A model generated the notes under the pieces. That model did not search any database, was not told the origin of the DNA, and saw nothing but the letters and a program-made list of their open reading frames with translations. A program made the position numbers and the translations under genes. Positions 1 to 64,000 of a stretch of DNA of 64,000 bases are shown here, in pieces. This DNA is from Candidatus Rokuibacteriota bacterium (lineage in GTDB: Bacteria; Methylomirabilota; Methylomirabilia; Rokubacteriales; CSP1-6): the NCBI GenBank assembly GCA_016866775.1, contig VGLJ01000022.1:480-64479 (forward strand), in the 5' to 3' direction. How positions within the stretch are numbered: position 1 is the stretch's first letter; the number at the start of each line of letters is the position of its first letter.

Positions 1-795
1 ACCGACATCGTCGACGGGTTCGAGAGCGTCGACGTTACCGATGGAGGGAGCGTCAGGCGGGCGATCGAGAAAGTCAGGCCCGATGTCGTGCTGCATCTGG
101 CGGCGGCGACTGACGTCGATCGGTGTGAGAAAGAGCCGGAGTGGGCGCGTCGGTCCAATGCCCTCGGGACCGAGAACGTCGTGCGGGCGTGTGAGGGAGC
201 TGGAGCCGTCCTCGTCTACGTCAGCACCGGGGCTGTGTTTTCGGGGGAGCAAGCGGAACCCTACGTCGAGAGCGATCCTCCCGGGCCCGTCAACGTGTAC
301 GCGAAAGCCAAGCTCGACGGCGAGTATGCCGTCGCCGCGCGGTTGTCGAAGTACTACATCGTGCGCGCCGGGTGGATGATGGGCGGGGGGAAGCGCGACA
401 CGAAGTTCGTCGGGAAGATGGCTGAGTTCATCGCCGCCGGGAGGACGCCGCTGCGCGCCGTGGCCGACATGCGCGGGACGCCGACGTATGCCCGCGATCT
501 GCTCGGCGCGGTGAAGCGGCTCCTCGCGACCGGCGCGTTCGGGCTCTATCACGCCGGCAACGCCGGAAGCTGCACGCGCTACGACATGGCGCTCGCGATC
601 CGTGAGTCGATCGGGCGCCCCGAGATCGTCGTGGAAGCCGTGGACTCGTCCGCGTTTCCCCTGCCGGCGCCGCGCGGGCGATCGGAAGCCATCCGCAGCC
701 TCGCGCTCGAGCGTCTCGGCTTCGCGCCGCGGCCCTGGCGCGACGCGCTTCACGCCTATGTGACGACGGAGCTCGCGCCGCGCCTGGGTGTGTGA
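1..795 (+). CDS. RmlD (dTDP-4-dehydrorhamnose reductase)-family NAD(P)-dependent reductase; 5' end cut by the window edge
   Basis: Frame 1 is open from nt 1. RmlD-like motifs LHLAAATDVDRCE, YVSTGAVF and PVNVYAKAKLDGE. The stop overlaps the next gene's start (GTGTGA). Confidence 0.65.
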   Translation, partial: TDIVDGFESVDVTDGGSVRRAIEKVRPDVVLHLAAATDVDRCEKEPEWARRSNALGTENVVRACEGAGAVLVYVSTGAVFSGEQAEPYVESDPPGPVNVYAKAKLDGEYAVAARLSKYYIVRAGWMMGGGKRDTKFVGKMAEFIAAGRTPLRAVADMRGTPTYARDLLGAVKRLLATGAFGLYHAGNAGSCTRYDMALAIRESIGRPEIVVEAVDSSAFPLPAPRGRSEAIRSLALERLGFAPRPWRDALHAYVTTELAPRLGV

Positions 796-1607
796 CCGCC
801 GTGCGTGAGCGCGTCACGCTCGTCCTGCCGCTCTTCAACCAGCTCCCGCTGACCCGGGTCTGCTTCGAGAGCCTGAAAGCGACCACCGAGCCGTTTCGCG
901 TGCTCGTGATCGACAACGGGTCGACCGACGGCACGCGCGAGTTCCTTCGCGCGTTTCCGTACGCCTACCCGCTGCAGGTCATCGAGAACGACGACAACCG
1001 GTCGGTGATCGCCTCGCTCAACCGCGCGTGGCCGGCGGTCGAGACGGAGCTCCTCTGCATCCTCCACAACGACACCGAGATGATCGATCCGACGTGGCTG
1101 ACGAAGCTCGTGCGCGCGTTCGACGACCCCACGGTCGGGATGACGGGACTCTTCGGCGCCAAGCGCATGCGTCGCGGCGGCCGGTACGTCGGCCGGACCA
1201 TCGTCCACAGCCTGGCCGAGGGGCCGACGGTGCGGGCGCCAGGCGAGGACGTCGTCTCCATCGACGCGGTGTGCATGTGCCTCCCGAAGCGCCTGCTCGA
1301 AGACATCGGCGGCCTCGACGAGCGCTACGGCTTCTATCACGGCTTCGACAAGGACCTGTCGCTCGCGGTGCGCGAGCGCGGGCTCCGGTGTCGCATCGTG
1401 CACGCGCCGTTCCGGCACCACGGCGGCGGCACGCGCGCGCGCGACTTTCGCCGCGACCCCGCGCGCGAGCAGCGCGACATCGCGCTCCGCAAGGGGGCGA
1501 TCGATCACCTCATGACGAAATGGGGCCATCGCATGCCGGCGGACGCGCGGCGGCTCGGGGCGCGGGTGCGGGAGTGGCTCGCGTCGCGGTATCCTTGGCG
1601 CCCATGA
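792..1607 (+). CDS. family 2 glycosyltransferase
   Basis: 271-aa ORF with a GTG start. GT2 hallmarks VLVIDNGSTDGT and a DxD-like region; no alternative fold fits. The TGA overlaps dapF's ATG (ATGA). Confidence 0.7.
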   Translation: MTAVRERVTLVLPLFNQLPLTRVCFESLKATTEPFRVLVIDNGSTDGTREFLRAFPYAYPLQVIENDDNRSVIASLNRAWPAVETELLCILHNDTEMIDPTWLTKLVRAFDDPTVGMTGLFGAKRMRRGGRYVGRTIVHSLAEGPTVRAPGEDVVSIDAVCMCLPKRLLEDIGGLDERYGFYHGFDKDLSLAVRERGLRCRIVHAPFRHHGGGTRARDFRRDPAREQRDIALRKGAIDHLMTKWGHRMPADARRLGARVREWLASRYPWRP

Positions 1608-2467
1608 TCCCTTTCGCGAAGGGCCACGGCCTCGGCAACGACTACCTCGTGATGGAAGAGCGCCATCTGCCCGCGCCGCTCTCCGAGAGCGCGATCGTCA
1701 GGATCTGCGACCGCAACTGGGGCGTCGGCTCCGACGGCATCCTGCTGCTCGTGCCGTCGTCACGCGCGGACTTCGGGCTCAGGATCTTCAATCCCGACGG
1801 GAGCGAGGCGGAGAAGTCGGGCAACGGCCTCAGAATCTTCGCGAAGTATCTGTGGGACCACGGCCACGCGAAGAAGGAGCGCTTCTCCGTCGACACCAAG
1901 GGCGGCCTCGTCGAATGCGCGTGCCACGTCAAGGACGGACGTGTCGGCTTCGTCACCGTCGAGATGGGCCGCGCGACGTTCCGTGCGCCCGAGGTCCCGA
2001 TGACGGGCCCCGATGCCGACGCGGTCGGTCTCCCGCTCACGCTCGACGACGGCACGCGGCTGACGGTCACCGCCGTCTCCGTCGGCAACCCGCATTGCGT
2101 CGTCTTCACCGACCATCTCGACGAGGCGCAAGTGAAACGGCTCGGCCCGATGATCGAGCGGCACGCGGCGTTTCCCAATCGGATCAACGTCCAGTTCGCG
2201 CGCCGGCTCGGTCGCGACGCCATCGAGATCATGATCTGGGAGCGCGGAGCGGGGTGGACGCTCGCGTCCGGCACCTCGTCGTGCGGCGCCGCGTCCGCCG
2301 CCGTGCGGAACGGCCACTGCGAGCACGGACGCGTCAGCGTGCGCATGCCCGGCGGCGAGCTCATCATCGAGGTGCGTCGCGACTGGTCGCTCCGGCTCGA
2401 AGGCCCGGTCGAGCTGGTCTGCGCGGGCACGCTCACGACGGAGTTCTTCGAACGCGCGCGCCGATGA
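1604..2467 (+). CDS. dapF: diaminopimelate epimerase
   Basis: HGLGNDYLV N-terminus, SGNGLR and NPHCVVF motifs. 288 codons lying inside the longer track ORF 1028..2467. Confidence 0.85.
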   Translation: MIPFAKGHGLGNDYLVMEERHLPAPLSESAIVRICDRNWGVGSDGILLLVPSSRADFGLRIFNPDGSEAEKSGNGLRIFAKYLWDHGHAKKERFSVDTKGGLVECACHVKDGRVGFVTVEMGRATFRAPEVPMTGPDADAVGLPLTLDDGTRLTVTAVSVGNPHCVVFTDHLDEAQVKRLGPMIERHAAFPNRINVQFARRLGRDAIEIMIWERGAGWTLASGTSSCGAASAAVRNGHCEHGRVSVRMPGGELIIEVRRDWSLRLEGPVELVCAGTLTTEFFERARR

Positions 2468-3048
2468 CGCGGATCTGCGTCTTCTGCGGGTCGAGCGTCG
2501 GCGTGCGCCCCGCGTATGCGGACGCCGCGCGCCTGCTCGCGGCGGAGCTCATCGACCGGAAGCTGGGTCTCGTGTACGGGGGCGGCTCGGTCGGTCTCAT
2601 GGGCGTGGTCGCGGACGCTGTGCTGGCGGCGGGTGGGGAAGTCATCGGCGTCATCCCCGGCCCGCTCGCGTCGCGCGAGCTCGCGCACAGAGGCGTCACC
2701 GAGCTGCGCGTGGTCGCCAGCATGCACGAGCGCAAGGCGACGATGGCCGAGCTCGCGGATGCCTTCATCGCGCTGCCCGGCGGCTTCGGCACGCTCGAGG
2801 AGACGCTCGAGATCCTCACCTGGGCGCAGCTCGGCATCCATCGCAAACCCATCGCCGTCATGAACGTCGACGGCTACTACGACGGGCTCTTGCGCCTGCT
2901 GACCCACGCCGTGCGCGAGGGTTTCATACGACCCGAGTACTTCGCGCTGCTGCTGTTCGGCGACACGCCGGCGGAGGTGCTCGACAAGATCGCGGCGTGG
3001 CAGCCGGCCGACTTCCCGCGCGCCTGGCTCGCTCGGTCGCAGACCTGA
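2464..3048 (+). CDS. LOG family (TIGR00730) cytokinin riboside 5'-monophosphate phosphoribohydrolase-like protein
   Basis: MTRICVFCGSS start and LPGGFGTLEE motif; 195 aa. ATGA overlap with the dapF stop. Confidence 0.8.
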   Translation: MTRICVFCGSSVGVRPAYADAARLLAAELIDRKLGLVYGGGSVGLMGVVADAVLAAGGEVIGVIPGPLASRELAHRGVTELRVVASMHERKATMAELADAFIALPGGFGTLEETLEILTWAQLGIHRKPIAVMNVDGYYDGLLRLLTHAVREGFIRPEYFALLLFGDTPAEVLDKIAAWQPADFPRAWLARSQT

Positions 3049-3061
3049 GAGAGGAGACGCG

Positions 3062-3685
3062 ATGGTCACGCGGGAGATGCTCGCGCTGCTGGAGGAGCTC
3101 GGGACCACCGAGCACCGCCCGGGACGACGGCCGCTGCTCGAGCACCTCGAGGGCACGCGCGCGGTCCTCGCGCGCTGGGGCACGCCCACGGAGATCTGTC
3201 TCGCGGGGCGCTTCCACAGCGTCAGTACCTTGAAGAGCTTCAGGCCGCGCTCCGCCTCTCTGCGGGCCGTCCCCGTCGCCGTCGTGCTGTCGAAGACCGA
3301 CGCGCTGAGCATCGGCATCCCGCCGGCCCAGGACAGCCTTCAGCCAGACGACCCGGCGTCCGGAAAGATCCGCCAGTGGTTGATCGACCATGGCGAGGGC
3401 AACCTCGTTCGGAGCATCGAGCACGACTTCCCGCGCGTCCGCTATTTCTCGTGTAGCGCCCTTGGGCACCTCCCGGATGGCACGCGCGCGTTTCGACCCG
3501 CGGGCATCCTGCCACCGCTGCAGTGGGCGCTCGAGCGGCACGCACCGAGCGCCGCAATGGGAACAGCCACCCGCATCGGATGGAAGCGAGAGGCGATCGG
3601 CAACGCATTCGGGGTCCTCGTTGCCTCGCTCGCACTCTTGCTACTGTGTCTTGTGGGAGTGTCCCTGCTCTTTCGAGTCTTGTGA
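3062..3685 (+). CDS. hypothetical protein with a C-terminal transmembrane anchor
   Basis: 207-aa ORF in a non-junk amino-acid composition. Hydrophobic tail FGVLVASLALLLLCLVGVSLLF. Internal SKTD and CSA resemble GTPase G4/G5 remnants, but there is no P-loop. Confidence 0.4.
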   Translation: MVTREMLALLEELGTTEHRPGRRPLLEHLEGTRAVLARWGTPTEICLAGRFHSVSTLKSFRPRSASLRAVPVAVVLSKTDALSIGIPPAQDSLQPDDPASGKIRQWLIDHGEGNLVRSIEHDFPRVRYFSCSALGHLPDGTRAFRPAGILPPLQWALERHAPSAAMGTATRIGWKREAIGNAFGVLVASLALLLLCLVGVSLLFRVL

Positions 3686-3686
3686 C

Positions 3687-4052
3687 ATGGGCCGGTACGT
3701 CGACACCAATCTGGTCGCGGGCGAACACGTGGTCTATGAGGCGCGGCTCCACTGGATCATATTCGTTTCCGTCGAGGCGGCCGCGACGCTCTGGCTTGGG
3801 CCGGTCATCGAGCGGGCCTGCACGGAGATCGCCATCACGAACAAGCGGATCATCATCAAACTGGGCTGGCTCCAGCGACGGACGCTCGAGATGAATCTCG
3901 GGAAGGTCGAGTCGGTGAACGTCGACCAAAGCGTCCTTCGGCGCTTGCTCGACTATGGCTCTATCACGATCACGGGAGCGGGCGGAACGCGAGAGCTCTT
4001 CCACAACATCGAGCGGCCACTCGAATTCAGGAAGGCGTTCCAGGCACTCTAG
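3687..4052 (+). CDS. bacterial PH-domain (bPH_2/DUF304, YdbS/YdbT-like) protein
   Basis: 121 aa starting MGRYVDTNLVAGEHVVYEARLHW with one hydrophobic segment, the typical bPH_2 layout. Its ATG lies 1 nt after the previous stop. Confidence 0.55.
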   Translation: MGRYVDTNLVAGEHVVYEARLHWIIFVSVEAAATLWLGPVIERACTEIAITNKRIIIKLGWLQRRTLEMNLGKVESVNVDQSVLRRLLDYGSITITGAGGTRELFHNIERPLEFRKAFQAL

Positions 4053-4774
4053 CCGCGCAGGCGCGCGAGGACCGGCATCGCCGCGATCTGCTCGTCGCTC
4101 AGCTCGTCCCAGCGGATGCCGCGCGGCTTGGCGCGCGTGCCGCGAGCACGGATCACGCGCTCCGGCGTGACGATCAGGTTCAGCGGGACGTCGTGCGACG
4201 TCATCGGGATCGTGTCACGCACCACCTGGAGCTCGTGCACCGTGGTCAGGACCGGCGTGCGGGCGTCGACCGCGCCCAGCTCGCGCGCCAGCGCCCACTC
4301 GAGATCGCTGTAGCCGCCGCCCTTGCCGAGCCGGTGCCCCTTCGCGTTCACCGCGACGCTTCCCGCGACGACGAGGTCGATCTTGCCGAGCGCCTCCGGC
4401 CCGACGGGTTCGCCGAGGCGTGAGGCGCCGCCGATCGTCGCCGCTTCGGCGAGCCGGCCCTCGAGGCGGCGCGGATCGAGCCGGATGAAGCACTTCGCCT
4501 CGGCGAGGCGCGGCACCGCCACGAAGATGGTCTTGCCTTCCTGCAGCGCACGCAGCCGCACCGGCCGTTGCGGCGCGTCGGGATTGCATTTCAGGCGGCG
4601 CGCCGCGTTCCACTCCGGCAGCGTCGCCGCGCGCAGCGCCGCGGCCTCGGCACCGATGAAGTTCGGGATCCGGTCCTCGATCGGGAACGGGAAGCGCGCG
4701 ACGCGACGCGCGGCGAGTCGGCGCCAGACGCGCGTGCGGAGCGCGGCTTTGGTCGGGCGGCGGGACGCCGTCAA
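4049..4774 (-). CDS. 5-formyltetrahydrofolate cyclo-ligase family protein
   Basis: GHRLGKGGGYSD and DVPLNLIVTPERV match the YgfA-type G(M/K)GGG(F/Y)YD and C-terminal motifs. The proposed TTG start overlaps the upstream stop (TTGA). The 3' end overlaps the convergent bPH_2 stop at CTAG. Confidence 0.55.
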   Translation of the reverse strand: MTASRRPTKAALRTRVWRRLAARRVARFPFPIEDRIPNFIGAEAAALRAATLPEWNAARRLKCNPDAPQRPVRLRALQEGKTIFVAVPRLAEAKCFIRLDPRRLEGRLAEAATIGGASRLGEPVGPEALGKIDLVVAGSVAVNAKGHRLGKGGGYSDLEWALARELGAVDARTPVLTTVHELQVVRDTIPMTSHDVPLNLIVTPERVIRARGTRAKPRGIRWDELSDEQIAAMPVLARLRG

Positions 4775-5913
4775 ATCGCCCGCGTGACGGGCAGCGGAGC
4801 GGAGGGCAGACGCGTGTCGCGCGCGGCGGTCGACACGCGACGCTCGAACGCGAGCGCGGCAAGCGTGGACAGAGCGGCGGCCATCGTCGTGACGGCGAGC
4901 GCCACGAGCGCGTCGAGCGCATCGGGGTGCACGTGCGCGAAGGCCGGCGAGCGCAGGAGCATGAACGCGTTGACGGCGTACAGGCCGAGACCGCACGCGA
5001 TGCCCGCGAGGAGCGGTCGCCGCCGCGCGTCGAACAGCACCATCAGGAGCGCCGGCACGACCGGCAGGAGGCGGGTGGTGAATCCGCGGCCCGGCGTCGC
5101 GCCGTTGCGCCTGGCGATCTCGTGCGCGACGGCGATCGGCGACGCCGGATCCGAGAGCGCGTCGCCGAGGTCGGGCGTGGGCTGCAGGATCGCCATGCCG
5201 ACGTCGCCGACCCCGATGGCCGCGAGCTGCAGCACGACGCCGCCGATGCCGACGACGAGCGGCACCGCCCGCGATCGCGCCAGCCGCGACGTCAGCAGGA
5301 GCGTGAACGTGAAGAACAGCGCGCCCAGCATCGCGAACGTGAAGAACCGTACGCCTCCGTAGAGGAACGCCGTCCGCAACGACGGATCGACGGCGGTCTG
5401 GAGCCCTGAGAACAGCAGCAGTCCGGAGAGCGCGAACGCGACGGCGCGCGCGCGCCCGCCCTCCGGCCACGCCTCCCGCGCGATGAGGAGGCACGCGAGG
5501 CTGTTGACCTGCGCGCCGGCGAGGCCGAGCAGATGCGGCGGGCTCCACAGCGTGACGTCGATGCCGAAGAGCCGGTGCCAGAGGTCGTCGATCGGCGCCG
5601 CGATGATCGTCAGCGCGATGCCCCACCACGCGAGGTGGTAGCCGCGCGAGCCGACGAGCCCGGCGATCCGCAGGCTGTCCCGCGGCGCCTGGCCGCGGCG
5701 TGCGAGCCACGTCTCCCGCGCGAGCACGACGAGCGAGAGCATCGTGATCAGCGCCACGCCCGAGTAGGTCATCACGTGCGGCGGGATCCAGAACGAATCG
5801 CGCCCGATGACGATGTGCCAGCGAATGTCCCAGCCGACGCCGATGCCGGCGATGGCCTTGGCGGCGAGGAGACCCCACAGCACCGAGCGCCGGAGGCTCA
5901 GCGTCGCGTCCAC
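4771..5913 (-). CDS. polytopic integral membrane protein of unknown function
   Basis: 380 aa with roughly 8-10 hydrophobic helices and no recognised motif. Confidence 0.5.
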   Translation of the reverse strand: MDATLSLRRSVLWGLLAAKAIAGIGVGWDIRWHIVIGRDSFWIPPHVMTYSGVALITMLSLVVLARETWLARRGQAPRDSLRIAGLVGSRGYHLAWWGIALTIIAAPIDDLWHRLFGIDVTLWSPPHLLGLAGAQVNSLACLLIAREAWPEGGRARAVAFALSGLLLFSGLQTAVDPSLRTAFLYGGVRFFTFAMLGALFFTFTLLLTSRLARSRAVPLVVGIGGVVLQLAAIGVGDVGMAILQPTPDLGDALSDPASPIAVAHEIARRNGATPGRGFTTRLLPVVPALLMVLFDARRRPLLAGIACGLGLYAVNAFMLLRSPAFAHVHPDALDALVALAVTTMAAALSTLAALAFERRVSTAARDTRLPSAPLPVTRAI

Positions 5914-7625
5914 GTCAGGAGGTCCTCGAGCCCGCGCGTGTTGAGCACCTGCGCGGGCCCGATCCAGGCGCGGCGCGCGACCGTCACGCCGAGCTCGATG
6001 TGGTCGAGCTCCGGGAGCCCGTGCGTGTCGGTGGTGATCGCGATGGGAATCCCGTGCTCGGCCGCGCGCCGCGCGTGCGCGTCCGGGAGATCGAGCCGTT
6101 CCGGCGAGCTGTTGATCTCGACGGCTTTGCCGTGGCGCTTCGCCGCCGCGAACACGGCGTCGAGATCGACGTCGTACGGCTCGCGCGTGCCGATGCGGCG
6201 GCCCGTCGGGTGGACGAGGATGTCGACGTGCGGATGCTCGAGCGCGCGGACGATGCGGCTCGTCATCGCGGCGCGCTCCTGCTTGAAGCGCGAGTGCACC
6301 GCGGCGAGCACCACGTCGAGCCCCGCCAGCTCCTCGTCGGGGAAATCCATGCGCCCGTCGGCGAGAATGTCACACTCGCTCCCGGCGAGGATACGAATCT
6401 TGAAGCGCGGCTGGATCTGGCGGATGAGCGTTCGCTGCGCGCGGAGCCGCTCGACCGTCAACCCGTTCGCGATGGCGGTCGACTGCGAGTGGTCGGAGAC
6501 GATGATGTACTCGTAGCCGCGCGCCTCGGCCGCGGCGATGAGCGTGTCGAGCGGGTGGCGGCCGTCCGACCAGTCCGTGTGCGCGTGCAGGTCGCCGCGC
6601 ATGTCGGCCGTCGTCACCAGCGCGGGGAGGGCTCCCGCGCGCGCCGCCTCGATCTCGCCGCCGTTCTCACGCAGCTCGGGCGGGATCCACGGCAATCCGA
6701 CCGCCGCGTACACGTCGTCCTCGGTCGCGCCGGCGATGCGGGCGCCCGTCGCCTCGTCGAACACGCCGTACTCGCTCAGGCGCAGCCCCTTGCGCACGGC
6801 GATCTCACGCACCCGGACGTTGTGGTCCTTGCTGCCGGTGAAGTACTGCAACGCCGCGCCGAACGCCTCGGGCTCCACGACGCGCAGGTCGACGTGCAGC
6901 CCCTCCTGGTGGAGGATCGTCGCGCGCGTCGGCCCGTGGCCGAGCACTTCCGCGGTCGAGGGGAGATGCGTGAACGTGTGCATCACGCGCATGGGCTCGC
7001 GCGAGGTCACGAGGATGTCGATATCCTTCACGGTCTCGCGGCCCCGGCGCAGGGATCCCGCAATCTGAATGTCGTCGATCCCGCCATGAGCGCGGAGAAC
7101 GTCGACGACCTGCCCGGCGATCGCGCGCGCCACGTGCAGCGGCGTCCGCGTGCGCCCGGCGCGCCACGCGCTGATGCCTTTGAGGATCTTGTCGCGCGTC
7201 TTCTCGCGGACGCCCGCGACGCCGATGATCCGGCCGGTGCGGCACGCCTCCTCGAGCTGCTCGATCGTGCCGATCCCGAGCTTCTCGTGGAGCGCGCGCG
7301 CCGTCTTCGGCCCGAGCCCGCGCACCTCGAGCAGCATGGGGAACGCGGCCGGCAGGTCGCCGCGGAGCTGCTCGACGTGGCGCATCGCCCCCGTCGCCAG
7401 GTATTCCTCGATCCGCGCGGCCAGCTCCTTGCCGATCCCGGGCAGCCCCTGGAGCCCGCCACGCGCGGCGACGGCGCCCACGTCCTCGCCCAGGGTCTCG
7501 AGCGTCTGGGCGGCGCGCTGGTAGGCGCGGATGCGAAACCGGCTCTCCTGGCGGGCGTCGAGGAGCGCGGCAATCTCGTGGAAAAGCCGCGCGATTTCGA
7601 AGTTTTTCACCCCGCCATGGTACAC
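5898..7625 (-). CDS. polX: DNA polymerase X family protein with a C-terminal PHP phosphoesterase domain
   Basis: 575 aa. Helix-hairpin-helix GLPGIGKELA and GLGPKTA, a Pol beta-like palm (DIDILV), and PHP motifs DLHAHTDWSDG and HVDILVHPTGR. Confidence 0.9.
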   Translation of the reverse strand: MYHGGVKNFEIARLFHEIAALLDARQESRFRIRAYQRAAQTLETLGEDVGAVAARGGLQGLPGIGKELAARIEEYLATGAMRHVEQLRGDLPAAFPMLLEVRGLGPKTARALHEKLGIGTIEQLEEACRTGRIIGVAGVREKTRDKILKGISAWRAGRTRTPLHVARAIAGQVVDVLRAHGGIDDIQIAGSLRRGRETVKDIDILVTSREPMRVMHTFTHLPSTAEVLGHGPTRATILHQEGLHVDLRVVEPEAFGAALQYFTGSKDHNVRVREIAVRKGLRLSEYGVFDEATGARIAGATEDDVYAAVGLPWIPPELRENGGEIEAARAGALPALVTTADMRGDLHAHTDWSDGRHPLDTLIAAAEARGYEYIIVSDHSQSTAIANGLTVERLRAQRTLIRQIQPRFKIRILAGSECDILADGRMDFPDEELAGLDVVLAAVHSRFKQERAAMTSRIVRALEHPHVDILVHPTGRRIGTREPYDVDLDAVFAAAKRHGKAVEINSSPERLDLPDAHARRAAEHGIPIAITTDTHGLPELDHIELGVTVARRAWIGPAQVLNTRGLEDLLTWTRR

Positions 7626-7635
7626 TCCGCGAGCG

Positions 7636-8004
7636 GTGATCGCAGGCTGGTGCTGGGATCTGGTGGAGCCCTACCTCCGCCGTAACCTCCTCAATCGCGG
7701 CGTCGAACGCCCGACGCGCAAGCAGGTCCTCGAAGAATTCGCTCGGGTTTGGCCGGATTTCACCGCCACTATCGGTGTACAAGAGCCATGGGCAGGCACC
7801 ATCCGGTTCAAATGGCTGGTCCGCCTCGGGCCCGAGGACATGACGCCGTTCCTCGACGGGCCCGAGGGCTGGATCGCCGACCGCTTCGGCGGCGGCAAGT
7901 TCAAGATGAATCTGCACCACGGCCTGCACTTCGTGAACACGAAGAACTTCAAGCCGGACGGCGCGCCGCGCTGGCAGGACGCGCCGGAGCTCGCGCTCGA
8001 TTGA
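7636..8004 (+). CDS. hypothetical small protein
   Basis: The protein-like composition (KFKMNLHHGLHFVNTKNFKPDG) contrasts with the Arg/Ala-rich shadow frames. The GTG start is a guess. Its TGA overlaps the next ATG (TGATG). Confidence 0.35.
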   Translation: MIAGWCWDLVEPYLRRNLLNRGVERPTRKQVLEEFARVWPDFTATIGVQEPWAGTIRFKWLVRLGPEDMTPFLDGPEGWIADRFGGGKFKMNLHHGLHFVNTKNFKPDGAPRWQDAPELALD

Positions 8005-8900
8005 TGGCGCTCGTCGACGCCAGCGGCGTCTCGCTGCCGACCGAGCACCCGCGCCGCCGCATCGTCTCGCTGATCCCGAGCACCACCGAATTGCTCTGCG
8101 CTCTCGGGCTCGCCGACTGCCTCGTTGGGATCACGGCGTATTGTCGGGAACCGGCTCATGTCACGCGCACGAAGATCCGCATCGGCGGCGAGAAGGATCC
8201 CGACCTCGACAGGATCAAGGCGCTCGCGCCCGATCTGGTGATCGCGAACGTCGAGGAGAACCGCGCCGCCCACGTGGAAACGCTGCGCGGGTGGGGGATC
8301 CCGGTGTGGGTGACCTATCCGCGCACGGTCGACGCCGCGCTCGCGATGATCCGCGAGGTCGGCGAGGTGACCGGCGCCCGCGCCACCGCCGCGCGCATGC
8401 TCGCGGAGCTCGAGCCGCTGGTCGCGCGCACACGCGCGACGATGGCGCGGCGCGCGCCCGTCGCGGTGTTCTACGCGATCTGGCGTGATCCCTACATGAC
8501 GGTGGGGCCCGACACGTACGTGCACGACGTGCTCACGCTGTGCGGCGCCGCCAACGTGTTCGGCGACGCGACGGACCGCTATCCCGCCGTGACGCTCGAT
8601 GCCGTCGCGGCGCGCGCGCCCGGCATCATCGTGCTCCCCGACGAGCCGTTCCGGTTCCGCGCCGTCCACCGGCGCGACTTCGACGCGTACCCCGACGTCC
8701 CCGCGGTGCGCGACGGCCGCATCCTCCTCGTCGACGGCAAGCCGTTCACGTGGCACGGCCCGCGCCTCGCCGACGCGCTCCGCACGCTCCCGCGGCTGTT
8801 TCATCCGGATCTACATGGGGGGTGCGAGGCGCACCCCCCAAGCCCCCCACGCTCCGGGCCCGGAATGAATCCGGGCCCTCCGCGAGTGCCGAGACCATGA
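8004..8900 (+). CDS. BtuF/TroA-like periplasmic-binding-protein-fold protein (Peripla_BP_2), with no obvious signal peptide
   Basis: IVSLIPSTTELLCALGL...VGIT and DLVIAN motifs. The last ~29 codons are encoded by a repeat element. The stop overlaps the kinase ATG (ATGA). Confidence 0.6.
   Translation: MALVDASGVSLPTEHPRRRIVSLIPSTTELLCALGLADCLVGITAYCREPAHVTRTKIRIGGEKDPDLDRIKALAPDLVIANVEENRAAHVETLRGWGIPVWVTYPRTVDAALAMIREVGEVTGARATAARMLAELEPLVARTRATMARRAPVAVFYAIWRDPYMTVGPDTYVHDVLTLCGAANVFGDATDRYPAVTLDAVAARAPGIIVLPDEPFRFRAVHRRDFDAYPDVPAVRDGRILLVDGKPFTWHGPRLADALRTLPRLFHPDLHGGCEAHPPSPPRSGPGMNPGPPRVPRP
8814..8888. repeat. GC-rich double-hairpin repeat, family 1, copy A
   Basis: CATGGGGGG-TGCGAGGCGCA-CCCCCC hairpin, then AAGCCCCCC ACGCTCCGG GCCCGGAATGAATCCGGGCCC (a second hairpin), then TCCGCGAGTG. 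About 85% identical to copies at 12489 and 50276. Confidence 0.8.
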
Positions 8901-11900
8901 ACGAGCGCCTGCAGACCGTCACCCGGCTGAGTCGCGTCGTGAGCTCGAGCCTCGACGTCGGCCGCGCGCTCAATGCGGTGGCCGAAGCCGTGCGCGAGTC
9001 GTTCGAGGCGCCCGGCGTCATCTTCTGGATGGCCAACGAGCCCGCGCGGAGTCTCGATCTCCGCCTGGCCGTGCCGCCCGACCTCGCCGACGGCCTCGGG
9101 CGGACGTCGATGACGTACGACGAAGGCGTCGGCGGATGGGTGGCGCGCAACCGCCGCCTCTTGACGGTCGAAGTCGCGAAGGACCAGCGGCCCGTCGCGC
9201 GCGACTGGTTCGTCGCGCGCGGGTTCGTCAGCATCCTGAGCGTGCCGGTCATCGGCGACGGCGTCTTCCTCGGCGTGCTCGCGATCCTCGGACGCGCGCC
9301 GTTCACCGACGAGGACACCGCGCTCGCCGAGGCCCTCGCGGCGCACGCGGCCGCGGCGCTCCAGAACGCCGCGATCTTCGCGCGGAGCGAAACGCGCCGG
9401 CACGCGGCGGAGGCACTCGCCGAAGTGGGACGGCTGCTCTCGCAGACGCTGGACCCCGAGACCGTGGGGCGACGCGTGGCGGAGAGCGTCTGCCGGCTCC
9501 TCAGTGCGCGGTCCGCGATCATCTACCGGATCGCGCCCGACGGCAGCTTCGTCGCCGAGACCGTGTCCAGCGCCGCCGACTTCCCGTGGCTCACGCGGTT
9601 CCCCAGCAATCTCGGGATCGCGGGCCTGGCGATGCGCGAGCGGCGGCCCGTCGCGACGTCGGATCTGCTCACGGATCCACGCCTGGAATACGTCGAGGGA
9701 TTCAAGGCCACCGTGGCGCAGAACCCCTACCGCGCGCTGCTCGCCGTGCCGCTCGTCGCGCAGGGCCGCGAGTTCGGCTGCGTGGCCGTCGGCGACCACA
9801 CGGGACGCCACTTCAGTGACGACGACATGCGGCTCACGCAGGCGTTCGCCGACCAGGCGGCGGTCGCGCTCGAGAACGCGCGCCTCTACGGCGAGGCCTC
9901 GCGTCGGGCGAATCGCATGCGCGCGCTCGCCGACGTCGAGCGCCTGCTCTCGGAGACGCTCGACGCCGAGTCGATCACCGAGCGCATCGCGGAGACGCTG
10001 CGCAGCCTGCTCGACGCGCGCACGGCGGTCCTCTATCGTCTCGACGGCGTCGACTTCGTGGTCGCGGCGGTGGCCGGCAATCCCGGGCCGACGTTCCGCA
10101 TCGGCCTGCGCTTCCCGGCCGGCGCCGGGCTCGTGGCGGTCGCCGTGCGAGAGCAGCGCCCGGCGCAGACCCCGAACGTGCTCGAGGACCCGCGGGTGTG
10201 GCTCACGCCCGAGCTGCGCGAGCGACTCGAAGGGGCCACGTATCGGGCGGCGCTCTCGGCGCCGCTCGTCGTCAACGAGCGCGTGATGGGCGCGCTCAGC
10301 GTCGGCGATGCCACGGGGCGCGTGTACGACGACGACGAGGTGCGCGTCGTCCAGGCACTCGCCGACCAGGCGGCACGTGCGCTCGAGAACGCGCGGCTCT
10401 ACGAGGAGACCGACCGGCGGCGCCGGGAGGCGGAAGAGCTCGCGCAGGTCGCGTCGGTCATCAATGCCTCGCTCGACGTGACCACGGTGCTGCCGCGCGT
10501 CCTCGAAGCGGCACGCACGCTGGCCGGCGCGGACGTGAGCCGCCTCGCGCTGCGCGATGCCGCGCGCGACGTGATGGTCTTCCGCTTCGCCGACGGGATG
10601 GCGTACGCGCAGGGCGCGATCGAGCGGGGCAAAGGCCTTGGCGGACTCGCGTGGGTGACGGGACGCTCGATGCGCAGCGACGACCGGCGGAGCGATCCGC
10701 GCGTTGGTCCGGACGCCCTCGACCTGGGCGGCGCCGACGACATCCGCGCGACGATCGTGGTGCCGATCGTCATCGGCGGCCTCGTCGAGGGCCTGCTGTA
10801 CGTCAGCAACGTCTCCGAGCGGGTCTTCGACGCCCACCACGAGGAAGTGCTACAGCGCCTCGCCGACCAGGCCGCGATCGCGATGCACAACGCGCGGCTG
10901 TTCGCCGACGAGCAGGCGGCGCGCGCATCGGCCCAGGCCGCGGCGCAGGCGCTGCGCGAGAGCGAGGCGGTCCTCCAGCGCGCGATGGAGGTCGGCCAGA
11001 TCGGGAGCTGGACCTCGGGCGTCGGCGACGACGTGCCGCTCGAATGGTCGAGCGAGGTGTTCCGGATCTTCGGCGTCGATCCCGCCGACTTCCGCGGCAC
11101 GCGCGACGACTTCCTGCTGCGCGTGCATCCGGACGACGTGACGACGATGCTCGCCGCGCGTGACCGCGCGGTGGCGACCGGGCAGCCGCTGCGGATCGAT
11201 CACCGCATCGTGCGTCCGGACGGGAGCATCCGCTGGGTGCACGAGCGGGCGGACATCCAGGGCGACGCGCAGGGCCGCCCGGCCCGCTTCATCGGGGTGG
11301 TGCAGGACATCACCGAGCGCAAGCAGGCGGAAGCGGCGCTGCAGGCGGCGGAAGAGCAGCTCCGCCAGTCGCAGAAGATGGACGCGATCGGCCGGCTGGC
11401 GGGCGGCGTCGCGCACGACTTCAACAACCCCCTCTCGATCATCACCGGGCGCAGCGAGCTCCTGCTGCGCAAGCGCGAGATCACCGACGTCGTCCGCCGC
11501 GACATCGACCTGATCCACCGGACGGCGGACCGCGCCGCGAGTCTCACGCGCCAGCTCCTGGCGTTCAGCCGCAAGCAGGTGCTGCAGCCGAAGGTGCTCG
11601 ATCTCAACGCCGTCGTCGCGAACATGGGGCGCATGCTCCGCCGCGTGATCGGCGAGGACGTCGAGCTGGTGATCGTCGCGCGGCCCGGCCTCGGCCGCGT
11701 GAACGCGGACCCGGGCCAGATCGAGCAGGTGATCTTGAACCTCGCGGTGAACGCGCGCGACGCGATGCCGGGCGGCGGGCGTCTCACGATCGAGACCGGC
11801 GACGTCGTGCTCGACGCCGAGCACGCGCGGCTGCACGCGGGTGTCCGGCCGGGGCACCACGTCATGCTCGCCGTGACGGACACCGGCGTCGGCATGGAGC

Positions 11901-12538
11901 CGTCGGTCCGCGAGCGGATCTTCGAGCCGTTCTTCACCACCAAGGAGATCGGGCGGGGGACGGGCCTCGGCCTGTCGACCGTGTACGGCATCGTCCAGCA
12001 GAGCGGCGGAACGATCTGGGTCTACAGCGAGCTCGGGCGCGGCTCGACGTTCAAGATCTACCTGCCGGCGGTGGACGAGAGCGTGCAGGAAGCGGACACC
12101 GCGCAGGCTCTCCCGCGCGGCGGCAGCGAGACGGTTCTGCTCTGCGAGGACGAGCCCGACCTCCGCGAGCTCACGCGCGAGGTCCTCGAGGAGTACGGCG
12201 ACCACGTCCTCGAGGCGAGTGACGGCACGGAAGCGCTCGAGGTGATCGCCGACTATCGGGACCGGATCGACCTGCTCCTCACCGACGTCGTGATGCCGCG
12301 CATGAACGGCAGCGAGCTGGCCGCGCGTCTCACGCGCGAGCGCGGCGTGCGCGTGCTGTACATGTCCGGATACACCGAAGTGTCGATGATCCGCGGCGGC
12401 GCCGTGCCGGGCGCCGGATTCCTGCAGAAGCCCTTCAGTCCCGTCGGCCTCGCGCGCGCGGTGCGCGACGTGCTCGACAACGAGGTTTGGGGGGCTCCGG
12501 GCGCCCCCCACGCCCCCTACGCTCCGGCCCCGGAGTGA
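8897..12538 (+). CDS. hybrid sensor histidine kinase/response regulator with multiple GAF domains and a PAS domain
   Basis: ~1,213 aa. About five GAF-like repeats, a PAS domain (IDHRIVRPDGSIRWVHE), HisKA (VAHDFNNPL), HATPase_c (DTGVGM, GTGLGLS) and a C-terminal receiver (LLLTDVVMPRMNGSEL). Confidence 0.85.
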   Translation: MNERLQTVTRLSRVVSSSLDVGRALNAVAEAVRESFEAPGVIFWMANEPARSLDLRLAVPPDLADGLGRTSMTYDEGVGGWVARNRRLLTVEVAKDQRPVARDWFVARGFVSILSVPVIGDGVFLGVLAILGRAPFTDEDTALAEALAAHAAAALQNAAIFARSETRRHAAEALAEVGRLLSQTLDPETVGRRVAESVCRLLSARSAIIYRIAPDGSFVAETVSSAADFPWLTRFPSNLGIAGLAMRERRPVATSDLLTDPRLEYVEGFKATVAQNPYRALLAVPLVAQGREFGCVAVGDHTGRHFSDDDMRLTQAFADQAAVALENARLYGEASRRANRMRALADVERLLSETLDAESITERIAETLRSLLDARTAVLYRLDGVDFVVAAVAGNPGPTFRIGLRFPAGAGLVAVAVREQRPAQTPNVLEDPRVWLTPELRERLEGATYRAALSAPLVVNERVMGALSVGDATGRVYDDDEVRVVQALADQAARALENARLYEETDRRRREAEELAQVASVINASLDVTTVLPRVLEAARTLAGADVSRLALRDAARDVMVFRFADGMAYAQGAIERGKGLGGLAWVTGRSMRSDDRRSDPRVGPDALDLGGADDIRATIVVPIVIGGLVEGLLYVSNVSERVFDAHHEEVLQRLADQAAIAMHNARLFADEQAARASAQAAAQALRESEAVLQRAMEVGQIGSWTSGVGDDVPLEWSSEVFRIFGVDPADFRGTRDDFLLRVHPDDVTTMLAARDRAVATGQPLRIDHRIVRPDGSIRWVHERADIQGDAQGRPARFIGVVQDITERKQAEAALQAAEEQLRQSQKMDAIGRLAGGVAHDFNNPLSIITGRSELLLRKREITDVVRRDIDLIHRTADRAASLTRQLLAFSRKQVLQPKVLDLNAVVANMGRMLRRVIGEDVELVIVARPGLGRVNADPGQIEQVILNLAVNARDAMPGGGRLTIETGDVVLDAEHARLHAGVRPGHHVMLAVTDTGVGMEPSVRERIFEPFFTTKEIGRGTGLGLSTVYGIVQQSGGTIWVYSELGRGSTFKIYLPAVDESVQEADTAQALPRGGSETVLLCEDEPDLRELTREVLEEYGDHVLEASDGTEALEVIADYRDRIDLLLTDVVMPRMNGSELAARLTRERGVRVLYMSGYTEVSMIRGGAVPGAGFLQKPFSPVGLARAVRDVLDNEVWGAPGAPHAPYAPAPE

Positions 12539-12559
12539 ATCCGGGCCCTCCGCGAGTGT
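12489..12559. repeat. GC-rich double-hairpin repeat, family 1, copy B
   Basis: GGGGGGC-TCCGGGC-GCCCCCC, then ACGCCCCCT ACGCTCCGGCCCCGGAGTGAATCCGGGCCCTCCGCGAGTG. It encodes the kinase C-terminal tail and supplies its TGA. Confidence 0.8.
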
Positions 12560-12562
12560 GAG

Positions 12563-12724
12563 TTACGCGGCGTCCTTCTTCTTCCGGGCGGGGATGATCC
12601 AGTCGAGCCACGGCGCGGCCGCGGCCATGAACAGGCCCGGGATCGCCACGCCGGCGATCGTCAGCAGGATCGTCAGGAAGATGAGCGAGATGGCGGTGAT
12701 CGCGAGATCGAGCAGGGCGTTCAT
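12563..12724 (-). CDS. small hydrophobic membrane protein (53 aa); not in the ORF track
   Basis: MNALLDLAITAISLIFLTILLTIAGVAIPGLFMAAAAPWLDWIIPARKKKDAA. The ATG overlaps the RidA stop (ATGA), with GGAGGAG 7 nt upstream. Confidence 0.45.
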   Translation of the reverse strand: MNALLDLAITAISLIFLTILLTIAGVAIPGLFMAAAAPWLDWIIPARKKKDAA

Positions 12725-13188
12725 CGCTCCTCCACTTCCAGGATCATCTCGATCTCGACCGGAATGTTGTTGGGCAGGGAGGCCATGCCCACCGCCGAGC
12801 GCGCGTGCTTGCCGACCGCTTCGCCGAAGACCTCGACCATCAGGTCCGAGAAGCCGTTGATGACCTTCGGCGGATCGGGGAAGTCCTCGGTGCAGTTGAC
12901 CATGCCGAGCACCTTCACCACGCGCGTGACCTTGTCGAGGCTGCCGAGCGCGGCGCGCGTGGTGGCGAGCAGTGCGATGCCGACGTCGCGCGCCGACTGA
13001 TAGCCCTGCTCGACGGTGAGGTCGCGGCCGAGCTTGCCCTTCGTGGGACCTTTCGGCTCGCGCGAGGGGCCGTGGCCGGCGAGATAGAGCAGGTTGCCGG
13101 TGCGAACGGAGGTGACGTAGTTCGCCATCGGCGCGTTCGGCGTCGGCAGCGTGATGTTCTTCGCCTCGAGATTCGCTTCGGCTCCCAT
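12721..13188 (-). CDS. RidA/YjgF/TdcF-family reactive-intermediate deaminase
   Basis: 155 aa with PNAPMANYV, LYLAGHG and the C-terminal ASLPNNIPVEIEMI typical of RidA. Confidence 0.8.
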   Translation of the reverse strand: MGAEANLEAKNITLPTPNAPMANYVTSVRTGNLLYLAGHGPSREPKGPTKGKLGRDLTVEQGYQSARDVGIALLATTRAALGSLDKVTRVVKVLGMVNCTEDFPDPPKVINGFSDLMVEVFGEAVGKHARSAVGMASLPNNIPVEIEMILEVEER

Positions 13189-13239
13189 GTCGGCGTCGGC
13201 CTCCTTCAATATTCGCGCCGATCGTGTCACACTCGGCGC

Positions 13240-14025
13240 GTGTCCGTCAAACCTGTGACCCCGTTGCCGGCCGCGACGCTCGTTCTCCTTCGCGATACGA
13301 AGCCCGGCGTCGAAGTGCTCCTGATGCAGCGTCACCGCGCGAGCAAGTTCGCCGGCGGCGACTACGTGTTCCCCGGCGGGAAGGTCGAGCTGGACGACAA
13401 CCCCGACGACGCCGCCGCGTGGTGCGCGGGGCTCGATCCCGCACGCGTGGCGGCACGCATCGGCCTCGCCGGCGATCCGAAGACCGCGCTCGGCAACTGG
13501 ATCGGCGCGATCCGCGAGACATTCGAGGAAGTGGGCGTGCTGCTCGCGTACGACGCGTCCGGGGCGTGGGCGCGGCTGGACCCCGCCCGCCTCGCGGAGT
13601 ACCAGCAGGCGTGCAACGCGGACAACAAGGCGTTCTGGACGATGGTGAAGGGCCAGCACCTGAAGCTCGCCACCGATCGCCTCGCGTACTTCGCGCACTG
13701 GATCACCCCGGAGGAGTCGCCCTACCGCTACGACACGCGCTTCTTCGCCGCGCCGATGCCCGAGGGCCAGACGCCGGTCGCTGACCCGCGCGAGGTCATC
13801 GACATGCGCTGGCTCTCACCGCGCGGGGCGATCGACGCGTTCAAGCGCGGCGAGATCTCGCTGCGCAATCCCACGGTCCAGAACCTGACGCTCGTCGACG
13901 CCGGCTCGGCGAAGGAGGCGCTCGACACGCTCAAGGACCGCGAGGTCCCCACCATCCGCCCCCGCGTGATCATGCAGGACGGCAAGCGCCGGATTCTCAT
14001 GCCCGGCGACCCCGGATACTTCTGA
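13240..14025 (+). CDS. NUDIX hydrolase
   Basis: Nudix box GNWIGAIRETFEEVGV (GX5EX7REuXEEXGu) and GGDYVFPGGK. GTG start within the track ORF 12805..14025. Confidence 0.75.
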   Translation: MSVKPVTPLPAATLVLLRDTKPGVEVLLMQRHRASKFAGGDYVFPGGKVELDDNPDDAAAWCAGLDPARVAARIGLAGDPKTALGNWIGAIRETFEEVGVLLAYDASGAWARLDPARLAEYQQACNADNKAFWTMVKGQHLKLATDRLAYFAHWITPEESPYRYDTRFFAAPMPEGQTPVADPREVIDMRWLSPRGAIDAFKRGEISLRNPTVQNLTLVDAGSAKEALDTLKDREVPTIRPRVIMQDGKRRILMPGDPGYF

Positions 14026-14029
14026 ACGC

Positions 14030-17000
14030 CTAAGATTCCGCGCGCGCCGGGGTGGGCGCGCGGCGGAAGAGTCGAGTGACGTGAGCGAGCCACGCGCGCG
14101 GCGAGAGCGCGCCGTGGAGATCGTCGAACAGGGAGTAGCGACAGGAACTGGCCGCCGAAGATGACCGCGCCGATCGCGCGGTTGTCGCCCGAGCCCACAC
14201 CGCTCGCCACCAGCATCGGCACCATGCCCGCGACGAACGCGAGGGTCGTCATGAGGATCGGCCGCAGCCGGTCCCGGTTGGCCTGCATGATCGCGTCCAG
14301 GTGTGGGACACCCTGCGCGCGCAGCGCGTTCGTGTGGTCGATCTGCAGGATGGCGTTCTCCTTCACCACGCCGAACAGCACGAGCAGGCCGAGCGCCGTG
14401 TAGATGTTGAGCGACTGGCCGAACATGATGATGGCCAGCAGCGCGAACGGCACGGTGAGCGGCAGCGCGAGCAGGATCGCCACCGGGTGCAGCCACGACT
14501 CGAACTGCGCCGCCAGGATCAGGTACATGAAGACGATCGACAGGAGGAAGGCCAGCAGGAAGTTCGTCGCCGCCTGGCCCATCTCCTTCGATGTCCCCAG
14601 CGTGCCGTGGGAGTACGCCGGGTCGAGGTTGAGCGCCCGCACTTCCTTCTGGATCGCCTCCAGCGCGGTGCCCTGCGCGTGGCCCGGGAGCATGTTGGCC
14701 GTCACCGTCACCTGGCGCCGCCGGCCGAAGCGGTCGACCTGCGACGGCCCCGCCGTCTCGGAGAAGTGCGCGACGTTGTCGAGACTCACCGCGCCCAGAC
14801 GCGCCGACGGCACCGCGATCTGCCGGAGCCCGTCGGCGTCCGTGCGCCAGGAGGGCAGGGCGCGCGCGTGCACCTCGTACTGCTCGCCGCCCTCGTTGCA
14901 GTTCGAGATCTTCTTGCCGCCCACCATCATCTCGAGCGTCGTGGCGACGTCCGCCACCTGGATGCCCAGTTCCGCGGCCTTGGCGCGGTCGAGGTGCACG
15001 GACATCTCCGGCTTGCCGAGCACGAGGCTCGTGTCGATGTCGACGACGCCTTCGGTGCGGGCGAGCGCCGCCGTCAGCCGCTGCGAGTACTCCGCCAGCT
15101 TCTTGAGGTCGGGCCCGCTGACGTAGTAGGCGACCTCCTTGTTCTGGAGGCCGCCGCCGCTGATCGCGCCCACCGGTGACACGCTCACGCGCAGCTGCTC
15201 GCCCGTGAACTTCGGCAGCACGTCCTGCCGGATCGCGTTCATGATCTCGAACTGGCTCGCCTTCCGGTCGTCCACCGGGATCAGCTTCACGAAGATGTTC
15301 GCCAGGTTCGCCGTGCGCCGCTCGTCGTCGCCCACCAGCACGACCGTGGAGCTCACGCCGGCGATCTTCTTGATCTCCCGGCCACGCGCGAGGCGATCAG
15401 CTCCGTCTGCTCCACCGTGGTGCCCTCGGGCGCGCGCATCGACACCGCAAACTGCGACTCGTCGTTCTTCGGCAGGAAGTCCTTGCCCGCCAGCTTGAAG
15501 AGCGGCACGGTCGACACGAGCGAGATCACGCACGCGAGCACGATCACCCACCGGTGCCGCATCGACCAGCCGAGGTGCCGGTCGTAGCCGCGCTCGAGCG
15601 GCCCGAACCACGGCGAGTCCTTGGACGTGTGCTTCGCGTGGCGGTCGATCGAGAGCCAGCGGCTCGCCATCATCGGCGTCAGCGTGAAGGCGACCAGCAG
15701 CGACACGAGGATCGAGAACGCCATCGTGAGGCCGAACGAGTACATGAACTGGCCGACGATGCCGCCCATGAACGCCACGGGCAGGAACACGACGACCAGT
15801 GACAGCGTGGTGGCCAGGACGGCGAGCCCGATCTCGCGCGTGCCCTCGATGGTCGCCTCGAAGGGCCCGAGCCCTTCCTCCTCCATCTTCCGGTAGATGT
15901 TCTCGAGCACGACGATGGCGTCGTCGATGACGATGCCGACCGCGAGCGTGAGCGCCACCAGCGTGAGGATGTTGAGCGTGAAGCCCATCGCCCACATGAG
16001 CGCGAACGTGCTGATGATCGACGCCGGGATCGCGATCGCGGCGATCACCGTCGAGCGCCAGTTCCGGAGGAACGCCAGCACGACGAGCGCGGCGAGGCCG
16101 GCGCCGACGAGCAGGTGCTCCTGCACGCGCGCGACCGCCGCCTTGATGTGCTCGGAGTAGTCGCGGATGACCTCGAGCGTGTAGCCGGCGGGCAGCCGTG
16201 GATGCATCTCCGTGAGCCGCGCGCGGAGCGCGTTCACGACCGCGACCGTGTTGGTGCCGGACTGCCGGCGGATCGCGAGCACGACCGCTGACTTGCCGTC
16301 GACGTTCGCCGCCGTCTCCACCTCTTCGGTGCCGTCCTCGACCACGGCCACCTCGCGCAGGCGAATGTGGACGCCGCCCTTGGCCGCGACCACGATGTCC
16401 TCGAAGTCCCTCACCGCCGGCACGCGGCCTTTCATCCGCACGGTGAGCTCGCGCGGGCCCTGGGCGATGCTGCCGCCCGGGAGCTGGAGGTTCTGCTTCT
16501 CGACGGCCCGCGCCACTTCCGCGGCGGTGAGGTTGTAGGCGCGCAGGGGCGAGGGATCGAGCTGGATGTTGATCTGGCGCGGCCGCCCGCCCACGATCCG
16601 CACGTCGCCCACGCCGGACAGGCCTTCGAGCTCGCGCCGCACGGTCTTGTCGGCGAACTCGCTGATCTCGCGGATCGGCCGGTTCGCGGACACCGCCACG
16701 TAGAGCACGGGCGCCGAGTCGGGATCGACCTTGTCGATGACCGGCTGGTCGATGTCTCTCGGCAGGTCGGGCAGGATCTGGTTGACCTTCGCCTGCACCT
16801 CCTGCTGCGCGACGTCGATGTCCTTCTCCAGCTTGAACTGGATGAACACCTGCGACACGCCCTCCGTCGACACGGAGCGCAGCCCGTCGATGCCCGAGAT
16901 CGTGTTCACCGCGCGCTCGATCTTGTCGGTGATGTCGATCTCGATCTCCTCCGGCGCCGCGCCGGTCTGCCGCGTGGTGACCGACACGCTCGGGAAGTCC

Positions 17001-17122
17001 GCTTTCGGGGACAGGTCGACGCCGAGGCGGAAGTACGAGAACGCCCCGACGACCACGAGCGACAGCACGATCACGCTGCCGAACACCGGGCGCCGGACCG
17101 ACAGCTCCGCGAGCCATTGCAT
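14030..17122 (-). pseudogene. HAE1-family RND efflux transporter (AcrB-like), disrupted by at least two frame breaks
   Basis: The N-terminal two thirds lie in ORF 15353..17122. The rest continues in a different frame (REIKKIAGVSST...). A -1 shift at ~15390 sits in a gcccggg run. A second break near ~14140 falls between FGGQFLSLL and the conserved YSLFDDL end. Confidence 0.7.
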
Positions 17123-17125
17123 GGC

Positions 17126-18342
17126 TCAGCTCCCCTGAGTCGTGACGAACACGCCGTCGCCGAGCTGCGGGACCGGCTTCGCGACGACCTTCTCACCGGC
17201 CACGATGCCGCGCTCGATCTCGACGAACCCCCCGGGCAGCTCACGGCCCAGCTGGACCAGGCGCAGCTCGGCGCGCTCGTTCTTGACGACGAACGCCGTC
17301 GACACGCCCGCTTCGGTCCGCACCGCGGCCGCGGGCACCAGCACGCTGGGCCGCACCGACGGCAGCTCGATGCGCGCGGTCGCGAAGAGGCCGGGCGCGA
17401 GGCGCCCGTCGCGGTTCGGGACCAAAGCTTCGACGACCAGCGCGCGGCTGTCCGTGCGGAGCGACGGCCCCACGTACGCGATGCTGCCCTCGAAGGGCCG
17501 GTCCGGATACGCCTGCACGCGGAACGCGACCTTCTGGCCGCGACGGATGGCGGCGACGCCGGTCTCCGGCACCGCGAGCTCCACGCGCAGCGGGTCGACG
17601 CGCACGAGGGTCGCGATGCGCGCGCCGCGCTGCACGTACTGGCCGGGCTGCACGTGCTTCTCCGCGATCAGCCCGTCCCACGGCGCGCGGACCTCGGCGT
17701 CGTGCGCGGCCTTGCGCGCCATGCTCACGCGGGCGCGCTGGGCCTGCAGCGTCTGGTAGAGCTGGCGCGCCGTGTTGATCTCCGCGTCGTACTGGGCGCG
17801 CGCGGTGAGCGCATCGGCGCGCCGCAGCTCGTACTCCGAGCGCGAGACCATCCCGCCGGCCACGAGCTTGGCGTACCGCTCGTGGTCCGCTTCCGCGCGC
17901 TCCATCGCGGCGCGGGCCCGGCGCGCGTCGGGCGTCTGCGCGGGTCGAACGGAGTCCCGTTCGTGAGCCCGAGCTTGGCCATCGTCTGGCCTTCGGTCGC
18001 CTCGGCTTCGAGGAGCTGGTTCTTCGCGTCCTCGCCGTCGAGCCTGGCGAGTACCGTGCCCGCACGCACGACGCTGCCGCGCTCGACGAGCACCGCCAGC
18101 ACGCGCCCGGCGTTCTCGGCGGCGACCTCGGTCTGCGCGTCGGCCATCAGCGTGCCGGTCACGTCGACGCCGCCGGGCAGCGCGCGCTGCTCGGCGCTCA
18201 CCAGCGTCACCACGATCGGCGCGGCGGGCGCCTCACTCGCGCGCGGCTTGGTCGCTTCCGAGCGGTCGCAGGCGATCTCCGTGACCGCCAGACTGCCGAG
18301 CGTCACCGCGAACAGGATGGATCGCACTCTCGCCGCGTTCAT
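17126..18342 (-). pseudogene. RND efflux membrane-fusion (periplasmic adaptor) protein, disrupted by a -1 frame break
   Basis: The N-terminus (MNAARVRSILFAVTLGSLAV...) is in ORF 17725..18819. The C-terminus (MERAEADHERYAKLVAGG..., HlyD-like) is in ORF 17126..17905. The junction at ~17945 sits in gaccc|gcg. Confidence 0.7.
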
Positions 18343-18581
18343 TCGATCACTCCCTCGCGGTGGGCCGCCGCTACGTTCAGGCGGCAGATCCGGTCGTCCA
18401 GCGCGGTGCACAGCGCTTCCAGGGCCGAGCGGGGCACCCTGCGGAGCGCGTCCAGTTCTTCGGACGTCAGATCGGGCGCGTACGGGACGAATGCGATCCA
18501 CGCGTCCTGGAAGAACTGGCCGCGAAACGTCTCGTCCGTCACCAGCCGCCCGAGTACCCGTTCGACTCCTCGCTGACTCAT
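18339..18581 (-). CDS. small hypothetical protein (80 aa), translationally coupled to the efflux adaptor gene
   Basis: MSQRGVERVLGRLVTDETFRGQFFQDAW... AAGGAG lies 6 nt upstream. The TGA overlaps the membrane-fusion ATG. N-terminal pattern hE..L....DE.FR..FF.D. Confidence 0.5.
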   Translation of the reverse strand: MSQRGVERVLGRLVTDETFRGQFFQDAWIAFVPYAPDLTSEELDALRRVPRSALEALCTALDDRICRLNVAAAHREGVIE

Positions 18582-18590
18582 CGTTTCTCC

Positions 18591-18640
18591 TTGAACATTG
18601 GGGCCCCACAACTGAGGACCCCAATTCCCCTTCTGATGAC
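18591..18640. repeat. GC-rich repeat, family 2, copy 1
   Basis: TTGAACATTGGGGCCCCACAACTGAGGACCCCAATTCCCCTTC, about 90% identical to 62428-62472. It contains the palindrome TGGGGCCCCA and sits on the 5' leader of the 80-aa gene. Confidence 0.75.
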
Positions 18641-18868
18641 GACCGAGGGTCATCGGTGGCAAGGGCCATGCCGCACCGTAAGTACGCGTGAACGCGGGGC
18701 CGACACGTCTGCGTCCGCCGCCGCTGTCCATCGGCGCACAGTGCGGCTGCGCGGAAATAGACAACGTGCACGAAAATCGACAGCCGGCTGTCGGAGGGCG
18801 TCGTAGGAGGTGTATCCAAACCGAGGCGCTGACGATGGCGAGGCTGCGTGGTACGGTGCGCTCAAGTC

Positions 18869-19324
18869 ATGCCGGATGACACGCGAGAACCTGTAACGCT
18901 CGAGACGCTGCACCGGGATATGCAGGTCGGCTTCGCCGACCTGAAGAGCACGTTGATCTCAGGGTTCCGCGGCTTGCCGGGCCGGGAGACGGCTGAAGAA
19001 ATGGTGCGGCTGCTTCGCGAGGGCAACCGCATCCAGGAGACCCGCCTCATCGAGCTCGACGTCCTTGCGCAGCAACGTCACATGGAGCTGGACACGCTCA
19101 TCCGGCGGCAGCACCTCGAGACACACCAGATCCTCGGCGAAACCCACGAGATCCTCCGCGCAATGGCCGAGGAACACCGCGGAACCCGACAGACCCTCGA
19201 GGACGCGCGCGTCGAGACCCAGCAGGCCCTCCGTGCGCTCAGCGAGGAGATTCGACGTCTGGCCGCCCAGATCAGGGCACTGATCCGGGGGCGCCGCAAC
19301 GGGGGCGACGCTACTCGAGGTTGA
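18869..19324 (+). CDS. hypothetical coiled-coil protein
   Basis: Heptad-like, Q/E/R/L-rich sequence ([49 protein letters not shown]). The start is uncertain (18848 or 18869). Confidence 0.4.
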
Positions 19325-21241
19325 AGCGCTTCAGGCGGGTGTAGAGCTGCGAACGGCTGAGGCCGAGGATCGCGGCGGCGCGCGAACGGGTCCCCTTCGC
19401 TGTCCTGAGCGCGTCGGTGACCATCTGCCGCTCCCAGTCTGCGAGCGACTGATGCCCGTCACCTGATTCGGTCCGCGCGGGTGTGGTCTCCGCCACGGCG
19501 GGGGACGAGGCGCCGCCACGCCCCCCGCGGGGGGCCGCGATCGCGAGCTGCGCCGCCGTGATCAACCCACCGTCCGACACGATCAAGGCGCGCTCGATCG
19601 CGTTCGACAGCTCGCGGATGTTGCCCGGCCACGAGTGAGAGAGCAGGACGTCGCGCGCGTCGCGGCTCAAGCCCGGCTCGCCCTTGCCCATGCGGCTGCC
19701 GATCTCGCGCACGACGTGGTCGGCGAGCAGGAGGACGTCGTCACCGCGCTCGCGCAGCGGCGGCAGATGCACGGCGAACACGTTCAGGCGATAGAAGAGG
19801 TCCTCGCGGAACCGGCCCGTGTCGACTTCACGTTCGAGATCCCGATTGGTGGCGGCGATGACCCGGACGTCGGCGCGAATCGTCGCCGTGCCGCCGACGC
19901 GCTGGAACTCGCGCTCCTGCAGGACGCGCAGGAACTTCGCCTGGACCGCGGCCGACAGCTCGCCCATCTCGTCGAGGAACAGCGTGCCGCCCTGCGCCTG
20001 CTCGAAGCGGCCCGGCCGCTGGCGATCGGCGCCGGTGAACGCGCCCTCCTCGTGCCCGAAGAGCTCGGACTCGAGCAGCGTGTCGGGCAGCGCGGCGCAG
20101 TTCACGGCGACGAACGGTCCGTTCGACCGCGTGCTGCCGTGATGGATCGCGTGCGCGACCAGCTCCTTGCCCGTGCCGCTCTCGCCCGTGAGCAGCACGG
20201 TGGTGTCCGTCGTCGCCACCTTCGCCGCGCGCTGCAGCTCCTGACGCAGCGCCGGCGCGCGGCCGACGATGCGGTCGAAGCCGTAGCGCTCGCCGAGCTC
20301 CGTGCGCAGCGACTCCAGGCGCTCTTCCAGGCGGCGCGCGCGCCCGCGCTCCTCACCGAGCCGCTGGTGCTGGATCGCGAGCACGACTTGCGCGGCGATC
20401 GCGCCGGCGTCCGACGCATCGAACCAGTTCGGACGCTGCTTGCCGAAGTAGAGGCCGCCGCCGACGCGCTCCCCGAACCTCAGCGGCAGCGCCATCACCG
20501 AGCGCCCGCCGCCCTCGATGATGAGGTGGTCGCCGGGGAGCGAGGGATCGGGCTCGGTCGTCGCGTCGTGGGTGATCACGGCCTCGCCGCGCAGCACGCG
20601 CGCCGCCATCGAGAAGCTGTCGAGCGGCATCCGCGGGGCGTCGGCACGTGCGCCTGATCCTCGGGATTGACCTCGGCGATGACGTCGATGTCGCGGCCGC
20701 TCGGCGTCACGATGCCCACGCCCATCACGTCGAAGTCCATCGCCGGCCGCACGGTCTCGGCCACGCGCTCGAAGACTTCCTTCACGTTGAGCGTGGAGCC
20801 CGGCACCACGGGCAGCCGCTCGAGCGCCGTCATGCGCTCGCGCCGGCGCCGCTCGCGCGGGCGCAGCACCGCGTTGTCGACGGCGGGCGCGATGTGGTCC
20901 GCGACGTGACGGCCGAGCGTCACGTGCCCCTCGGTGTAGGCGCCGGGGGTCAAGGAGGGCCCACTCCGAGACCGTGTAGCGCGCCTCGCGCTCGACGTCG
21001 GTCGTGTAGTGGTCCTCGTGCACACGGGGCCACGCACGACGTGCTCCGCGAACACGCGGAACGTGCGGCCGTTCTCGTCGAGCGCGTCGACGACGAGCCG
21101 ATCGTGCGGGAGCACGGGCTGGAGCACGTCGGACAGCGCGGCGAGCACGCGGTCCCGCGGCACGTCGTCGCGCAGCGAGACGGCGACGGAAGCAAGCGAC
21201 GCCCCGAGATCCCCGACGGGATGCGGATCGTGCGCGGCCAC
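19311..21241 (-). pseudogene. sigma-54-dependent (NtrC/Fis-type) transcriptional activator with N-terminal GAF domains, disrupted by three frame breaks
   Basis: AAA+ sigma-54 core ([22 protein letters not shown]) and a C-terminal Fis HTH in ORF 19311..21023. The GAF region switches frame at ~21020, ~20948 and ~20635. The GTG start overlaps the pfk TAG by 1 nt. Confidence 0.7.
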
Positions 21242-22488
21242 TAGCGACCGACGAGCGGCCCGAACCGGCTGCGGAGCTCCGTCTCGGTGAGGTTGCCCGC
21301 CTTCGCGAGCGCGGTGACCGTGTCCGGGTTGTCGAAGTCTTCGGGCTTGAGGCGGATCATGTACGCGTTGAGGGTCTGGTACGCCTCGGACTCCATGTCG
21401 ACGTAGCGCACGCGGATCTTGCCGGTCTTCGGGTCCAGCATCAGCCCGAACGGAATCGGGACGAGCCGGCCCGCCTGGATCGTCACCATCGCGTTGGTGC
21501 CGCCGTCGAGCAGGAAGCGCGTGGCCCAGTAGCCGAGGCTGCGGCAGTACTGGATGTCGGTCGCGCCGGGCGGCGCGCAGCGCAGCTCGTAGCCGAGGTC
21601 CTTCGCCACGATCGTCACGTCGAGGCCCCGCGCGCGCAGGTTGCGCGCCACGCAATCCTTCACGAGGCGCCCGAGGTCGAGCTCCGCGAGGCGGACGTTG
21701 CCGTAGGCGTCGCGCTCGACGTCACCGAGCGTGCCCGGGTCGAGCTTCTCGGCGATGCCCTCGGCGAGCAACGCCACGCCGTGCTCGCGGCCGTGCGAGC
21801 GGCGCTTGATGATCGCGCCTTCGAGGATGTCGGCCACGCGATCGAGGCTGACCTGGCCCTCGGGGAACTCTTCGGCGACGACGGTGAGCGTGGCCGCGGC
21901 GGCGCCGCCGACGCCGAGCGCCAGGTGCCCCGCGTGGCGCCCCATCACGGTGACGAAGAACCACCGCTCGGTCGTCGCGGCGTCGTTCATCAGGTTGCGC
22001 ACGAGCTCCTTGCCGAGGTTCACCGCCGTCGTGAAGCCGAACGTCATGACGTCGCCGGGCAGAGGGAGATCGTTGTCGATCGTCTTGGGCACGTGCGCGA
22101 CCGTGAGGCCGGGCATGGAGCGCGCGAGGCGCGACGCGCTGAAGCAGGTGTCGTCGCCGCCGATGGTGATCAGATGATCGACCCCGAGGCGCTAGAGCGT
22201 CTCCGCCACGTACCGGATGCCGTCCTGGGTCTTCGTCGGGTTCGTGCGCGAGGTCCGGAGGATCGAGCCGCCCTCGAAGTGGATCCGCGACAGCTCGCCG
22301 ATGTCGAGCTCGGTGACGTGCGACGTGTCGCCCTGGACGAGCCACTTGAAGCCGTCGTAGCAGCCGAGCACGCGTAACCCGTGGTTGCGCGCTTCGATCG
22401 TGGCCGCCGCGATGACCGCGTTGATCCCCGGCGCCGGTCCGCCGCCGACCAGGATTGCGAGCGTCTTGGGTGAGGACATCCCTTCCAT
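21241..22488 (-). pseudogene. pfk: 6-phosphofructokinase, probably PPi-dependent (GGDDT motif), interrupted by an in-frame TAG
   Basis: Two track ORFs, 22192..22488 and 21241..22116, are split only by a TAG at 22192-22194 where homologs have Glu. The 75 nt between them encode RLGVDHLITIGGDDTCFSASRLARS in frame. Other motifs are GGGPAPGINA, MGR and PKTIDND. Confidence 0.75.
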
Positions 22489-22672
22489 CCTACGCCCGCC
22501 AACGCGCCGCGCACAAAGCGCGGCCCGGGGTTTGGGTCCTCAGCTGTCGGGCCCCATGGTCAAAGGTACGCGAGGAGGCGGCCGGCGGCGATCACGCCGA
22601 TCCAGAGCACGAGCGACGCCACCGCGGCGGCGCGCGCGGTGATGGGCACCGGCTCGACGAGGACGAGGAAAC

Positions 22673-23473
22673 TTAGAACGCCGGCCCTCGGAGGCCGATC
22701 AAGAAGCCCGCAAGCATATCCCACCCCGACGTATGACCTAGCGACGTCAGGTCACGCGCGGCGCGGACCGTGTCTTCGCGATTCGCATCGACGAGGGCGA
22801 GCGCGAGGGCGTGCAGTGGTTCCCACCCTTCGCCGCCCGCGAGATCCTCCAGGAGCCGGGCGCTGATCGGATGGGTCAGCGTGGCGGCATCCGCGACGAT
22901 CCGCGCGGCGGCAGTCTTCCACGCGGCGGGATCCGTTGCGGTCACCAGACACCGCGCGAAGAGCGCACCACCGACGTAGTCGTCGCCCGACGGCGTGAGC
23001 CCGGGGCCGAGCCCGAGCAGTGAGTGCGCCGCGACCGCGAAGGCCGCGGCGTCGTCCGTGGCGGCTGCCTGCGCCAACGCGTGCGCGTGACCACGCGCGC
23101 GCGACGTGACGAGATCGTCGCCGGCGCGCGGCAGCGCGAGGCGAGCGAGGCCGCGCGGCTCGCCGAGGCTCCCGATCGCCTCCTTGAGCCTCCGCGCGAC
23201 GTCGCGGCCGTCACGGAGCGCCGCGAGGGCAGGAGGGCGCCACGGCGTGGCGCTCGCGACGATGACATCGATCGACGGCTCGGCGCCCGCGACCGGCGGC
23301 GCCGAGAGCGCCACGCCGCGCGGGTGCAGCGGCGTGCCCGGCGGGCCGACCCAGATCAGCTCGCCGGCGGCCATCGCATAGACCGAGGTGGAGAGCCGCG
23401 CGATCACGTCCGCGCGCCCGCCGCTCGCCGTGAGCGCCGCGTGCGCCCGCCAGCCGATCGCCTTCACCGTCAT
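22673..23473 (-). CDS. DUF2877 (YlbF/AllH-like) protein
   Basis: 266 aa with GLGPGLTPSGDDY, as remembered for the E. coli YlbF family. It lies next to FdrA-type, DUF1116 and carbamate kinase genes. Confidence 0.5.
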   Translation of the reverse strand: MTVKAIGWRAHAALTASGGRADVIARLSTSVYAMAAGELIWVGPPGTPLHPRGVALSAPPVAGAEPSIDVIVASATPWRPPALAALRDGRDVARRLKEAIGSLGEPRGLARLALPRAGDDLVTSRARGHAHALAQAAATDDAAAFAVAAHSLLGLGPGLTPSGDDYVGGALFARCLVTATDPAAWKTAAARIVADAATLTHPISARLLEDLAGGEGWEPLHALALALVDANREDTVRAARDLTSLGHTSGWDMLAGFLIGLRGPAF

Positions 23474-23636
23474 TCGTCGAGGCGAGCGAGCTGCGCGGCG
23501 ATGTCGGGCGCGCCGGCCGGCGGGCGCCAGTCCACGTGGACGACCGTGACGCCCTCGCGCTCGAGCTCCTCCGCGAACAGCTCGAGACCGACGTTGACCA
23601 CGTTCAACGGCCGGCCGAGCAAGCTCGTCAACGCCA

Positions 23637-24707
23637 TCACGTGTCTCCGAGGATCTTCGGCGCCAGCGTCGGATCGAGCGCGAGCGCCGCGAACCGTGCC
23701 GCCTGCGTGTTCGACGGGAGCACCTCCACTCCCGCGTGCTTCAGCGCGTCGATCTGCGCCGCGCGGTCCTGCGGGTCGGCATCCGTCCCGACGACCGACG
23801 CCACCACGCGCAGCGCGCGGCCGTCACGCTCGGCCTCGCGGCGCGCGTCGCCGATCGCCGCGGCGAGTGAGCGCGCCGGATCGGGATGCGCCGCCCGTCC
23901 GAGCACGAGGTCGAGCAGCAGCACTCCGACCCCGGCCGTCCGGCCGGCCTCGCGGACGAGGCCGTCGCGCGCGGACGGATCGATCATCGGATGCGGACGC
24001 CCTCGCGTGAACTCGTCGGCGCCGAGGTCCATGACGCGATGGGCGCTCGTCGCCGCGGTGCCGACGTTCCCGCCGACCGGTCCGATGAGCGGCTCGAGCA
24101 CGAGGCGGGCCTCGTGCGCGAGCGTGCCTCCGGTGTAGAGCGCGAGCAGCCCTGCGCGCGCGTTCGTCACGGCGAGCCGGGCCCGTACGCTGGCGGCATC
24201 GCTGAACGTCGTCGCCCGCCACGCCTGCCTTCGCACCGCCGCAACGGCGGCACCGTCCATGCCGTTCTGGCCGTTCAACCCCGGCGCGCCGTCCTTCCCG
24301 TTCTGACCGGCGGGGCCGGGCGGACCCTGGAGGCCGGCGCCGCCGATCGTGAGGTCCCAGAAGTCCGTCCGGGAGTCGCCGTTGCCCGTCGACACCATCA
24401 GGCGGTAGTCGCCCGGCTGGATGTCGATCGGCAGGCTGGCGGCGACCTGCGTGGGGTGGGCGCTCACGACACCAAGCGGGGACCCCGCGAGCACGACCTG
24501 GGTCGTCCGCTGCCTGCGCGTGAGGTTCACGCCGTTGATGACGATCTGGTGCGCGCCGGCGTCGACGTGAATGCTGCCGATGACGAGATGCTTCTTGTGG
24601 TCGTCGTCGTCATCGGCGTGCGCCACCGGCGCCGCGCCGCCGAGCGCGACCAGGAACGCCACGAGAGCCACGATCACGAGCCGTCCGATCTCCGTCATGT
24701 TCCGCAT
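23637..24707 (-). CDS. chimeric ORF: signal peptide, beta-rich domain, collagen-like (GXY)10 segment, and a C-terminal domain homologous to FdrA residues ~330-486
   Basis: GGAGGAGGAG precedes MRNMTE. Signal peptide LVIVALVAFLVALGGAAPVAHA|DDDDD. Collagen-like run GAGLQGPPGPAGQNGKDGAPGLNGQNGMDG. The tail (GRPHPMIDP...VLLLDLVLG...PSNTQAARFAAL) aligns to the end of the 28506..29966 FdrA protein. Confidence 0.5.
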   Translation of the reverse strand: MRNMTEIGRLVIVALVAFLVALGGAAPVAHADDDDDHKKHLVIGSIHVDAGAHQIVINGVNLTRRQRTTQVVLAGSPLGVVSAHPTQVAASLPIDIQPGDYRLMVSTGNGDSRTDFWDLTIGGAGLQGPPGPAGQNGKDGAPGLNGQNGMDGAAVAAVRRQAWRATTFSDAASVRARLAVTNARAGLLALYTGGTLAHEARLVLEPLIGPVGGNVGTAATSAHRVMDLGADEFTRGRPHPMIDPSARDGLVREAGRTAGVGVLLLDLVLGRAAHPDPARSLAAAIGDARREAERDGRALRVVASVVGTDADPQDRAAQIDALKHAGVEVLPSNTQAARFAALALDPTLAPKILGDT

Positions 24708-24852
24708 CGCCGTCTCCTCCTCTGCCTTGGCCGGTCCGCCCCGGGGGGCCGGCGTTCGTTCCTCGCGACGCGACACGAGTACCGAGGAGGGCGCAAGATT
24801 TCGTCAAAGCCATCGTCAAAAGCTCGTCAAAGGCGGGACGACCGGCTGCTGG

Positions 24853-25557
24853 CTAGGCTGGTCGAGGGCGTCGTGGGCCAGCCACGATAGACACCCCGTC
24901 GAGCGCGCGCAGGAGCCGCTCGCTCTTCGCGACCCAGCCGAAGATGCCGCCCTGGGCTTTCACCATGGCGAGGGCGGCGGCGTGGAGCTCGGGGAAGTAC
25001 GAGGCGACGCAGTCCTCGAGGACCAGGCACTCGAAGCCGCGATCGTTCGCCTCGCGCACGGTCGTCTGCACGCAGACCTCCGTCGTCACGCCCGTCACCA
25101 CGAGGCTCTGCACGGCGAGGCCGCGCAGCCGCGCCTCGAGCTCCGTCGCGTAGAACGCGCCTTTCCCCGGCTTGTCGATGACGAGCTCCTCCGAGGTCGG
25201 GCGGAGCTGGTCGATGATGCGGTGGCCGGGCTCGCCGCGCACGAGGATCCGTCCCATCGGGCCGCGGTCGCCGATGCCCTTCGCCAGCCGCCCGCGCCGC
25301 CGCTTCGACGGCGGGCAGTCGCTGAGATCGGCGGTATGGCCTTCGCGCGTGTGGATGACCTTGAGGCCGCGCGCGCGGAACGCGTCGAGGACCTTGCGCG
25401 TGGGCGCCACGGCGTGCCGGAGGAGCGCGACATTGTTCCCGAGCATCTCGCCGAACCCGCCGCGCTCGAGGAAGTCGCGCTGCATGTCGATCACGAGCAG
25501 TGCGGTCCCGGGGGGATCGCAGACGAACTCGTACGGCTCGGCCTGCACCGTGATCAC
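24853..25557 (-). CDS. isochorismatase-family cysteine hydrolase (RutB / biuret hydrolase / N-carbamoylsarcosine amidase-like)
   Basis: [10 protein letters not shown], the conserved Lys region, and [14 protein letters not shown] with the nucleophilic Cys. GTG start in ATGTGA overlap with the carbamate kinase stop. Confidence 0.7.
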
Positions 25558-26534
25558 ATCTGGAAGGAGAGCTGCATCGCGTCGTTGGGGACGACGAGCG
25601 TGCCGGCGCGGCCGCGCACGCCCTCGAGCGCGTCCTCGAGCGCGCAGATCGTCGCCTGGCCGCCGCCGTCGTGGACGAAGCGATACGCCGCGCGGACCTT
25701 GGGCCCCATGCTGCCGGCGGAGAACGGCTCGCGGACGAGCAGGCCTTCGAGCTCGGAGAGCGTCACCCGGCGGAGAAACTGCTGCGTGGGCTTGCCGAAG
25801 TCGACGGCGACGCCGGGCACGTCGGTGAGGATCAGCAGCGCGGCCGCGCGAACCTCGAGCGCCAGACGCGCCGCCGCCGAGTCCTTGTCGACGACGGCCT
25901 CCACGCCCTCGAACCGCCCGTCCGGGCGGCGCAGCACCGGCACGCCGCCGCCTCCGCACGCGATCACGACCGCGCCGACGTCGAGCAGCGCGTGGACGAC
26001 GTCGACTTCCACGATGCCGAGCGGCTGCGGCGACGGGACGAGCTTGCGCCAGCCGCGCGCGTCGACTTCCGTCCACACCTCGCGCTTGTCGCGCATCCGC
26101 TGCTCGGCCACGGCGCGCGGCAGGAACGGGCCGATCGGCTTCACGGGCGTCGCGAACGCCGGATCGTCCGCGTCGACGAGCACCTGCGTGACGATGCTCG
26201 CGACCGGCCGCGCGAGGCCGCGCGCCCGCAGGGCGTTCTTCAGCGCCTGCTGGATCATGTAGCCGATCTGGCCCTGGGTCTCGGCGCCGCACACGTCGAG
26301 CGGCACCGCGGGCACGAGATGCGACGCGGCCTCGTTCTGGATGAGCAGGGTGCCGACCTGGGGGCCGTTGCCGTGCGTGAGCACGGGCTGGTAGCCCTCG
26401 GCGATGAGCTGCACGATCTGCTCGCACGTGCGGCGGATGTTGTCGTACTGCTCCGTGTAGCTGTTGAGCTGCTTGGATCTCAGGATCGCGTTGCCTCCGA
26501 GCGCGACCACGATGCGATGCTCGTCGAGTCGCAT
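25554..26534 (-). CDS. arcC: carbamate kinase
   Basis: [10 protein letters not shown] and the carbamate kinase signature THGNGPQVG; 326 aa. TGATG overlap with the upstream gene. Confidence 0.85.
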
Positions 26535-27928
26535 CAGCCGGCGAGCGCTTCGAGCGCGGCGGTGAAGCAGCCGAGCGGCGCACGCACCACGCCGGCGCCG
26601 ACCTGGCCCACGCCGGCGACCTTGCTCGCGATGCCGGTGTTGATGATCGGCGCGATGCCGGTCTCCACCACGCGCAGCACGTCGATCCCCGCGGGCGCGC
26701 CACGCTCGTCCAGGCTGGCGATGCGGAAGTGCGGGTGCTCGGCGTGGCAGATCTCGCGCATCGCGTCGGTCGTGGCGAGCGCCTCGGCAACGCCGCCGGC
26801 GCCGAGGAAGCGCGCGACGGCGGGGGAGGCGGCCATCGCGCCGCCGCCGAGCCCGATCGTCTCGACGATCGCGCTGTCCCCCATGTCGGGATTCGCGTCG
26901 TCCGGGCCGTAGCCGGGGAAGTAGAGGCCGACCGGCATCTCGACGGGTGCGACGAACCACCGCTCCCCGAAGTGCGACACGCGGATGCCGAAGTCCGTGC
27001 CGTTGCGCGCCATCGTGGTCACGAGCGTGGAGCCCGGCACGCCGCCCGCCGGATCGACCATCGATTTCCCCGCCGCCATCGCAAGGTTCAGGAAGAACTG
27101 GTCGTGGCCGGCGAGGAACTCGGCGAGGCGCGCGGCGGCGTGATGCCGGTCGGCGACGCGCGCCACGTGCGGCATCAGGGCGCGGACGAACAGCGACGAG
27201 GCCCCGACGTTGCGCTGGTGCATCTCGTCGCCCATCCGGAGCGCCTGCGCCATCAACGGGCGCAGCTCGATGCCCTGGCTCGCGCGCAGCGCGGCGCCGA
27301 ACAGCGGTCCGGCTTCCTGCGCGAGCCAGGTGAGACGCGCGATGACCGACGCGTCGTTCGCGCCGTAGCGCAGCACCTTGCCGAGCCCTTCGTTGATCGT
27401 CACGTGCGCGCGGTTGCCGTGCGCGCGGTTCTCGACGACGAAGACCGGCATCGACGCGGTGAGCACGCCCGCCATCGGCCCGACGGCGCGCCGGTGGTGG
27501 CAGGGCTCGAGCCGCACGTCGCCGCGGACGATCAGTTCGGCGGCCGCATCGTCGTTGGCGGCCCAGCCCTCGTAGCGGATCGCGCAGAGGATCGCCGCGC
27601 GCACCGGCGGCGCCACGCGCTCCCACGCGATCGGCGGCCCCGAGTGGAGGACGAGCCGGTCCGGCAGCTCCATCGCCTCGCGCGCCGGCCGGCAGTCGAG
27701 CAGCACCGGCTCGCCGTTGACGAGGATGTCGAACGCGCGCTGGTTGGCGGCGTCGATCTCCGCGCGTCGCGTCTCCAGGCGCGCGAGGAGCGCGGCGAGC
27801 GTCGCGTCACCGCCCGCGGGCGGGCGCCAGTCCACGCCGACCACAGGGACGCGAAGCTGCGCCAGCGCGTCGGCGAAGAGATCGAGGCCGACGTTCACGA
27901 CGCGCGGCGGGTTCGGCAGCGCGCTCAT
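26534..27928 (-). CDS. DUF1116 (YlbE/AllG-like) protein
   Basis: ~464 aa starting [18 protein letters not shown]. Placed between FdrA and carbamate kinase, as in the E. coli fdrA-ylbE-ylbF-ybcF arrangement. The family assignment rests on size and context. Confidence 0.5.
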
Positions 27929-28509
27929 TCGAGCTCCAGCGCGAGGTCGCTCACGCGAAACCCGCTGATCGGATTCAGGTCCATCGGGCACGCGCTGACC
28001 GCCGCGACGAGGTCGATCAGCGCGCGCAGCTCGACGACGTCGCCCGGCTTCGCGAGCGACTCCAGCCACTCGGCCCGGCCGTCGACGTAGCGCATGTGCT
28101 GGAAGAAGTTCACGGGTTGCGGCAGCTGGTGCCGCGCGCGCGCCCACGGCGCGAGGACTTCGAGGAAGTTGTCGGAGCAGTTGCGGTGGCCGGTGACGCC
28201 GAAGTCCAGCTCGTAGCGCCACGGGTCGCACGCGGAGATGAGCATGTCGTGCCGGCCCGTGTCGTCGCGCGTGATCTCGACCATCGGCCGCCGCCGGTTC
28301 GTGCGGAGCCGGTCGCCCGTGGTCGGGAACAGCCGCTGGAGCGAGACGAGCGTGTGCAGCGTGCTGAGCGACTCGTCGAGATCCGCCGCGTTGAACGCGA
28401 CGAAATCCGCCACCTGCTTGCCCTGCACGTTGACGATGCGCATTCGCTGCCCCGCGCGCAGCGTGACGGCACGCGCGGTCGTCGCGGGAATCTCGATGCG
28501 CTGGCTCAT
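27925..28509 (-). CDS. DUF1989 (urea-carboxylase-associated family) protein
   Basis: 194 aa starting MSQRIEIPATTARAVTLRAGQRMRIVNVQGKQVADFVAFNAAD...RDDTGRHDMLISACD. The pattern is recalled for TIGR03424/03425-type proteins. ATGA overlaps on both sides. Confidence 0.45.
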   Translation of the reverse strand: MSQRIEIPATTARAVTLRAGQRMRIVNVQGKQVADFVAFNAADLDESLSTLHTLVSLQRLFPTTGDRLRTNRRRPMVEITRDDTGRHDMLISACDPWRYELDFGVTGHRNCSDNFLEVLAPWARARHQLPQPVNFFQHMRYVDGRAEWLESLAKPGDVVELRALIDLVAAVSACPMDLNPISGFRVSDLALELE

Positions 28510-29966
28510 CCGCGGGCCTCCGAGGCGCGCGCGGCGATCAGCGCCGCGAGCCGTGCGGCCTGCGCGTTCGACGGCATGACGATGACGCCCGCCCGCGCGA
28601 GGGTCGTTGTCTGGCGTGCGAGCCCTTGGGGATCGCCGTCGGTGCCGCACACGCTCGCCACGACGGCGACGCCTTCACGGCGCGCCCGCTCGATGGCGGC
28701 AAGCAGCTCACCGGCGGGATCGGGATGTGCGCCGTAGCCGAGCACGACGTCGAGCAGGATCACGGCGGTCGTCGGATCGGCGGCGTCCTTGACGATCCAC
28801 TCCCGGCGGATCGTGCCGTCGATCATCGGATGCGGGCGCCCGACGGTGTACGCGTCGTCGCCGAGGTCCACCACGCGGTGACCGCCGGGCAAGAGCGCGG
28901 CCGCCTCTTGCGCGAGCGTCCCGCCGGCGTACACGCCGCGCACGAAGCGACGGCCACTGCTCAACGACGCCGCTGCATCCGTGACCAGGCGCGCGACGTC
29001 GTCGTTCGGGATGGTGAAGCCGACCGGCCGATGCCGCTCGCCACGCGCGAGCGCGACGGCGGCGTGCGCGGTGTCTTCCAGCGTGGAGACGCCGCCGGTG
29101 AAGTGCGCGATCCAGGGCTTGCCGAGCGCGGCGAGCCAGCCGTCGATCTTCTTCGCGGTCATCGGACCCGGCGGCTTGCCGATGACGCAGATCACCGACG
29201 TCGCGGGATCGGCGGCGAGCGCCGCGAGCGCCGGCTCGAGCATCAGACCGCCGACGTCGTCGGAGAGGTCGCGACCGCCGAGCCCGATCGCGTGCGAGAC
29301 GCCTTCACCCGCCGCGGCGAGGTGACACGTCACCGCCTGGAGCCCCGTGCCCGACGCCGCGGCGATCCCGATGCGGCCGCGCGGCACCGCGTTCGCGAAG
29401 CCGAGCGGCACGCCGCCGAGGATCGCGGTCCCGCAGTCGGGCCCGAGCGCGAAGAGCCCGCGCTCGCGCGCGAGCTGCTTGAGCCGGACTTCGTCGGCGA
29501 CCGGCACGTTGTCGCTGAAGACCATCACGTGCAGCCCGGCGGCGAGCGCCTTCGTCGCCTCCGCCGCGGCGTAGACGCCGGGTACGGAGATCAGCGCGAG
29601 GTTCGCGTCGGACAGCGCCGCCATCGCCAGGCGCAGCGAGCGGCGGCGCACGACGCCGCTGATGGACGGCCCGCCGCCGCCACCTCCGCGTGACGCGCGC
29701 GCGAGGGCGTCCTCTCCCGCCGCCCATGCGGCGCGCGCGGCGTCCTCGCGCTCGGCGACCACCGCGACGACGAGATCCGTCGGGCGCGCCGCCTCACCCT
29801 CCGCGGTGAGCAACCCGGCGTCACGCAGCAGCGCCAGGTTGTGCGGCGTGCCCATCATCGCGGCCGCGCGTGTGACGCCCGTCACCGCCTCCATGTCCCG
29901 GCTGAGGCGCATCAGCGTCACCGAGTCGTGATACGCGCCGCGCCGGACGAGGTTCCAGACGGGCAT
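28506..29966 (-). CDS. fdrA: FdrA/AllF-family protein (acyl-CoA synthetase NDP-forming / succinyl-CoA synthetase alpha-like)
   Basis: 486 aa. SCS-alpha-like GPDCGTAILGGVPLGF, a Gly-rich CoA-binding region, and a C-terminal GRPHPMIDG...PSNAQAARLAAL. Confidence 0.7.
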   Translation of the reverse strand: MPVWNLVRRGAYHDSVTLMRLSRDMEAVTGVTRAAAMMGTPHNLALLRDAGLLTAEGEAARPTDLVVAVVAEREDAARAAWAAGEDALARASRGGGGGGPSISGVVRRRSLRLAMAALSDANLALISVPGVYAAAEATKALAAGLHVMVFSDNVPVADEVRLKQLARERGLFALGPDCGTAILGGVPLGFANAVPRGRIGIAAASGTGLQAVTCHLAAAGEGVSHAIGLGGRDLSDDVGGLMLEPALAALAADPATSVICVIGKPPGPMTAKKIDGWLAALGKPWIAHFTGGVSTLEDTAHAAVALARGERHRPVGFTIPNDDVARLVTDAAASLSSGRRFVRGVYAGGTLAQEAAALLPGGHRVVDLGDDAYTVGRPHPMIDGTIRREWIVKDAADPTTAVILLDVVLGYGAHPDPAGELLAAIERARREGVAVVASVCGTDGDPQGLARQTTTLARAGVIVMPSNAQAARLAALIAARASEARG

Positions 29967-29970
29967 CGCG

Positions 29971-30747
29971 TCAGGTCGTGCGGCTGTACGGAAGATACGT
30001 GCGGCCGGTCCCGCTGCCGCCGTCCACCGCCATGACGTCGCCGGTGATGAAATCGGCCTCGGGCGAGGCGAGGAAGAGCGCCGCGCGCGCGATGTCCGCC
30101 GGCGTGCCGGCGCGGCCCCAGGGAATGGTGCCGACGAGCGTCTTCACGTACTCGTCGGACACCTGGGTCACGTCGCGATCGACGGTGACGAGCCCCGGCG
30201 CGATGCAGTTCACGTTGACGTGGTGCGGTCCGAGCTCCATCGCGAGCACCTTGGTGAACATCACCACGCCGGCCTTCGACGCGCAGTAATGCGCCGCGCC
30301 CTTGCGTCCGCTGCTCGCTGCGCCCGAGGCGATCGTGATGATCTTGCCGCCGCCGCGCGCCACCATCCCGCGCGCCGCCGCCTGGCAGGTGAGGAAGACG
30401 CCGCGCAGGTTCGTCTCCATCACGCGGTCCCACTCGTCGACGCTCATCTCCACGACGGGGCAGTTCGGATAGATCCCGGCGTTGGCGACCGCGATCGCCG
30501 GCGGACCGATGGCGCTCTCGGCCGCGCGAAAGAGCGTGCCCACGGACGCCGCGTCGCGCACGTCGACGGTCTGCGTGAAGATGCGCGACGACCGGCCGAG
30601 CCGCTCCGCGGCGGCGGCGAGGCCGCGCTCGTCGACGTCGCCGAGCGCGACACGCGCGCCCGCCTGGTGAAACGCCTCGGCGATGCCGAACCCGATGCCG
30701 GCGGCGGCGCCGGTGACGAGCACGGACTGGCCGGTGAAGTCGTGCAC
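29971..30747 (-). CDS. SDR-family short-chain dehydrogenase/reductase
   Basis: TGAAAGIG Rossmann motif, NAG, and the catalytic YxxxK (YCASK). Confidence 0.85.
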   Translation of the reverse strand: MHDFTGQSVLVTGAAAGIGFGIAEAFHQAGARVALGDVDERGLAAAAERLGRSSRIFTQTVDVRDAASVGTLFRAAESAIGPPAIAVANAGIYPNCPVVEMSVDEWDRVMETNLRGVFLTCQAAARGMVARGGGKIITIASGAASSGRKGAAHYCASKAGVVMFTKVLAMELGPHHVNVNCIAPGLVTVDRDVTQVSDEYVKTLVGTIPWGRAGTPADIARAALFLASPEADFITGDVMAVDGGSGTGRTYLPYSRTT

Positions 30748-30754
30748 GATCGGA

Positions 30755-31996
30755 TCAGCCCTTGCGGCCTTCGCCGGGCTTCGTCGCGTTCACGAGCACC
30801 GCCATGTTCCCGTACGGGTGCTTGTTGTCGAGCATGAGCTGATGGCACTCCGGAATGGCGTCGAACCCGTAGGTCTTCGAGAGACACGGATCCACGTGCC
30901 CGTCGGCGACGAGCTTCGTCACCGCGGCGGCCTGCTCGTCGTTCGACAGGTGGCTGCCCTGGAAGCGCTTCTGCCGCATCCAGTGATAGCGGAGGTCGAG
31001 CGTCACGTTGTACCCCGTCGTGCCGGCGCAGATGACGATCATGCCGCCCGTCGCGCACACGAACTCGGACGTGGGCAGCGTGGACTCGCCGGGATGCTCG
31101 AAGACGATCTTCGGGCTCTCGCGCGTGCCGAGCGCGTCCCAGATCGCCTTGCCGAACGCGCGCGCGCCCTTCGCCCACTCGCCGTACGCCTTGGCGTCGG
31201 TGGTGTCCGGCATCTTGCCCCAGTGCGTGAACTGGCTCCGGTTGATCACGCCGACGGCCCCGTGATCCATGCAGAACTTCTTCTTCTCGTCGTCGGACAC
31301 GACCGCGATGGGCCGGCCGCCGAGCGCGCGCGTGATCTCGAGCGCCAGCGAGCCGAGGCCGCCGGCGGCGCCCCACACGAGCACGATGTCGTTCTTCTCG
31401 ACGGTGTGCGGCGACCACCCCATCAGCATCCGGTACGCGGTCGACGCGCAGAGGAGGAAGCAGCCCGCCTCCTCCCACGTGAGGCGCGCCGGCTTCGGCA
31501 CGCACTGGTGCGCCTGCGCGCGCGCGAACTGGCCGTAGCTGCCGTAGTTGGTCTGGTAGCCCCAGATGCGCGTGGACTCCGCGAGCATCGGGTCCTTGCC
31601 CGACTTCACCCACGGGTCGTCGGGCCGCCACCAGCCCGAGTGCACGATGACCTCGTCGCCGACGCGGACGTTCTTCACGTCCATGCCGACGGCCCACACG
31701 ATTCCCGAGCAGTCGCTGCCGCCCGCGTGGAAGTCTTCCGGCTCGCCGAGCTTCTGCCGCTCCGCGATGACGTCGAGCGGGTAGCCGAGCGCCGCCCAGA
31801 CGTTGTTGTAGTTGATGCCGGAGGCCATCACGTAGATCAGCACCTCGTCCGGACCGAACGACGGCGTGGCGATCACCTCGCGCTTCCACGCGTCGCGCGG
31901 AGGACCGAACCGGTTCTGGCGGACCATGTACGCGTGCATCTGCTTCGGGACCTCGCCCAGCGGCGGGCGCTGACCGGGATCGTAGAGGTCTGGCAT
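30755..31996 (-). CDS. ccr: crotonyl-CoA carboxylase/reductase (Ccr)-family enoyl-CoA reductase/carboxylase
   Basis: 413 aa. N-terminal [16 protein letters not shown] and [17 protein letters not shown] closely match the Ccr signature; MDR fold. Confidence 0.75.
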
Positions 31997-32013
31997 CGAA
32001 CTCTCCTGGATGC

Positions 32014-32847
32014 TCAGCGTTGTTTCGTCACGTTCGTCCTGCGCGGCGGGCGCTCGCCACGGCGCGCGAGCTCGCCCGCGGCGCCGATCGCTTCTCGCTC
32101 AGCCTTGACGCTCGGCCATCCGAGCGACCACCAGCCGATGCCGACGACGTCGACCCAGTCGCGGCAGGGGATGCCCGCGCGCTCGAGGTAGAACGCCGCG
32201 AGTTCGTCGGCCTCGCGCTCCATCGCCACGAGGTCCAGGTGCGGCCGCCGCAGGTGTCCGAGCGCGACGTGGGCGATTTCGTGGGCGATGAGACGCGCCA
32301 GCAGCACCCGGCGCGCCGGCCATTCGCGCATCTCGTGCAGCACCCGCGCGTTCACGACGATGGTGAACGCGTCCGCGTCGCCGCACGCGAGCCTGGCCGC
32401 GTCGCGCAGATCGTCCACGATCACGAGGCTGCGGTCGCGCGGCAGATCGCCGTGCGCGACGGCCGCGATGCGCTCGTAGGTGTCGATGACGTCGGCGTCG
32501 TAGGGGGTGCGGACCGCGCGCGCACCCGGGCGGCAGAGCGTCCCGGTCCAGTTGTCCAGTGGCGTGAACGTCGTCGCTGGCCGCGCGGCCGCGGCCTGAC
32601 GGATCTGCTCGCGGTGCGCGACGAGGATGCACGCCTCCCATGCCTTGAACTCGTCCGGCGCCGTGCCCGTCGCGTCGAGCTCACCCTCGGGCGTGATCCG
32701 AAGCAGCCGGACGCTCGGGAACCGGTCGCATTGCTTCCATCGCGCCCACGCGAGATCTTCCGCCCGGGTCCGTGCGTGACCGGCGCAGCCGGCGGCGAGC
32801 GTCGCGGCGACGAGGACCAGGCCGATCGCGCGGGCGGCGTTACCCAT
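32014..32847 (-). CDS. lipoprotein with an HExxH zinc-metallopeptidase motif
   Basis: Lipobox LAAGC after a signal peptide. [12 protein letters not shown] motif. Confidence 0.55.
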
Positions 32848-33856
32848 TGAACTCCCTCACGAGACGGGACAGGCGAGGATCGCCGAGGCCGGGCTGGTAC
32901 GGCTGGTAGAGCGCGGTCCGGTCGAGCAGCCCTGCGTAGCGCTCCGCGATCTTCCGGCCGATCGTGTCGTACGTTCCGGTGACCGCGTACGTGTCGACCA
33001 TCTCGTCGGTGATCAGATCGGCCATGCCCTTCCAGTCACCCTCGACCGACTTCCGGTGCAGGTGCGGGATCAGGTCCTGCCAGCCGTGCGCGGCGAGGAC
33101 GGGCTCGTAGGTACGCGTCGAGCCGTAGAACGCGATCTGCTGCTTCACCGACTGCGTGTTCTTCTGGAGCTCCTGCTCCGTGTCGCCCACGACGACGAAG
33201 GTCGCCGTCGTGTACGTGAAGTCCTCGCGCGTGCGGCCGGACTTCGCCATGCCCTCCGCGACCCACGGGTGCACGGACTCGCGCAGGTACTTCGGGCTGT
33301 TGAAGGGATGCACGTGGAGGCCGTCGCACACTTCGCCGGCGACGCGGCACATGTACGCGTTGACGCCGGAGATCATCACCGGGATCTTCGGGTGCTCGAT
33401 CGGGCCCGGGTTGAAGAAGGGTGTCATCAGGTCGAAGCGGTAGAACTGCCCCTTGAAGTTCAGCTTCGTCCCGTTCTGCCAGCAGTCCCAGATCGCGCGC
33501 AGCGCGAGCACGATCTCGCGCAGCTTCGGGCCGGGCGACTCGTACTTCACGGAGAAGCGGCGCTCGTTGTGGCCCTTCACCTGCGAGCCGAGCCCGAGGA
33601 GCAGCCGGCCGTTCGACGCCTTCTGGATGTCCCAGGCGATGTGCGCGGTGATCATCGGGCTGCGCGGGAACGCGACCGCGATCGCCGTGCCGAGCTTGAT
33701 CCGGTCCGTACATGTCGCGGCGACGGCGAGCGGCAGGAACGGGTCGTGCTGCGTCTCCGACGACCACAGGCAGTCGAAGCCGAGCGCTTCGACCTTCCGC
33801 GCGTAGTCGGGGATCGACGTGAGATCGTGCGTCAGCATGCCGACGTCGAGCTTCAT
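32840..33856 (-). CDS. LLM-class (luciferase-like) flavin/F420-dependent oxidoreductase
   Basis: 339 aa from MKLDVGMLTHD. TIM-barrel LLM pattern (GFDCLWSSETQHDPFLPLA, LGLGSQVKGHNE). ATGA overlap with the upstream stop. Confidence 0.7.
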   Translation of the reverse strand: MKLDVGMLTHDLTSIPDYARKVEALGFDCLWSSETQHDPFLPLAVAATCTDRIKLGTAIAVAFPRSPMITAHIAWDIQKASNGRLLLGLGSQVKGHNERRFSVKYESPGPKLREIVLALRAIWDCWQNGTKLNFKGQFYRFDLMTPFFNPGPIEHPKIPVMISGVNAYMCRVAGEVCDGLHVHPFNSPKYLRESVHPWVAEGMAKSGRTREDFTYTTATFVVVGDTEQELQKNTQSVKQQIAFYGSTRTYEPVLAAHGWQDLIPHLHRKSVEGDWKGMADLITDEMVDTYAVTGTYDTIGRKIAERYAGLLDRTALYQPYQPGLGDPRLSRLVREFNG

Positions 33857-34977
33857 GGGTCTCCTCTGCCGAGCCGCCCCAGGGCGGCGAGGACCTCGCG
33901 CGCCTCGCGCACGATCGCCTCGACGACCTCGCCCGCGCCCGGGACGTTGTGGACCAGGCCCACGGCCTGGCCGGCGTACATCGGAAAGTACTCGCCGTCC
34001 TGGCGCTTCGCCGCCGCGGCGAAGACGTCCTGCGCGGCCACCGCCTGGAGCAGGCTCGGCAGCGTCGGCGCCCCGGCGGCACGATACTCCACCGCGAAGG
34101 TGTTGCGGAGCGCCCGCGCCCACTGGCCGGTGAACGCGTCGGTGACCATCGTGGCGTCGGCGTCGCGCTCGAGCAGACTCTTCTTGTAGAACTCCGACGC
34201 CGTCGACTCGCGCGTGGCGACGAAGCGGGTGCCGAGCAACACGCCCTGCGCGCCGAGCGCGAGCGCGGCCACGAGGCCACGGCCGTCGGCGAGCCCGCCC
34301 GCGGCGACGACCGGGACGCGCACGACGTCGACGATCTGCGGCACGAGCGCCATCGTGCCGACCATCGCGACCTCGGGGTGGATCGGCTTCGCGGCGATGG
34401 AGCGGTGCCCGCCCGCCTCGCCGCCCTGCGCGACGATCGCGTCGACCCCGGCCGCGGCGGCGTCGCGCGCGTCCTGGACGGTGGCGACCATCGCGACGAC
34501 CTTCACACCGCGCGCGTGACAGCGCGTGACCATGTCGGCGCTCGGCAGCCCGATCGCCGCGCTGAAGACCGGCACGCGCTCCTCGAGGATCACCTCGAGG
34601 GCCGCGTCGACGAGATCGGGCGCCGGCGGTGGCGCCGCGGTGACCGCGGGGACGTCGAGGCGTGCCCGGAACGTGTTCAGCGTCGCGTGGACCTGCGCGA
34701 TCGTCGCGGGCGGGATCGTCGTGACGTCGACCGGCGGACGCAGTTCGCTGTGGAGCCAGAGGTTCACGCCGAACGGCCGGTCGGTGTGCGCGCGGATGAA
34801 GCGGATGCGCTCGCGAATCGCGTCGGGCGGCTGGTTGAGGCCGCCCACGATGCCGAGGCCGCCGGCGCGCGAGACCTCCGCCGCGAGGTCGGGCCCCGCG
34901 ACGCTGCCCATCCCCGACTGGAGGACCGGGTACTCGATGCCGAGGAGATCACACAGGGCGGTGCGCAAGCGCATCAC
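33853..34977 (-). CDS. nitronate monooxygenase / 2-nitropropane dioxygenase-family FMN oxidoreductase
   Basis: YPVLQSGMGSVAG and AQGGEAGGH motifs; 374 aa. Confidence 0.7.
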   Translation of the reverse strand: MMRLRTALCDLLGIEYPVLQSGMGSVAGPDLAAEVSRAGGLGIVGGLNQPPDAIRERIRFIRAHTDRPFGVNLWLHSELRPPVDVTTIPPATIAQVHATLNTFRARLDVPAVTAAPPPAPDLVDAALEVILEERVPVFSAAIGLPSADMVTRCHARGVKVVAMVATVQDARDAAAAGVDAIVAQGGEAGGHRSIAAKPIHPEVAMVGTMALVPQIVDVVRVPVVAAGGLADGRGLVAALALGAQGVLLGTRFVATRESTASEFYKKSLLERDADATMVTDAFTGQWARALRNTFAVEYRAAGAPTLPSLLQAVAAQDVFAAAAKRQDGEYFPMYAGQAVGLVHNVPGAGEVVEAIVREAREVLAALGRLGRGDP

Positions 34978-36629
34978 GGGAACTCCTTCGAACGTGAAGG
35001 CCCCACGTCATACAGGCGCGCCTCCGGCGCGACGGACCCCCACACCCCCTCCATTGCCATCTCGCGCAGCTTCACGCGCTGGACCTTCTCGCCGTGCGGG
35101 CTCGGCGTGCGCGGCACGTCGCGCACGAACCTCACACCGCGCGGAATCTTGTACGAGGCGATCTTGCCGCGGCAGAACGCCAGCAGCGCCGGTTCGTCGA
35201 GCCGCGCGCCGTCCTTCAGGATCACGTAGGCGACCGGGACCTCGTTCGCCTTGGGATCGGGGATGCCGACCACGAAGGCCTGACTCACCGCGGGATGCGC
35301 CATCAGGAACGCCTCGATCTCACCGGGCGCGACCATGTGGTGGCTGATGCGCAGCGTCTCCTTGAGCCGTCCCTTGAAGAAGACGTACCCGCGCGCGTCG
35401 CGCACGCCGAGATCGCCGGTCTTGAACCATCCGTCGTCGGTGAACGCGGCGGCCGTTTCCTTCGGCTTCTCGTAGTAGCCGCGCGTCACCAGCTCCCCGC
35501 GGAACTGCAGCTCGCCTTCCTCGTCGGCCTTGCACACCACGCTCGTGTCCGGGTGCGCGATCCGCGCCTCGATCCCCGGTGGTGTCTTGATCCCCGACTG
35601 GACCCGCAGCTCCCACGGCTCGTCGAGCTCGTGCAGCAGCGACAGCGCGTTCACCTCGGTCATGCCGTACGGCTGGTACATCTCCGGCACGACGATCCGG
35701 TCGCGGATCGCCTCGAAGAAGCCGTGGCCGCCGCCGCCCGTCGCCGCGAACGCGCCGGTGCGCAGCGACGAGCGATCGAACCGGTCGAGGGCGGGATGCT
35801 CGAGCAGCGGGAACACCATCGAGTCGACGGCGTTCATGACCGTGCAGCGCTCGCGCTCGACGAGCTGCAGCGCGCGCAGCGGATCCCAGACGTCCAGGAG
35901 CACGAGGCACGCGCCGTGCGACCACGTCGTCAACGGAATGTTCACGCCGCCCCACGTCCCGGCGGCGGGCAGGGCGTGGAGCACGCGGTCGCGCTCGGTC
36001 ATCCGCAGCCACGCGCCGCAGTTCCAGCCGTGCGGCACGCAGTTCCGGTGCGTGATCATCGCGCCCTTCGGAAACGAGGTCGTGCCCGAGGTGTACAAGA
36101 TCGTGAACACCTCGTCGTTCTCGGCGACGTCTTCCAATCTCGTGCACCCAGCGTAGGGATCTTCGGCGTCCACGATCACGTGACGCAGCTTCGGGAACTT
36201 CGGTGCGTCCAGCTCGCCCGGCGTTCCATGCTTCAGCTCGGGGATCACCTCTTCCAAGATCTCGACGTAATCAACCGGGCCGAGGTGATCGGTCAGGACC
36301 AGCGCCTTGGCGTCCGATTGCCCGAGGATGTACGTCAGCTCGTGGGAACGGTAGCGCGGGTTCAGCGCGACCAGCACGGCGCCGATTCTTGCGCAGGCCT
36401 GTTGCACCACGAACCACATGGGGCGGGTCGGCATCCACAAGGCGATCGTGTCGCCGGGGCCGAAGCCGAGTGCCGACAGGCCGCGAGCGAGGCGATCGGC
36501 ACGATTCCGGAAGTCCCGGAACGTCACGCGGTCGTCGTTGAAGACCATCGCTTCACGATCGGGGAAGCGGGCGGCGATCGCGTCGAGCATCGTGGCGGCC
36601 GTCGCCTCGGCGAGCGGGTTCACGCGCAC
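34974..36629 (-). CDS. AMP-dependent acyl-CoA synthetase/ligase
   Basis: AMP-binding motif TSGTTSFPKGAMITHRN, YGMTE, and the A8/A10 region GDLGVRDARGYVFFKGR...IASYKIP. GTG start 5 nt after the upstream TAG. Confidence 0.8.
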   Translation of the reverse strand: MRVNPLAEATAATMLDAIAARFPDREAMVFNDDRVTFRDFRNRADRLARGLSALGFGPGDTIALWMPTRPMWFVVQQACARIGAVLVALNPRYRSHELTYILGQSDAKALVLTDHLGPVDYVEILEEVIPELKHGTPGELDAPKFPKLRHVIVDAEDPYAGCTRLEDVAENDEVFTILYTSGTTSFPKGAMITHRNCVPHGWNCGAWLRMTERDRVLHALPAAGTWGGVNIPLTTWSHGACLVLLDVWDPLRALQLVERERCTVMNAVDSMVFPLLEHPALDRFDRSSLRTGAFAATGGGGHGFFEAIRDRIVVPEMYQPYGMTEVNALSLLHELDEPWELRVQSGIKTPPGIEARIAHPDTSVVCKADEEGELQFRGELVTRGYYEKPKETAAAFTDDGWFKTGDLGVRDARGYVFFKGRLKETLRISHHMVAPGEIEAFLMAHPAVSQAFVVGIPDPKANEVPVAYVILKDGARLDEPALLAFCRGKIASYKIPRGVRFVRDVPRTPSPHGEKVQRVKLREMAMEGVWGSVAPEARLYDVGPSRSKEFP

Positions 36630-36634
36630 GTCGG

Positions 36635-37474
36635 CTACTCCAGCTTGAAGAGCGCGGCCGCGTTCTTCGACGCCACGCGCTCGGCCACCTCGGGCTTGAT
36701 CTCGCCGAGGATCCGTCGTGTCCACGCCATCAGCTTGTCCAGCGTGGGCGGCTCGAACAGCCGGGGCGCCCAGACGTCGATGCCCATCAAGAACCGGTCG
36801 CCGTGCTTCTCGATGACCGCCTTCCACGCGGGATCGAGCGGCCCCGTCTCCGTGGCGAGCGCGGGCTTGCGCTGGAAGTGCATCCCCGAGAGATCGAAGA
36901 AGAGGTTCGTGTTGCGCGCCAGCAGCCCCTCGACGCGCGCCGGCGGCCCTTCGCCGCCGTGCGCGATGACGACCGTGGTCTTGCGATGCGCGGCGAGCGC
37001 GGCCTCGAGCTGCTTCGCGGCGGCGTCGGTGAGCTCCAGGTGGATGATCACCGGCACGCCGCGGCTCGCCGCGAGCTCGAACAGCTTGCCGAACCTCGCC
37101 GGGTCGCGGTCGATCTTGCGGCTGACCTGGCGGCCGTGGACTTCGCCGAGCGCGCGCGCCTTCAGCGCGTCGAGCGCCTCGGCCGCCTTCGCGACGCCGG
37201 CGTCCGACGGATCGGCGACGGGCGCGCCGGGCACGACGACCCCCGGATGCTTCTTCGCCGCGGCCGCGATCCAGGCGACGTCGTCCTTCTGCACGCCGCC
37301 GACGCCGAGGAGCAGCACGCGCGTGACGTTGTGCTTCTTCATCGCCGCCACGTACGCGTCGACGGCCGTGGCGTTCGGCACGTGACCGTGCGCGTCGATG
37401 ATCGGGCCCCGGTACTCGGCCGCCGACGCGACCGACGCGGCGAGCAGGAGCAGGACGGCGGCGAAGGGAATCAC
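36635..37474 (-). CDS. secreted amidohydrolase_2 / TIM-barrel metal-dependent hydrolase
   Basis: GTG start, then signal-like MIPFAAVLLLLAASVASA|AEY, then IDAHGHV and HLEL. The stop is TAG. Confidence 0.55.
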   Translation of the reverse strand: MIPFAAVLLLLAASVASAAEYRGPIIDAHGHVPNATAVDAYVAAMKKHNVTRVLLLGVGGVQKDDVAWIAAAAKKHPGVVVPGAPVADPSDAGVAKAAEALDALKARALGEVHGRQVSRKIDRDPARFGKLFELAASRGVPVIIHLELTDAAAKQLEAALAAHRKTTVVIAHGGEGPPARVEGLLARNTNLFFDLSGMHFQRKPALATETGPLDPAWKAVIEKHGDRFLMGIDVWAPRLFEPPTLDKLMAWTRRILGEIKPEVAERVASKNAAALFKLE

Positions 37475-37623
37475 GAGGACTTCTTGAAGTGCGCGGAGAG
37501 CTTCTCCATGAGGATGGCGAGGGCTTCCTTCTCGGTGCGGCCGGTCGCGGTGACGTCGTGCTCCACCGCGGTGGCGACCCACTCCCCGACTTCGTTCTTG
37601 TAGACCTCGACCTCGAACTTCAC
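37471..37623 (-). CDS. HicB/UPF0150-like antitoxin-fold mini-protein (50 aa); not in the ORF track
   Basis: GTG-start VKFEVEVYKNEVGEWVATAVEHDVTATGRTEKEALAILMEKLSAHFKKSS. The TGA overlaps the amidohydrolase GTG (GTGA). No HicA partner is seen. Confidence 0.4.
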   Translation of the reverse strand: MKFEVEVYKNEVGEWVATAVEHDVTATGRTEKEALAILMEKLSAHFKKSS

Positions 37624-37638
37624 GCGACGAGAGTAACA

Positions 37639-37684
37639 CCGAGGGGGGCCGCGAGCATCGAGGGGGCCCTCGACGGCCCTACGG
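37639..37684. repeat. GC-rich repeat, family 3, copy 2 (degenerate)
   Basis: CGAGGGGGGCC-GCGAGCATC-GAGGGGGCCCTCGACGGCCC, related to 56261-56308. It includes the palindrome TCGAGGGCCCCCTCGA right after the Rieske stop. Confidence 0.6.
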
Positions 37685-37987
37685 CAGCTCGATCAAGACC
37701 TCCCCGCCTTCGACCACGACCGGATAGACCGGAACGCGAGCGTCGCGTGCGGGAGCGCGGCAGGCGCCCGTCGTCAGGTCCCAGACCCAGCCGTGATACG
37801 GGCACGTGACCGCGCCGTCCGCGACCGTCCCTTCGCTGAGCGGGCCGCCGGCGTGCGGACAGTTCTCCGCGAGCGCGTGGACCGTGTCGCCGCGCCGGAC
37901 CAGCGCGATGCGCCGGCCGTCCACTACCAGCAGGACGGGGCGATCGACGGGAAGCGCGTCGAGGCGCCCGGCGGCGAGACGAGGCAT
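37679..37987 (-). CDS. Rieske [2Fe-2S] domain ferredoxin (NirD-like small subunit)
   Basis: CPHAGGPL...CPYHGW (CxH-x17-CxxH); 102 aa; TAG stop. Confidence 0.85.
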   Translation of the reverse strand: MPRLAAGRLDALPVDRPVLLVVDGRRIALVRRGDTVHALAENCPHAGGPLSEGTVADGAVTCPYHGWVWDLTTGACRAPARDARVPVYPVVVEGGEVLIELP

Positions 37988-38071
37988 GCCGCTACTCTAC
38001 GGGTCTCTCGTGCTAGGCTCACCGCCGAAGTGCGGGACCGGAAATCTCCTGCCGTTCCGCTGACGATCGCG

Positions 38072-40787
38072 ATGCTGGGCGGGTTCGAGGCGCGCGTCGG
38101 TGACGAGGGGCCTCCCGTCGTGCTGGCCAAGCGCAAGGCCCAGGCGCTGCTCGCGTATCTCGCGGTCCCGCTGGGCCAGCCGCACCCGCGCGAAGAGCTG
38201 GCGACCCTCCTCTGGGGCGACGTCGACGACAGCGACGCGCGCAACAGCCTGCGGCAGACGCTCTTCCTGATCCGCCGCGCGCTCCCGGACGGCGCCGCCG
38301 CCTATCTCGAGGTCGGGCGCGACACCGTCGCGCTGTCTTCCACCGCCGTCCGCACCGACGTCGCGCGCTTCGAGCGCCGCCTCGCGGCCGGGGCGCCGGA
38401 CACGCTCGAGCGCGGGATCGAGCTCTACCGCGGCGATTTCCTCCACGGGTTCGCGCTCGACGAGGCCGGGTTCGAGGAGTGGATGACCGCCGAGCGGGAG
38501 CGTCTGCGCGGCCTCGTGCGCGGCGCGCTCTCGCGCGTGCTCGCGCGGTACGCGGACGCGGGCGACGTCGCGCGCGCGCTCGAGGTCGGGCGGCGCGTCC
38601 TCGCCCTCGATCCGCTCGACGAGCCGGCGCATCGCGCGCTCATGCGGCTGCACGCGCGCCGGGGCCACCACGCGGCGGCGCTGCGCCAGTACCAGCTCTG
38701 CGTGAGCGTGCTCGAGCGGGAGCTCGAGGTCGAGCCCGACGCCGAGACGCGCGAGCTTTACCGGACACTCGTCCGCGAGCGCGCCGCGCAGCGCGTGCCC
38801 GAGCTCGCGCTCGGCGAGCGCGACCCGGTGGAGACGGCGCTGATCGGACGCGACGTCGAGTTGCGGCGCCTCGAGGACGCCCTCGCGGGCGCCGCGCCGA
38901 GTGTCGTCGCGATCCTCGGTGACGCCGGCATCGGCAAGACGCGGCTCGTTCGCGAGTTCACGGCGATGGCGACGGCCGCGGGCCGCCGGGTCATCGTCGG
39001 CCGCTGCCACGACGCGGAAGGGATCCAGCCGTTCCGTCCGTGGGTCGAAGCCCTGCGCGGCGCCGGCCTGACGGCCGACGACACCGCGCTCGCGGCGCTC
39101 GCGCCGGCGTGGCGCGCGGAGCCGGCGCGTCTCTTCCCCGAGCTCTCGACCGAGACGCCGGCGGCCGTCGACACGGAGAACGTTCTCCAGCTCTTCGAGG
39201 CGCTCGCACGGCTCATCCTCGACGCGGCCGCGCGCGCGCCGCTCGCGATCGTGCTCGAGGACCTCCAGTGGGCGGACGAGATGACGCTGCGGTTCCTCTC
39301 CTTCCTCGTCCATCGCAGCGGGGACCGTCCGATCCTCCTCGCGGCGACCGCACGCGAGGACGAAGCGGAGCAGGTCCCGCTCCTCGGACGCATCGCGCGC
39401 GAGCTCGACCGCGAGGGCCGGCTGCTGCGCGTTCCGCTCGCGCCGCTCGGGCGCCCGGCGAGCGACGCGCTCGTCGCGGCGCTCGCGCCGTCCGCCACCG
39501 GCGACGCGGCGCTCGCCGAGCGCGTGTGGAGCGTGAGCGAGGGCAATCCGCTCGTCGCGGTCGAGATGATCCGTGCCGCGCGCTCGCTCGGCGGGGACTT
39601 GCCGGAGCTTCCACGCGGCGGAAGCCTGGGAGCCGGCGGTGGAGCACCTGCGCGAAGCGGGACTCACGGCGTATCGGCGCGGCGGGTCTCGCGAGGCCGC
39701 CACGTGCTTCCGGCGCGCGCTCGACGCGCACGCGCGCCTGCCGCGCACGGATGACTGGAAGCGCGCCGCCATCGATCTCCGCTTCGACTTCCGCCACGCC
39801 GTGGTGCCGATCGCCGAGATGGCGGACCTCGGTGACCTGCTCGGCGAGTGCGAGCGCTTCGCCACGGAGCTCCACGATCGCCCGCGGCTCGCGCGCACGT
39901 GGGCATTCCTCGGGCATCACCACTGGTGGTTCGGCGGCCACGAGCGTGCCGCCGACTATTGCCGTCGCGCGCTCGGTGTCGCGAGCGCTCAGGGCGACCG
40001 TGCCCTTCAGATCTCGACGACCATGTATCTCGGCCTCGCGTTCCTCGCGCAGGGCGCCTATCGCGCGGCGGAGCGCCTCTTCCGCGCGCTGGTCGGCAGC
40101 GAAGGCAGCGGCCTCACGCGCGAGCGGTTCGGGGTGGCGATCGTCGGCGTGTCCTCGCGCGCCTACCTCGCGATGGTCCTGGCGGAGATCGGCGACCTCG
40201 CGGAAGGCGCGGCCGTGGCCGACGACGCCGTGCGGCTCGCCGAGCCCATGCGACACCCGTTCGCGCTCGCGCACGCCTACGTCGGGGCGGCGTCGGTCGC
40301 GCTCGCGGCGGACGACCACGACCGCGCGATCCGGCTGTTCGAGTGGTATCAGGCGGAGCTCGCCCGCATGGGGGCAGGCGAGGCGTGGCCGCTCGCCGAC
40401 TGGTATGCGGGCCTCGCGTACGTCCGCGCGGGCCGCGTCGAGCGCGGCTTGGCACTCCTCGAGCCGATTCGCGATCCGGCCCGCGCGGTGACGGGCGGGC
40501 TGAGCCGCTCGCTGGTCGGCGCCTGGGTCGCCGAGGCCCACCTCGCGGCGGGACATCCCGTCGAGGCGCTGACCTTCGCGGAGTCGGCGCGGGCGCTCGC
40601 CCACGAGCACGGGGAGCGCGGGTACGAGGCGGCGGCGCTGCTGGTGCTGGCCGACGTCACGGCCCGGCGTGACCTCGCGGCCGCCTCGGAGCACTACACG
40701 GCCGCGCGGAAGATCGCCGCGGAGCTCGGCATGCGCCCGCTCGCCGCGCGGTGCGCCAGGGCGGAAGCCGCCCTGGTCGGTCCCTGA
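38072..40787 (+). pseudogene. AfsR/SARP-like STAND regulator (winged helix, BTAD, P-loop NTPase, C-terminal TPR-like repeats) with one frame break
   Basis: LLGGFEARV...LAYLAV (OmpR/SARP wHTH), a BTAD region, and the Walker A GDAGIGKT. The frame changes at ~39600-39615 between ORF 37793..39754 and ORF 39573..40787, which carries the TPR-like tail. Confidence 0.65.
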
Positions 40788-40935
40788 TCATTCTTGCCCG
40801 GTCCGGTCAACTCTCGAGCGCCCCGGCCTGACGCCTCCGCCCGGAGACCCGCGATTTTGGCGGGGGTTCACGTTCGGCACGCCTTTTGAGCGCCCTTGTG
40901 GGTGAGCCACTCGCGAGAGCAGGGAGGCGACGGGG

Positions 40936-41019
40936 ATGAAGTGCACGGTCTGCGGATGTGATCGCCGAATGCTCTGCACGAAGTGCCGGGAGGGCCGCCA
41001 CTCGGGCTGCGGCAAGTAG
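40936..41019 (+). CDS. 27-aa cysteine-rich (zinc-ribbon-like) mini-ORF; not in the ORF track
   Basis: MKCTVCGCDRRMLCTKCREGRHSGCGK, six Cys arranged as CxxCxC-x5-CxxC-x7-C. A GGAGG Shine-Dalgarno lies 9 nt upstream. It is 57 nt before the next gene. Confidence 0.35.
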   Translation: MKCTVCGCDRRMLCTKCREGRHSGCGK

Positions 41020-41076
41020 CCACGGTATGATCGGCCCCCTCCGGGGATGCCCCGACTCTCACGAGGAGGACCGATC

Positions 41077-41427
41077 ATGCCGTCTCAGGGCCGCTATCTG
41101 TTCATCGCCGCGATGGACGTCGAGCCTGCCAAGGAAGCTCTGTTCAACGAGGTCTACGACCAGGAGCACGTCCCGAGCCTGATCAAGGTGCCGGGCCTCA
41201 TCTCCGTCGCGCGCTTCCGCCGCGAGCCGCTCACGATGTCGATCGGGGGCGAGCTGAAGACCATCGACCTCACGGACGAGCCGCGGTACACCGCCCTCTA
41301 CGAGGTCGAAGGGCCCGACGTGATGTCGACCGCCGCGTGGGGCAAGGCCGTCGAGGAAGGCCGGTGGCCGGCGCAGGTCCGGCCGTACACGAAGAACCGC
41401 AAGCACACGCTCTGGCGGAGGCTCTAG
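41077..41427 (+). CDS. hypothetical protein, possibly a DUF4286-like alpha/beta-barrel protein
   Basis: 116 aa from MPSQGRYLFIAAMDVEP...EVYDQEHVPSLIKVPGLISVARFRRE. GAGGAGGA lies before the ATG. The family name is a weak recollection. Confidence 0.4.
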   Translation: MPSQGRYLFIAAMDVEPAKEALFNEVYDQEHVPSLIKVPGLISVARFRREPLTMSIGGELKTIDLTDEPRYTALYEVEGPDVMSTAAWGKAVEEGRWPAQVRPYTKNRKHTLWRRL

Positions 41428-42809
41428 CCCAGGAAGTCGCGGACCAGCGCCTCCCACATCGCGGCCGAGAGGCCGAGCGATTCCGTGTCGATGCGCTCGT
41501 CGTTGCCGTGGAACATCAGCGGGTATTGCGTGTAGGGGATCCGCTGCGAGTGCAGCGCGAAGCCGTAGGACGGGACGCCCTTGAAGCGGAAGTAGCGGGC
41601 GTCCGTCCCGCCGCTCGTCATGCGCGGGATGATCGTGCTGCCCGGCACCAGCGCGCGCGTCACACGGGACATCGACTCGGCGAGCGGCGTCTCCAGCGGC
41701 GTGCGCGTCCCCGGCTGGCCGCGCGGCGCCTCGATCTCCACGCGCGAGGCCACGTCGCCGAGCGCCTCGCGCAGCATCGCGTCGACGTCGAGCGCGCTCA
41801 CGTCGGGCAGCGCGCGGATGTCGACGTCGATCGCGATGCGGTCCGGGATCACGTTCGACTTCGAGCCGCCGTAGCTCACGAGGTTGGGCGAGAACGTCGT
41901 GTGCGTGCACGCGTGGGCGAACCGCGCGAAGCCGAGCGGCTCGAGCGTGCGCAGCGTCTCCCACACGCGGTCGGGATCGGTCAGCGCCGCCGTCAGCTCC
42001 GGCGCCAGACCGAGCTCGCTCACGTAGCGCCGCCACTCGTCGAGGATGCGCGCCTTCGGCTGATACGCGGCGATCCGGCGCACCACGTCCGACGCCGTCA
42101 CGAGCGCGTTGTCGGTGCGGAACGGCATCGAGCCGTGGCCGGGTGTGCCCTTCACGATGAGCCGCCGGCGGTTGATGCCCTTCTCCGCCACCGTCACGGG
42201 CAGCTTGACGCCGTCGGGCGCGGGGATCGGCACGCCGCCGCTCTCGGTGATGACGTAGTCCGTCTTCACCGCGTCCCCGTGCTCGTCGACCAGGAACTTC
42301 GCGCCGTAGGTGCCGCCGGCCTCCTCGTCCGCGACGCCCAGATAGATCAGCGTGCCGCGCGGGCGAAAGCCGCTCGTCGCGAGCCGCCGCGTGGCGACGG
42401 CCATCGTGGCCGTGATGTGCAGCATGTCGGTCGCGCCCCGGCCCCACACGATGCCGTCGACGACGTCGCCGCCGAACGGATCGCGCTGCCAGCCTCCGGC
42501 GTTCGCCGGCACGACGTCCGTGTGACCCATGAGGAGGAGCGTCGGCGCGGCCCTGTCGCTGCCTTCGATGCGTGTGATCAGGCTCACGCGTCCGGGCGCG
42601 GCCGTGTAACGCTCGAACGTGAGCCCGGAGCCGGCGAAATACGCTTCGAGCGCGTCGGCGTTGCGGACTTCCTGACCCGAGGCCGGCGTGCCGTCGTTGA
42701 CGCATGCGTTGCGGATCATGGTCCGCAGGAGGTCGGTCGCCTCGCGTTCGAGGCTCCCGTCTGGACGCTGGTGCGTGGTCCGTGCCATGGTGCGCGGCGG
42801 CTCCGCCAT
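41424..42809 (-). CDS. M20-family metallopeptidase (ArgE/DapE/CPG2-like)
   Basis: GHTDVVP, GRGATDM and an EEAGG-type metal ligand region; ~462 aa. Confidence 0.75.
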   Translation of the reverse strand: MAEPPRTMARTTHQRPDGSLEREATDLLRTMIRNACVNDGTPASGQEVRNADALEAYFAGSGLTFERYTAAPGRVSLITRIEGSDRAAPTLLLMGHTDVVPANAGGWQRDPFGGDVVDGIVWGRGATDMLHITATMAVATRRLATSGFRPRGTLIYLGVADEEAGGTYGAKFLVDEHGDAVKTDYVITESGGVPIPAPDGVKLPVTVAEKGINRRRLIVKGTPGHGSMPFRTDNALVTASDVVRRIAAYQPKARILDEWRRYVSELGLAPELTAALTDPDRVWETLRTLEPLGFARFAHACTHTTFSPNLVSYGGSKSNVIPDRIAIDVDIRALPDVSALDVDAMLREALGDVASRVEIEAPRGQPGTRTPLETPLAESMSRVTRALVPGSTIIPRMTSGGTDARYFRFKGVPSYGFALHSQRIPYTQYPLMFHGNDERIDTESLGLSAAMWEALVRDFLG

Positions 42810-42993
42810 GCTAGCAGAGGCCGCTCGATTCTGTCGTCGGCTACGTCCGGGAGGCATGCACCGCGCGGTGAGCCTCGCACCCGTGCCGCCGCTCGTGGCG
42901 GCGTTCGTGGAGTGCTCCCGCGCTCGCGGCCACCGACCACACCGGCGCGCCTCCGAGCGACGCGGACGTCGTCGCGAACGCGCAGATGGTGTG

Positions 42994-43671
42994 CTAGCGA
43001 ACCAGCCAGCGGAAGAACGCGGTCGCCGTCGCCGCGCCCACGAGCTGGGCGGCGATGAACGCCGGCGTATCGGCCGGTCGTATGCCGGCAAACGTGTCCG
43101 ACGCGCACCGTGCCAGCGTCACGGCCGGATTCGCGAAGGAGGTCGAGGCGGTGAACCAGTACGCGGCGGTGATGTAGGCGGCGACCGCGAAGGGCACCGC
43201 CGCGGATCGAAACCGGGCGCAGCCCCAGATCACCGCCAACAGACCGAACGTCGCCACGAACTCACTGAACACCTGCGCGCCGCCGGCGCGCGCGTGGCGT
43301 GACGCGAAGAAGAGCGGCAGCTCGAACATCACGTGCGCCGCGGCCACGCCGGCGAACGCGCCGAGCACCTGCGCGACCAGGTAGAGCGGAACCTCCCGCC
43401 ACCTCACCCCGCCCTGGAAGGCATCCGCGAGCGTCACCGCCGGATTGAAATGCGCGCCGGAGATCGGACCGAACGTCAGGATGAGGGCGACGAGCGCCGC
43501 GCCGGTCGCGACGGCGTTGGCGAGGAGCGCGATCGCGACGTTGCCGCCCGCCAGCCGCTCCGCCATGATCGCGGAACCGACGACCGCGGCGAGCAGGAAT
43601 GCCGTTCCGACCGCCTCTGCAGCCACGCGCCGGGCCGTCGTAAATCGTTGCGATTCCGTCACAGGCACCAC
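42994..43671 (-). CDS. MIP-family aquaporin / aquaglyceroporin (AqpS-like)
   Basis: Two NPA boxes (HFNPAVT, NPAVTLA); 225 aa; six transmembrane helices. Confidence 0.85.
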   Translation of the reverse strand: MVPVTESQRFTTARRVAAEAVGTAFLLAAVVGSAIMAERLAGGNVAIALLANAVATGAALVALILTFGPISGAHFNPAVTLADAFQGGVRWREVPLYLVAQVLGAFAGVAAAHVMFELPLFFASRHARAGGAQVFSEFVATFGLLAVIWGCARFRSAAVPFAVAAYITAAYWFTASTSFANPAVTLARCASDTFAGIRPADTPAFIAAQLVGAATATAFFRWLVR

Positions 43672-43696
43672 GGCACACTACATGGAGAGGTGCGAC

Positions 43697-44113
43697 ATGG
43701 ACAAGGAGCGCGTTCTGTTCCTCTGCACGCACAACTCCGCCCGGAGCCAGATGGCGGAAGGATTGCTCCGCGTCATGGCGGGCCATCGCTTCGAGGTGCA
43801 GAGCGCGGGAACCGAGCAGACGTCCGTGAACCCGCTCGCGATTCGCGTCATGGCCGAGCGCGGCATCGACATCAGCATGCAGACCTCCAAGCGCTACGTG
43901 GAACTCCTGCAGGACCCGTGGGAGTACCTGGTGACCGTGTGCGACGACGCGAACGAGCGCTGTCCGTTCGTCCCCGGCATCCGGAAACGCCTGCACTGGT
44001 CGTTCGAGGACCCCTCACGCGCGACGGGCAGTGATGACGAGCGGTTGGCGGTCTTCCGCACGGTGCGTGACCGGATCGAGGCGCGTCTCGCGGAGTGGCT
44101 CGCGACGACGTAG
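43697..44113 (+). CDS. arsC: arsenate reductase, LMW-PTP/thioredoxin-coupled type
   Basis: CTHNSARSQMAE P-loop (CX5R), and downstream Cys residues in VTVCDDANERCPF. Confidence 0.8.
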   Translation: MDKERVLFLCTHNSARSQMAEGLLRVMAGHRFEVQSAGTEQTSVNPLAIRVMAERGIDISMQTSKRYVELLQDPWEYLVTVCDDANERCPFVPGIRKRLHWSFEDPSRATGSDDERLAVFRTVRDRIEARLAEWLATT

Positions 44114-44139
44114 AGGCTCGTGGATAATAGCGCCCACCG

Positions 44140-45381
44140 ATGATCAACCGCGCGGTGGTCGCCATGTGCGCGGCGCAGGTGTGCGCGCAGATCGGCGCGT
44201 TCAGTGTCGCCGCGCTCATCCCGACGTTGATGGCGGCGTGGGGACTGACGAACACCGAGGCGGGGTGGATCAGCGGCATCTACTACGCCGCCTACACGCT
44301 CGTCGTCCCGCTCCTGTCCTCGCTCACCGACCGTGTGGATCCCAAGCGCGTCTATCTCGCCTCGGTGGCCGTGACCGCGATCGCGTTCGCCGGCTTCGCG
44401 TGGATCGCGGGCGGGTTCTGGTCGGCGCTCGCGTTTCGCGCCTTGATGGGCGCGGGGTGGGCCGGGAGCTACATGCCCGGGCTGAAAGCCTTGAGTGACG
44501 CCGCCGAGGGCCCGCAACAGTCACGCGCGGTGGCCGCGCACGCGGCGGCGGTCGGTGTCAGCGGTGCGCTCTCGTTCGGCGTCGCCGGCGCCGTGAACGC
44601 GTGGCTCGGATGGCAGTGGGCGCTCGTGCCGGGCGCCGCGGGCGCGGCGCTCGCGTTCCTGATCGTGCTCGTCGGTCTTCCCGGCCGCGTGCCGGAGCCG
44701 CCGAAAGCCGGACGCGGCGCGCTCCTGGACTTTCGCCCGGTCCTGCGCAATCGTTCGGCGCTCGCCTATTCGCTCGCGTACTGCGTCCACACGTGGGAGA
44801 TGTCAGCGCTCCGGGGATGGGTGGTCGCGTTCCTCACGTTCTGCGCGGCCCAGACCGGGAGCGGGTGGACGCCGATCGCGCCCGCCACCGTCGCGAGCGC
44901 CATGGGCCTGCTCGGCGTCTGGGCGAGCGTCTGGGGCAACGAGCTCTCGATTCGCTTCGGGCGCCGGCGCTTCATCCTCGGCACGATGCTCGCGTCGGCG
45001 GCGATGGCCGGCGGGATCGGCTTCAGCGCGGCGCTCCCGTACGCCGCCGCGGCGGCCGTCGTGCTCGTCTACGCCATGCTGATCTGGTGGGACTCGTCGT
45101 CGCTCACCGCGGGCAGTGCCGGAAGTGCGGAGCCCGGCCGACGTGGCGCGACCCTGGCCGTCCACTCCACGCTCGGGTACGCGGGTGGCTTCCTCGGTCC
45201 CCTCGCGCTCGGGGCGACACTCGATCTGTTCGGCGGCGCGGGAGTGATCGCCTGGGGCTTTGCCTTCGGTCACGTGACGCTGGCGTTGCTGGCGGGGACC
45301 GCGGTCTTCCTGTGGCTGCGTCCGGCCGATCTCGAGGGCGACCGGCGCGCCGTGAAAGGACGGCGGGCCGTCACGGCGTGA
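44140..45381 (+). CDS. MFS transporter
   Basis: 413 aa with 12 predicted transmembrane helices and an MFS-like loop motif region. In arsenic context it may be ArsK/ArsJ-like. Confidence 0.65.
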   Translation: MINRAVVAMCAAQVCAQIGAFSVAALIPTLMAAWGLTNTEAGWISGIYYAAYTLVVPLLSSLTDRVDPKRVYLASVAVTAIAFAGFAWIAGGFWSALAFRALMGAGWAGSYMPGLKALSDAAEGPQQSRAVAAHAAAVGVSGALSFGVAGAVNAWLGWQWALVPGAAGAALAFLIVLVGLPGRVPEPPKAGRGALLDFRPVLRNRSALAYSLAYCVHTWEMSALRGWVVAFLTFCAAQTGSGWTPIAPATVASAMGLLGVWASVWGNELSIRFGRRRFILGTMLASAAMAGGIGFSAALPYAAAAAVVLVYAMLIWWDSSSLTAGSAGSAEPGRRGATLAVHSTLGYAGGFLGPLALGATLDLFGGAGVIAWGFAFGHVTLALLAGTAVFLWLRPADLEGDRRAVKGRRAVTA

Positions 45382-45462
45382 CGGAGCTCATCGGCGGCGT
45401 CGCGACGCACGCGCACCGCGCGACCGCGACTCCGGCCCGCGTTGTCATCGGCGCGTCGAGCG

Positions 45463-45888
45463 TCAGCCGGCCGCTCGCCACGCGACGACGCGCGCCGGGG
45501 TGATCGCGATGACCGGCCCGGCCGTGGAGAGAAGATCCATCGCCGCGTACTGCGGATACTTCGCGACGAGCGCGGCGAGCGCGGGCGTGCGCTCGAGATC
45601 CGTGGTCAGGATGCCGGCCGTGCCCTCGACGAGGACCCACGCGAGCCGCGCCCAGTCCTCGTCCCACACGTCGACGACGAGCGACACGCGCGGGTTGTCG
45701 GCGATGTCGCGCAGGCGGCGCAGCTCGCGCGTACGCTTGGGCTTCGCGTCGACCGCGGAGTAGATGCGGCCGTCGACGAAGGCGTAGCAGACGGGCACGA
45801 CGAGCGGCTGGCCCGCCCGGTCGGCGGTGGCGAGACGGGCGACGCGGGCGGTCGCGAGCATCTCGACCGCCCACGTTGCGACGTCCAC
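45463..45888 (-). CDS. PPOX-class (pyridoxamine 5'-phosphate oxidase-like) probable F420-dependent enzyme
   Basis: ARVARLATADRAGQPLVVPVCYAFVDGRIYSAVD pattern. The GTG start overlaps the upstream TAG by 1 nt. Confidence 0.5.
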   Translation of the reverse strand: MDVATWAVEMLATARVARLATADRAGQPLVVPVCYAFVDGRIYSAVDAKPKRTRELRRLRDIADNPRVSLVVDVWDEDWARLAWVLVEGTAGILTTDLERTPALAALVAKYPQYAAMDLLSTAGPVIAITPARVVAWRAAG

Positions 45889-46724
45889 TACGTGATCAGC
45901 TTCGAGAGCTTGTCGAGCAGCGGGAGGATCGTGTCGCGCGGCTCCGACGGGAGCCGGAACATCGAGCGCGTGATCCCCGCCTTGCGGTAGCCGTCGAGCA
46001 CGGCCTCGTCGGGCGCCGCGCCGAACACGTTCACCGAGATCGTCTTCATGTCGCGCCCGGCCTTGGCGGCGAGCGACTTCAGCTCCTCGAGGCCGGGAAG
46101 GATCCGCTCCGCGGCGCGGCCGCGCGGGAACCAGCCGTCGCAGTACTCGACGACGCGCTTGAGCGTGTGCGTGCTCTCGCCGCCGAGCAGGACCGGCGGG
46201 CCGCCCTTCTGGACCGGCTTCGGCCACGACCAGAGCGGGTCGAAGGTGACGTAGTCGCCGTGGAACTTCGGCTCGTCCTTGGTCCAGATCTCCTTCATCG
46301 CGAGCACCTGCTCGCGCATCTTGTGGTAGCGGGTCTTGAAGTCGGTGCCGTGGTTCTCCATCTCCTCGGCGTTCCACCCGGCGCCGATGCCGAAGAGGAA
46401 GCGGCCACCGGAGAGGAAGTCGAGCGTCGCCGCCGCCTTCGCGGTGACGATCGTGTCGCGCTCGATGATCAGGCAGATGCCGGTGCCGACCTTGAGGTTC
46501 TTCGTGACCGCGGCCGCCGCCATCAGGCCGACGAACGGATCGAGCGTGTGCCAGTACTCCTTCGGCAGCTCGGCGCCGCCGGCGAACGGCGAGCGGCGGC
46601 TCGTCGGGATGTGCGTGTGCTCGGGCACGAAGAGCGACTCGAAGCCGCGGGCCTCGGCCTCGCGCGCCAGCTCGTCGATGCGGATCGCGTAGTCGGTGGC
46701 GAACATCAGGACGCCGGTGTGCAT
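45888..46724 (-). CDS. LLM-class F420-dependent oxidoreductase
   Basis: 278 aa. GFESLFVPEHTHIP, GTGICLI and LFGIGAGW motifs of the luciferase-like family. Confidence 0.7.
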   Translation of the reverse strand: MHTGVLMFATDYAIRIDELAREAEARGFESLFVPEHTHIPTSRRSPFAGGAELPKEYWHTLDPFVGLMAAAAVTKNLKVGTGICLIIERDTIVTAKAAATLDFLSGGRFLFGIGAGWNAEEMENHGTDFKTRYHKMREQVLAMKEIWTKDEPKFHGDYVTFDPLWSWPKPVQKGGPPVLLGGESTHTLKRVVEYCDGWFPRGRAAERILPGLEELKSLAAKAGRDMKTISVNVFGAAPDEAVLDGYRKAGITRSMFRLPSEPRDTILPLLDKLSKLIT

Positions 46725-46737
46725 GAGAGTCCTCCGG

Positions 46738-47130
46738 TTATCGAAGCGGTGACAGCGAGAAGTGTGTGTGCGTGGCCAGCCAGCGCCCGTTCCGGCGCGC
46801 GAAGATCACCGTGCACCGTCCGGGCCGGTCGAAGTCCGTGCCGTCGGGCCTGAGGCCGCGCGAGTCCCAGGTGGCGGCGACCCAGCCGTGATCGCCGACG
46901 ATTCCGCCGCGCGCGTTCGCGGTGTCGATCGTGAAGCCCTTGATGGAGGGCCACACGTGCTCCCACTGCGCCCTCTTGATCTCCTCGATCCCGGTGACGA
47001 ACGGCGCCACCGTGCCGAACGCGACCATGTCCGGCGCGCAGAGCTTCTTGCCGGCCTCGAAGTCCTGGTTGCGGACGGCGGTGTGGAGGTCGGCGAGCCA
47101 GGCGCGCAGCGGCGCGATCGGGTCACTCAC
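46738..47130 (-). CDS. SnoaL/NTF2-like (DUF4440-type) protein
   Basis: ~130 aa. GTG start in GTGA overlap with the upstream stop. NTF2-like cone pattern (WDSRGLRPDG...ARRNGRWLATHTHFS). Confidence 0.5.
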   Translation of the reverse strand: MSDPIAPLRAWLADLHTAVRNQDFEAGKKLCAPDMVAFGTVAPFVTGIEEIKRAQWEHVWPSIKGFTIDTANARGGIVGDHGWVAATWDSRGLRPDGTDFDRPGRCTVIFARRNGRWLATHTHFSLSPLR

Positions 47131-48080
47131 ACGAAGACCATCTCGGGCAGGAACGCCGACACGATCCAGCTCGGCGCGTCGACGATCTCGCTGATCTTCA
47201 GATCGACGGCGACGCTGCAGAGCACGTACGCTTCCTCGCGCGTGAGGCCGCGCTCCTCGACCAGGTGCTCGATCATGTAGCGGATCGCCTGCTGCGACGA
47301 CGCGAAGAGATCGGGGCCGTGCGCGGTGGTGACGAAGTGCGGCCCGCGGTTGGTCTTGACGCCGATCGGGCCCGCGGTGCGGAAGCGCGGCTCGGCGATG
47401 CGGCGGCCCTTCGCGAGCGCGAATCTGAGCGTCACGCGCGCGCTCATCTCCACCGCGGTGATGCACACCTCGCCGTCACCCTGCGCGCCGTGCCCGTCGC
47501 CCACGCTGAAGAGCGCGCCCTCGACCAGCACGGGCAGATAGAGCGTCGTGCCCGCGTGAAGCTGCTTGATGTCCATGTTGCCGCCGCTGCGCCGCGGCGG
47601 CATCGTGCTGTGCCCGCCGGGCTCGTCGAGCGCCACGCCCATCACGCCCGGGAACGGCTCGAGCGGGACTGCGATCGGCCGGTTCGGCATGCGCGCGATC
47701 TGCTTGTCCGCGAGATCCCAGATGCAGAGGTGCGGCTTCGGGAAATCTTCCTCGGGCAGGAGCCCGCGGCCCGGGCGGACCTGCGTCCAGCCGAAGTCCA
47801 GCGCCGGCACCACCTCGAGGATCTCGACGACCAGCGTGTCGCCGGGCCTGGCCCCTTTGACCTTCACGGGACCGGTGAGGGGATGACCCCTGAAGACGCG
47901 CTTGAGCACGTCCTCCGCCGTCGAGGTCTTCGCATAGAACCGGTCCGCGGCGTCGCGCGTCTCGAAGACGACGGTGTCGCCGGGATCGATCTCGAGGCGT
48001 GGCGGCAGCGCGTTGTTCCATTCGTAGTGGACGGTCCCGGCGTCGAGCGCGTGGGTCTTCATGGCCCAGGAGACTAGCAA
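47127..48080 (-). CDS. acetamidase/formamidase (FmdA_AmdA) family protein
   Basis: 317 aa. GHPLTGPV, GNMDIKQL and GDGHGAQGDGEV motifs. The start may instead be the second Met at 48062. Confidence 0.6.
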   Translation of the reverse strand: MLVSWAMKTHALDAGTVHYEWNNALPPRLEIDPGDTVVFETRDAADRFYAKTSTAEDVLKRVFRGHPLTGPVKVKGARPGDTLVVEILEVVPALDFGWTQVRPGRGLLPEEDFPKPHLCIWDLADKQIARMPNRPIAVPLEPFPGVMGVALDEPGGHSTMPPRRSGGNMDIKQLHAGTTLYLPVLVEGALFSVGDGHGAQGDGEVCITAVEMSARVTLRFALAKGRRIAEPRFRTAGPIGVKTNRGPHFVTTAHGPDLFASSQQAIRYMIEHLVEERGLTREEAYVLCSVAVDLKISEIVDAPSWIVSAFLPEMVFV

Positions 48081-48146
48081 CGGCCCCTGGGACGCGCAAA
48101 TCTCACCCTCCCGCCTGCGTCGTCCTCATCGAAGCGCAGGAGCGTT

Positions 48147-48977
48147 TCAGCGGATCGGTAAGGGCAACGCGCGGTTCTCGTAATAGCGTCGGGCTTCCGG
48201 CAGCCACGCGCGCAGCTGCTCGCGCCGGGTGCCGGGATTCGGATGCGACGACATCCACTCGGGGCCGCGCGAGCCGCCGCGCTCCTCCATGCGCTCCCAC
48301 AGAGCGATGGATTCCGCCGGCTCGTACCCGGCCTTGGCCATGAGGAGGACGCCGATGTGGTCGGCCTCGGATTCGTGCGCGCGGCTGTACGGCAGGAGCA
48401 CGCCGTACTGCGCGCCGAGGCCGAGCGCGGCGCCGGTGAGCGCCTGGTAGCGCGGGTCGTAGAGCGCGACGGCGGCATTCGCGACCTGCACGCCGACCTG
48501 CGCGAGCATCGTCTGGCTCAATCGCTCGGCGCTGTGGCGCGCGATCACGTGGCCGACCTCGTGCCCGAGGACGGCCGCGAGGCCCGCGTCGTTCCGCGCG
48601 ATCGGCAAGAGTCCCGTGTGGACGATCATCTTGCCGTTCGGGAGCACCGACGCGTTGGCGGTGCGGTCGCGCAGGAGCGTGATCTCCCAGCGGTACCGCG
48701 ACGCGAGCCCCGCGGCGTCGATGATGCGGCGGCCGACCGCGTGCACCGTGTCGAGGTTGCGTGCGTCGCTCGCGTCGGCGGACGTGACGACCACGCCCTT
48801 CTCGCGCGCCGCGGCCATGAACTTCGCGTGCTGCTGGTCCGCGAGACGCGCCACCTGCTGGTCGGAGAAGAGCAGGACCTGCGAGCGGCCGGTGATCGGC
48901 ACCGTCGCGCATGCGACCGCGACCGCCGCGACGAGCAGCCCGATCAGCGTTCCGCGGGAGCGGCCGGCGGCCCTCAT
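48147..48977 (-). CDS. M48-family zinc metallopeptidase lipoprotein (BepA/LoiP-like)
   Basis: Signal peptide and lipobox-like AVAVACAT. HEVGHV and the distal E(x)AD motif. Confidence 0.75.
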   Translation of the reverse strand: MRAAGRSRGTLIGLLVAAVAVACATVPITGRSQVLLFSDQQVARLADQQHAKFMAAAREKGVVVTSADASDARNLDTVHAVGRRIIDAAGLASRYRWEITLLRDRTANASVLPNGKMIVHTGLLPIARNDAGLAAVLGHEVGHVIARHSAERLSQTMLAQVGVQVANAAVALYDPRYQALTGAALGLGAQYGVLLPYSRAHESEADHIGVLLMAKAGYEPAESIALWERMEERGGSRGPEWMSSHPNPGTRREQLRAWLPEARRYYENRALPLPIR

Positions 48978-49426
48978 CGCCGGCGACCGGGCGCACGCCG
49001 GCGGTCATCGATCGAGAACGGGCCGGGGCCGACGAGCGCGACCGCGATCGTGCACGCGAGCACGAGGAAGGAGAGCTCGTAGCCGACGGCGGCCGCGCGC
49101 TCGCCCGCCTCGCGGATCGCGCCGCGCATGAAGAACCCTTGCGGCAGGTGCAGGAGGAAGAACGCGCCGAACAGGGTCGGCATGGCGAGGACCGCCGCCA
49201 CGCGCGTCCACAGGCCGACCGCGAGCAGGGCGCCGCCGAGCGCTTGCGCGCCCATCGTGTACCACGCGATGAGCGGGACGACGGAGGCGGGAAACCCTTG
49301 CCGGAGGATGGTGGCGGCGACGTCGCGGGGACCGAAGAGCACGAGCTGCTCGTACGCGTGCATGACGAAGACGATGCCGAGAGCGAGTCGCAGGACGAGC
49401 ACGCCCCACGCGGCGCCGTATGTCAT
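48974..49426 (-). CDS. DoxX-family membrane protein
   Basis: ~150 aa with 3-4 transmembrane helices in a DoxX-like layout (LRLALGIVFVMHAYEQL). Confidence 0.5.
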   Translation of the reverse strand: MTYGAAWGVLVLRLALGIVFVMHAYEQLVLFGPRDVAATILRQGFPASVVPLIAWYTMGAQALGGALLAVGLWTRVAAVLAMPTLFGAFFLLHLPQGFFMRGAIREAGERAAAVGYELSFLVLACTIAVALVGPGPFSIDDRRRAPGRRR

Positions 49427-49428
49427 CG

Positions 49429-50268
49429 CTACGCCATGTCGCTCCACGCCACCATGCCGGTGCCCGAGCGCCACGCCACCGCTGGCATGTACGCCAGCAC
49501 CTCCGCCGGCCCGCGCGTGAACGCGAGGGCCACGATCCACGCGAGCAGCTCGGCCGTCCCTCCCGAGCCCGCGTCCTCCATCTTCTCCAGCGTGCACCCG
49601 CGGAGGAGGGCCTCGTGGTCGCCCTTCGCGAGCAGCGCGAGGAACCACGTGTCGAACGCTTCGTCGACCCAGAAGTAGCGCGGCCCGCCGGGCTCGTGCG
49701 AGAGCCCGCCCGTGGCGAGGATCGCGACGCGCTCGTCGCCGGGATACGCCTTCACCATCTCGCGGAGCGTGACGCCGACCTCGTACGCGCGCGCCGGCAG
49801 CGGGACCGGCGGCACCGTGCAGTTCATCGAGACCGGCACGAGCGGGATCGCGTTGTAGGGATTCAGGTAATGCATGGGGACCGAGAAGCCGTCATCGAAC
49901 TGCATCTCGCGGAGATACGAGAAGGCGAGGCGCCGGCGTGCGCCCTCGTTGACGATGTAGCGCGCCAGCGTCGGATGGCCCGGGATGCGGTACTTGTCGA
50001 GCGCGAGCCACTCGTCGTACCAGTCCGCGGGACCGACGTGCTCCTCGCCGATGCCGACCGTCCACTCCGGGGTGTTGTTGATCGGCCAGTTGAGCAGGTG
50101 ATCGTTCGAGAAGCCGAGGATGACGTCGGGCTTCGCGGCCTCGAGGCGCCAGCGCATCTCGTCCATCGCCTTCTTCGCGAGGAGCTGCTGCTGCATGGGC
50201 GCGCGCTCGAACCAGCCGGTGAGGCCGGGCGCGTGCGTCATGGCCATCGCCGCGACTATTTTCGCCAT
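49429..50268 (-). CDS. class III extradiol ring-cleavage dioxygenase, LigB family catalytic subunit
   Basis: 279 aa. MTHAPG, LSHEPGGP and His-rich metal site regions typical of protocatechuate/gallate 4,5-dioxygenase beta subunits. Confidence 0.6.
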   Translation of the reverse strand: MAKIVAAMAMTHAPGLTGWFERAPMQQQLLAKKAMDEMRWRLEAAKPDVILGFSNDHLLNWPINNTPEWTVGIGEEHVGPADWYDEWLALDKYRIPGHPTLARYIVNEGARRRLAFSYLREMQFDDGFSVPMHYLNPYNAIPLVPVSMNCTVPPVPLPARAYEVGVTLREMVKAYPGDERVAILATGGLSHEPGGPRYFWVDEAFDTWFLALLAKGDHEALLRGCTLEKMEDAGSGGTAELLAWIVALAFTRGPAEVLAYMPAVAWRSGTGMVAWSDMA

Positions 50269-50696
50269 AGGCTCACATGGGGGGACGCCTCTCGCGTCCC
50301 CCCCAAGCCCCCCGCGCTCCGGTCCCCGAGTGAATCGGGGCCCTCCGCGACTGCCGATTCCCGCTCCAGGCGCGCCGCCAGCTCGAGCGCGCGGGCCGAC
50401 TCGTCCGGATACGCGCGCTTGTACGCCTCGAGCGCGGGGTGCGCGTTCGAGTTCGCGGACGCGCCGTAGAAGAGACGCAGCATCTGCGGCACGTAGTACT
50501 GGTGGACGCCGAGTTCGTGGAGCGCGCGCACGTCCTTGTCGGCGAGCGCCCGGTACTCCTCGTCGCTCACGCCGAACTCGCGGCAGAGTCCCGCGAGGTC
50601 GGTGTTCCAGCGGTCGCGCAGGGCCTTCGACTTTCGCACGTGGAACATCATCTCGTTGAGCGGCAGGGTCTTGTCGCAGCGGTCGACGGAGGCCAT
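50256..50696 (-). CDS. LigA-like aromatic-ring-opening dioxygenase small subunit, with a repeat-encoded C-terminal tail
   Basis: LigA-like core (MMFHVRKSKALRDRWNTDLAGLCREFGVSDEEYRAL...YYVPQM). The last ~30 codons run through the family-1 repeat. The LigB ATG lies 11 nt inside this ORF. Confidence 0.45.
   Translation of the reverse strand: MASVDRCDKTLPLNEMMFHVRKSKALRDRWNTDLAGLCREFGVSDEEYRALADKDVRALHELGVHQYYVPQMLRLFYGASANSNAHPALEAYKRAYPDESARALELAARLERESAVAEGPDSLGDRSAGGLGGTREASPHVSLWRK
50276..50353. repeat. GC-rich double-hairpin repeat, family 1, copy C
   Basis: CATGGGGGG-ACGCCTCTCGCGT-CCCCCCC, then AAGCCCCCC GCGCTCCGGTCCCCGAGTGAATCGGGGCCCTCCGCGACTG. The second stem shows compensatory changes relative to copy A. 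Confidence 0.8.
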
Positions 50697-50698
50697 CG

Positions 50699-51067
50699 CT
50701 ACTTCAGCACCTTCGGATTGACTTTCAGGAACATGATCACGCAGCGCTCGGTGCCGAGGTTGCGCACGTCGTGGAGGACCGCGTTGGGGAACTTCACGAT
50801 CGAGCCGGCCGGCACGGAGACCTCCTGGCCGTCGATGTTCATGTTCGCCGTGCCCTGCAGCACGAAGATCGCTTCCTCTTCCTTCGGATGCTGGTGCATG
50901 ACGGTGGACTGCCCGGGCTCGTAGCAGGCGATCTCGGACCAGAGCTGGTCGGTCTTGAAGAGCATCTTCCGCACCCGCTTGTCGGCAGCGAACGCCTTCA
51001 GCGCGTGGAGGTCGAAGACCTGCGCGCAGCCGGCGACGGTGGCGGTTGCCGTTTCCTCGTCCATCAG
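50699..51067 (-). CDS. cupin-domain protein
   Basis: 123 aa with the cupin metal motif MHQHPKEEEAIFVLQG...; TGATG coupling to the upstream gene. Confidence 0.6.
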   Translation of the reverse strand: MMDEETATATVAGCAQVFDLHALKAFAADKRVRKMLFKTDQLWSEIACYEPGQSTVMHQHPKEEEAIFVLQGTANMNIDGQEVSVPAGSIVKFPNAVLHDVRNLGTERCVIMFLKVNPKVLK

Positions 51068-52053
51068 TGGCCTCCGGCCGATTTTACAGCGTCCACGACC
51101 GCGGCAAGGCTTGCGTCGGGCACGTCGAGCGGCACCACGCAGCCGGGCGCCACGATCAGGCCGAGGCCGCCGGTCTGCGCGATCGCGTCGCGCGCCTGCG
51201 CCGCGACGGCGGCCGGCGTCTCCTTGCGCAGCGTCTGGTGCTGGTTCAGACCGCCCGCGACCGCCGTCTCGAAGCGACGGACGGCCGGGCCGAGCGCGAT
51301 CGACGTCGTGCGATCGTGCCAGTTCAGCGCGTGCGCGGAAACGGCGTCGAACGCGTCGAGGTACGGCGCGTCGCCGTGGACGTGCAGCATCGTGAGTCGC
51401 GATCGGCCGCCCACGGCCCGCAGGATCCGCCGGACCCGAGGCAGATCGTGGCGGTCGTGCTCCTCGCGGGGCCATCCCTCGGGCGTCGCCGCCTGCGTCG
51501 CGAAGAAGATCCCGTCCGCGCCCGCATCGAGCGATGCGACCGCATACCGCTCGACGGTCTCCGTGATCGCGTCGAGCGCCGGCGTGACCGCCTCGGGCGT
51601 CTCGCGAAGATCCGCCACGACGCGATCGCCGGCGAGCTTGCGCGCGATCGTGAGCGGCGAGAACAGCGTGTGGAGGATCGGCGCGTCGTCACCGCGCCCG
51701 CGCGCGATCAGACGCACGGCCTCGAGCTCGCGGCCGAGGGCGCCCGCGCCGACGTCGAGCGCCTTGATCCGCGCCCAGTCCGCGCGCGTCTGCACCGCGT
51801 GGCGCGTGCACTGCTTGGCGCCGTTCACCGCGCCCTTGTAGGCGACCTCGCACCCCCAGTCCTCGACGCAGTAGACGCCGCTCGACATGACCTTGATGAG
51901 GTCGAGGTCCCACCGGCGATGGAAGGCGAGCATCGCCTCGGCAAGCCCGTTCGAGGTGTGGTCCACGTCCGGAACGTGGCGCCAGAAGGCCACGGGCGGG
52001 CGGTCGACGGGCCGGCGGGCGAGGGCGGCGGCGACGCGCTGCGCTTTCGTCAT
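51064..52053 (-). CDS. uroporphyrinogen decarboxylase (URO-D/MtaA-like) family protein, possibly a methyltransferase or decarboxylase
   Basis: 329 aa. N-terminal RVAAALARRPVDRPPVAFW is typical of URO-D family starts. No corrinoid partner is visible in the window. Confidence 0.5.
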   Translation of the reverse strand: MTKAQRVAAALARRPVDRPPVAFWRHVPDVDHTSNGLAEAMLAFHRRWDLDLIKVMSSGVYCVEDWGCEVAYKGAVNGAKQCTRHAVQTRADWARIKALDVGAGALGRELEAVRLIARGRGDDAPILHTLFSPLTIARKLAGDRVVADLRETPEAVTPALDAITETVERYAVASLDAGADGIFFATQAATPEGWPREEHDRHDLPRVRRILRAVGGRSRLTMLHVHGDAPYLDAFDAVSAHALNWHDRTTSIALGPAVRRFETAVAGGLNQHQTLRKETPAAVAAQARDAIAQTGGLGLIVAPGCVVPLDVPDASLAAVVDAVKSAGGH

Positions 52054-52080
52054 GGCCCCGATGATACCGCCGAGCCCGAA

Positions 52081-54276
52081 CTAGGCCGCGCGCTGATCGA
52101 GGCGGTCGCGGACCGCGCGGACCAGGTCCGCGAGCTGGAACGACTTCGGCAGGACCTCGATCGCGCGCGCGCCGTAGACGCGCGTGTCGTCCGTGTAGCC
52201 GGACACGTAAAGGATCGCGATCTCGGGCCGGCGCTCGCGCACGATCTCCGCGAGCTCGGGGCCGCTCATGCGCGGCATCACGACGTCGGCGAGCAGCAGG
52301 TCGATCGGGCCCGGATGATCGTGCGCGATTCGGACCGCGTCCTCCACGTCGCTCGCCTCGAGCACCGTGTAGCCGTTGATCTCGAGGACCTGGCAGGTGA
52401 TGCCGCGCACGTCGTCGTCGTCCTCGGCGACCAGCACGGTCTCGGTGCCGCGGACGTCGCGGACCGATGGTGCCGGCCGCCCCGCCGGCTCCTCGATCTC
52501 GTTCGTCGCCGGCGGGAAGTAGATGCGGAACGTCGTCCCCGCGCCGGGCCGTGAGTCCAGATCGATGAAGCCGCCGCTCTGGCGCACGATGCCGTGGACG
52601 GTCGACAGCCCGAGGCCGGTGCCCTTGCCCTGGGGCTTCGTCGTGAAGAAGGGCTCGAAGGCGCGCGCGCGCGTGGTCTCGTTTATCCCGTGCCCGACGT
52701 CGGCCACGAACACTCCCACGTAGATGCCCGGCTCCACGCCGACGTGCCGGCGGGCGAGCGTGTCGCTCACCCGCACGTTGCTCGTGCCGATCGTCAAGCG
52801 TCCGCCCGCGGGCATCGCATCGCGTGCGTTGACGGCGAGATTCATCAGCACCTGCGCGAGCTGTCCGGGATCCGCGAGCACCGGGCTGACGCCGCGGCCC
52901 AGATCGAGCACGAGCTCGATGTCTTCGCCGATGACGCGGTGGAGCAGGCTGCTCACGTTCCGCACCACCTCGTTCGGCTGCACGAGCGCCGGGCGCAGCA
53001 TCTGCCGCCGACCGAACTGCAGGAGCTGGCGCACGAGCACGGCGGCGCGGTCGGCGGTGGTCTGGATGAGGTCGACCGCGTGCCGGCTCTCCTCGTCGTC
53101 GCCGACGCGGTCGGCGAGGAGCTGCGCGCGCCCGGAGATCACCGTGAGGAGGTTGTTGAAGTCGTGCGCGATCCCCCCGGCGAGCACGCCGATCGCCTCC
53201 ATCTTCTGGGCGTGTCTGAGCTGCTCCTCGGTGGCCTCGGCGGTCGCGCGGGCGATGTGCTCGGCCGTGAACAGCCGCGCGTTCTCCAGCGCCAGCGCGG
53301 CCTGATCGGCGAACGCGCTCGTCAACGCGACCTCGCGCTCGGTCCAGACGCGGCCCACGCGGTCTCCGACGGTGAGCGTGCCGAGCACCGTGTCCTTCGC
53401 GCGCGGCGGCACGCCGAGGACGGCGCGCTCGCCGGACCGTTCGAGCGTCTCGCGCGTCTCGGGGCTCAGGGTGAGCCGCGGATCCGTGAGCACGTCGGGC
53501 GACCACACCGGACGTCCCGTGTGCACGACGAGGCCCGCGAGCGCGCCCGCCTCCGGTGGGAGGGGGTTGTCCGGCTCCGCGTGGTCGAGACGCGTGCCCG
53601 CCCACGCGAGCGCGCGCAGCGAGCCGTCGGGCTGCAGACGCCGCAGGCGCGAGAACGTCGCGTCGAAGAGCAGCAGCACGCTGTCGACGATCCGGCGGCC
53701 GACTTCGGCCGGGTCGAGCGTCTCGTTCAGCGCCCGCGCGAGCCACGCGAGCTCCTCGGCCTCACGCTGACGCTTCCACGCGCGCGCGTTGAGGCGCGCC
53801 ATGTGGAGGGCCAGCGCCGCCTCGGCGGCGAGGAGCTCGACCACCTCGCGCTCCTCGTCGGTGAGCGAGGCCGCGGGCTCGAAGCGGAGCAGCACCACGC
53901 CGAAGACGATGTCGCGCGCGACGATCGCGACGGCGAAGATGCCGGCCTGCGGATCGAGATGCGGCGACCACGGCGCGGACCATCGCCCGTCGGCGCTCCG
54001 CACGACCGCCGGCGCGACGAGATCGGCGTGACACGCGCCCGGCACCGGCGGCCAGGCGCCCGTCGTCTCCTCGAGCAGATGGATCGCGCACGCACCGTCG
54101 GCGCGCACCGACGCGACAGCGTCCGCGACCTGGCGGAGCACGTCGTCCGTCGCGGCCGCGGACGGCAACGCGTGAACCAGGTCGGTGACGCGCGTGAGCT
54201 GTCGGCGGCGATCCGGCTCAGCGGCCGCGGTGCTCGTCCGAGAGTCACGATACAGCGGCGGCGCGCGTGCCGCCAC
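52081..54276 (-). CDS. hybrid sensor histidine kinase/response regulator with two GAF domains
   Basis: 731 aa. HisKA (IAHDFNNLL), HATPase_c (GTGLGLSTVHGIV), receiver (LLLADVVMPRMSGPEL). Paralogous in architecture to the 8897..12538 kinase. Confidence 0.85.
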   Translation of the reverse strand: MAARAPPLYRDSRTSTAAAEPDRRRQLTRVTDLVHALPSAAATDDVLRQVADAVASVRADGACAIHLLEETTGAWPPVPGACHADLVAPAVVRSADGRWSAPWSPHLDPQAGIFAVAIVARDIVFGVVLLRFEPAASLTDEEREVVELLAAEAALALHMARLNARAWKRQREAEELAWLARALNETLDPAEVGRRIVDSVLLLFDATFSRLRRLQPDGSLRALAWAGTRLDHAEPDNPLPPEAGALAGLVVHTGRPVWSPDVLTDPRLTLSPETRETLERSGERAVLGVPPRAKDTVLGTLTVGDRVGRVWTEREVALTSAFADQAALALENARLFTAEHIARATAEATEEQLRHAQKMEAIGVLAGGIAHDFNNLLTVISGRAQLLADRVGDDEESRHAVDLIQTTADRAAVLVRQLLQFGRRQMLRPALVQPNEVVRNVSSLLHRVIGEDIELVLDLGRGVSPVLADPGQLAQVLMNLAVNARDAMPAGGRLTIGTSNVRVSDTLARRHVGVEPGIYVGVFVADVGHGINETTRARAFEPFFTTKPQGKGTGLGLSTVHGIVRQSGGFIDLDSRPGAGTTFRIYFPPATNEIEEPAGRPAPSVRDVRGTETVLVAEDDDDVRGITCQVLEINGYTVLEASDVEDAVRIAHDHPGPIDLLLADVVMPRMSGPELAEIVRERRPEIAILYVSGYTDDTRVYGARAIEVLPKSFQLADLVRAVRDRLDQRAA

Positions 54277-54368
54277 CCATAGACGGCCAGGCGCTTCTCG
54301 GGTGTGAGAACGGCGGCGGCTCCGGCCATCCGCTTGACTTCGCGTTCCTTTCGCCGGACAGTGGCGCC

Positions 54369-55046
54369 GTGATTTCGTCCGCGCCGCGCGTGTATCACCA
54401 CATCGTCGCGCACATCGAGCGCGCGATCTACGAGGGACGGCTCGGATGCGGCGACAGGCTGCTGTCGGAGCGCGAGCTCGGCCGCCGCTTCGGGGCGAGC
54501 CGCGTGGCCGTGCGCGAGGCGCTCCGCGCGCTCGAGTACCGCGGGCTGCTCGAGGTCCGGCAGGGATCCGCGGGCGGGCACTTCGTGCGCGACGTCGATG
54601 CGCGCGTGGTCTCGCGCGACTTCCGCACGCTCCTGCAGCTCGGCGGCCTCACCGCGAGCCAGCTCGCCGAAGCGCGTCTCGTCATGGAGCCTGAAGTCGC
54701 GCGCCTCGCCGCCGAGCGGGCGAGCGACGTCGACGTGAAGGATCTCCGTGCGCTGCTCGAGGAGCGCTTCGCCGTCATCGCGGGCGGCCGCGATCCGCGC
54801 GAGCTCGATCTCGAGTTCCACCGCCGCCTCGCCGCCACCGCGCGCAATCCCGTCCACGCCGTCGCCATCCACGCGCTCATGGATCTGGAAGCGGACATGG
54901 TCGCGCCGCGCGGGATGATCGGCGACGCCGATCGTGCCGACGCCGAGCGCCCGCACGCCGCCGTGCTCGCGGCCGTCGAGGCGCACGACGGCGCGCGGGC
55001 GCACGCGGTCATGCAGTGCCACATCGCAGGAGGAACCGTTCGATGA
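54369..55046 (+). CDS. GntR-family (FadR/FCD subfamily) transcriptional regulator
   Basis: wHTH LSERELGRRFGASRVAVREALRALEYRGLL plus an FCD-type C-terminal helical domain. The GTG start is inferred. Confidence 0.75.
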   Translation: MISSAPRVYHHIVAHIERAIYEGRLGCGDRLLSERELGRRFGASRVAVREALRALEYRGLLEVRQGSAGGHFVRDVDARVVSRDFRTLLQLGGLTASQLAEARLVMEPEVARLAAERASDVDVKDLRALLEERFAVIAGGRDPRELDLEFHRRLAATARNPVHAVAIHALMDLEADMVAPRGMIGDADRADAERPHAAVLAAVEAHDGARAHAVMQCHIAGGTVR

Positions 55047-56254
55047 AGATCACGCGCGCCCTCGTCCTCGTCGCCGCGCTCGCCGCGGTCGCCATGGCGA
55101 CCGTCCCGCTCGGCGCGCAGCAGCCGCCGATCAAGATCGGCGAGATCAACTCGTTCAGCGGCATCGGGGCGCCGTTCACCGGGCCGTACCGCTCGGCGGT
55201 CGAGATGGCGGTCGAAGAGGTGAACGCGAAGGGCGGCGTGCTCGGGCGCAAGATCGAGGTCCTGTTCCGCGACGACAAGGGGCAGCCCGCCGAGGCGGTG
55301 AAGCACGCGCAGGAGCTGGTGGCGAGCGAGAAGGTCGCCCTCGTCTCCGGAACGTTCCTCTCGAACGTCGGCCTCGCCGTCTCCGACTGGGCCAAGCAGA
55401 ACAAGACGCTCTTCGTCGCCGCCGAGCCGCTCACCGAGGCGATCACGTGGTCGAAGGGCCACGACTACGTCTTTCGCGTCCGCCCGAATACCTACCAGCA
55501 GGGCCGGATGCTGGCGGCGAGCGCCGGGAAGATGAAGTACGTGAAGTGGGGGACGATCGGGCCGAACTACGAGTACGGCAAGCGCGCGTGGGAGACGTTC
55601 CGCGACCGGCTGAAGGAGCTCAAGCCCGACGTGCAGGTGGTCGTGGACCAGTGGCCGGCGCTCGGCAAGATCGACGCCTCCGCCGAGGTGGGCGCCATTC
55701 TCGCGAAGAATCCCGACGCGCTCTACGTGTCGCTCTTCGGCAGCGACTGGCTCGCGTTCGTGCGCGAGGCGCAGAAGCGCGGCCTGTTCCAGAAGATGTT
55801 CGTCGTGGGGATCCTGCTCGGCGAGCCCGAGTACATCGATCCGCTGAAGACCGAGGCGCCGGAGGGCATGCTCGTCACCGGCTATCCCTGGTACGACCTC
55901 ACGCAGCCCGCGCACAAGGAGTTCGTGGCGCGGTTCACGAAGAAGACCGACAAGAACCCGGTGCTCGGCTCGCTCGTCGGCTACGTCACGTATCTCTCGA
56001 TCTTCGAGGCGATCAAGAAGGCGGGCAGCACCGACACCGACAAGCTCGTCGCGGCGTTCCGCGACCTGAAAGTCGAGACCCCGGTCGGGCCGATCACCTA
56101 CCGTGCCGTCGACGGGCAGTCGACGCTGGGCGCGTGGGTGGGCACGACGAAGATCGACGCCAAGCGCGGCGTCGGCGTGATGGTGAACCACGAGTACATC
56201 GCCGGCGACAAGGTCCTGCCGTCCGCCGACGAAGTGAAGAAGATGCGCAACTAA
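55043..56254 (+). CDS. ABC transporter substrate-binding protein, branched-chain amino acid/amide type (LivK-like, Peripla_BP_6)
   Basis: Signal peptide MKITRALVLVAALAAVAMA. IKIGEINSFSGIGAPFTG pattern. ATGA overlap with the GntR stop. Confidence 0.8.
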   Translation: MKITRALVLVAALAAVAMATVPLGAQQPPIKIGEINSFSGIGAPFTGPYRSAVEMAVEEVNAKGGVLGRKIEVLFRDDKGQPAEAVKHAQELVASEKVALVSGTFLSNVGLAVSDWAKQNKTLFVAAEPLTEAITWSKGHDYVFRVRPNTYQQGRMLAASAGKMKYVKWGTIGPNYEYGKRAWETFRDRLKELKPDVQVVVDQWPALGKIDASAEVGAILAKNPDALYVSLFGSDWLAFVREAQKRGLFQKMFVVGILLGEPEYIDPLKTEAPEGMLVTGYPWYDLTQPAHKEFVARFTKKTDKNPVLGSLVGYVTYLSIFEAIKKAGSTDTDKLVAAFRDLKVETPVGPITYRAVDGQSTLGAWVGTTKIDAKRGVGVMVNHEYIAGDKVLPSADEVKKMRN

Positions 56255-56260
56255 TTGACC

Positions 56261-56308
56261 CGGAGGGGGCATCGCCTCGTCGGAGGGGGCCTCGACGGGC
56301 CCCCTCCG
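56261..56308. repeat. GC-rich repeat, family 3, copy 1: direct repeat plus a perfect 10-bp-stem hairpin
   Basis: CGGAGGGGGC-ATCGCCTCGT-CGGAGGGGGC CTCGACGG GCCCCCTCCG, 7 nt after the binding-protein TAA and before the permease gene. No T-tract follows. Confidence 0.7.
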
Positions 56309-56367
56309 AAACCTCCCCCAGGCAGGATTGCGCCGGCGGAGCCGGCGCTCGAACACACGGCACAGTC

Positions 56368-58191
56368 ATGTCGCCCTCGATCATCGTCGTCCAGCTCCTG
56401 TCAGGGCTCGCGAAGGCGATGGTCCTCTTTCTCATCGCGTCGGGGCTGTCGCTCATCTTCGGGGTCACGCGCGTCGTCAACTTCGCTCACGGCTCGCTGT
56501 ACATGCTCGCCGCGTACCTCACGTACAGCCTCACGGCCGCGCTGCCGTTCGGCGCGGCGTCGTTCTACGTCTCCGTCCTCGCCGCCGCAGTCGCGGTCGG
56601 CCTCGTCGGGCTCGTCATCGAAGTCGGGCTTCTGCGGCGCGTCTACAAGGCACCCGAGCTCTACCAGCTGCTGCTGACGTTCGCGCTGGTGCTCGTCATC
56701 TCCGACGTCGTGAAGCTCGCGTGGGGCTCCGAGAACAAGACGGGGCCGTCGGCGCCCGGCCTCGCGGGCTCCGTGCCGATCGCCGGGCAGCTCTTTCCGA
56801 CCTACGACCTCGCGCTCATCGTCTTCGGGCCCCTCGTCGCGCTCGCGCTGTGGTGGCTCTTCTACCGGACGCGCTGGGGCGTGCTGATCCGCGCGGCGAC
56901 GCAGGATCGCGAGATGGTCGCCGCGCTCGGCGTCGACCAGGCGCGTTTGTTCACCGCGGTCTTCGCGCTGGGCTCGGCGCTCGCCGGGCTCGGCGGCGCG
57001 CTGCAGGTCCCGCGCCAGCCGCTCACGATCGTGATGGACACCAGCATCATCACCGAGGCGTTCGTCGTCGTCGTGATCGGCGGCATGGGCTCGGTGCCGG
57101 GGGCGCTGCTCGCGGCCGTGATGATCGGCGTCATCGAGGCGTTCGGCGTGCTCGTGCTGCCGAAGGCGACGCTCGTGATGACGTTCGCCGTGATGGCGAT
57201 CGTGCTGATCGTGCGCCCGTGGGGTCTGCTCGGACGCCCGGAGTCCCAGGGGCGGGGCGCGGGCGGCGCGATCGCGTCGACGTCCGCGGTTCCGGTGCCG
57301 CGCGCTGCGATCGTCGCGCTGCTCGCGGCGCTCGTCGCGCTCCCGCCGCTGCTGCCGACGTTCCACGTGTGGGTGCTCGTCGAGATCCTGGCGTTCGCGC
57401 TCTTCGCCGCGAGCCTTCACCTCTTGATGGGCACGGGCGGGATGGTCTCGTTCGGCCACGCCGCCTCCTTCGGCCTCGGCGCGTACGGCGCGGCGCTGCT
57501 GATGAAGCTCGCGGGCGTCACGATGCCGGTCGCGTTCGTCGCCGCGCCCGTGGTCGCGGCGGCGTGCGCGCTCGTCATCGGCTTCTTCTGCGTGCGGCTG
57601 TCGAGCATCTACTTCGCGATGCTCACGCTCGCGTTCGCGCAGATCGCGTACGCGATTGTCCACCAGTGGTACGACGTGACCGGCGGCGACAACGGGCTCC
57701 TCGGCGTGTGGCCGGCGCGGTGGCTCGCGACGCCGCTCCGGTACTACTACCTCGCGCTCGTGGCGTGTGTCGCCGGGATCGCGCTGCTCGGGGTCATCGG
57801 GCGCGCGCCGTTCGGTCTCGTGCTCCGCGCCGCGCGCGATCACGCGCGACGCGCCGAGGCCGTCGGCGTCAACGTGCGCCGCCACCAGTGGCTCGCGTTC
57901 GTCATCGCCGGGTTCTTCGGGGGCCTCGCCGGCGCGACCTTCGTCTTCCTGAAGGGCAGCGCGTTCCCCGACTACTTCTCCGTCCCGCGGTCGGTCGAGC
58001 CGCTGGTGATGGTGCTGCTCGGCGGCGTCCAGGCGCCGGCCGGCGCGCCGCTGGGCGCCGCGATCTACAAGATCCTCGACACCGTGGCGACGAAGTACAC
58101 CGAGTACTGGCAGATGGTGCTCGGCGTGATCCTCGTGACGCTCGTGCTCGCGTTCCCGCGCGGGGTGATCGGCGTGCTCCGTCGTGGCTGA
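56368..58191 (+). CDS. fused LivH-LivM branched-chain amino acid ABC permease
   Basis: 608 aa with two permease halves ([11 protein letters not shown]...; ...[18 protein letters not shown]) and about 18 transmembrane helices. Confidence 0.8.
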
Positions 58192-58933
58192 CGTCGTCCT
58201 CGAGGTCGACCGGGTGCGGAAGTCGTTCGGCGGCGTGCACGCGGTCGACGACGTCTCGTTCGCGCTCCCCGCGGGCGAGATCCGCGCGCTGATCGGCCCG
58301 AACGGCGCGGGCAAGACGACGCTCTTCAACATCCTCACGGGGCAGCTCCCGGCCGACGCGGGCTCGGTCCGCTTTCGGGGACGCCCGATCGACGGCCTGG
58401 CCCCGTGGGCGATCTGGCGGCTCGGCATCGGCCGGACGTTCCAGATCACCGCCACGTTCGCGACGCTCACGGTCCTCGAGAACGTGCAGGTCGCGCGGCT
58501 CTCGCACGTCAGACGCAGCCGCGCGTTGTTCCGTCCCGCGCGCACGCTCGAGCTCGGACCGGCGACGACGCTGCTCGAGCAGGTGGGGCTCGCGGACCAG
58601 CGGTCGCGTGCCGCCGGCGTCCTGGCCTACGGCGATCTCAAGAAGCTCGAGCTCGCCATCGCGCTCGCGCACGACCCGACGCTGCTCCTGCTCGACGAGC
58701 CGACCGCCGGCATGGCGCCCGCCGAGCGCGGCGCGCTGATGGCGCTCACCGCGCGCATCGCGCGCGCGCGCGGCCTCACCGTGCTCTTCACCGAGCACGA
58801 CATGGACGTGGTCTTCGCGACGGCCGACCGGATCATGGTGCTCCACCAGGGACGATTGATCGCGGAGGGCACGCCCGATCACGTGCGCGCGCACCGCGAG
58901 GTGCAGGCCGTCTATCTCGGAGACGCCGTGTGA
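58184..58933 (+). CDS. livG: ABC transporter ATP-binding protein (LivG-like)
   Basis: Walker [10 protein letters not shown], signature [10 protein letters not shown], Walker B LLLLDEP. Confidence 0.85.
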
Positions 58934-59886
58934 GGGGGCGTGCGCTCGCGCTCGTCGTCGCCGCGTGGCCGCTCGCGGTGCTCGCCGGACACGGTGACAT
59001 GCCGGTGATTGCCACGCAGCCGATGAGCTTCGCGAGCTCGACGCCGACCGAAGCGCAGTTCCTCGCCGGCAACGCGGGCACGCCGGCCACCATCGGCGGT
59101 GAGCTTCTCACGCCCGTCACCGCGGCCCGGTTGCCCGTGGTCGTGCTCGTCCACGGCGAGACCGGCCTCGCCCCGAACGTCCGTCATTGGGCCGAGGCCC
59201 TGAACGGCATGGGGCTCGGCGTCTTCCTCCTTGACAGCTTCAACGGCCGCGGGATCTCCGAGACGTCGACGGACCTCGCCCGGCTCTCGCACGCCGCGGC
59301 GCTCGTCGACGCCTATCGCGTGCTGGGCCTGCTCGCCGCGCATCCGCGCATCGACGGCCGCCGCATCGCCGTGATGGGCTTCTCGAAAGGCGGCTGGGCG
59401 GCGCTGTACGCGAGCGCGAGGCGCTTTCAACGCCTGCACGGCCCGAAGGGCGCGGAGTTCGCCGCGCACCTCGCGTTCTATCCGCCCTGCTCGACGACGT
59501 ATCGCGAGGACGACCAGGTGCATCCGCGTCCGATTCGTGTCGTCCACGGAACGGCCGACGACTGGCATTCGATCGCCCCGTGCCGCCAGTACGTGACGCG
59601 ACTCAAGCGCGCGGGGGCCGATGCCGCGATGATCGAGCTCAACGGCGCGCGCCACTTCTTCGACCTCCCGGACCTCGCGCCATCACTCAGGCTGCCGGGC
59701 GTGCAGCGCATGAGCTGTCTCGCCGAAGAGCGCGCGAACGGGGTCGTGAACCGCGCGACCGGACGGTCGCCGACGCGCGAGGACTGCGTGCGGCTCGGCG
59801 TCACGATCGGGCACGACGCGCGCGCGTACGAAGAGGCGCTGCGCCGGGTGAAGGAGACGCTGGTGGCCGCGCTCGGAGGCGGGTAG
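58930..59886 (+). CDS. secreted dienelactone-hydrolase-family alpha/beta hydrolase
   Basis: GTG start in GTGA overlap. Signal peptide [19 protein letters not shown]. Nucleophile elbow GFSKGG. Later HG and DDWH catalytic-region motifs. Confidence 0.6.
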   Translation: MRGRALALVVAAWPLAVLAGHGDMPVIATQPMSFASSTPTEAQFLAGNAGTPATIGGELLTPVTAARLPVVVLVHGETGLAPNVRHWAEALNGMGLGVFLLDSFNGRGISETSTDLARLSHAAALVDAYRVLGLLAAHPRIDGRRIAVMGFSKGGWAALYASARRFQRLHGPKGAEFAAHLAFYPPCSTTYREDDQVHPRPIRVVHGTADDWHSIAPCRQYVTRLKRAGADAAMIELNGARHFFDLPDLAPSLRLPGVQRMSCLAEERANGVVNRATGRSPTREDCVRLGVTIGHDARAYEEALRRVKETLVAALGGG

Positions 59887-59951
59887 ACGTGCGCCGGGGT
59901 GACGGCACTCGCGGAGGGCGACGGCTTCGCCGTCGTCCGGAGCGCGGGGGG

Positions 59952-59982
59952 CATGGGGGGCCGCCAGAGGCGGCCCCCCATG
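59952..59982. repeat. perfect 31-nt palindrome/hairpin related to the family-1 left arm
   Basis: CATGGGGGGCCGCC-AGA-GGCGGCCCCCCATG between the hydrolase gene and livF. It shares the CATGGGGGG...CCCCCC architecture of family 1 but lacks the second half. Confidence 0.7.
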
Positions 59983-59990
59983 TGAATTGA

Positions 59991-60683
59991 TTGCTGGAGC
60001 TGCGCGACGTCCACGCCGTGTACGGCCGCAGTCACGTGCTGCACGGCATCAGTCTCACCGCGCGCGCCGGCGAGGTCGTCTCGCTCCTCGGCCGCAACGG
60101 CGCGGGCAAGTCGACCACGCTCAAGGCGATCGTGGGGCTCGTCGAGGTCACGCGCGGCACCATCACGCTCGGCGAGCGGTCGCTGCGCGGGCTGCCGACG
60201 CACGCGATCAGCCGCGCCGGGATCGGGTGGGTGCCGGAAGACCGGCGGATCTTCGGCGATCTGACGGTGCGGGAGAACCTCCTCGTCGGCGAGGCCGGCG
60301 CGCGGCGCTGGTCGCTCGATCGTCTCTACGCGCTCTTTCCGCAGCTGCGGGCGCTCGCCGGCCAGCCCGGGGGCAGCCTCTCCGGCGGCGAGCAGCAGAT
60401 GCTCACGATCGCCCGGACCCTCATGACGAGCCCGCGGCTGCTGCTGCTCGACGAGCCCTCCGAGGGCCTGGCGCCCGTCGTGGTGAAGGCGCTCGCCGAG
60501 AACATCGCCACCCTCAAGCGCGAAGGCCTCACGATCCTGCTCTCCGAGCAGAACCTCGCGTTCGCGCGCCGTCTCGCCGACCGCGCGTACATCATCGAGA
60601 AGGGCGAGATCAAGTTCGAGGGCCCGTTCGCGACGCTCGACGCGCAGCCGGAGATCCGTCGCGCGTACCTCAGCGTGGGCTGA
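59991..60683 (+). CDS. livF: ABC transporter ATP-binding protein (LivF-like)
   Basis: TTG start (track). Walker A GRNGAGKST, signature LSGGEQQML, Walker B LLLLDEPSEG. Confidence 0.8.
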   Translation: MLELRDVHAVYGRSHVLHGISLTARAGEVVSLLGRNGAGKSTTLKAIVGLVEVTRGTITLGERSLRGLPTHAISRAGIGWVPEDRRIFGDLTVRENLLVGEAGARRWSLDRLYALFPQLRALAGQPGGSLSGGEQQMLTIARTLMTSPRLLLLDEPSEGLAPVVVKALAENIATLKREGLTILLSEQNLAFARRLADRAYIIEKGEIKFEGPFATLDAQPEIRRAYLSVG

Positions 60684-60689
60684 GGTACG

Positions 60690-61874
60690 ATGCCGGCGAT
60701 GAAGACGCTCATCCGGAACATCGGCCAGCTCGTCAGCGGCGACATCGCGAAGCCGCGGCTCGGCGCGGACTCGATCGTCGTCGTGGACGGGCGCATCGCG
60801 GCGGTCGGCGGGCAGCTCGACGACGACGCGGACGTCGTGATCGACGCGCACGGCACCACCGTGATGCCCGGCCTGATCGACTCGCACGTGCACCCGGTGT
60901 TCGGCGACTTCACGCCGCGCCAGCGCACCGTCGACTTCATCGACTCCGCGATGAACGGCGGCGTCACCACCGCGATCTCGGCGGGGGAGGTGCATCTGCC
61001 CGGCCGGCCGAAGGACATCGTGGGCCTGAAGGCGCTCGCGATCGTGGCCGCGAAGAGCTACGAGCACTTCCGCCCGGGCGGCGTGAAGGTCCACGCCGGC
61101 GCGCCGATCCTCGAGCTCGGCATGACCGAGGCGGATTTCGCCGAGATGGCGGCCGCGGGCGTGAAGCTCGTGGGCGAGATCGGCCTCGGCTCGGTGAAGA
61201 CCGGTGCGGACGCCGCGCCGATGGTGAGGTGGGCGAAGCAGCACGGCATGACGGTCACCATCCACACCGGCGGCCCGTCGATCGCGGGCTCGAGCGCGAT
61301 CAACGCGGACGTCGTGCTCGAGGCCGATCCGCACGTCGTCGGCCACATCAACGGCGGGACGACGTCGTTGCCGCCGCGGGAGATCGAACGCCTCGTGGCG
61401 ACCGAGATGGCGCTGGAGATCGTGCAGTGCGGGAACGTGAAGACCGCGCTGCACACGCTGCGGGTGGCGGGTGACGCGCGCGCGCTCCACCGGCTGATCA
61501 TCGGCAACGACGCGCCGTCGGGCACCGGCGTGATCCCGCTCGGCGTGCTCCGCACGCTGAGCCTGCTCGCGGCGGTCGGCGAGCTCGATCCCGCGGAAGC
61601 GATCGCGTGCGCGACGGGCAACACCGCGCGCGTCTACGACCTCGACACGGGCGTGATCGCGGAAGGCCGCGCGGCCGATCTCGTCATCTGCGACGCGCCG
61701 GCGGGCGGCATCGCGCGCGACGCGCTCGGCGCGCTCTCGGCGGGCGACCTGCCCGGGATCTCGATGGTGCTGATCGACGGGACGATCACGATCGGCCGCA
61801 GCCGCAACACGCCCCCGGCCGCGCACGCGGCCGAGGTCGTGAAGGGCGCCGGCCCGTCGCAGGGAGGCCACTGA
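60690..61874 (+). CDS. amidohydrolase-superfamily protein (enamidase-like, Amidohydro_1)
   Basis: N-terminal beta-sandwich (IVVVDGRIAAVGG), metal-binding DSHVHPVF, and a downstream HTGG / His region; 394 aa. Confidence 0.65.
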   Translation: MPAMKTLIRNIGQLVSGDIAKPRLGADSIVVVDGRIAAVGGQLDDDADVVIDAHGTTVMPGLIDSHVHPVFGDFTPRQRTVDFIDSAMNGGVTTAISAGEVHLPGRPKDIVGLKALAIVAAKSYEHFRPGGVKVHAGAPILELGMTEADFAEMAAAGVKLVGEIGLGSVKTGADAAPMVRWAKQHGMTVTIHTGGPSIAGSSAINADVVLEADPHVVGHINGGTTSLPPREIERLVATEMALEIVQCGNVKTALHTLRVAGDARALHRLIIGNDAPSGTGVIPLGVLRTLSLLAAVGELDPAEAIACATGNTARVYDLDTGVIAEGRAADLVICDAPAGGIARDALGALSAGDLPGISMVLIDGTITIGRSRNTPPAAHAAEVVKGAGPSQGGH

Positions 61875-62275
61875 TGGCGAGCCCGACTCGGAAGAAGGCG
61901 AGCAATCCGCCGGGGGTGCCGGCGCCGATCCGCGGGTACTACTCCAATGTCGTGCGCGTCTCCTCGGGACCGCTGCTGTTCGTCGCGGGCCAGGTCGGGA
62001 TGGACGCGCGGGGCACGGTGCCGAAGGACGCGGCGGCGCAGGCCGAGCTGGCGCTGAAGAACATCGAGACGATCCTCGCCGCCGAAGGCGCGACGCTCGC
62101 CGACGTGGTGAAGGTGACGGTCTACGTCACGGACATGAAGTACCTCGACGAGATCACGCCCGCGCGACTGAAGGCGTTTCCGAAGGACGGGCCCGCGAGC
62201 GCCATCGTGCAGGTGGGCGCGCTCGCGCTCCCCGAGCTCAAGGTGGAGATCGAGGCGGTGGCCGTCGCGCCGTGA
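61871..62275 (+). CDS. RidA-family deaminase (second copy in the window)
   Basis: 134 aa. PAPIRGYYSNVVRVSSGPLLFVAGQ and a C-terminal ELKVEIEAVAV. TGATG coupling upstream and GTGA coupling downstream. Confidence 0.75.
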   Translation: MMASPTRKKASNPPGVPAPIRGYYSNVVRVSSGPLLFVAGQVGMDARGTVPKDAAAQAELALKNIETILAAEGATLADVVKVTVYVTDMKYLDEITPARLKAFPKDGPASAIVQVGALALPELKVEIEAVAVAP

Positions 62276-63540
62276 AGATCCGCGCGTTCCGCGGGTATCG
62301 CTACGGCATCGGGCGTGTCGCTGACGTGTCGCGTGTGGTCGCGCCGCCGTACGACCAGATCAGCCCCGAGATGCGGCACCAGCTCCACGCGATGGACCCG
62401 CACAACATCGTCCGCCTCACCCTGCCGTTGAACATGGGGGCCCCACAACTGAAGGACCCCCAAACCCCCTCCGAGCCCGACTACTCGCGCGCGAAGCAGG
62501 TTCTCGATCGGTGGCTCGCCGAGGGCGTGTGGGCGCGGGAGGAGCGGCCGGCGATCTACGCGTATCACCAGACGTACACGGTCGGCGGCACGACGATCAC
62601 GCGCATGGGCTTCGTGGCCCTGGGCGAGGTGACGCCATACGCATCAGGTGAAGTCCTGCCGCACGAGCGCACCCACGCCGGGCCGAAGCGCGACCGGCTC
62701 GCGCTGCTCGAGGCGACCGGCACCGACATCGGCCTGCTGTTCATGCTGGTGGAGGATGCCGCGGGTCGGCTCGTGCGCCTCATCGATCCGGGCGGCACGC
62801 CGACCGCCGAGGCGCGTGACCTGAAGGGCGAGCGCCACGCGCTGTGGCGGATCACCGACGAGGCGACGATCGCCGAGGTCGCGCGGCACCTCGCCGAGCG
62901 CCCGGTCATCATCGCCGACGGCCATCATCGCTACGAGACCGCGGTGGACTACGCGACGCGGAATCCGGCGGCGCGCGAGAAGCTGATCGCGTTCTTTCCG
63001 CTCGAAGGCCCGGGGCTCACGATCCTGCCGAACCACCGGCTCGTCCACACCGTGCACGACTTCGGCGTCGAGCGATTCCTCGCGGGTGCGGCCGCGTGGT
63101 TCGACGTGGCGCCGCTCGCCGATCCGCTGACGTTCCGGCCGGACAATCGCCGCCTCGCGGTCGTCGCGGGCGAGCACGCGGCGGTGCTGGCGCTGCGCGA
63201 CGACGCCTTCGCGCGCATCGCGTGGCCGGCGGGCACGTCGGCGGCGTGGCGCGGGCTGGCGGTCTCGATCCTTCACGAAGGGCTCCTCCGCCCGCTGCTC
63301 GACATCACCGACGAGAAGCTCGACGCGAAGACGCACGTCGAGTACACCGCCGATCAGGCCGAGGCGGTGCGGCTCGCGCGCGAGCGCAAGTTCCAGGCGG
63401 CGTTCCTCGTCGCGCCGACGACGCCGGCGGAGCTGCGGGCCGTCGTGCGCGGCGGCGAGCTGATGCCCCAGAAGTCGACGCACTTCTACCCGAAGCTCCT
63501 CGACGGCCTGGTCTTCCACCGCCTCGGCGACGCGGCATGA
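62272..63540 (+). CDS. DUF1015-family protein carrying an in-frame repeat insertion
   Basis: GTG start. VAPPYDQIS near the N-terminus and the IIADGHHRYETA motif. A ~15-codon segment (LNMGAPQLKDPQTPS) is encoded by family-2 repeat copy 2. Confidence 0.65.
   Translation: MKIRAFRGYRYGIGRVADVSRVVAPPYDQISPEMRHQLHAMDPHNIVRLTLPLNMGAPQLKDPQTPSEPDYSRAKQVLDRWLAEGVWAREERPAIYAYHQTYTVGGTTITRMGFVALGEVTPYASGEVLPHERTHAGPKRDRLALLEATGTDIGLLFMLVEDAAGRLVRLIDPGGTPTAEARDLKGERHALWRITDEATIAEVARHLAERPVIIADGHHRYETAVDYATRNPAAREKLIAFFPLEGPGLTILPNHRLVHTVHDFGVERFLAGAAAWFDVAPLADPLTFRPDNRRLAVVAGEHAAVLALRDDAFARIAWPAGTSAAWRGLAVSILHEGLLRPLLDITDEKLDAKTHVEYTADQAEAVRLARERKFQAAFLVAPTTPAELRAVVRGGELMPQKSTHFYPKLLDGLVFHRLGDAA
62428..62472. 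repeat. GC-rich repeat, family 2, copy 2, inside the DUF1015 reading frame
   Basis: TTGAACATGGGGGCCCCACAACTGAAGGACCCCCAAACCCCCTCC, about 90% identical to 18591-18640. Confidence 0.75.
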
Positions 63541-64000
63541 GAGTGATCGGTGTCGACCTCGCGTGGGGCACACGCGCGTGCTCGGGCGTTTGCGTGGTGG
63601 AGGACGGGCGCGTGCTCGACTCCGCGTGCCTGCGGTCCGACGACGAGATCGTCCGGTGGATCCGGCCATGGGACGCGGGTGAGCTCCTCGTCGCGTTCGA
63701 CGCGCCCCTGATCGTGCGCAACCGCACGGGACGCCGCGCGTGCGAGAATGTGATGGCCTCGGCCTTCGCCGCCGAGCGTGCGGTGCCCTTTCCGGCGAAC
63801 CTCGCGCTGTTGAGGAACGACGTGCGCGCGGCGCGCCTCGCGCGGCGCCTCCGTCTCGGTATGGCGCCCGACGCGCTCACGCGCGCGCCCGTCCGCGCGG
63901 CGATCGAAGTCTTCCCGCATCCGGCGCTCGTCGTCTTCCTCGGCCGCTCGGAGCGATTGCCGTACAAGGCAAAGCCCGGCCGCTCGCGGGCGGTGCGTCG
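63537..64000 (+). CDS. DUF429-family (predicted RNase H-like) protein; 3' end cut by the window edge
   Basis: MRVIGVDLAWG...LVAFDAPLIVRN, typical of DUF429. ATGA overlap with the DUF1015 stop. The frame is open to the end of the window. Confidence 0.55.
   Translation, partial: MRVIGVDLAWGTRACSGVCVVEDGRVLDSACLRSDDEIVRWIRPWDAGELLVAFDAPLIVRNRTGRRACENVMASAFAAERAVPFPANLALLRNDVRAARLARRLRLGMAPDALTRAPVRAAIEVFPHPALVVFLGRSERLPYKAKPGRSRAVR

Follow-up and report, generated by a model that had tools for sequence, protein, structure and literature searches.

The minus-strand locus at positions 22673-29966 of a 64,000-nt stretch of a Candidatus Rokuibacteriota genome (contig VGLJ01000022.1; this whole stretch is referred to below as the window) is best interpreted, with a probability that we put at roughly 55%, as an operon for ureide breakdown in which carbamoyl groups are conserved as ATP, and as the form taken in Rokubacteria (Methylomirabilota) by a module that other lineages also have. 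The original prediction for this DNA, hydrolysis of a ureide with retention of the carbamoyl group as ATP, remains the best reading, and both the gene families and the recurrent gene combination agree with it.

Every gene of the locus is encoded on the minus strand, in the order AllF/FdrA, DUF1989, AllG/DUF1116, carbamate kinase, isochorismatase-family hydrolase, chimeric ORF, 55-aa ORF and AllH/DUF2877. Because the window has a G+C content of 71%, genes were called by third-position GC; the previously listed genes and their order hold, except that the 55-aa ORF had been overlooked. The overlaps that had been quoted for the first five genes are real, as seen in the junction sequences: one ATGA joins AllF to DUF1989 and a second joins DUF1989 to AllG, TGATG links AllG to the kinase, and ATGTGA links the kinase to the hydrolase, which starts with GTG. 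Likewise, Pfam and NCBIfam models bear out the assignments to FdrA, DUF1989, DUF1116, carbamate kinase, isochorismatase and DUF2877. An assembly artefact, either in the chimeric ORF or in the locus as a whole, can be rejected because independent ENA and JGI assemblies (L001, L002) display the identical gene order, chimeric ORF included, and shorter JGI and Logan contigs (L003-L006) agree with the window over their whole extent. Upstream of allF1, at a distance of 4 nt, lies a gene for an SDR oxidoreductase (29971-30747, minus strand; Pfam, NCBIfam), the final gene of a co-directional run from 37474 to 29971 that encodes Amidohydro_2, an acyl-CoA synthetase, NMO, an F420-dependent LLM oxidoreductase, a hypothetical protein, crotonyl-CoA carboxylase/reductase and the SDR. 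The run ending in the SDR gene has the same order in the related genome L094, and in L102 the SDR gene and allF are parted by a gene on the opposite strand; membership of the SDR in the pathway is uncertain.

The carbamoyltransferase genes belong to the same three families as those of E. coli, where AllFGH is proven to interconvert oxalurate with oxamate and carbamoyl phosphate (PMC11326118). The AllF subunit encoded by allF1 (28506-29966; 486 aa; NCBIfam FdrA NF004760, 466.5 bits, cut-off 433) consists of the HMA_AllF_N, CoA-binding (Pfam CoA_binding) and CoA-ligase (Pfam Ligase_CoA) domains and is 42% identical to E. coli AllF but does not have the C-terminal tail of about 50 aa of the E. 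coli protein. In the window this tail is found on AllG or free-standing: residues 3-51 of AllG1 (26534-27928; 464 aa; PF06545, 298 bits; 49% identity with its E. coli counterpart) align with FdrA model positions 506-554 and correspond to the module borne by the C-terminus of AllF in E. coli. The carbamate kinase (25554-26534; 326 aa; TIGR00746 arcC, 379.4 bits, cut-off 358) is 42% identical to E. coli AllK/YbcF, and AllH (22673-23473; 266 aa; PF11392, 79.6 bits), the product of the sole allH of the locus, is about 38% identical to E. coli AllH over the C-terminal domain. Together with the conserved GRPHPMID motif of AllF and the adjacent kinase gene, which E. coli allFGHK and the window have in common, these similarities would lead one to expect the same chemistry, in which a ureide and phosphate yield an amide and carbamoyl phosphate, and then ATP. 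Unlike in E. coli, no allB/C/D/E (allantoin, ureidoglycolate) genes are present near the locus, the gene order is F-(DUF1989)-G-K-hydrolase, H being part of a second module, and the closest relative of the window, L092, has two AllF/AllG pairs and one AllH. With a TrtA-type hydrolase linked to the complex, the transferase substrate may not be oxalurate. A common logic of feeder hydrolase, AllHFG-like proteins and kinase is also apparent in the uncharacterised yahE-yahF-yahG-yahI-yahJ cluster of E. coli K-12 (DUF2877, FdrA paralogue, DUF1116, carbamate kinase-like protein and hydrolase), although YahJ is a metal-dependent amidohydrolase whereas the hydrolase of the window is a cysteine hydrolase, and YahG forms a separate branch of the AllG tree.

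Among solved structures, the top match of the hydrolase (24853-25557, minus strand; 234 aa; PF00857, 156 bits) is triuret hydrolase TrtA (6XIX/6XJ4, 271 bits), compared with 231-236 bits for BiuH structures, and on the BiuH equivalog model it scores 271, under the cut-off of 370. It shares 60% identity over 211 residues with the crystallised TrtA of Herbaspirillum sp. BH-1 (PDB 6XIX/6XJE) and conserves all 15 of the 15 catalytic, binding and TrtA-versus-BiuH residues listed for that enzyme (PMC7948467), that is, the catalytic triad D24/K129/C162, the binding residues F29, E72, K132 and Q202, the cis-peptide V157-T158 and six of the six TrtA-specific residues (F35, N41, A134, E160, Y187, I205). 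Judged by these residues, the hydrolase is of the TrtA type, with the full TrtA signature and not that of BiuH. The substrate had originally been described as unknown; for the hydrolase, the signature points to triuret, so the substrate is not wholly unknown. Canonical TrtA is accompanied by BiuH, TrtB and AtzF, whereas the window hydrolase is encoded beside All genes without BiuH or AtzF, and of seven further TrtA-like contexts that were inspected, six resemble the window in having All genes adjoining or within 10 kb and neither BiuH nor AtzF.

These findings can be accommodated in a simple scheme. The TrtA-type hydrolase would deamidate triuret (or a poly-ureide very similar to it), releasing NH3 and 1-carboxybiuret; AllF1-AllG1-AllH, for which the homology with E. 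coli oxamate carbamoyltransferase provides the ground, would then split off, with phosphate, the terminal carbamoyl group of an N-acylurea of the form H2N-CO-NH-CO-X-COO-, yielding carbamoyl phosphate, which carbamate kinase would convert with ADP to ATP, NH3 and CO2. We infer that the likeliest substrate of the transferase is carboxybiuret (X = NH), with allophanate as the product, in parallel to the conversion of oxalurate (no X) to oxamate. Since carboxybiuret loses CO2 spontaneously (half-life about 20 min; PMC7948467), biuret could be the true transferase substrate.

The DUF1989 protein (27925-28509, minus strand; 194 aa; PF09347, 169 bits), a putative metalloprotein whose gene has an ATGA overlap on either side, is encoded between allF1 and allG1 by an insert specific to this lineage. 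The AllF-DUF1989 pair was found only in three related genomes, those of the window, L092 and L102, and is missing between allF1 and allG1 of the syntenic relative L094. Across 80 GTDB loci with DUF1989 relatives, AllG is nearby in three (two distinct genomes) and neither the hydrolase nor AllH in any, and DUF1989 is no regular partner of the set. Orthologues that are 69-82% identical adjoin RidA or an ACAD-like flavoenzyme, or lie in a uricolysis cluster (L011); this spread over many unrelated contexts counts against the ATP-conserving reading. The analogy with urea carboxylase that had been drawn is inapplicable because the protein scores under the curated NCBIfam cut-offs for the urea-carboxylase-associated families UAAP1 and UAAP2, as it does for trimethylamine N-oxide (TMAO) demethylase. 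Still, D35, C94, H108, C111, C174 and D177, which align with metal ligands in TMAO demethylase, are kept. The protein has retained the three cysteines for Zn binding and the His/Asp of the second metal site, as in the family of CgdAB (the 'urea-carboxylase-associated proteins') and the Tdm catalytic domain (PDB 9Q59), with which it shares its fold family. Unlike those systems, the window has no urea or guanidine carboxylase, GcvT domain or guanidine riboswitch. The product of the carboxyguanidine deiminase CgdAB is allophanate, which ties the DUF1989 family to N-carboxy-urea chemistry. In this lineage alone, the protein may act as a metal-dependent accessory enzyme, perhaps handling an N-carboxylated intermediate instead of the allophanate-hydrolase C-domain-like protein (AH_C) of other versions of the module.

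A survey of gene neighbourhoods, as had been called for, showed that the hydrolase, AllH/F/G and carbamate kinase recur together in Rokubacteria, Chloroflexota and E. coli plasmids. The five-gene module is unchanged in L092; a TrtA-like gene sits beside AllH/F/G and carbamate kinase in the Rokubacteria L092, L094 and L095, in all of which a BMP-type ABC transporter lies between two All modules (fragmentary calls in L094); the Chloroflexota locus L099 reads PucR | AllH-AllF-AllG-CK-TrtA-permease-AH_C; 78 E. coli IncF plasmid records carry IS-flanked operons of the order TrtA-like-AllH-AllF-AllG-CK-AH_C-permease-LysR; and in L096 and L100 AllG is within 10 kb of a TrtA-like gene. No second isochorismatase (BiuH) or amidase-signature gene (AtzF) was found in these TrtA-like modules. 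Plasmids of Klebsiella, Citrobacter and Aeromonas possess a second AllH-AllF-AllG-CK set, with an AllG 79% identical to that of the E. coli plasmids, beside a genuine cyanuric acid hydrolase (NF052395, 580 bits, cut-off 360; PDB 6BUM match). The description of the pathway as uncharacterised has to be tempered, given that co-location of biuH/trtA with allFGHK in comammox Nitrospira and ammonia-oxidising archaea is already published (PMC12625717) and that the E. coli version has been listed as genomic region GR29 or the IncF plasmid operon (PMC12928451). The gene families of the nitrifier neighbourhoods (trtA/biuH, bmpA-nupABC, allFGHK) and of the E. coli operon are those of the window, which differs in the lost transporter, in the lack of biuH and atzF, and in carrying DUF1989, never mentioned in the nitrifier paper (PMC12625717). 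In comammox Nitrospira, the same genes accompany biuH and atzF, an already complete hydrolytic route (PMC12625717), an observation that counts against the ATP-conserving reading.

The published interpretations are separate pathways or pyrimidine degradation (PMC12625717, PMC12928451), and the former, proposed for nitrifiers, is the alternative to be taken most seriously, even if we consider it clearly the less probable one. Under this scenario, triuret hydrolysis and oxalurate degradation, both acting on purine oxidation products, are independent, merely co-located and co-regulated: TrtA gives carboxybiuret and hence biuret, for which BiuH and AtzF are encoded elsewhere, and AllFGH with the kinase acts on oxalurate as in E. 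coli. The comammox complement of trtA, biuH, atzF, bmpA-nupABC and allFGHK, sufficient for the full hydrolytic and oxalurate routes (PMC12625717), the uricolysis cluster with a DUF1989 orthologue, and the PucR-type regulator of L099 and xanthine-dehydrogenase genes of L100 all speak for it. So does the placement of AllG1 beside its E. coli homologue, to which it is 49% identical, in a neighbour-joining tree. This tree is star-like and AllG1 is equally near the AllG of the E. coli oxalurate enzyme (49%) and those of the plasmids (48-49%), so that sequence does not separate the substrate classes, a point that counts against the ATP-conserving reading. Against this scenario, biuH and atzF occur in none of L092, L095, L099, the E. 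coli plasmid module and the AtzD (cyanuric acid hydrolase) plasmid module, all of them compact, two of them IS-flanked, with a permease and regulator of their own, and no oxalurate-making gene (allB/C/D/E-like) is present among the annotated window genes. Moreover, TrtA and AtzD both yield 1-carboxybiuret (PMC7948467), and the pairing of two different carboxybiuret-forming enzymes with close AllHFG-CK orthologues would be hard to explain if the substrate of the transferase were unrelated.

The distal part of the locus turned out to have a separate history. The chimeric ORF (23637-24707, minus strand; 356 aa; Pfam, NCBIfam) combines a signal peptide, an Ig-like region and collagen-like Gly-X-Y repeats (residues 1-152), which match the N-termini of 157 secreted collagen-like protein families (E<1e-10), with the C-terminal CoA-ligase half of allF2 from about residue 163 (Ligase_CoA match at 190-341; 88.5% identity with AllF2 of L092, which is intact at 508 aa; dN/dS 0.16). 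In a blastn comparison with L092, a 604-nt segment (24252-24855) without counterpart, which comprises codons 1-152 of the chimeric ORF and an intergenic part bearing TTGACGA in three direct repeats, replaces 6.7 kb that hold the BMP-type ABC transporter, allG2 and the 5' part of allF2. The chimeric ORF is a deletion scar relative to L092, and the deletion or replacement removed the importer along with part of the second module. The 55-aa ORF (23470-23637, minus strand), which overlaps the chimeric ORF and AllH by GTGATG and ATGA and matches FdrA model positions 506-545, is a free-standing copy of the AllF C-terminal/AllG N-terminal module, homologous to the last ~50 residues of E. coli AllF and to the start of AllG1; L092 and L095 have a counterpart of 58-60 aa after allF2. 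Together with allH, which belonged originally to the second module, these ORFs are the remnant of an allG2-allF2-tail-allH unit, and the six-gene set cannot be upheld as a single unit. In L092 the two AllF/AllG pairs have the one AllH in common, and we infer that allH of the window serves allF1 and allG1.

Since the transporter is lost and several neighbouring genes are broken, the pathway may be decaying in this genome, the surviving ORFs becoming pseudogenes of a remnant without a working pathway. The 6.7-kb loss is compatible with this possibility, as are lesions, identical in independent assemblies, that split phosphofructokinase (98 + 291 aa versus 415), a sigma-54 activator (221 + 439 versus 702) and AcrB (589 + 542 versus 1041) and shorten the membrane-fusion protein. 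We nevertheless regard it as unlikely, considering that allF1, the DUF1989 gene, allG1, the kinase gene, trtA and allH have each kept their full length and a strong coding signature, that their dN/dS values against L092 (0.09-0.23; for AllH, 75% identical, 0.23) indicate purifying selection, and that a complete set of AllF, AllG, AllH, kinase and TrtA is still there.

Oxamate is left behind or excreted by E. coli and calls for a separate amidase in other bacteria, so the hydrolase could conceivably act after the transferase, clearing the amide product (e.g. oxamate to oxalate and NH3) and freeing all oxalurate nitrogen. Although the hydrolase gene comes last, behind the kinase gene, hpxW is named in connection with an oxamate amidase (PMC12625717), and oxamate and oxalurate, being unmentioned, were apparently not among the substrates assayed for TrtA, this is very improbable in view of the conservation of all residues of the long, planar triuret pocket, including the six that distinguish TrtA from BiuH, the activity below 0.5% of TrtA on each smaller amide assayed (PMC7948467), the first position of the hydrolase gene in the E. 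coli plasmid module and the lack of any such hydrolase in the AtzD-linked one.

The combination of feeder hydrolase, AllH/AllF/AllG carbamoyltransferase and carbamate kinase is a widespread and partly mobile module, and where the hydrolase is of the triuret type, the probable outcome is the conversion of nitrogen-rich urea-chain compounds to ammonia and ATP.

The window has a G+C content of 71%, at which most long ORFs are spurious, so genes were called from third-position GC, a procedure that places every real gene between 22673 and 29966 on the minus strand. Read in this direction, the locus comprises allF1 (FdrA family; 28506-29966, 486 aa), a DUF1989 gene (27925-28509, 194 aa), allG1 (DUF1116; 26534-27928, 464 aa), carbamate kinase (25554-26534, 326 aa, sharing 1 nt with allG1), an isochorismatase-family hydrolase with a GTG start (24853-25557, 234 aa) and, after a gap of 145 nt, a chimeric ORF in which a collagen-like N-terminal part is fused to the C-terminal half of a second AllF (23637-24707, 356 aa), a 55-aa ORF (23470-23637) and allH (DUF2877; 22673-23473, 266 aa). 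The original prediction described this arrangement correctly, apart from overlooking the 55-aa ORF: the ATGA, ATGA, TGATG and ATGTGA junctions from allF1 through the hydrolase can all be read in the sequence, the junctions among the last three genes are GTGATG and ATGA, and every family assignment was confirmed by Pfam and NCBIfam. The FdrA and carbamate kinase assignments exceed the curated NCBIfam cut-offs (466.5 bits against 433 for allF1; 379.4 bits against 358.25 for TIGR00746, a full-length, equivalog-level match over residues 7-315 of the kinase), AllG1 matches PF06545 at 298 bits and AllH matches PF11392 at 79.6 bits; identities to the E. coli proteins are 42% for AllF, 49% for AllG and about 38% for AllH (C-terminal domain). 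Independent assemblies from ENA and JGI show an identical layout, Logan and JGI contigs of lesser length agree over their extent, and the chimeric protein also occurs in an NCBI Candidatus Rokubacteria MAG. An actinobacterial source, considered in view of the high G+C content, was rejected: the window encodes sigma-54 activators and the homologues bear the names Rokubacteria or Methylomirabilota, both of which agree with an origin in that lineage. Scans for sigma-70 promoters and terminators gave nothing above background, and no sigma-54 promoter consensus lies near the locus, the window-wide matches numbering fewer than expected by chance.

The hydrolase has the isochorismatase-like fold (PF00857, 156 bits), and among solved structures it is closest to 6XIX and 6XJ4 (271 and 267 bits), ahead of biuret hydrolase, BiuH (231-236 bits), and RutB (about 90 bits). 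These two structures, together with 6XJE, represent the triuret hydrolase TrtA of Herbaspirillum, for which the catalytic triad, the cis-peptide, the substrate-binding residues and six consensus differences from BiuH have been reported (PMC7948467). The triad Asp24-Lys129-Cys162, the cis-peptide Val157-Thr158 and the binding residues F29, E72, K132 and Q202 are all identical in the window hydrolase, which shares 60% of its residues with TrtA overall, and the six discriminating positions (F35, N41, A134, E160, Y187, I205) are likewise all of the TrtA type, with the BiuH consensus (Y, Y, S, D, T, V) at none of them. All 15 residues are also retained in L092, the closest relative found, and in two further loci from Rokubacteria and a Rokubacteria-like genome (L094 and L095), whereas an armatimonadotal homolog (L096) has Ser at position 134. 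With 271 bits against the BiuH equivalog NF050097, under the cut-off of 370, the protein is by its residues a TrtA-type enzyme and not BiuH. Its setting differs from the canonical TrtA neighbourhood of biuH, atzF and trtB, the last encoding a carboxybiuret decarboxylase: the window locus, L092, L095 and the Chloroflexota locus L099 each have a single isochorismatase gene and no amidase-signature gene.

Comparison with L092, whose DUF1989 protein is 93% identical to that of the window, explains the right-hand part of the locus. In L092, the order allF1-DUF1989-allG1-carbamate kinase-hydrolase is followed by a BMP-family ABC transporter on the opposite strand and then by a second module, allG2-allF2 (508 aa)-58-aa ORF-allH, after which come three small genes, a phosphofructokinase and a sigma-54 activator. 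In blastn alignments, window positions 29046-24856 correspond to L092 1-4182 at 90% identity and 24251-22691 to L092 10913-12498 at 81%, so that the 604 nt at 24252-24855, which have no counterpart in L092, occupy the place of 6.7 kb there. The C-terminal half of the chimeric ORF is 88.5% identical to that of L092 AllF2, and its residues 1-152 consist of a signal peptide, an Ig-like region and Gly-X-Y repeats that match the N-termini of 157 representatives at E<1e-10 (60% identity at best), which belong to a large secreted-protein family (200-600 aa); when metagenomes were scanned for the donor gene, an unrelated collagen-like match was the only result. Because the more distant L094 and L095 also carry the transporter and the allG2-allF2-tail unit, the state seen in the window is derived. 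The chimeric ORF and the genes to its right are a deletion scar, and what had been read as a six-gene set is one intact five-gene operon followed by what is left of a second module. In its chimeric ORF, the locus clearly exemplifies how a deletion can fuse genes in frame. The dN/dS of the allF2 remnant relative to L092 is 0.16, so the fusion is either recent or tolerated. AllH is intact (dN/dS of 0.23 relative to L092) and, being encoded by the only allH left in the locus, probably serves AllF1 and AllG1. Within the 604-nt segment, three TTGACGA direct repeats with 11-12 nt spacing (24801-24830, minus strand) precede the start of the chimeric ORF by about 95-125 nt and are followed by a strong GGAGGAG ribosome-binding site; possibly, they are the promoter or operator of the donor gene for the secreted collagen-like protein.

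In the FdrA model, the 55-aa ORF aligns with positions 506-545, a stretch corresponding to the last ~50 residues of E. coli AllF, as do residues 3-51 of AllG1 (window 27776-27922). In L092 (11527-11703) and L095 (18211-18393), allF2 is followed by this tail as a conserved gene of 58-60 aa, and on enterobacterial plasmids the tail is fused to the N-terminus of AllG. Thus, it occurs at the end of AllF (in E. coli), at the start of AllG or alone as a gene of 55-60 aa after allF2, a Rosetta-stone pattern suggesting that AllF and AllG touch through the tail, which would form their interface.

Several genes next to the locus are broken, all on the minus strand: the PPi-phosphofructokinase is split (22192-22488 and 21241-22116; 98 + 291 aa against 415 in L092), as are the sigma-54 activator (20576-21241 and 19311-20630; 221 + 439 aa against 702, the GAF region having lost about 160 nt) and an AcrB-type pump (15353-17122 and 13728-15356; 589 + 542 aa against 1041), and the membrane-fusion protein of this pump is shortened (17126-17905; 259 aa against 397). 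Since the phosphofructokinase split recurs in independent assemblies, at least this one appears to reflect true decay of a gene in the population. Around the locus, gene loss is under way in this population, but the core operon has remained whole and under constraint. Upstream, seven tightly packed co-directional genes (29971-37474, minus strand) run into allF1 with gaps of 4-7 nt nearest to it and encode an Amidohydro_2 protein, an acyl-CoA synthetase, an NMO/FabK-like protein, a TIGR03617 F420-dependent LLM oxidoreductase, a 277-aa hypothetical protein, a crotonyl-CoA carboxylase/reductase and an SDR; L094 has the genes in this order too, L095 and L099 do not, and the run is accordingly excluded from the module. 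At 20-30 kb from the locus, the window also holds a formamidase/acetamidase-family gene (47127-48080, minus strand) and a Peripla_BP_6-type ABC transporter with a fused double permease (55016-58191, plus strand), which may add scavenging of small-amide or urea-type nitrogen.

So what does the DUF1989 protein contribute? Its residues C94, C111, C174, H108, D177 and D35 align with C263, C279, C343, H276, D346 and D198 of the TMAO demethylase Tdm, which are the three Zn-binding cysteines and the His and Asp of an adjacent metal site, and are invariant among 15 orthologues, so that, judged from these residues, the protein is probably an active metalloenzyme. It falls under the curated cut-off for Tdm itself and under those of the urea-carboxylase-associated equivalogs UAAP1 and UAAP2 (TIGR03424, 109 bits against 285; TIGR03425, 83 against 206). 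Unlike the two-subunit UAAP1/UAAP2 or carboxyguanidine deiminase (CgdAB) pairs, it is encoded by a single gene, with no urea or guanidine carboxylase among the annotated window genes, and an Rfam scan of the whole window matched no family, guanidine riboswitch included. The suggestion that AllFGH generally has DUF1989 as a partner has to be rejected: a neighbourhood survey seeded with DUF1989 found the six-gene set at none of 80 GTDB loci and AllG nearby at only three, representing two distinct genomes (L012, L013 and L033, the latter the same as L009), and All genes are absent near all 55 of the more distant loci. The allF-DUF1989 pair with its 4-nt overlap is present in the window, L092 and L102 (DUF1989 84% identical in the latter), whereas L094, which shares the upstream synteny of the crotonyl-CoA carboxylase/reductase, SDR and allF1 genes, has allF1 running straight into allG1.

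Elsewhere, the orthologues (69-82% identical) are found near AllG-carbamate kinase-SDR-RidA-racemase (L009, L013), in the order AllG-AllG-SDR-DUF1989 (L012), before the imine deaminase RidA at six loci (L007, L014, L022, L025, L026, L029) and after an ACAD-like flavoenzyme at five (L015, L019, L020, L024, L051), the last type of context also including a membrane adenylate-cyclase-like protein and an NMT1-type ABC transporter. These neighbours hint that the reaction of the subfamily makes or uses an imine. In one JGI contig (L011 1-13817, JGI 3300055072), a 74% identical DUF1989 directly follows a PuuE-like polysaccharide deacetylase and a class-V aminotransferase, in a uricolysis cluster with HIU hydrolase, OHCU decarboxylase, a urate oxidase N-domain protein, xanthine dehydrogenase and a 777-aa amidase, which suggests a role of the subfamily in purine or ureide breakdown. 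Given these scattered contexts, DUF1989 is loosely and repeatedly tied to All and ureide genes within Rokubacteria and is a local addition to the operon, outside the core of the module. Could it replace AllH? No AllH was detected near L009, L012, L013 or L102, on contigs that are short or rearranged, but in the window allH is retained under purifying selection. The distribution hints, weakly, at a different exchange: the versions with DUF1989 (window, L092) lack a gene for an allophanate-hydrolase C-domain-like protein (AH_C), those with AH_C (L095, L099, E. coli plasmids) lack DUF1989, and in L094 neither is seen, so the two might replace each other functionally.

The neighbourhood that is conserved beyond this genome is the hydrolase with AllHFG and the kinase, in Rokubacteria, Chloroflexota and E. 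coli plasmids. L092 and L094 have the layout of the window plus the transporter and the second module; L095 has AllH-AllGa-carbamate kinase-TrtA, a bmp transporter, AllGb-AllF-tail and then AH_C on the opposite strand; and L099 has PucR followed by AllH-AllF-AllG-carbamate kinase-TrtA-permease-AH_C. Partial versions are GntR-TrtA-NCS1 permease-ABC transporter-AllG in Armatimonadota (L096), permease-TrtA-AH_C amid xanthine-dehydrogenase genes with AllG 10 kb off (L100), and TrtA-AH_C alone (L101). In E. coli, an IS-flanked operon (TrtA-like-DUF2877-FdrA-DUF1116-carbamate kinase-AH_C-like-NCS1, cytosine-permease-like, permease-LysR; for example, L105 9720-17898, NZ_CP128971.1) is present on 78 plasmid records, of IncF plasmids, many of them from poultry and pigs; its TrtA-like protein (WP_000155780) is 61% identical to the window hydrolase with 15 of the 15 TrtA residues, and its AH_C-like protein is matched, among NCBIfam models, only by allophanate-hydrolase ones. 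A chromosomal copy in strain BEN2908 has been listed as a RutB-like/pyrimidine region (PMC12928451), and in comammox Nitrospira and archaeal ammonia oxidisers trtA/biuH, bmpA-nupABC and allFGHK occur together and were read as two pathways (PMC12625717). Thus, the association is real, wide and partly published, and the co-location of the hydrolase with AllFGH and the kinase is already in the literature, although without an explanation.

A clue to the substrate comes from a second type of module, on plasmids of Klebsiella, Citrobacter, Enterobacter and Aeromonas, with the order hypothetical-ring-opening amidohydrolase-NCS2 permease-DUF2877-FdrA-DUF1116-carbamate kinase-LysR (L104 1425-11502 on the Klebsiella plasmid NZ_KP125893.1; L107 on the Aeromonas plasmid NZ_CP118989.1). 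The amidohydrolase is cyanuric acid hydrolase, AtzD (NF052395, 580 bits against a cut-off of 360; PDB 6BUM, 582 bits), and the AllG of this module is 79% identical to its counterpart in the E. coli operon with TrtA. AtzD and TrtA share one product, 1-carboxybiuret (PMC7948467), which is oxalurate (H2N-CO-NH-CO-COO-) with one inserted NH (H2N-CO-NH-CO-NH-COO-), and neither biuH nor the allophanate hydrolase gene atzF lies inside either plasmid module. One branch of the AllFGH family is thus repeatedly wired to makers of this compound, which TrtA forms from triuret and AtzD from cyanuric acid, in modules that have a dedicated permease, regulator and carbamate kinase but lack biuret and allophanate hydrolases; this points to a phosphorolytic, ATP-conserving use of poly-ureides. 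Poly-ureides arise as impurities of urea fertiliser, breakdown products of s-triazines and products of urate oxidation. The AtzD-linked module, which is IS-flanked and carried by conjugative plasmids of clinical enterobacteria, may itself be an undescribed route for cyanuric acid.

The simplest idea unifying these modules is that their AllHFG complexes would phosphorolyse carboxybiuret to carbamoyl phosphate and allophanate, the carbamoyl phosphate then being used by carbamate kinase to make ATP; no paper proposing this was found in the literature searched. The competing view is that they are oxalurate enzymes like E. coli AllFGH, which was identified as oxamate carbamoyltransferase as late as 2024 (PMC11326118). 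The window has the same three homologous subunits with carbamate kinase as an operon partner. Sequence distances do not separate the substrate classes, AllG1 being equidistant from the AllG of the E. coli oxalurate enzyme (49%) and those of the plasmids (48-49%), and neither does a neighbor-joining tree of AllG, which is star-like and does not sort by feeder enzyme. The E. coli layout includes a link to oxalurate-making enzymes, whose genes (allantoinase, allantoate amidohydrolase, ureidoglycine aminohydrolase, ureidoglycolate dehydrogenase) were seen neither in the annotated parts of the window, where biuH, atzF and urease are likewise missing, nor in L092, L095 and L099. We tentatively propose, at a probability of roughly three in ten for the reading as a whole, including the roles of DUF1989 and of the paralogue pairs, that the TrtA- and AtzD-linked complexes are not oxalurate enzymes but acyl-urea phosphorylases that convert 1-carboxybiuret (and perhaps also allophanate or biuret) and phosphate to carbamoyl phosphate. 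The original idea of ureide hydrolysis with the carbamoyl group conserved as ATP stands, with a likely substrate class gained, whereas the six-gene set and DUF1989 as a core partner do not. In E. coli K-12, yahEFG, which encode paralogues of AllFGH, and yahI (L103 4926-11508) form a second DUF2877-FdrA-like-DUF1116-carbamate-kinase-like set followed by the amidohydrolase gene yahJ, and the design of a feeder hydrolase with AllHFG-like proteins and a kinase seems to be general.

If the carboxybiuret phosphorolysis hypothesis is correct, the breakdown of triuret and cyanuric acid would yield ATP while circumventing both biuret and allophanate hydrolase; in the lineage of the window, DUF1989 would take the step on the N-carboxy intermediate that is performed elsewhere by the AH_C protein, and the two AllF/AllG paralogue pairs, sharing one AllH, would act on successive intermediates. 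The E. coli plasmids, which are conjugative, supply a cultured and genetically tractable host in which the pathway idea is directly testable. The main value of the present analysis lies in the testable prediction that a branch of the AllFGH family phosphorolyses acylureas of the carboxybiuret type, in modules that are carried by Rokubacteria, Chloroflexota, nitrifiers and plasmid-bearing enterobacteria alike.

Follow-up and report, generated by a model that had tools for sequence, protein, structure and literature searches.

We describe an open reading frame of a Candidatus Rokuibacteriota genome, hereafter the chimera (NCBI MBM3219237.1, annotated as hypothetical), that begins like a secreted collagen-like protein and ends like FdrA/AllF. 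It lies in the 64,000-nucleotide stretch of DNA analysed as a whole, referred to as the window, and its features and those of its neighbours are collected in Table 1. Judged from their domains, the surrounding genes are those of an oxamate carbamoyltransferase system; the E. coli enzyme needs all of allF, allG and allH (Kim & Kim 2024, PMC11326118). One cluster, from allF1 to the isochorismatase gene (24853..29966), is intact and collinear with the start of L011, a contig of the closest relative. On the 3' side of the chimera, and directly adjoining it as they adjoin allF2 in L011, lie a small ORF whose product resembles the AllG N-terminus and allH, which is single-copy in the window (one tblastn match); the chimera's own allG2 has been deleted and only the allG1 of the other cluster is left. 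By analogy with E. coli, the intact AllF1 and AllG1 would need this allH. The module of about 50 residues specified by the small ORF is encoded in three ways, namely as the C-terminal tail of E. coli AllF/FdrA, as the N-terminus of AllG1 and as the free ORF after allF2, a pattern that would be expected of an inter-subunit adaptor.

The first-pass annotation had read the chimera as a signal peptide, an acidic linker, a beta-rich module and a collagen stretch fused to the C-terminus of FdrA, and this reading is upheld, with the module now assigned as IPT/TIG-like and the AllF C-terminal domain found to be intact. Residues 1-31 comprise a charged n-region and a hydrophobic core whose Kyte-Doolittle mean over 11 residues reaches 3.55, and A-H-A precedes the DDDDD run at the predicted cleavage point; by inspection, a Sec signal peptide is predicted, in agreement with the earlier call. 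The linker that follows reads DDDDDHKKH, and the beta-rich module, whose own Pfam TIG match is below threshold, terminates in DFWDLTIG. Glycine then occupies every third position from G122 to G152, so the earlier count of ten uninterrupted GXY triplets is correct; the Pfam Collagen match (E 1.6e-4) scores 21.8 bits against a gathering score of 27.2 and so falls below the cut-off. The strong Shine-Dalgarno sequence noted before is also present, as AGGAGG. The distance from the ATG to the isochorismatase stop (24853) is 145 nt; the 76 nt given earlier for the gap to the upstream gene holds only if one counts from an in-frame GTG at 24776.

Past the junction, which is spanned by the peptide DGAPGLNGQNGMDGAAVAAVR, the protein is of a different kind. 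Ligase_CoA (PF00549) is matched by residues 190-341 nearly from end to end (profile positions 1-126 of 128, E 2.7e-24) and is, with Collagen, the only Pfam domain returned by a scan of the chimera. The motif GRPHPMID is conserved in the alignment with AllF relatives. Residues 153-340 are 45% identical to residues 302-467 of AllF1 (E 2e-30), which agrees with the proposed FdrA-like C-terminus; E. coli FdrA matches as well (PDB 3DMY, E 4e-28), with 39% identity over its residues 300-498. The HMA_AllF_N domain (PF27530) that intact relatives carry is absent from the chimera by Pfam, as is the middle, CoA-binding or Succ_CoA_lig-like Rossmann domain present in AllF1 (residues 198-283) and in P0002, the intact AllF2 of L011 (residues 192-291). 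A tblastn search of the window with AllF1 matched only its own gene and 24173..23682, which bears out the statement that no FdrA N-terminal half exists in any frame near the chimera. As judged from its domains, the chimera is thus an AllF fragment at its C-terminal end, with two of the three AllF domains missing.

Table 1. Features of the chimera locus. Positions are those of the window.
Feature	Position	Strand	Details and basis
allF1	28506-29966	minus	Pfam, gene calls
DUF1989 gene	27925-28509	minus	Pfam, gene calls
allG1	26534-27928	minus	Pfam, gene calls
Carbamate kinase gene	25554-26534	minus	Pfam, gene calls
Isochorismatase-family hydrolase gene	24853-25557	minus	Pfam, gene calls
604-bp replacement segment	24252..24855	minus	145 nt of upstream region plus codons 1-152; unmatched in L011 (blastn), junction alignments
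Three TTTGACGA direct repeats	24801..24831	minus	11-12 nt spacing; 94-124 nt 5' of the ATG
Shine-Dalgarno sequence AGGAGG	24716..24721	minus	9-14 nt 5' of the chimera ATG
Fusion ORF (chimera)	23637..24707	minus	ATG at 24707, TGA at 23639-23637; 356 aa
Predicted Sec-type signal peptide, codons 1-31, MRNMTEIGRLVIVALVAFLVALGGAAPVAHA	24615..24707	minus	Hydropathy profile, A-x-A rule, same layout in homologues
IPT/TIG-like beta module, codons 38-121	24345..24596	minus	1716 relatives at E<=1e-3; TIG (PF01833) in 62/125 relatives
Ten GXY collagen triplets, codons 122-152, cut off at the junction	24252..24344	minus	Sequence, Pfam
allF2 remnant, codons 153-356 plus stop	23637..24251	minus	Equals P0002 residues 305-508; complete Ligase_CoA and GRPHPMID
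55-aa ORF	23470..23637	minus	Start overlaps chimera stop (TGATG)
allH (DUF2877 / AllH)	22673..23473	minus	PF11392, E 3.4e-22; start overlaps 55-aa ORF stop (ATGA)

The contig L011 (61 kb) carries P0002 (allF2, 508 aa) and runs collinear with the window to the left and to the right of the chimera. There, allF1, DUF1989, allG1, carbamate kinase and isochorismatase are followed by an opposite-strand Bmp-type ABC transporter operon and then by allG2 (414 aa), allF2 (508 aa), a 58-aa ORF and allH, and in more distant Rokubacteria (L019 and L020/L021) carbamate kinase, isochorismatase, the other-strand Bmp ABC transporter, allG2, allF2 and the small ORF are likewise found. The counterpart of the 55-aa ORF follows allF2 in L011, L019 and L020, measures 55-58 aa across lineages, and has allH next to it in the closest relative (L011). 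Since the intact allG2-allF2 layout is common to three related lineages, it is taken as ancestral and the state of the window as derived. By blastn, window 24856-29046 corresponds to L011 1-4182 at 90.3% identity and window 22691-24251 to L011 10913-12498; in between, 6.7 kb (L011 4183-10912) has been swapped for 604 bp, with loss of the ABC transporter, allG2 and codons 1-304 of allF2.

The left junction falls at the end of the isochorismatase gene, which encodes 234 aa in the window and 238 aa in L011. At the right junction the window reads ATG GAC GGT | GCC GCC GTT and L011 reads GCG GAC | GCC GCC GTC, and homology to allF2 starts exactly at codon 153 of the chimera. The remnant is 87.6% identical to the L011 allF2 in nucleotides and about 88.6-90% in amino acids. 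Because the breakpoint lies between the middle Rossmann domain and Ligase_CoA (residues 342-493 of P0002), the latter survives whole. A repeat search around the junctions gave no terminal inverted repeats or target duplications such as a mobile element would leave, only the TTTGACGA iterons. The earlier proposal that a second fdrA was truncated by acquiring part of a secreted gene is therefore supported by intact allG2-allF2 at the orthologous position in three lineages, and needs correction on three points. Only a 604-bp fragment of a gene arrived, and with its arrival 6.7 kb were deleted, the ABC transporter operon and allG2 among them; the parent was not the neighbouring FdrA, to which the remnant is only 45% identical, but the separate paralogue allF2; and the fragment is not foreign in composition, as set out below.

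The exact chimera protein, or a variant differing by 1-2 aa, is encoded on 24 contigs from JGI assemblies, an ENA MEGAHIT assembly and Logan assemblies of separate runs, and the ORF is intact in every one of them. All 15 contigs that were compared with the window (independently assembled, from at least 15 samples and by three assembly pipelines) are collinear with it across both junctions at 99.9-100% identity. Among 5.8 billion proteins, nothing apart from the chimera and its variants matches the C-terminal half more closely than P0002, at 90% identity, and an intact copy of this allF2 is hence absent from the samples that contain the chimera. The chimera exists, is fixed in its population, arose by replacement of 6.7 kb with 604 bp, and cannot encode a complete AllF.

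A HMMER search (phmmer) with chimera residues 1-152 placed the N-terminal half in a family nearly all of whose retrieved members aligned at their own N-termini. The layout of this donor family is a signal peptide, an acidic linker, IPT/TIG, a collagen stalk and a variable head. Pfam detected Collagen in 111 and TIG in 62 of 125 relatives, and the heads included Hcp-like, Kelch, Lcl_C, Gly_rich_2, MopE, PKD and phage collar (Collar) domains; those listed in the Pfam census are all of extracellular type. With members such as P0124 and P0125 the chimera shares the signal peptide, the acidic/His-Lys linker, the module ending in DFWDLTIG and the GXY stretch; P0124, the closest of them, shows 60% identity over residues 11-152 and then continues with more triplets and a glycine-rich head. 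Unlike these proteins, the chimera has its stalk cut after 10 triplets (the longest GXY run in the family has a median of 16.5-19 triplets) and a cytoplasmic enzyme domain in place of the head, which no member examined has. By homology, then, the N-terminal half is that of an IPT/collagen secreted protein shorn of the family's head. Bacterial collagen-like proteins are exemplified by Legionella Lcl, Streptococcus Scl and Bacillus BclA.

No AllF-like part was found in the 149 best relatives of residues 1-152, and none of the best 120 FdrA matches, the chimera itself aside, covered its N-terminal half, from which it follows that the architecture is unique to this population. Homologues with the same full-length architecture as an established family, which the first-pass annotation had named as a finding that would refute it, did not turn up among the proteins examined.

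As to where the 604 bp came from, the earlier note had spoken of a foreign secreted gene, and the composition is not foreign: the GC3 of the fragment (0.93) is within the 0.87-0.95 of neighbours and host genes, and its nearest DNA relatives are on contigs of about 71% GC. A foreign origin was rejected on this ground, host-typical GC3, and the fragment is more likely native to Rokubacteria. The donor gene itself was sought in several ways. A word-indexed protein search with residues 1-152 gave P0121 only, a weak negative because the search also missed the chimera (P0001); a scan of genome contigs gave no match, one of metagenome contigs gave just a 24-residue collagen match, and tblastn and blastn against the window and all fetched loci gave no second copy of the fragment. 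Family resemblance, with 60% identity to P0124 at best, points to a gene of this secreted type as the probable source.

The upstream region that came with the fragment contains the three TTTGACGA repeats, a sequence that occurs 3 times in the 64 kb, every time here, against 0.46 expected, and which is a candidate promoter or regulator site imported with the fragment. Simple consensus scans detected no promoter-like or terminator-like sites, and in particular no terminator-like site between the allF1 operon or the imported upstream region and allH; an Rfam scan returned only a chance miRNA match (E 0.82). Because the deletion removed the divergent promoter region before allG2 and allH is single-copy, expression of allH must now depend on the imported upstream region, on read-through from the allF1 operon, or on both, and either would also drive the 55-aa ORF. 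The TGATG and ATGA overlaps would pass translation from the chimera to the 55-aa ORF and on to allH, and translation of the chimera may help to express allH by this route. Coupling of this sort would be a reason for the frame to stay open, though not, on its own, for amino acids to be conserved.

The AllF stump gives dN/dS 0.145 between window and L011, against 0.08-0.22 for intact neighbours. When changes were polarised with L019 as outgroup, the window branch of the stump had 9 nonsynonymous and 19 synonymous changes and the intact L011 branch 8 and 19, respectively; omega on the window branch is about 0.19, not above that of the intact relative. If the branch were wholly neutral, about 47 nonsynonymous changes would be expected over the 437 nonsynonymous and 175 synonymous sites, and a rough Poisson bound allows at most about 20% of the window branch to have been neutral. 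The stump thus shows no relaxed selection, which means that the truncation is recent or the domain still constrained, two options that are not separable because all chimera contigs are at least 99.9% identical. Within 5 kb downstream of the chimera, the window differs from L011 in further ways. The phosphofructokinase (PFK) gene has an amber codon (CAG>TAG at 22192-22194) in a protein otherwise 97% identical to that of L011, several frameshifts and a loss of about 57 aa affect the N-terminal GAF region of a sigma54-dependent activator, and a 1.4-kb L011 stretch (His_Phos, DUF6152, DUF6644) is missing from the window, for which either polarity is possible. Several inactivating lesions so close by fit a view of the chimera as a scar.

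Taken together, we consider it probable, at roughly three chances in four (0.75), that the chimera is a genuine, recently formed fusion produced by illegitimate recombination in one Candidatus Rokubacteria population, a young scar that is probably without protein function but whose translation may still feed the 55-aa ORF and the only allH. The ancestor would have had, as the closest relative has, the isochorismatase gene, the opposite-strand Bmp-type ABC transporter operon and a second cluster of allG2, allF2, the 55-58 aa ORF and allH. About 6.7 kb, from the last isochorismatase codons to codon 304 of allF2, would then have been lost, its place being taken by 604 bp that brought an upstream region, a ribosome-binding site and codons 1-152 of a secreted-family gene; the join would have landed in an inter-domain segment of allF2, in frame by chance. 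Translation from M1 is predicted to give a protein exported by the Sec route, in which an IPT domain and a short collagen stalk precede an orphan, Rossmann-like C-terminal domain of AllF. With the N-terminal and middle AllF domains gone, AllG2 lost and the product exported from the cytoplasm, it could not act as an AllF subunit; if translated from M1 it would be enzymatically dead, and the fusion product most likely has no protein-level function. Against the scar reading stand three observations: the whole domain is kept, the ribosome-binding site is strong and the fusion is fixed in the population. Moreover, the stump keeps every conserved motif and has no excess of amino-acid changes, as would equally be expected if the domain were still selected.

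It is possible, though unlikely, that the fusion is a newborn gene already under selection, either as a secreted collagen-stalk protein with an enzyme-derived Rossmann head or as a translated leader for the 55-aa module and the sole allH. Neofunctionalisation in the narrower sense, with the Rossmann-like C-terminal domain of AllF taken over as a new extracellular head and kept by selection, is a rather poor bet. The stalk family is modular and carries many different heads, what was captured is a full Pfam domain, the window branch has an omega no greater than that of the intact relative, and the ORF is intact in every contig; however, the architecture is limited to one population of at least 99.9% identity, which is too little time for selection to show, the heads of relatives are extracellular binding folds and not nucleotide or CoA-ligase domains, the ten triplets fall short of the family median, and the event destroyed an operon and sits amid other fresh lesions. 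As between the truncation and the genuinely novel functional fusion that had been offered as alternatives, truncation by part of a secreted gene holds and the functional fusion, known from one near-clonal population only, gains no positive support.

That the secreted part is irrelevant, and that a start at M150 or TTG144 yields a stand-alone cytoplasmic AllF C-domain of about 207 aa working with the 55-aa module, AllH, AllF1 and AllG1, is improbable. There is an in-frame ATG (M150) 3 codons 5' of the junction, the C-terminal domain is conserved and its downstream partners are translationally coupled, but the check for an internal start before the FdrA-like part gave no usable Shine-Dalgarno sequence: none lies at a workable distance before M150, and the sole AAGGA is 14-18 nt before TTG144. 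A complete C-terminal domain is, besides, already supplied by AllF1, and free AllF C-domains were not seen to form a family, the short matches being on contigs of about 1-7 kb and possibly contig-end fragments. Hardly credible at all, and effectively refuted as the misassembly at the junction that had been raised earlier, is an assembly chimera joining two unrelated loci: the window does derive from a metagenome-assembled genome, and low-complexity, GC-rich collagen repeats can mislead assemblers, but both junctions read the same in all 15 contigs, which come from different samples and three pipelines, the at most about 5 nt shared by both sides at the right junction is far below any k-mer size and too little to mislead a de Bruijn assembler, and the databases searched contained neither an intact allF2 nor a donor gene at matching identity.

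Returning to the scar reading, the chimera can be set beside known systems. Like FdrA/AllF of the AllFGH system (PDB 3DMY), it has, in residues 153-356, the AllF C-terminal region with a full Ligase_CoA domain and GRPHPMID; unlike FdrA/AllF, it is without the HMA_AllF_N and CoA-binding-like domains (AllF2 residues 1-304), has a signal peptide and has had its partner allG2 deleted. It resembles young pseudogenes and deletion fusions in being derived with respect to three outgroups, in its short junction microhomology, in its restriction to one clonal population and in the inactivating lesions nearby, and it differs from them in that the join is in frame and inter-domain, the ribosome-binding site is strong and constraint is not yet relaxed. 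As a whole, the chimera is a deletion-generated fusion, a type of object already known, rather than a new protein family.

The annotation of MBM3219237.1 should consequently read as an allF2 remnant fused to a collagen-like gene fragment, which is neither a new domain architecture nor a misassembly. Were the fusion, after all, expressed and under selection, it would offer a clean example from nature of a gene born when a modular collagen stalk captured a domain. The observation on the module of about 50 residues may help work on the AllFGH complex. For the organism, the event means that the second AllG/AllF pair and a nucleoside-type ABC transporter are gone from this Rokubacteria population.

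Three exact copies of TTTGACGA lie within the imported region upstream of the chimera (the ORF that joins a signal peptide, IPT and collagen fragment to the allF2 stump) and are all that the 64-kb window contains, against 0.46 occurrences expected. The homologous genes in L013, a high-GC contig, and in L023 lack these repeats upstream. The repeats could be a regulator-binding array or stacked -35-like elements. The two tandem L013 genes encode the IPT-like module alone, with a collagen stalk in neither (0/2), which suggests, from sequence, that this module also occurs as a stand-alone small secreted protein. One of the two has a signal peptide and the other has none, and a similar repeated sequence is found upstream of both.

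Coordinates of the features in the window and in related contigs
Feature	Location	Strand	Remark
TTTGACGA repeats, 3 exact	window 24801-24831	-	spacing 11-12 nt; in imported upstream region
IPT-like genes, two small, tandem	L013 990-1806		114 and 112 aa
allH	window 22673-23473	-	orthologue L011 11716-12516
In-frame TAG	window 22192-22194	-	inside PFK gene (21241-22488)
Sigma54 activator gene, 5' part	window about 20500-21650	-	gene end 19311
55-aa ORF	window 23470-23637	-	free-standing module
Module, allG1 N-terminus	window 27770-27928		
Module, other Rokubacteria	L011 11527-11703; L019 9314-9481; L020 11542-11715		
Module, E. coli fdrA	L024 3217-3336		

Downstream of the chimera, allH shares 75.5% amino acid identity (dS 0.71, dN/dS 0.22) with its orthologue in L011, the closest relative with intact allG2-allF2, and is far more diverged than all of its neighboring genes (89-97% amino acid identity, dS 0.16-0.38). 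The gene could have recombined with a distant allele, or evolution could be faster at this spot. Between allH and the phosphofructokinase (PFK) gene, L011 has three additional genes (His_Phos, DUF6152 and DUF6644; L011 12499-13871) where the window has just 37 nt (22654-22690), reflecting either a deletion in the window or an insertion in L011. The PFK gene has a single in-frame TAG at a codon that is CAG (Gln) in L011, but on both sides of it the encoded sequence is otherwise ~97% identical to the L011 protein (415 aa; dN/dS ~0.08). This TAG is found in all population contigs that extend to the site; either the nonsense mutation arose very recently or the codon is read through. Compared to the 702-aa GAF-GAF-AAA-HTH sigma54 activator of L011, the window gene has several reading-frame switches and its first GAF domain is short by ~57 residues, leaving a C-terminal ORF of ~439-570 aa as its sole open remainder.

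Rather than being debris, the 55-aa ORF encodes a ~50-residue module that AllG1 (464 aa) carries at its N-terminus. This module is missing from AllG2 proteins (414-416 aa), and is encoded as a separate ORF 3' of allF2 in four of four Rokubacteria lineages. E. coli FdrA/AllF has the module at its C-terminal end instead, as a tail spanning residues 513-552 (47% identity). Found in AllF, in AllG and as its own ORF, the module thus moves among these three settings, a pattern that would suit an inter-subunit adaptor.

Follow-up and report, generated by a model that had tools for sequence, protein, structure and literature searches.

Gene content and spacing of the string

The interval from 29971 to 37623 of the window (the whole 64,000-nucleotide stretch of DNA that was analyzed) carries eight minus-strand genes and would be the promoter-proximal stretch of a long string of same-strand genes. 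It comes from an uncultured Rokubacteria (Methylomirabilota) population sampled in lake metagenomes. From the 5' end of the string, the genes are as follows:

38030-39754, plus strand: BTAD/AAA_16 regulator, divergent, the 5' boundary of the string
37679-37987, minus strand: Rieske [2Fe-2S] ferredoxin (102 aa), beyond the 29971-37623 interval
37471-37623, minus strand: small ORF (50 aa)
36635-37474, minus strand: Amidohydro_2 hydrolase (279 aa)
34974-36629, minus strand: AMP-forming acyl-CoA synthetase, ACS (551 aa)
33853-34977, minus strand: NMO/FabK-like FMN-dependent oxidoreductase, NMO (373-374 aa)
32840-33856, minus strand: TIGR03617-family luciferase-like F420-type oxidoreductase, LLM (338 aa)
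32014-32847, minus strand: HExxH protein (277 aa)
30755-31996, minus strand: Ccr-family enzyme, Ccr (413 aa)
29971-30747, minus strand: classical SDR (258 aa)
28506-29966, minus strand: AllF/FdrA, first gene of the downstream cassette
22673-29966, minus strand: the downstream cassette, context outside the interval

The coordinates of the eight genes and of AllF come from GC3 frame analysis and an inspection of starts and stops. All eight ORFs of the interval show a coding-type composition (GC3 0.90-0.96, GC1 > GC2), and they belong to a run of 22 consecutive minus-strand genes (19311-37987), for which the chance under random orientation would be about 0.5^21. The sequence-only reading had described gaps of 0-18 nt with several coupled starts and a string running continuously into the FdrA module, and both descriptions hold, with measured junctions from -8 to +17 nt and several translational couplings in the interval. 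The small ORF and the amidohydrolase overlap by 4 nt (the stop of one and the start of the other share GTGA), as do NMO and LLM (-4 nt) and also ACS and NMO (-4 nt, or -1 nt if an ATG is the NMO start); LLM and the HExxH protein overlap by 8 nt, and the remaining junctions are +5 nt (amidohydrolase/ACS), +17 nt (HExxH/Ccr), +7 nt (Ccr/SDR) and +4 nt (SDR/AllF). The nine genes that had been counted here come to eight; the ninth co-directional gene is that of the Rieske ferredoxin, which lies outside the interval, separated from the small ORF by 55 nt on its upstream side, and is likely the first gene of the string.

The BTAD and AAA_16 domains of the divergent regulator are recorded on an identical contig (L001), and the same divergent arrangement occurs in the related loci L170 and L176; it was not found at the 40 other Rokubacteria loci. 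Scans for sigma-70 promoters, sigma-54 promoters and terminators gave nothing above chance. Co-transcription in the source organism is likely because the gene spacing is so tight.

Ccr and its neighborhood across Rokubacteria

The enzyme at 30755-31996 is a genuine Ccr-family enzyme: it scores 533.3 bits against TIGR01751 (cutoff 378.55) over profile positions 4-395 of 398, and its best solved match is AntE (529 bits), with M. extorquens Ccr at 456 bits. The CO2-pocket residues of KsCcr are N81, F170, E171 and H365 (PMC6628652), and in an alignment to CinF (N77/F166/E167), AntE and MeCcr the present protein has Asn, Tyr, Gln and His at these positions. Tyr at the F170 position (F170Y) is a natural, fully active variant, and E171A retains 97% of carboxylation with a kcat lowered 17-fold. 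Gln in place of the pocket Glu (KsCcr E171, CinF E167) is found here and in 85 of 86 sampled clade members (Arg in the other one), a sample partly picked by a pattern that itself includes the Gln-bearing motif; with this Gln, carboxylase activity is putative. The protein is 74-89% identical across 80 species genomes. At the positions of AntE A182 and V350 it carries Leu/Leu, a bulky pocket that would favor a short substrate, e.g., crotonyl-CoA.

Extender-unit cassettes have an ACS, SDR and Ccr type of make-up. The presence of all three types here, together with AntE as the best solved match, could suggest a polyketide pathway for which Ccr makes an unusual alkylmalonyl-CoA extender unit, the role of AntE in antimycin biosynthesis, but we give this almost no credence: PKS/NRPS genes are absent from the string and, at 40 related loci, from the 10-kb flanks (excluding a biosynthetic cluster had been proposed as a check, and nothing here resembles a PKS/NRPS cluster), the Leu/Leu pocket is bulkier than the Ala/Val of AntE, and the 74-89% conservation of the clade across phyla is typical of core metabolism.

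For comparison, we used about 50 related genomes; among them are 40 other Rokubacteria species, for which Ccr (82-89% identity) served as the anchor. Within the old neighborhood, LLM-(hydratase)-Ccr alone is near-universal and often translationally coupled: LLM stands beside Ccr in 37 of the 40 species and directly so in 24, with an overlap of 1-4 nt in 12 of those 24, and the LLM stop/Ccr start overlap is also present in L175, L176 and contig tSgY9ZFh. An enoyl-CoA hydratase gene immediately precedes Ccr in 16 loci, its family being found at 13 Rokubacteria and 10 other-phylum loci; outside Rokubacteria, the hydratase is the sole string-type neighbor of this Ccr clade, whose members in Acidobacteria and Proteobacteria (74-80% identity) lie amid unrelated genes, e.g., peptidases, transporters and IclR.

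The LLM protein scores 443.8 bits against TIGR03617 (subfamily cutoff 278.15) and 225 bits for the Bac_luciferase fold, with Mer enzymes as its nearest solved proteins (57-71 bits). A full-text literature search with the TIGR03617 accession found no paper, and no description of a conserved LLM-Ccr pairing was found in the literature. F420 biosynthesis genes have been reported from Rokubacteria genomes (PMC8498797). A speculative and rather unlikely reading is that LLM, the hydratase and the Gln-variant Ccr make up a so far undescribed, F420-linked route into reductive carboxylation, in which ACS or a CoA-transferase III would give the thioester, LLM would act as a 3-oxoacyl/3-hydroxyacyl-CoA oxidoreductase replacing the NAD(P)H-dependent PhaB/Hbd, the hydratase would produce the enoyl-CoA, and Ccr would carboxylate it; if true, this would be the first function for TIGR03617 and would tie F420 to CO2-fixing CoA-ester metabolism outside Actinobacteria.

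The other members of the neighborhood are more variable. Among the 19 informative loci (at least 7 kb present upstream of Ccr), a CoA-transferase III is found at 14, Amidohydro_2 and the small ORF at 12 each, NMO at 10 and ACS at 8; ACS, NMO and the amidohydrolase are each dispensable on their own from one species to another. The Rieske protein (Pfam Rieske, 63 bits) is syntenic at 10 of these loci and also in L170, L175 and L176. ACS matches AMP-binding (254 bits) and AMP-binding_C, contains the core motifs TSGTTSFPKG, YGMTE and GWFKTGD in its translation, and falls under every NCBIfam equivalog cutoff. NMO scores 259 bits against Pfam NMO, and among solved structures it is closest to FabK and nitronate monooxygenases (150-175 bits). 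The amidohydrolase (Pfam Amidohydro_2, 65.8 bits) had no solved homolog at E<=0.01; its signal-peptide-like N-terminus, a hydrophobic stretch followed by an AxA-type site, and its HxH motif are kept in 17 homologs. It is an Amidohydro_2-family metal hydrolase and probably exported.

Seven of the eight family names given in the sequence-only reading are correct. The eighth, a HicB-like peptide, had been its name for the 50-aa ORF, which has a GC3 of 0.94 and 16 homologs (48-70% identity). No HicB model matched at E<=1 (0 of the 16 homologs), and there is no adjacent HicA-like ORF; the HicB antitoxin label does not fit. The ORF reaches E=0.1 against DUF1902 and a sub-threshold 25 bits against DUF7387 (cutoff 27.9), a weak match shared by 15 of the 16 homologs.

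Gene order among Rokubacteria stays collinear over a much longer distance than the string, reaching PFK and the homologs of the genes that lie at 13240-14025, 12721-13230 and 8238-8900 in the window; because of this, synteny within the phylum is weak evidence for the old layer as one pathway. It would also suit a collinear segment of functionally unrelated neighbors, with Ccr in a central ethylmalonyl-CoA-type route and ACS, NMO, LLM, the amidohydrolase and the small ORF in other processes. The independent coming and going of ACS, NMO and the amidohydrolase, and the unrelated surroundings of Ccr in Acidobacteria and Proteobacteria, would fit as well, and an exported hydrolase and a lipoprotein presumably cannot act on cytoplasmic CoA esters. 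We nevertheless consider this unlikely, since a third of species have a stop/start overlap between LLM and Ccr, and at most one gene, itself for a CoA-ester hydratase, stands between the two; the variable genes are enriched for CoA-thioester enzymes (CoA-transferase III, ACS, ECH, 4HBT thioesterase, MDR), and the translational couplings of the interval point the same way.

Genes probably inserted next to Ccr

The HExxH protein is probably a lipoprotein whose zinc-peptidase core is distantly M48-like. Its signal sequence ends in LAAGC, H189, E190, H193, E210 and three Cys are conserved, and it scores 19.7 bits against Pfam M48 (cutoff 20.3), which 15 of 30 relatives also match weakly. A Foldseek search of the PDB with its AF2 model (pLDDT 81.5) gave no match at E<=1e-3, the weak top ones being zinc peptidases, BepA and HtpX. 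Only 5 homologs were found among 5.8 billion clusters, and the family at profile level has 157 representatives among 1.84 billion. The protein is encoded at none of the 40 other Rokubacteria species loci, and its position between LLM and Ccr most likely reflects a rare, lineage-restricted insertion.

The SDR (adh_short_C2, 207 bits) occurs in L170/L171 (95%), L087 (84%) and L176, but neither in L175 and L173/L174 nor at the 40 other species loci; it is confined to a sub-lineage that also has the AllF cassette. This cassette encodes AllF/FdrA (HMA_AllF_N/Ligase_CoA domains), DUF1989, AllG (298 bits), a carbamate kinase (AA_kinase, 98 bits), an isochorismatase-family hydrolase, a chimeric Ligase_CoA ORF, a 56-aa ORF resembling the AllG N-terminus, and AllH (79.6 bits). 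In E. coli, AllFGH and carbamate kinase form the oxamic transcarbamylase system (PMC11326118), and since the genes for AllF, AllG, AllH and the kinase all lie in one cluster here, the same activity is predicted. An unusual ureido compound had been proposed as a substrate of the string; the idea suits this downstream cassette and does not extend to the genes of 29971-37623.

The site 3' of Ccr is a variable hotspot, because closer relatives hold different inserts there (DMT_6, ApbA, toxin-antitoxin systems, integrase fragments, and AllF with or without SDR). In L175 the order is Ccr-DMT_6-AllF, with HExxH and SDR absent; in L087 it is Ccr-DMT_6-SDR-ApbA-AllF; in L176, about 6.7 kb of toxin-antitoxin systems and integrase fragments lie between SDR and AllF in the order Ccr-SDR-AllF; L090 has integrase fragments immediately 5' of AllF; L173/L174 have HExxH, carry an MDR after Ccr, and lack SDR and AllF; and contig tSgY9ZFh lacks AllF. 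The complete order of 14 genes from Rieske to isochorismatase recurs in L170/L171, a second species-level lineage (about 91% nucleotide identity).

These comparisons bear on the proposal that about 16 genes form one unit, i.e., a catabolic operon devoted to one unusual carboxylic or ureido compound, with both halves processing the same carbon skeleton. As a coupled same-strand string the unit stands. In favor of one operon, the string is continuous, the Ccr/SDR/AllF borders are as tight as the rest, the order is identical in L170/L171, and AllF follows Ccr within 2.5 kb in L087 and L175. As a single evolutionary or functional unit it is not supported, and we regard one operon for one compound as distinctly improbable. 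HExxH, SDR and the AllF to AllH genes are near Ccr in 0 of the 40 other Rokubacteria species, so that none combines the two halves; AllF relatives (60-76% identity) occur elsewhere, in contexts without Ccr, ACS, NMO or LLM; and the joint is interrupted by toxin-antitoxin or integrase DNA (L176, L090) or has one side missing (L173/L174, tSgY9ZFh). Conservation of the operon across genomes, raised earlier as a check, thus goes no further than L170/L171 for the full order, with joints broken in L173-L176. The characterized AllFGH/AllK system, moreover, needs no CoA-ester enzymes (PMC11326118).

A probable layered mosaic and its relation to known systems

Gene content and spacing, together with family membership and the comparative architecture, lead us to favor (with a probability of roughly 0.7) a mosaic, in which a CoA-thioester/redox neighborhood around Ccr adjoins an oxalurate-type AllFGH/carbamate-kinase cassette that was acquired independently. 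The first, old and phylum-wide layer would comprise Rieske, the DUF7387-like 50-aa protein, (CoA-transferase III), Amidohydro_2, ACS, NMO, LLM, (enoyl-CoA hydratase) and Ccr, the two in parentheses presumably having been lost in the source lineage. As to its chemistry, a carboxylic acid would be converted to a CoA thioester by the synthetase (in relatives, the CoA-transferase), flavin/F420 oxidoreductases would adjust the redox state to yield an enoyl-CoA, and Ccr with NADPH would reductively carboxylate or reduce it. The second layer would be the rare HExxH lipoprotein, inserted between LLM and Ccr, and the third the SDR with the AllFGH/carbamate-kinase cassette, landed in the hotspot 3' of Ccr; HExxH, SDR and the FdrA/AllFGH cassette would thus be recent additions to an old neighborhood. 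The two halves have separate histories and, most probably, separate substrates. They could still cooperate functionally in this clade, because the 14-gene order is kept at 91% nucleotide identity and the border gaps (7 and 4 nt) are as short as the internal ones.

The main value of the locus is as a warning: with only short intergenic gaps in the string, two unrelated modules looked like a single 16-gene pathway, which comparative genomics takes apart. There are also three modest leads, namely an uncharacterized Ccr subclade with a CO2-pocket Gln that is well conserved across several phyla, the conserved pairing of Ccr with an F420-type LLM in Rokubacteria, an uncultured soil/freshwater phylum, and, 3' of Ccr, a hotspot of recombination where an AllFGH/carbamate-kinase cassette was captured. 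They leave current knowledge intact, and the gene string is an ordinary mosaic.

NMO resembles nitronate monooxygenase and FabK as a TIM-barrel FMN enzyme (the steroid-ring enoyl-CoA reductase IpdC is another comparison member of these flavoenzymes); unlike FabK (enoyl-ACP reductase II), it scores 249 bits, far under the equivalog cutoff of 453, and it is dispensable at about half of the related loci. The HExxH protein shares with the M48 (gluzincin) peptidases HtpX and BepA the HExxH motif, a conserved downstream Glu and predicted export, but differs in an additional N-terminal domain of about 100 aa, which is also found alone, and in the tiny size of its family. LLM is like the F420-dependent Mer, Fgd and hydroxymycolic acid dehydrogenase in its Bac_luciferase fold, with the TIGR03617 cutoff passed, whereas TIGR03617, unlike those enzymes, has no member with a known substrate.

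Ccr itself has the full-length MDR fold of the ethylmalonyl-CoA pathway Ccr, AntE, CinF and KsCcr and lies above the TIGR01751 equivalog cutoff; it shares Tyr at the Phe170 position with AntE and MeCcr and keeps the pocket Asn and His, and it departs from KsCcr and CinF in the pocket Gln. In contrast to the ethylmalonyl-CoA pathway Ccr, it is coupled in Rokubacteria to a TIGR03617 LLM and has no pathway genes nearby: ethylmalonyl-CoA mutase/epimerase, methylsuccinyl-CoA dehydrogenase, mesaconyl-CoA hydratase and malyl-CoA lyase were not recognized among the window's 68 ORFs (part of them Pfam-scanned) or in the 10-kb flanks of related loci. Finally, the downstream cassette is like the E. coli allFGHK operon (PMC11326118) in having AllF, AllG, AllH and a carbamate-kinase-type AA_kinase gene, and unlike it in the extra DUF1989, isochorismatase-family hydrolase, second Ligase_CoA fragment and mini AllG-like ORF; it is preceded by an SDR in a hotspot next to Ccr, where E. 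coli allFGHK has allECD instead.

A co-directional gene string on the minus strand

Because the G+C content of the window is about 71%, genes were called by codon-position G+C, and all junctions were checked on the sequence. The genes discussed here are as follows.

Genes of the string and its surroundings
37679-37987, minus: Rieske ferredoxin gene, 55 nt upstream of the small ORF
37471-37623, minus: small ORF (50 aa)
36635-37474, minus: Amidohydro_2 hydrolase
34974-36629, minus: acyl-CoA synthetase (ACS)
33853-34977, minus: nitronate-monooxygenase-type flavoenzyme (NMO)
32840-33856, minus: luciferase-like oxidoreductase (LLM)
32014-32847, minus: HExxH protein
30755-31996, minus: crotonyl-CoA carboxylase/reductase (Ccr)
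29971-30747, minus: SDR
28506-29966, minus: AllF/FdrA, downstream
19311-20630, minus: GAF-domain sigma-54 activator, at the end of the same-strand run

As the sequence-only reading had it, these genes form a co-directional string with short gaps and coupled starts: from the small ORF to AllF the junctions are -4, +5, -4 (or -1), -4, -8, +17, +7 and +4 nt (all between -8 and +17 nt), and the string runs into the FdrA module, AllF/FdrA beginning 4 nt after the SDR gene. The interval 29971-37623 holds eight genes, not nine; the co-directional Rieske ferredoxin gene lies beyond it, and next comes a BTAD/AAA_16 regulator in divergent orientation. In all, 22 consecutive genes share the minus strand across 19311-37987.

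Between 21000 and 38500, a consensus scan found no sigma-70 promoters and an intrinsic-terminator scan found five terminator-like sites (4.2 expected), all five on the wrong strand. The sigma-54 -24/-12 pattern matched 31 times against 45 expected and never upstream of the string; the sigma-54 activator was thus rejected as regulator of the string, whose 5' end has no -24/-12 site. The best such site of the area, CGGCATGGCCCTTGC (18659-18673, minus; two mismatches, for a pattern no more frequent than chance), lies upstream of a small ORF (18339-18611) and RND efflux genes, not of the string under study. We regard the genes as an operon-like string, plausibly co-transcribed in the clade of the window.

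Seven of the eight family names proposed from sequence were confirmed by Pfam and NCBIfam: the SDR is adh_short_C2 (207 bits), Ccr a TIGR01751 equivalog (533 bits, cutoff 379), LLM a member of the F420-type subfamily TIGR03617 (444 bits, cutoff 278), NMO scores 259 bits, ACS matches AMP-binding (254 bits) under every substrate-specific cutoff, and the hydrolase matches Amidohydro_2 (66 bits). Sequence searches of solved structures gave family-level matches carrying no substrate clue for ACS, NMO and LLM, and none for the amidohydrolase, which is probably exported since all 17 aligned homologues keep the hydrophobic stretch that runs up to an AxA-type site at its N-terminus. A second luciferase-like gene in the window (45888-46724, minus) is a distant LLM paralogue (27-29% identity), with a homologue upstream of the cluster in locus L015.

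The name that was not confirmed was "HicB-like" for the 50-aa ORF. It is a genuine gene (GC3 0.94, a stop overlapping the next start, 16 homologues at 48-70% identity); the sole model matched by its family is DUF7387, below threshold, in 15 of 16 members. With neither a HicB match nor an adjacent toxin gene, a HicAB toxin-antitoxin reading was rejected. A single-sequence AF2 model, which we regard as unreliable, gives a helical hairpin, and the family profile matches only designed coiled coils in the PDB.

An old neighbourhood in Rokubacteria

Synteny was surveyed around Ccr in 80 species genomes (10-kb flanks, compared with all window proteins), the nearest being Candidatus Rokubacteria/Methylomirabilota MAGs with Ccr identities of 82-89%. 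Some 40 Rokubacteria-type loci share a recurrent order, parentheses marking variable members: TenA/PqqC-like, Rieske, HbpS-like, small ORF, CoA-transferase III, Amidohydro_2, (ACS), (NMO), (HxlR/MATE/thioesterase insert), LLM, (enoyl-CoA hydratase), Ccr, (MDR dehydrogenase), (histidine phosphatase), PFK, and then homologues of the window genes at 8-14 kb. In 37 of 40 loci LLM is a close neighbour of Ccr: the two genes adjoin in 24, overlapping by 1-4 nt in 12 of these, and a single gene, usually the hydratase, separates them in 13. Of the 19 loci that reach 7 kb or more upstream of Ccr, 18 have LLM, 14 CoA-transferase III, 12 the small ORF, 12 Amidohydro_2, 10 NMO and 8 ACS. None of the ~40 loci contained the HExxH protein, the SDR or any AllF-module gene.

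Outside the phylum, members of the Ccr clade (Acidobacteria, Proteobacteria; 74-80% identity) share only the hydratase as a neighbour, the rest being unrelated genes. All matches in the LLM homologue search were at least 82% identical, and those with a source name came from Rokubacteria, Methylomirabilota or NC10, so that this search covers the LLM-Ccr link within these taxa. No relevant literature was found on Rokubacteria with ethylmalonyl-CoA or crotonyl-CoA, nor on TIGR03617. Eight contigs (L024, L025, L028, L031, L034, L043, L044, L174) carry the Rokubacteria-type LLM-Ccr block under other deposited taxa (Verrucomicrobiia, Nitrosotalea, Bifidobacterium, Dormiibacterota, Binatia, Limnocylindria, Terriglobales); these are probably mis-binned Rokubacteria contigs in public MAGs.

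Insertions around Ccr

Gene orders in close relatives of the window
L170/L171 (~91% nt identity): same order throughout, BTAD regulator through isochorismatase gene, followed by a Bmp/ABC transporter in convergent orientation
L173/L174 (~84% nt identity): Amidohydro_2-ACS-NMO-LLM-HExxH-Ccr-MDR; HExxH without SDR or AllF
L175 (LLM 91% aa): LLM-Ccr-DMT_6-AllF-AllG; AllF without HExxH or SDR
tSgY9ZFh (LLM 89% aa): HicB-type antitoxin and DUF1841 3' of Ccr; no AllF
L176 (LLM 88% aa): Ccr-SDR, ~6.7 kb insert, AllF
L087 (SDR 84% aa): Ccr-DMT_6-SDR-ApbA-AllF-DUF1989-AllG...AllH
L088/L090 (AllF ~83-87% aa): integrase fragments immediately 5' of AllF; AllH...DUF6644-PFK downstream

The proposal that about 16 genes form a single unit is not supported by this comparison: the full order occurs only in L170/L171, and its joints are broken in the other relatives. 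These comparisons establish the architecture of the genes and its history. From the differing orders of close relatives, the site 3' of Ccr is a variable hotspot, which in one sub-lineage received the AllF cassette, the SDR arriving with AllF or after it; the HExxH gene was inserted separately and earlier, at the position where other species have enoyl-CoA hydratase. The L176 insert between SDR and AllF (L176:13172-19591) carries toxin-antitoxin genes of HigB/HTH and ParE-like types on the opposite strand, along with binding proteins and two fragments of integrase genes; toxin-antitoxin genes and integrase fragments 5' of AllF in L176 and L090 mark the junction between Ccr and AllF as a hotspot of recombination. 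In L090, tyrosine-recombinase gene fragments (3262-4104) lie between the contig start and AllF. AllF relatives at greater distance (40-76% identity) have other surroundings, from which Ccr, ACS, NMO and LLM are absent. By base composition, no module stands out.

The downstream cassette comprises the AllFGH and carbamate kinase subunit set, like the oxamic transcarbamylase AllFGH with carbamate kinase of E. coli (PMC11326118). This match explains the earlier impression of a "ureido compound", an idea that fits the cassette but concerns the other half of the string. Within the cassette, an ORF at 23637-24776 (minus; 356-379 aa) combines a signal peptide, collagen-like Gly-X-Y repeats and an FdrA-type Ligase_CoA domain, and is followed by a 56-aa ORF (23470-23640, minus) resembling the AllG N-terminus; locus L089 has a comparable AllF and mini-AllG pair. 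The two ORFs may be what is left of a second AllF/AllG copy, or they may encode a true variant pair of subunits. In relatives, a His_Phos-DUF6152-DUF6644 block lies between AllH and PFK; a 54-aa ORF (22560-22724, minus), 77% identical to the L090 DUF6644 protein over 31 aa, seems to be a leftover of it.

The HExxH protein itself is best described as an orphan exported metalloprotein, distantly M48-like. It is a probable lipoprotein, as its N-terminal signal sequence ends in LAAGC, and it scores just below threshold for Peptidase_M48 (19.7 bits, cutoff 20.3), with weak M48 matches in half of its relatives. Only five homologues were found among 5.8 billion clusters, and 157 profile-level relatives among 1.84 billion representatives. 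The family is built from two modules: the N-terminal one, a domain of ~100 aa, is also encountered on its own, and the C-terminal one is the HExxH domain. Invariant or nearly so are H189, E190, H193, E210 and three or four Cys. The AF2 model, a confident one (pLDDT 81.5), matched no PDB fold at E<=1e-3, its weak top matches being the zinc peptidases BepA and HtpX.

An identical Ccr protein occurs on ten metagenome contigs (JGI lake samples), one of which, L001 (34 kb), matches 20 kb of the window at 100% identity, one indel excepted. The ACS genes of L001 and L003 carry a 102-nt in-frame insertion (L001:5767-5868; equivalent site near 36128), absent from the window, L002 and L005. This insertion consists of a perfect 28-bp inverted repeat (GGCGCGGGGGTCGGGGGGATGCCCGGCC and its reverse complement) flanked by GTCGCCG direct repeats, and looks like a small palindromic mobile element, polymorphic in the population. 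Downstream of AllH, the PFK gene (21241-22488, minus) has an in-frame TAG at 22192-22194, identical in the independently assembled L001, where the intact L090 orthologue (409 aa) has CAG (Gln); the remainder is 93-95% conserved, and the TAG is either a recent nonsense mutation or read through.

Possible chemistry and the Ccr pocket

For the old, conserved neighbourhood we infer that an acid would be converted to its CoA thioester by ACS (in relatives, CoA-transferase III), be adjusted in redox state by the oxidoreductases of NMO and F420 type, and as a short enoyl-CoA be carboxylated reductively or reduced by Ccr with NADPH. F420 biosynthesis genes have been reported in Rokubacteria genomes (PMC8498797). 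CoA-thioester enzymes are enriched among the variable neighbours (CoA-transferase, ACS, hydratase, 4HBT thioesterase, MDR), which, together with LLM-Ccr coupling, supports a CoA-ester theme. Even for the upstream half by itself, a single pathway is weakly supported, because ACS and NMO are each dispensable independently among related loci, the amidohydrolase and HExxH lipoprotein are probably extracytoplasmic, and Rokubacteria collinearity reaches clearly unrelated genes. The operon-like part of the earlier interpretation stands, but the string is a mosaic of separately evolving modules, not a conserved 16-gene pathway. A PKS extender-unit cluster was also rejected, PKS being absent from the string and from the 10-kb flanks of the 40 related loci.

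Among solved proteins, Ccr best matches AntE (529 bits) and M. extorquens Ccr (456 bits), with Streptomyces-type Ccrs at ~230-240 bits. In our reading of the alignment, the equivalents of AntE pocket residues A182/V350 are Leu/Leu, which argues for a short substrate. The CO2 pocket of KsCcr comprises four residues, N81/F170/E171/H365 (PMC6628652); alignments to CinF, AntE and MeCcr place Asn, Tyr, Gln and His at these positions in the window Ccr. Tyr occurs naturally at the F170 position, and F170Y leaves the enzyme with full activity (PMC6628652). All four characterised enzymes (KsCcr, CinF, AntE, MeCcr) have the pocket Glu, whereas the window Ccr has Gln, as do 85 of 86 sampled clade members, in a sample partly chosen with a peptide pattern containing the motif. 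Since KsCcr E171A retained 97% carboxylation with a 17-fold lower kcat (PMC6628652), it is likely, but unproven, that the window Ccr functions as a carboxylase. The enzymes of the string are new members of known families, and only two elements are mildly novel: the Ccr clade with the Gln variant, and the fact that its pairing with the TIGR03617 LLM is conserved.

Follow-up and report, generated by a model that had tools for sequence, protein, structure and literature searches.

A family of cysteine-rich microproteins with a candidate metal-binding core and a sigma-54-like upstream motif in Rokubacteria-type bacteria and phage-like DNA

In a 64,000-nucleotide stretch of DNA from a Candidatus Rokuibacteriota bacterium (hereafter the window), a reading frame of only 27 codons, six of them for cysteine, opens in the spacer ahead of a larger gene. 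The question raised by this locus is whether such a short frame is a gene at all and, if it is, what its product could do. A preliminary description had left three candidates, namely a metal-binding micro-protein, a regulatory uORF and a chance ORF in a GC-rich spacer. The first of these is the candidate that survives the comparison with relatives presented here, metal binding being deduced from the residues that the family conserves.

The reading frame and its relatives

The features of the locus are collected in Table 1. The predicted product, MKCTVCGCDRRMLCTKCREGRHSGCGK, has Cys residues at positions 3, 6, 8, 14, 17 and 25 and a net charge of +5, and the GC3 of the frame is 23/27 by direct count. 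A six-Cys frame of 27 aa with CxxC...CxxC spacing was found exactly as first described, and the 57-nt gap to the next gene as well as the ribosome binding site of that gene were borne out; a GGAGG is indeed present upstream of the frame, at 8 nt from the ATG instead of the 9 nt claimed. The label 'DUF4286-like' given to the downstream 116-aa protein has to be abandoned, since this protein matched no Pfam family even at E<=10; its homologue at locus L133 was likewise without a DUF4286 match. The window has 92 ORFs of 20-60 aa that start with ATG, and the mini-ORF alone among them combines at least six Cys with the CxxC...CxxC spacing; in 30 first-order Markov simulations of the window, ORFs with six or more Cys averaged 0.17 per simulation, and no ORF had both features. 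The occurrence of this sole Cys-rich small ORF therefore exceeds chance.

Table 1. Features of the window that bear on the mini-ORF (positions counted from the first nucleotide of the window)
Feature	Coordinates	Strand	Basis and remarks
Enhancer-binding protein (bEBP) gene, GAF-Sigma54_activat-HTH_8	19311..21023	-	
BTAD + AAA_16 + TPR (SARP/STAND-type) regulator, broken	37793..40787	+	Pfam; frames 37793..39754 and 39573..40787
Promoter-like motif GGCACGCCTTTTGAG	40876..40890	+	family consensus GGCACG-NN-TC-TTGAA; putative sigma-54 assignment
Shine-Dalgarno GGGAGG	40922..40927	+	read from sequence; 8 nt to mini-ORF ATG; GGAGG at 40923-40927
Microprotein gene, 27 codons + TAG	40936..41019	+	ORF read from sequence; ATG 40936, TAG 41017-41019
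-10-like hexamer TATGAT	41026..41031	+	just past mini-ORF stop; candidate separate promoter of downstream gene
116-aa gene	41077..41427	+	ATG 41077; own RBS GAGGAGG; third gene after mini-ORF + bicupin in relatives

Relatives were sought at the DNA level, by scanning metagenome contigs with a degenerate pattern that fixed the six TGY codons and otherwise demanded only GAN for codon 9 and MRN for codons 16 and 18. This pattern matched once in the window and never in its shuffles. The scan returned at least 119 stretches, about half of which were obvious homologues, and these homologues together with the window and locus L001 provided at least 51 distinct core DNAs encoding 47 distinct core peptides. 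Members are plentiful in metagenomes from soil, groundwater and lakes.

The core that emerges is 23 residues long and reads C-x2-C-G-C-D-x-R-x-L-C-x2-C-R-x-G-R-[C/H]-x2-C. In the alignment of the matches listed, C3, C6, C8, D9, R11, C14, C17 and C25 were invariant, the invariance of Cys being partly by construction because the DNA pattern constrained the Cys codons, D/E9 and positions 16 and 18. Glu was permitted at position 9 by this pattern and was never seen, the residue being always Asp. In the same alignment G7 and R18 were conserved in at least 90% of the sequences, and L13, G20 and R21 strongly so. None of G7, R11, L13, R18, G20, R21 and C/H22 was fixed by the DNA pattern as a residue, G7 and R11 being demanded by the protein filter that defined the members; this filter removed only 2 family-like matches (both with Arg at position 7), plus a few doubtful ones. 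Position 22 was Cys in 39 of the 51 cores, as in the relative MKCSVCGCDRRMLCLRCREGRCTVCKK, His in the 9 that form the window's clade and Gly in the last 3.

Codon usage within the core was much freer than residue usage. At the pattern-free codons the entropy was 1.00, 0.86 and 1.55 bits for the first, second and third codon position, respectively. The unselected L13 was encoded by CTC (20), CTG (14), TTG (5), CTT (3), CTA (2) and TTA (1), and the equally unselected R21 by both CGN and AGR codons. At the two positions where the filter required the residue, G7 was written GGC (23), GGA (14), GGG (11) or GGT (3), and R11 used CGN codons plus AGG and AGA. Such conservation of amino acids together with synonymous, third-position variation is the pattern left by purifying selection on the peptide. 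When the substitutions that separate the window from L001 were read in the antisense frame, they were non-synonymous (by inspection).

Members also share the architecture of a translated gene. Among those with enough upstream DNA, 25 start with M-K/R-C, most of these with a GGAGG 5-10 nt ahead of the ATG, and the family ORFs stop 2-21 codons past C25, across sequences whose GC content ranges from 0.37 to 0.73. The peptides are usually 27 to about 50 aa long (rare members reach 86 aa), with a net charge of +3 to +9 (median +6) and a median of 0 aromatic residues. The check proposed at the outset, whether relatives share the frame and the positions of the Cys residues, thus came out in favor of the ORF, both being kept with the Shine-Dalgarno sequence and the early stop in at least 51 distinct relatives. 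Altogether, we consider it almost certain, from these comparisons, that the mini-ORF is a real, translated gene.

This family was hardly visible at the protein level. None of the eight family peptides that we looked up occurs in a collection of 15 billion proteins, and a phmmer search of 1.84 billion cluster representatives recovered only two relatives, P0001 (86 aa) and P0002 (65 aa), both of which carry long C-terminal tails; P0001 used as the query returned only itself, and a protein search with a concatenated query found no homologue. Common gene callers apply a length cut-off that excludes genes below about 30 codons, which is consistent with the invisibility of the family in public proteomes. 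A tblastn search of cultured phages and plasmids found no family member, and an E = 2 match in Microbacterium phages, on the strand opposite an annotated CDS, was discarded as spurious. No paper was found by a full-text literature search for the motif strings. In the libraries and literature searched there is thus no description of the family, of its ligand pattern or of the promoter-like motif dedicated to it; small zinc-finger microproteins as such are already known.

Genomic setting and the upstream motif

The closest relatives of the window locus were reached through the downstream 116-aa protein, which is 89% identical to a protein in an uncultured Rokubacteria MAG (L001) and 100% identical at the same locus in six contigs from other samples (L081-L086), in which the mini-ORF sequence is also identical. 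The L001 orthologue of the mini-ORF reads (MA)MKCSVCGCDRRMLCTKCREGRHTPCSAK. Over 25 aligned codons it differs from the window by 3 synonymous and 3 non-synonymous changes and by an in-frame 3-nt indel, and the intergenic DNA flanking the mini-ORF shows many indels between the two loci. Between the two loci, 14% of the mini-ORF codons that specify an identical residue differ synonymously, compared with 23% for the 116-aa gene and 39% for the TPR gene. Homologues of the 116-aa protein are widespread, and among the 80 genome loci retrieved with it only L001 has the mini-ORF, which indicates that the latter is not linked to the 116-aa gene. Moreover, the mini-ORF of L001 is separated from the 116-aa gene by a bicupin gene (349 aa); the gene it travels with is therefore the upstream regulator and not the 116-aa gene.

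In the window itself, this neighborhood is partly decayed. An intact homologue of the regulator, at L133, is 1102 aa long; its residues 15-551 align with window positions 38012-39613 and its residues 669-1051 with 39609-40742 in another frame, so that about 117 residues are missing from the window's regulator. The frame split is also called in other samples, and a clean deletion has removed the bicupin gene from the window. The mini-ORF, its Shine-Dalgarno sequence and the upstream motif remain intact in the window and identical across samples. With its unit intact amid a broken regulator and a deleted bicupin, the microprotein seems to be preserved independently of an operon in decay. The decayed look of the locus nevertheless makes the current role of the window copy uncertain. 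The conserved promoter-like motif and the linkage to the upstream regulator and to a bicupin gene (the one deleted here) are two features that the preliminary description did not mention.

Relatives of the window with His22 (L001, L090/L133, L102, L120/L147, L171 and L177) have a regular gene order: a regulator of about 1100 aa with BTAD, AAA_16 and TPR parts comes first, then the motif with the mini-ORF, then a bicupin (two Cupin_2 stretches in 347-353 aa), and last a 117-aa protein. In the alignment of this clade a TATGAT/TATCAT hexamer is conserved after the mini-ORF stop, and in 5 of 6 relatives it ends 8-9 nt ahead of the bicupin ATG (by eye), a geometry expected of a leaderless mRNA. This suggests that the bicupin may have a separate, leaderless transcript.

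Beyond this clade, the settings change. Family members come from Rokubacteria-like bacteria as well as from phage-like DNA, in at least 4 chromosomal contexts plus several phage-like ones. Members of one Cys22 clade lie between a divergent plsC-type acyltransferase gene and a convergent mltG/YceG gene followed by rpoA, the mini-ORF being convergent with mltG in 10 loci. Other chromosomal members precede a gene for a nitroreductase-domain protein or a pyridine-nucleotide-disulphide oxidoreductase. Members without the upstream motif often begin with ...PRC and sit amid rows of small uncharacterized genes together with phage markers, such as a family-A DNA polymerase (L116) or RecT (L141). An IMG/VR contig (L212) places a head-protease/major-head fusion beside a family member, further IMG/VR contigs (L211 and L213) also carry members, and P0001 is borne on a contig with HNH and DUF5675 genes. 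Among the neighbors that we tallied there was no recurrent maturase, transporter or metal-resistance gene.

In the upstream alignment of the window's clade, an island reading (C/G)GGCACG-NN-TC-TTGAA is conserved amid diverged DNA. The motif lies 47-77 nt ahead of the ATG in 23 of the 25 members that start with M[K/R]C and in none of the 29 other members, and the members that bear it span at least 3 different genomic contexts. The string GGCACG-N4-TTG[AT]A occurs 22 times in the 1.32 Mb of DNA examined, every time upstream of a mini-ORF, and only once in the 64-kb window. The consensus of the -24/-12 promoters recognized by sigma-54 is TGGCACG-N4-TTGCW, with GG at -25/-24 and the exact spacing GG-N10-GC, and the window motif fits this pattern except for the T at -26 and a C->A change at -12. 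The same departures hold for the family, where T is never present at -26 and the -12 base is A or T in 23/23 copies, the GGCACG-N4-TTG spacing being invariant in all 23. Sites bound by sigma-54 in Salmonella include STM0649.S, TGGCACGCCTTTTGATTA, with TTGA, and the GT variants at -12 of pspA and pspG (PMC3844500). On this model transcription would start near 40901 in the window, giving a predicted leader of about 35 nt.

No RpoN-box motif was detected within the 64-kb window, so rpoN itself is not seen there; the enhancer-binding protein gene of Table 1 suggests that the organism may use sigma-54. Scans for consensus sigma-70 promoters and for terminators found none, and neither scan nor inspection found a sigma-70-like -10 downstream of the motif. 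Dependence of the mini-ORF on sigma-54 is what we would regard as likely, if only modestly so. Alternatively, because the motif deviates at -26 and -12 and marks this gene only, it could be the site of a dedicated regulator instead. Two other readings of the DNA around the start were set aside. Pairing of an upstream RNA segment with the Shine-Dalgarno sequence was judged unlikely, the duplex energy being -14.7 kcal/mol with the member's own Shine-Dalgarno sequence and -13.9 kcal/mol with those of others; values so nearly equal show no covariation over and above the generic complementarity of pyrimidines with purines. Nor would such pairing account for the invariant GGCAC and TTGAA of the motif. 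Direct repeats of SARP type with an 11-nt spacing inside the ORF turned out to be only repeats of the peptide's K-C-T motif (by eye).

Metal binding, function and rival explanations

The residues that the family keeps would suit a metal site. Three CxxC-type knuckles are maintained, C3xxC6-G7, C14xxC17 and [C/H]22xxC25 (position 22 being Gly in 3 of the 51 cores), and the first of them is a classic CxxCG. A fourth pair would be the adjacent C8-D9, which brings the number of potential ligands to as many as eight in 23 residues (seven Cys/His plus Asp9); in the window's peptide the candidates are C3, C6, C8, D9, C14, C17, H22 and C25. The swap between Cys and His at position 22 is zinc-ligand-like. 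Neither His22 as a seventh ligand position (Cys in most relatives) nor the invariant Asp9 figured in the preliminary description.

Profile searches with a 49-sequence alignment against Pfam, NCBIfam and PDB sequences gave nothing significant, the best of the sub-threshold matches reaching E = 0.0036 for Pfam and E = 1.3 for PDB sequences. The weak HMM matches were all zinc fingers: the Rrn7 ribbon (0.0036), an IS91 Zn domain (0.034), the ANCHR B-box (0.062), zf-B_box (0.16), YnfU (0.073, for one member, in NCBIfam) and PHD (0.021, on P0001). The matches to the PHD/B-box/RING models (PF00628, PF00643 and PF22586), with best E values of 0.021 (PHD), 0.062 (ANCHR B-box) and 0.16 (zf-B_box), all stayed below gathering scores, and the weak matches among PDB sequences were the PML B-box and an FGD5 FYVE domain. 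An AlphaFold2 model, computed from the single sequence and with no metal, had a mean pLDDT of 77.7 and a short helix beginning at the C14xxC17 knuckle, where treble clefs have theirs; a Foldseek search of the PDB with this very short query found no match. According to the ligand pattern, the microprotein probably binds metal through its conserved Cys, His and Asp residues.

We propose the following scenario. The 23-residue core would most likely fold around zinc, with as many as eight ligands for two Zn(II) in a treble-clef or cross-brace arrangement, and the folded peptide would present a very basic surface to its partner, either nucleic acid or a protein with an acidic surface. On Rokubacteria-type chromosomes each member, the window's included, would be a self-contained unit, read from a sigma-54-type promoter through a leader of some 35-60 nt that holds a strong Shine-Dalgarno sequence. 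A promoter of this type would make expression conditional and dependent on an enhancer-binding protein. A cationic, aromatic-free peptide with conserved non-Cys positions favors a zinc-structured finger with a macromolecular partner, and it seems to us fairly likely that the gene is a conditional unit of sigma-54 type whose translated 27-aa zinc finger binds such a partner. Taken separately, the question whether the microprotein acts as a binding module rather than as a metal buffer appears evenly balanced. Only tentatively, and with more doubt than belief, may one go further and speculate on a minimal binuclear zinc finger (Cys7 or Cys6His plus Asp), a regulatory microprotein produced on demand through sigma-54 in bacteria and common to phage-like elements, which would bind nucleic acid, RNA polymerase or the ribosome.

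Several other explanations must be weighed against a zinc finger with a macromolecular partner. Their main representative is a metallothionein-like peptide, followed in decreasing order by an Fe-S or redox-thiol peptide, a uORF, a RiPP precursor and a chance ORF. A metallothionein-like buffer or chaperone would be a sponge whose thiolates take up Zn, Cd or Cu(I); it would be induced during metal stress by way of a sigma-54 activator that senses metal, and would sequester the metal or pass it on instead of binding a macromolecule. Such a sponge would account for a Cys+His content of about 24% and for the lack of aromatic residues. The sigma-54-type promoter would also fit, sigma-54 controlling the zinc-responsive zraP in Salmonella, and so would the metal-dependent cupin gene that adjoins the mini-ORF in the window's clade and the pyridine-nucleotide-disulphide oxidoreductase genes adjoining some other members. 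However, G7, D9, R11, L13, R18, G20 and R21 are as conserved as the Cys residues, which points to a defined fold or interface, and such conservation of non-Cys residues is unusual in metallothioneins. The strong positive charge would also be left unexplained, metal-resistance genes are absent from the neighbors tallied, and phage-like contigs with replication, recombination and head genes suit a regulatory finger better; we therefore hold the sponge to be unlikely, if worth keeping in mind. Seven Cys in CxxC motifs could also hold a small Fe-S cluster or form reversible disulfides, making the peptide a miniature electron carrier or redox sensor. Alternation of Cys and His is also known among Fe-S ligands, and some clades neighbor bicupin dioxygenase-like, nitroreductase or Pyr_redox_2 proteins. 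Yet this context is not conserved across the family, 27 residues would hardly shield a cluster at all, and no Fe-S motif family was matched in Pfam or NCBIfam, all of which makes a redox function improbable.

If the frame were a uORF, its translation would govern the downstream gene, for instance by sensing Cys-tRNA, and the peptide itself would be unimportant. The next gene is indeed 57 nt away on the same strand, and in the His22 clade the mini-ORF always stands directly ahead of the bicupin gene; but the non-Cys residues are under purifying selection, and in the largest clade mltG/YceG is convergent, which leaves nothing downstream for a uORF to regulate. The differing contexts, the phage-borne members lying in gene arrays and the -10-like hexamer proper to the bicupin (in the window, the strong RBS proper to the downstream gene) argue against a uORF, and the hexamer, contexts and phage-borne members against a RiPP precursor as well. 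The uORF proposed in the preliminary description thus finds no support in contexts so unrelated, which include a convergent next gene and phage-like DNA, and we give it very little credit. A RiPP precursor, the Cys-rich substrate of a radical SAM, MNIO or lanthipeptide synthetase maturase as known for SCIFF/ranthipeptides and methanobactin-like products, would be small, Cys-rich and unannotated like our peptide, and with six to seven Cys the latter resembles SCIFF. Among about 70 neighboring proteins scanned, however, none had a radical-SAM, MNIO/DUF692, LanB/C or peptidase-transporter domain, and the NCBIfam models of SCIFF-type precursors did not match; moreover, the conserved part starts at residue 2, so that a division into leader and core is absent. 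A precursor role is as improbable as that of a uORF. Finally, high-GC DNA produces many spurious ORFs, and the peptide is missing from the protein databases searched, as would be expected of a chance ORF or of a conserved non-coding DNA or RNA element that happens to be open. Such an origin is refuted in practice, and its probability negligible, given the synonymous variation with conserved Cys, frame and residues over at least 51 distinct sequences of GC 0.37-0.73, the in-frame indels, the conserved start, Shine-Dalgarno sequence and early stop, and an Rfam search of window positions 40000-42000 at E<=1 that returned no match.

If a two-metal site is indeed formed, the 23-residue core would be a candidate for a compact metal-binding scaffold, among the smallest for such a site, and, should the proposed arrangement hold, among the smallest cross-brace-like folds. 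A promoter-like motif that accompanies a single gene from one context to the next offers a handle on regulation in uncultured Rokubacteria/Methylomirabilota. The family is also an example of a microprotein common to bacterial chromosomes and phage-like contigs, and its recovery illustrates how a simple degenerate-codon scan finds microprotein families that are invisible to protein-level searches.

Comparison with known systems

The upstream motif resembles sigma-54 promoters, and in particular the Salmonella STM0649.S site, through its GGCACG-N4-TTG, its fixed spacing and the TTGA at -15 to -12. It departs from them in never having T at -26 and in being known only ahead of the mini-ORF gene, and no site for activator binding was identified.

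As regards the peptide, bacterial metallothioneins such as SmtA/BmtA and MymT are small proteins with about 25% Cys, few aromatic residues and, in some cases, His ligands. No homology to them was found in Pfam, NCBIfam or PDB sequences, and the microprotein differs in being half their size, in its conserved non-Cys residues and in its high positive charge. The CPxCG proteins of haloarchaea and YnfU of E. coli are stand-alone proteins of less than 70 aa with CxxC knuckles, often basic and often missed by annotation, some of them with regulatory roles. There is no sequence relationship between them and the microprotein, which is shorter (27-30 aa), has seven Cys/His plus an Asp within 23 residues instead of two CPxCG pairs, and is distributed among Rokubacteria-type bacteria and phage-like contigs.

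There is also a likeness in ligand order to the PHD, B-box, RING and FYVE domains, among which lie several of the weak HMM matches, none of them significant. In PHD fingers the stretch Cys3-x2-Cys4-x4-His5-x2-Cys6 has the very spacing of C14-x2-C17-x4-[H/C]22-x2-C25 in the microprotein, and the D-x-A-x-L-C-x2-C motif of B-box/ZZ domains, in which Asp can ligate Zn, resembles its D-x3-L-C-x2-C. In the microprotein up to eight ligands might likewise hold two Zn, and a helix is predicted to start at the second knuckle. Unlike these domains, which span 40-60 residues, the microprotein has a core of 23 and lacks the final Cys pair, in place of which it has C8 and D9. And whereas they are domains of eukaryotic proteins, the microprotein stands alone, in bacteria and on phage-like DNA.

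Deletion of the bicupin gene and the element left behind

In relatives, the mini-ORF is separated from the 116-aa gene by a bicupin gene (347-353 aa, with two Cupin_2 stretches). Comparison of window 41020..41076 with positions 1896..3000 of L001, a Rokubacteria MAG locus, showed that this gene is cleanly deleted in the window, where all that remains is the TATGAT element, along with a new spacer of 57 nt. A TATGAT/TATCAT hexamer is conserved in the alignment of the window with L001, L133, L102, L171 and L177; in these relatives it ends 8-9 nt ahead of the bicupin start codon, which is not preceded by a Shine-Dalgarno sequence. This arrangement suggests that translation of the bicupin starts on a leaderless mRNA. 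A −35 region or a SARP-regulator site, if present, would overlap the mini-ORF at its 3' end.

Features of the window and of related loci
Feature	Position	Strand	Remark
Disrupted BTAD-AAA_16-TPR regulator gene	window 37793..40787	+	aligned to the intact homologue of related locus L133
Inverted repeat CCCGC-GATTTTG-GCGGG	window 40848..40864		~12 nt 5' of the promoter-like motif
TATGAT hexamer	window 41026..41031		conserved as TATGAT/TATCAT in alignment with L001, L133, L102, L171, L177
Sigma-54 enhancer-binding protein gene	window 19311..21023	-	GAF, Sigma54_activat, AAA lid, HTH_8
'...PRC' members without ATG/GTG/TTG before the first Cys	L109 848-916; L118 505-573; L198 106-174	- (all)	also L162/L165
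50-aa gene	L081 1395..1547	-	same position in L082-L086

Regulatory genes and a possible regulator site in the window

The regulator gene upstream of the mini-ORF is broken. Compared with the L133 homologue (1102 aa), window 38012-39613 aligns with residues 15-551 in one frame and 39609-40742 with residues 669-1051 in a different one, and about 117 residues are absent. The same split was called in contigs from other samples, and it is therefore not an assembly error of the window. The inverted repeat could be a regulator binding site; a similar element, GCGATTTTCGCGG, is present in several, not all, relatives of the His22 clade (L001, L099, L177). The window also carries a sigma-54 activator with a GAFTGA motif, encoded about 20 kb from the mini-ORF.

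A further small conserved ORF lies in the upstream part of the window's locus. This 50-aa gene, between a Rieske-domain and an Amidohydro_2 gene, was called in every sample (L081-L086) and had no Pfam match.

Family members without a canonical start, and members on phage-like contigs

In several '...PRC' members, the stretch from the in-frame upstream stop to the first Cys contains no ATG, GTG or TTG; these members abut or overlap the preceding gene. L162 and L165 have GCG at the position of the GTG start of L181. Such members possibly use non-canonical starts, form C-terminal fingers fused by frameshifting, or are pseudogenes.

Searches of cultured phage and plasmid genomes revealed no member. 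Phage-like or IMG/VR viral contigs carry members (L116, L141, L211, L212, L213, L218), some with long C-terminal tails (P0001 reaches 86 aa), and their neighbours include DNA polymerase A, RecT, head-protease/major-head and HNH/DUF5675 genes.
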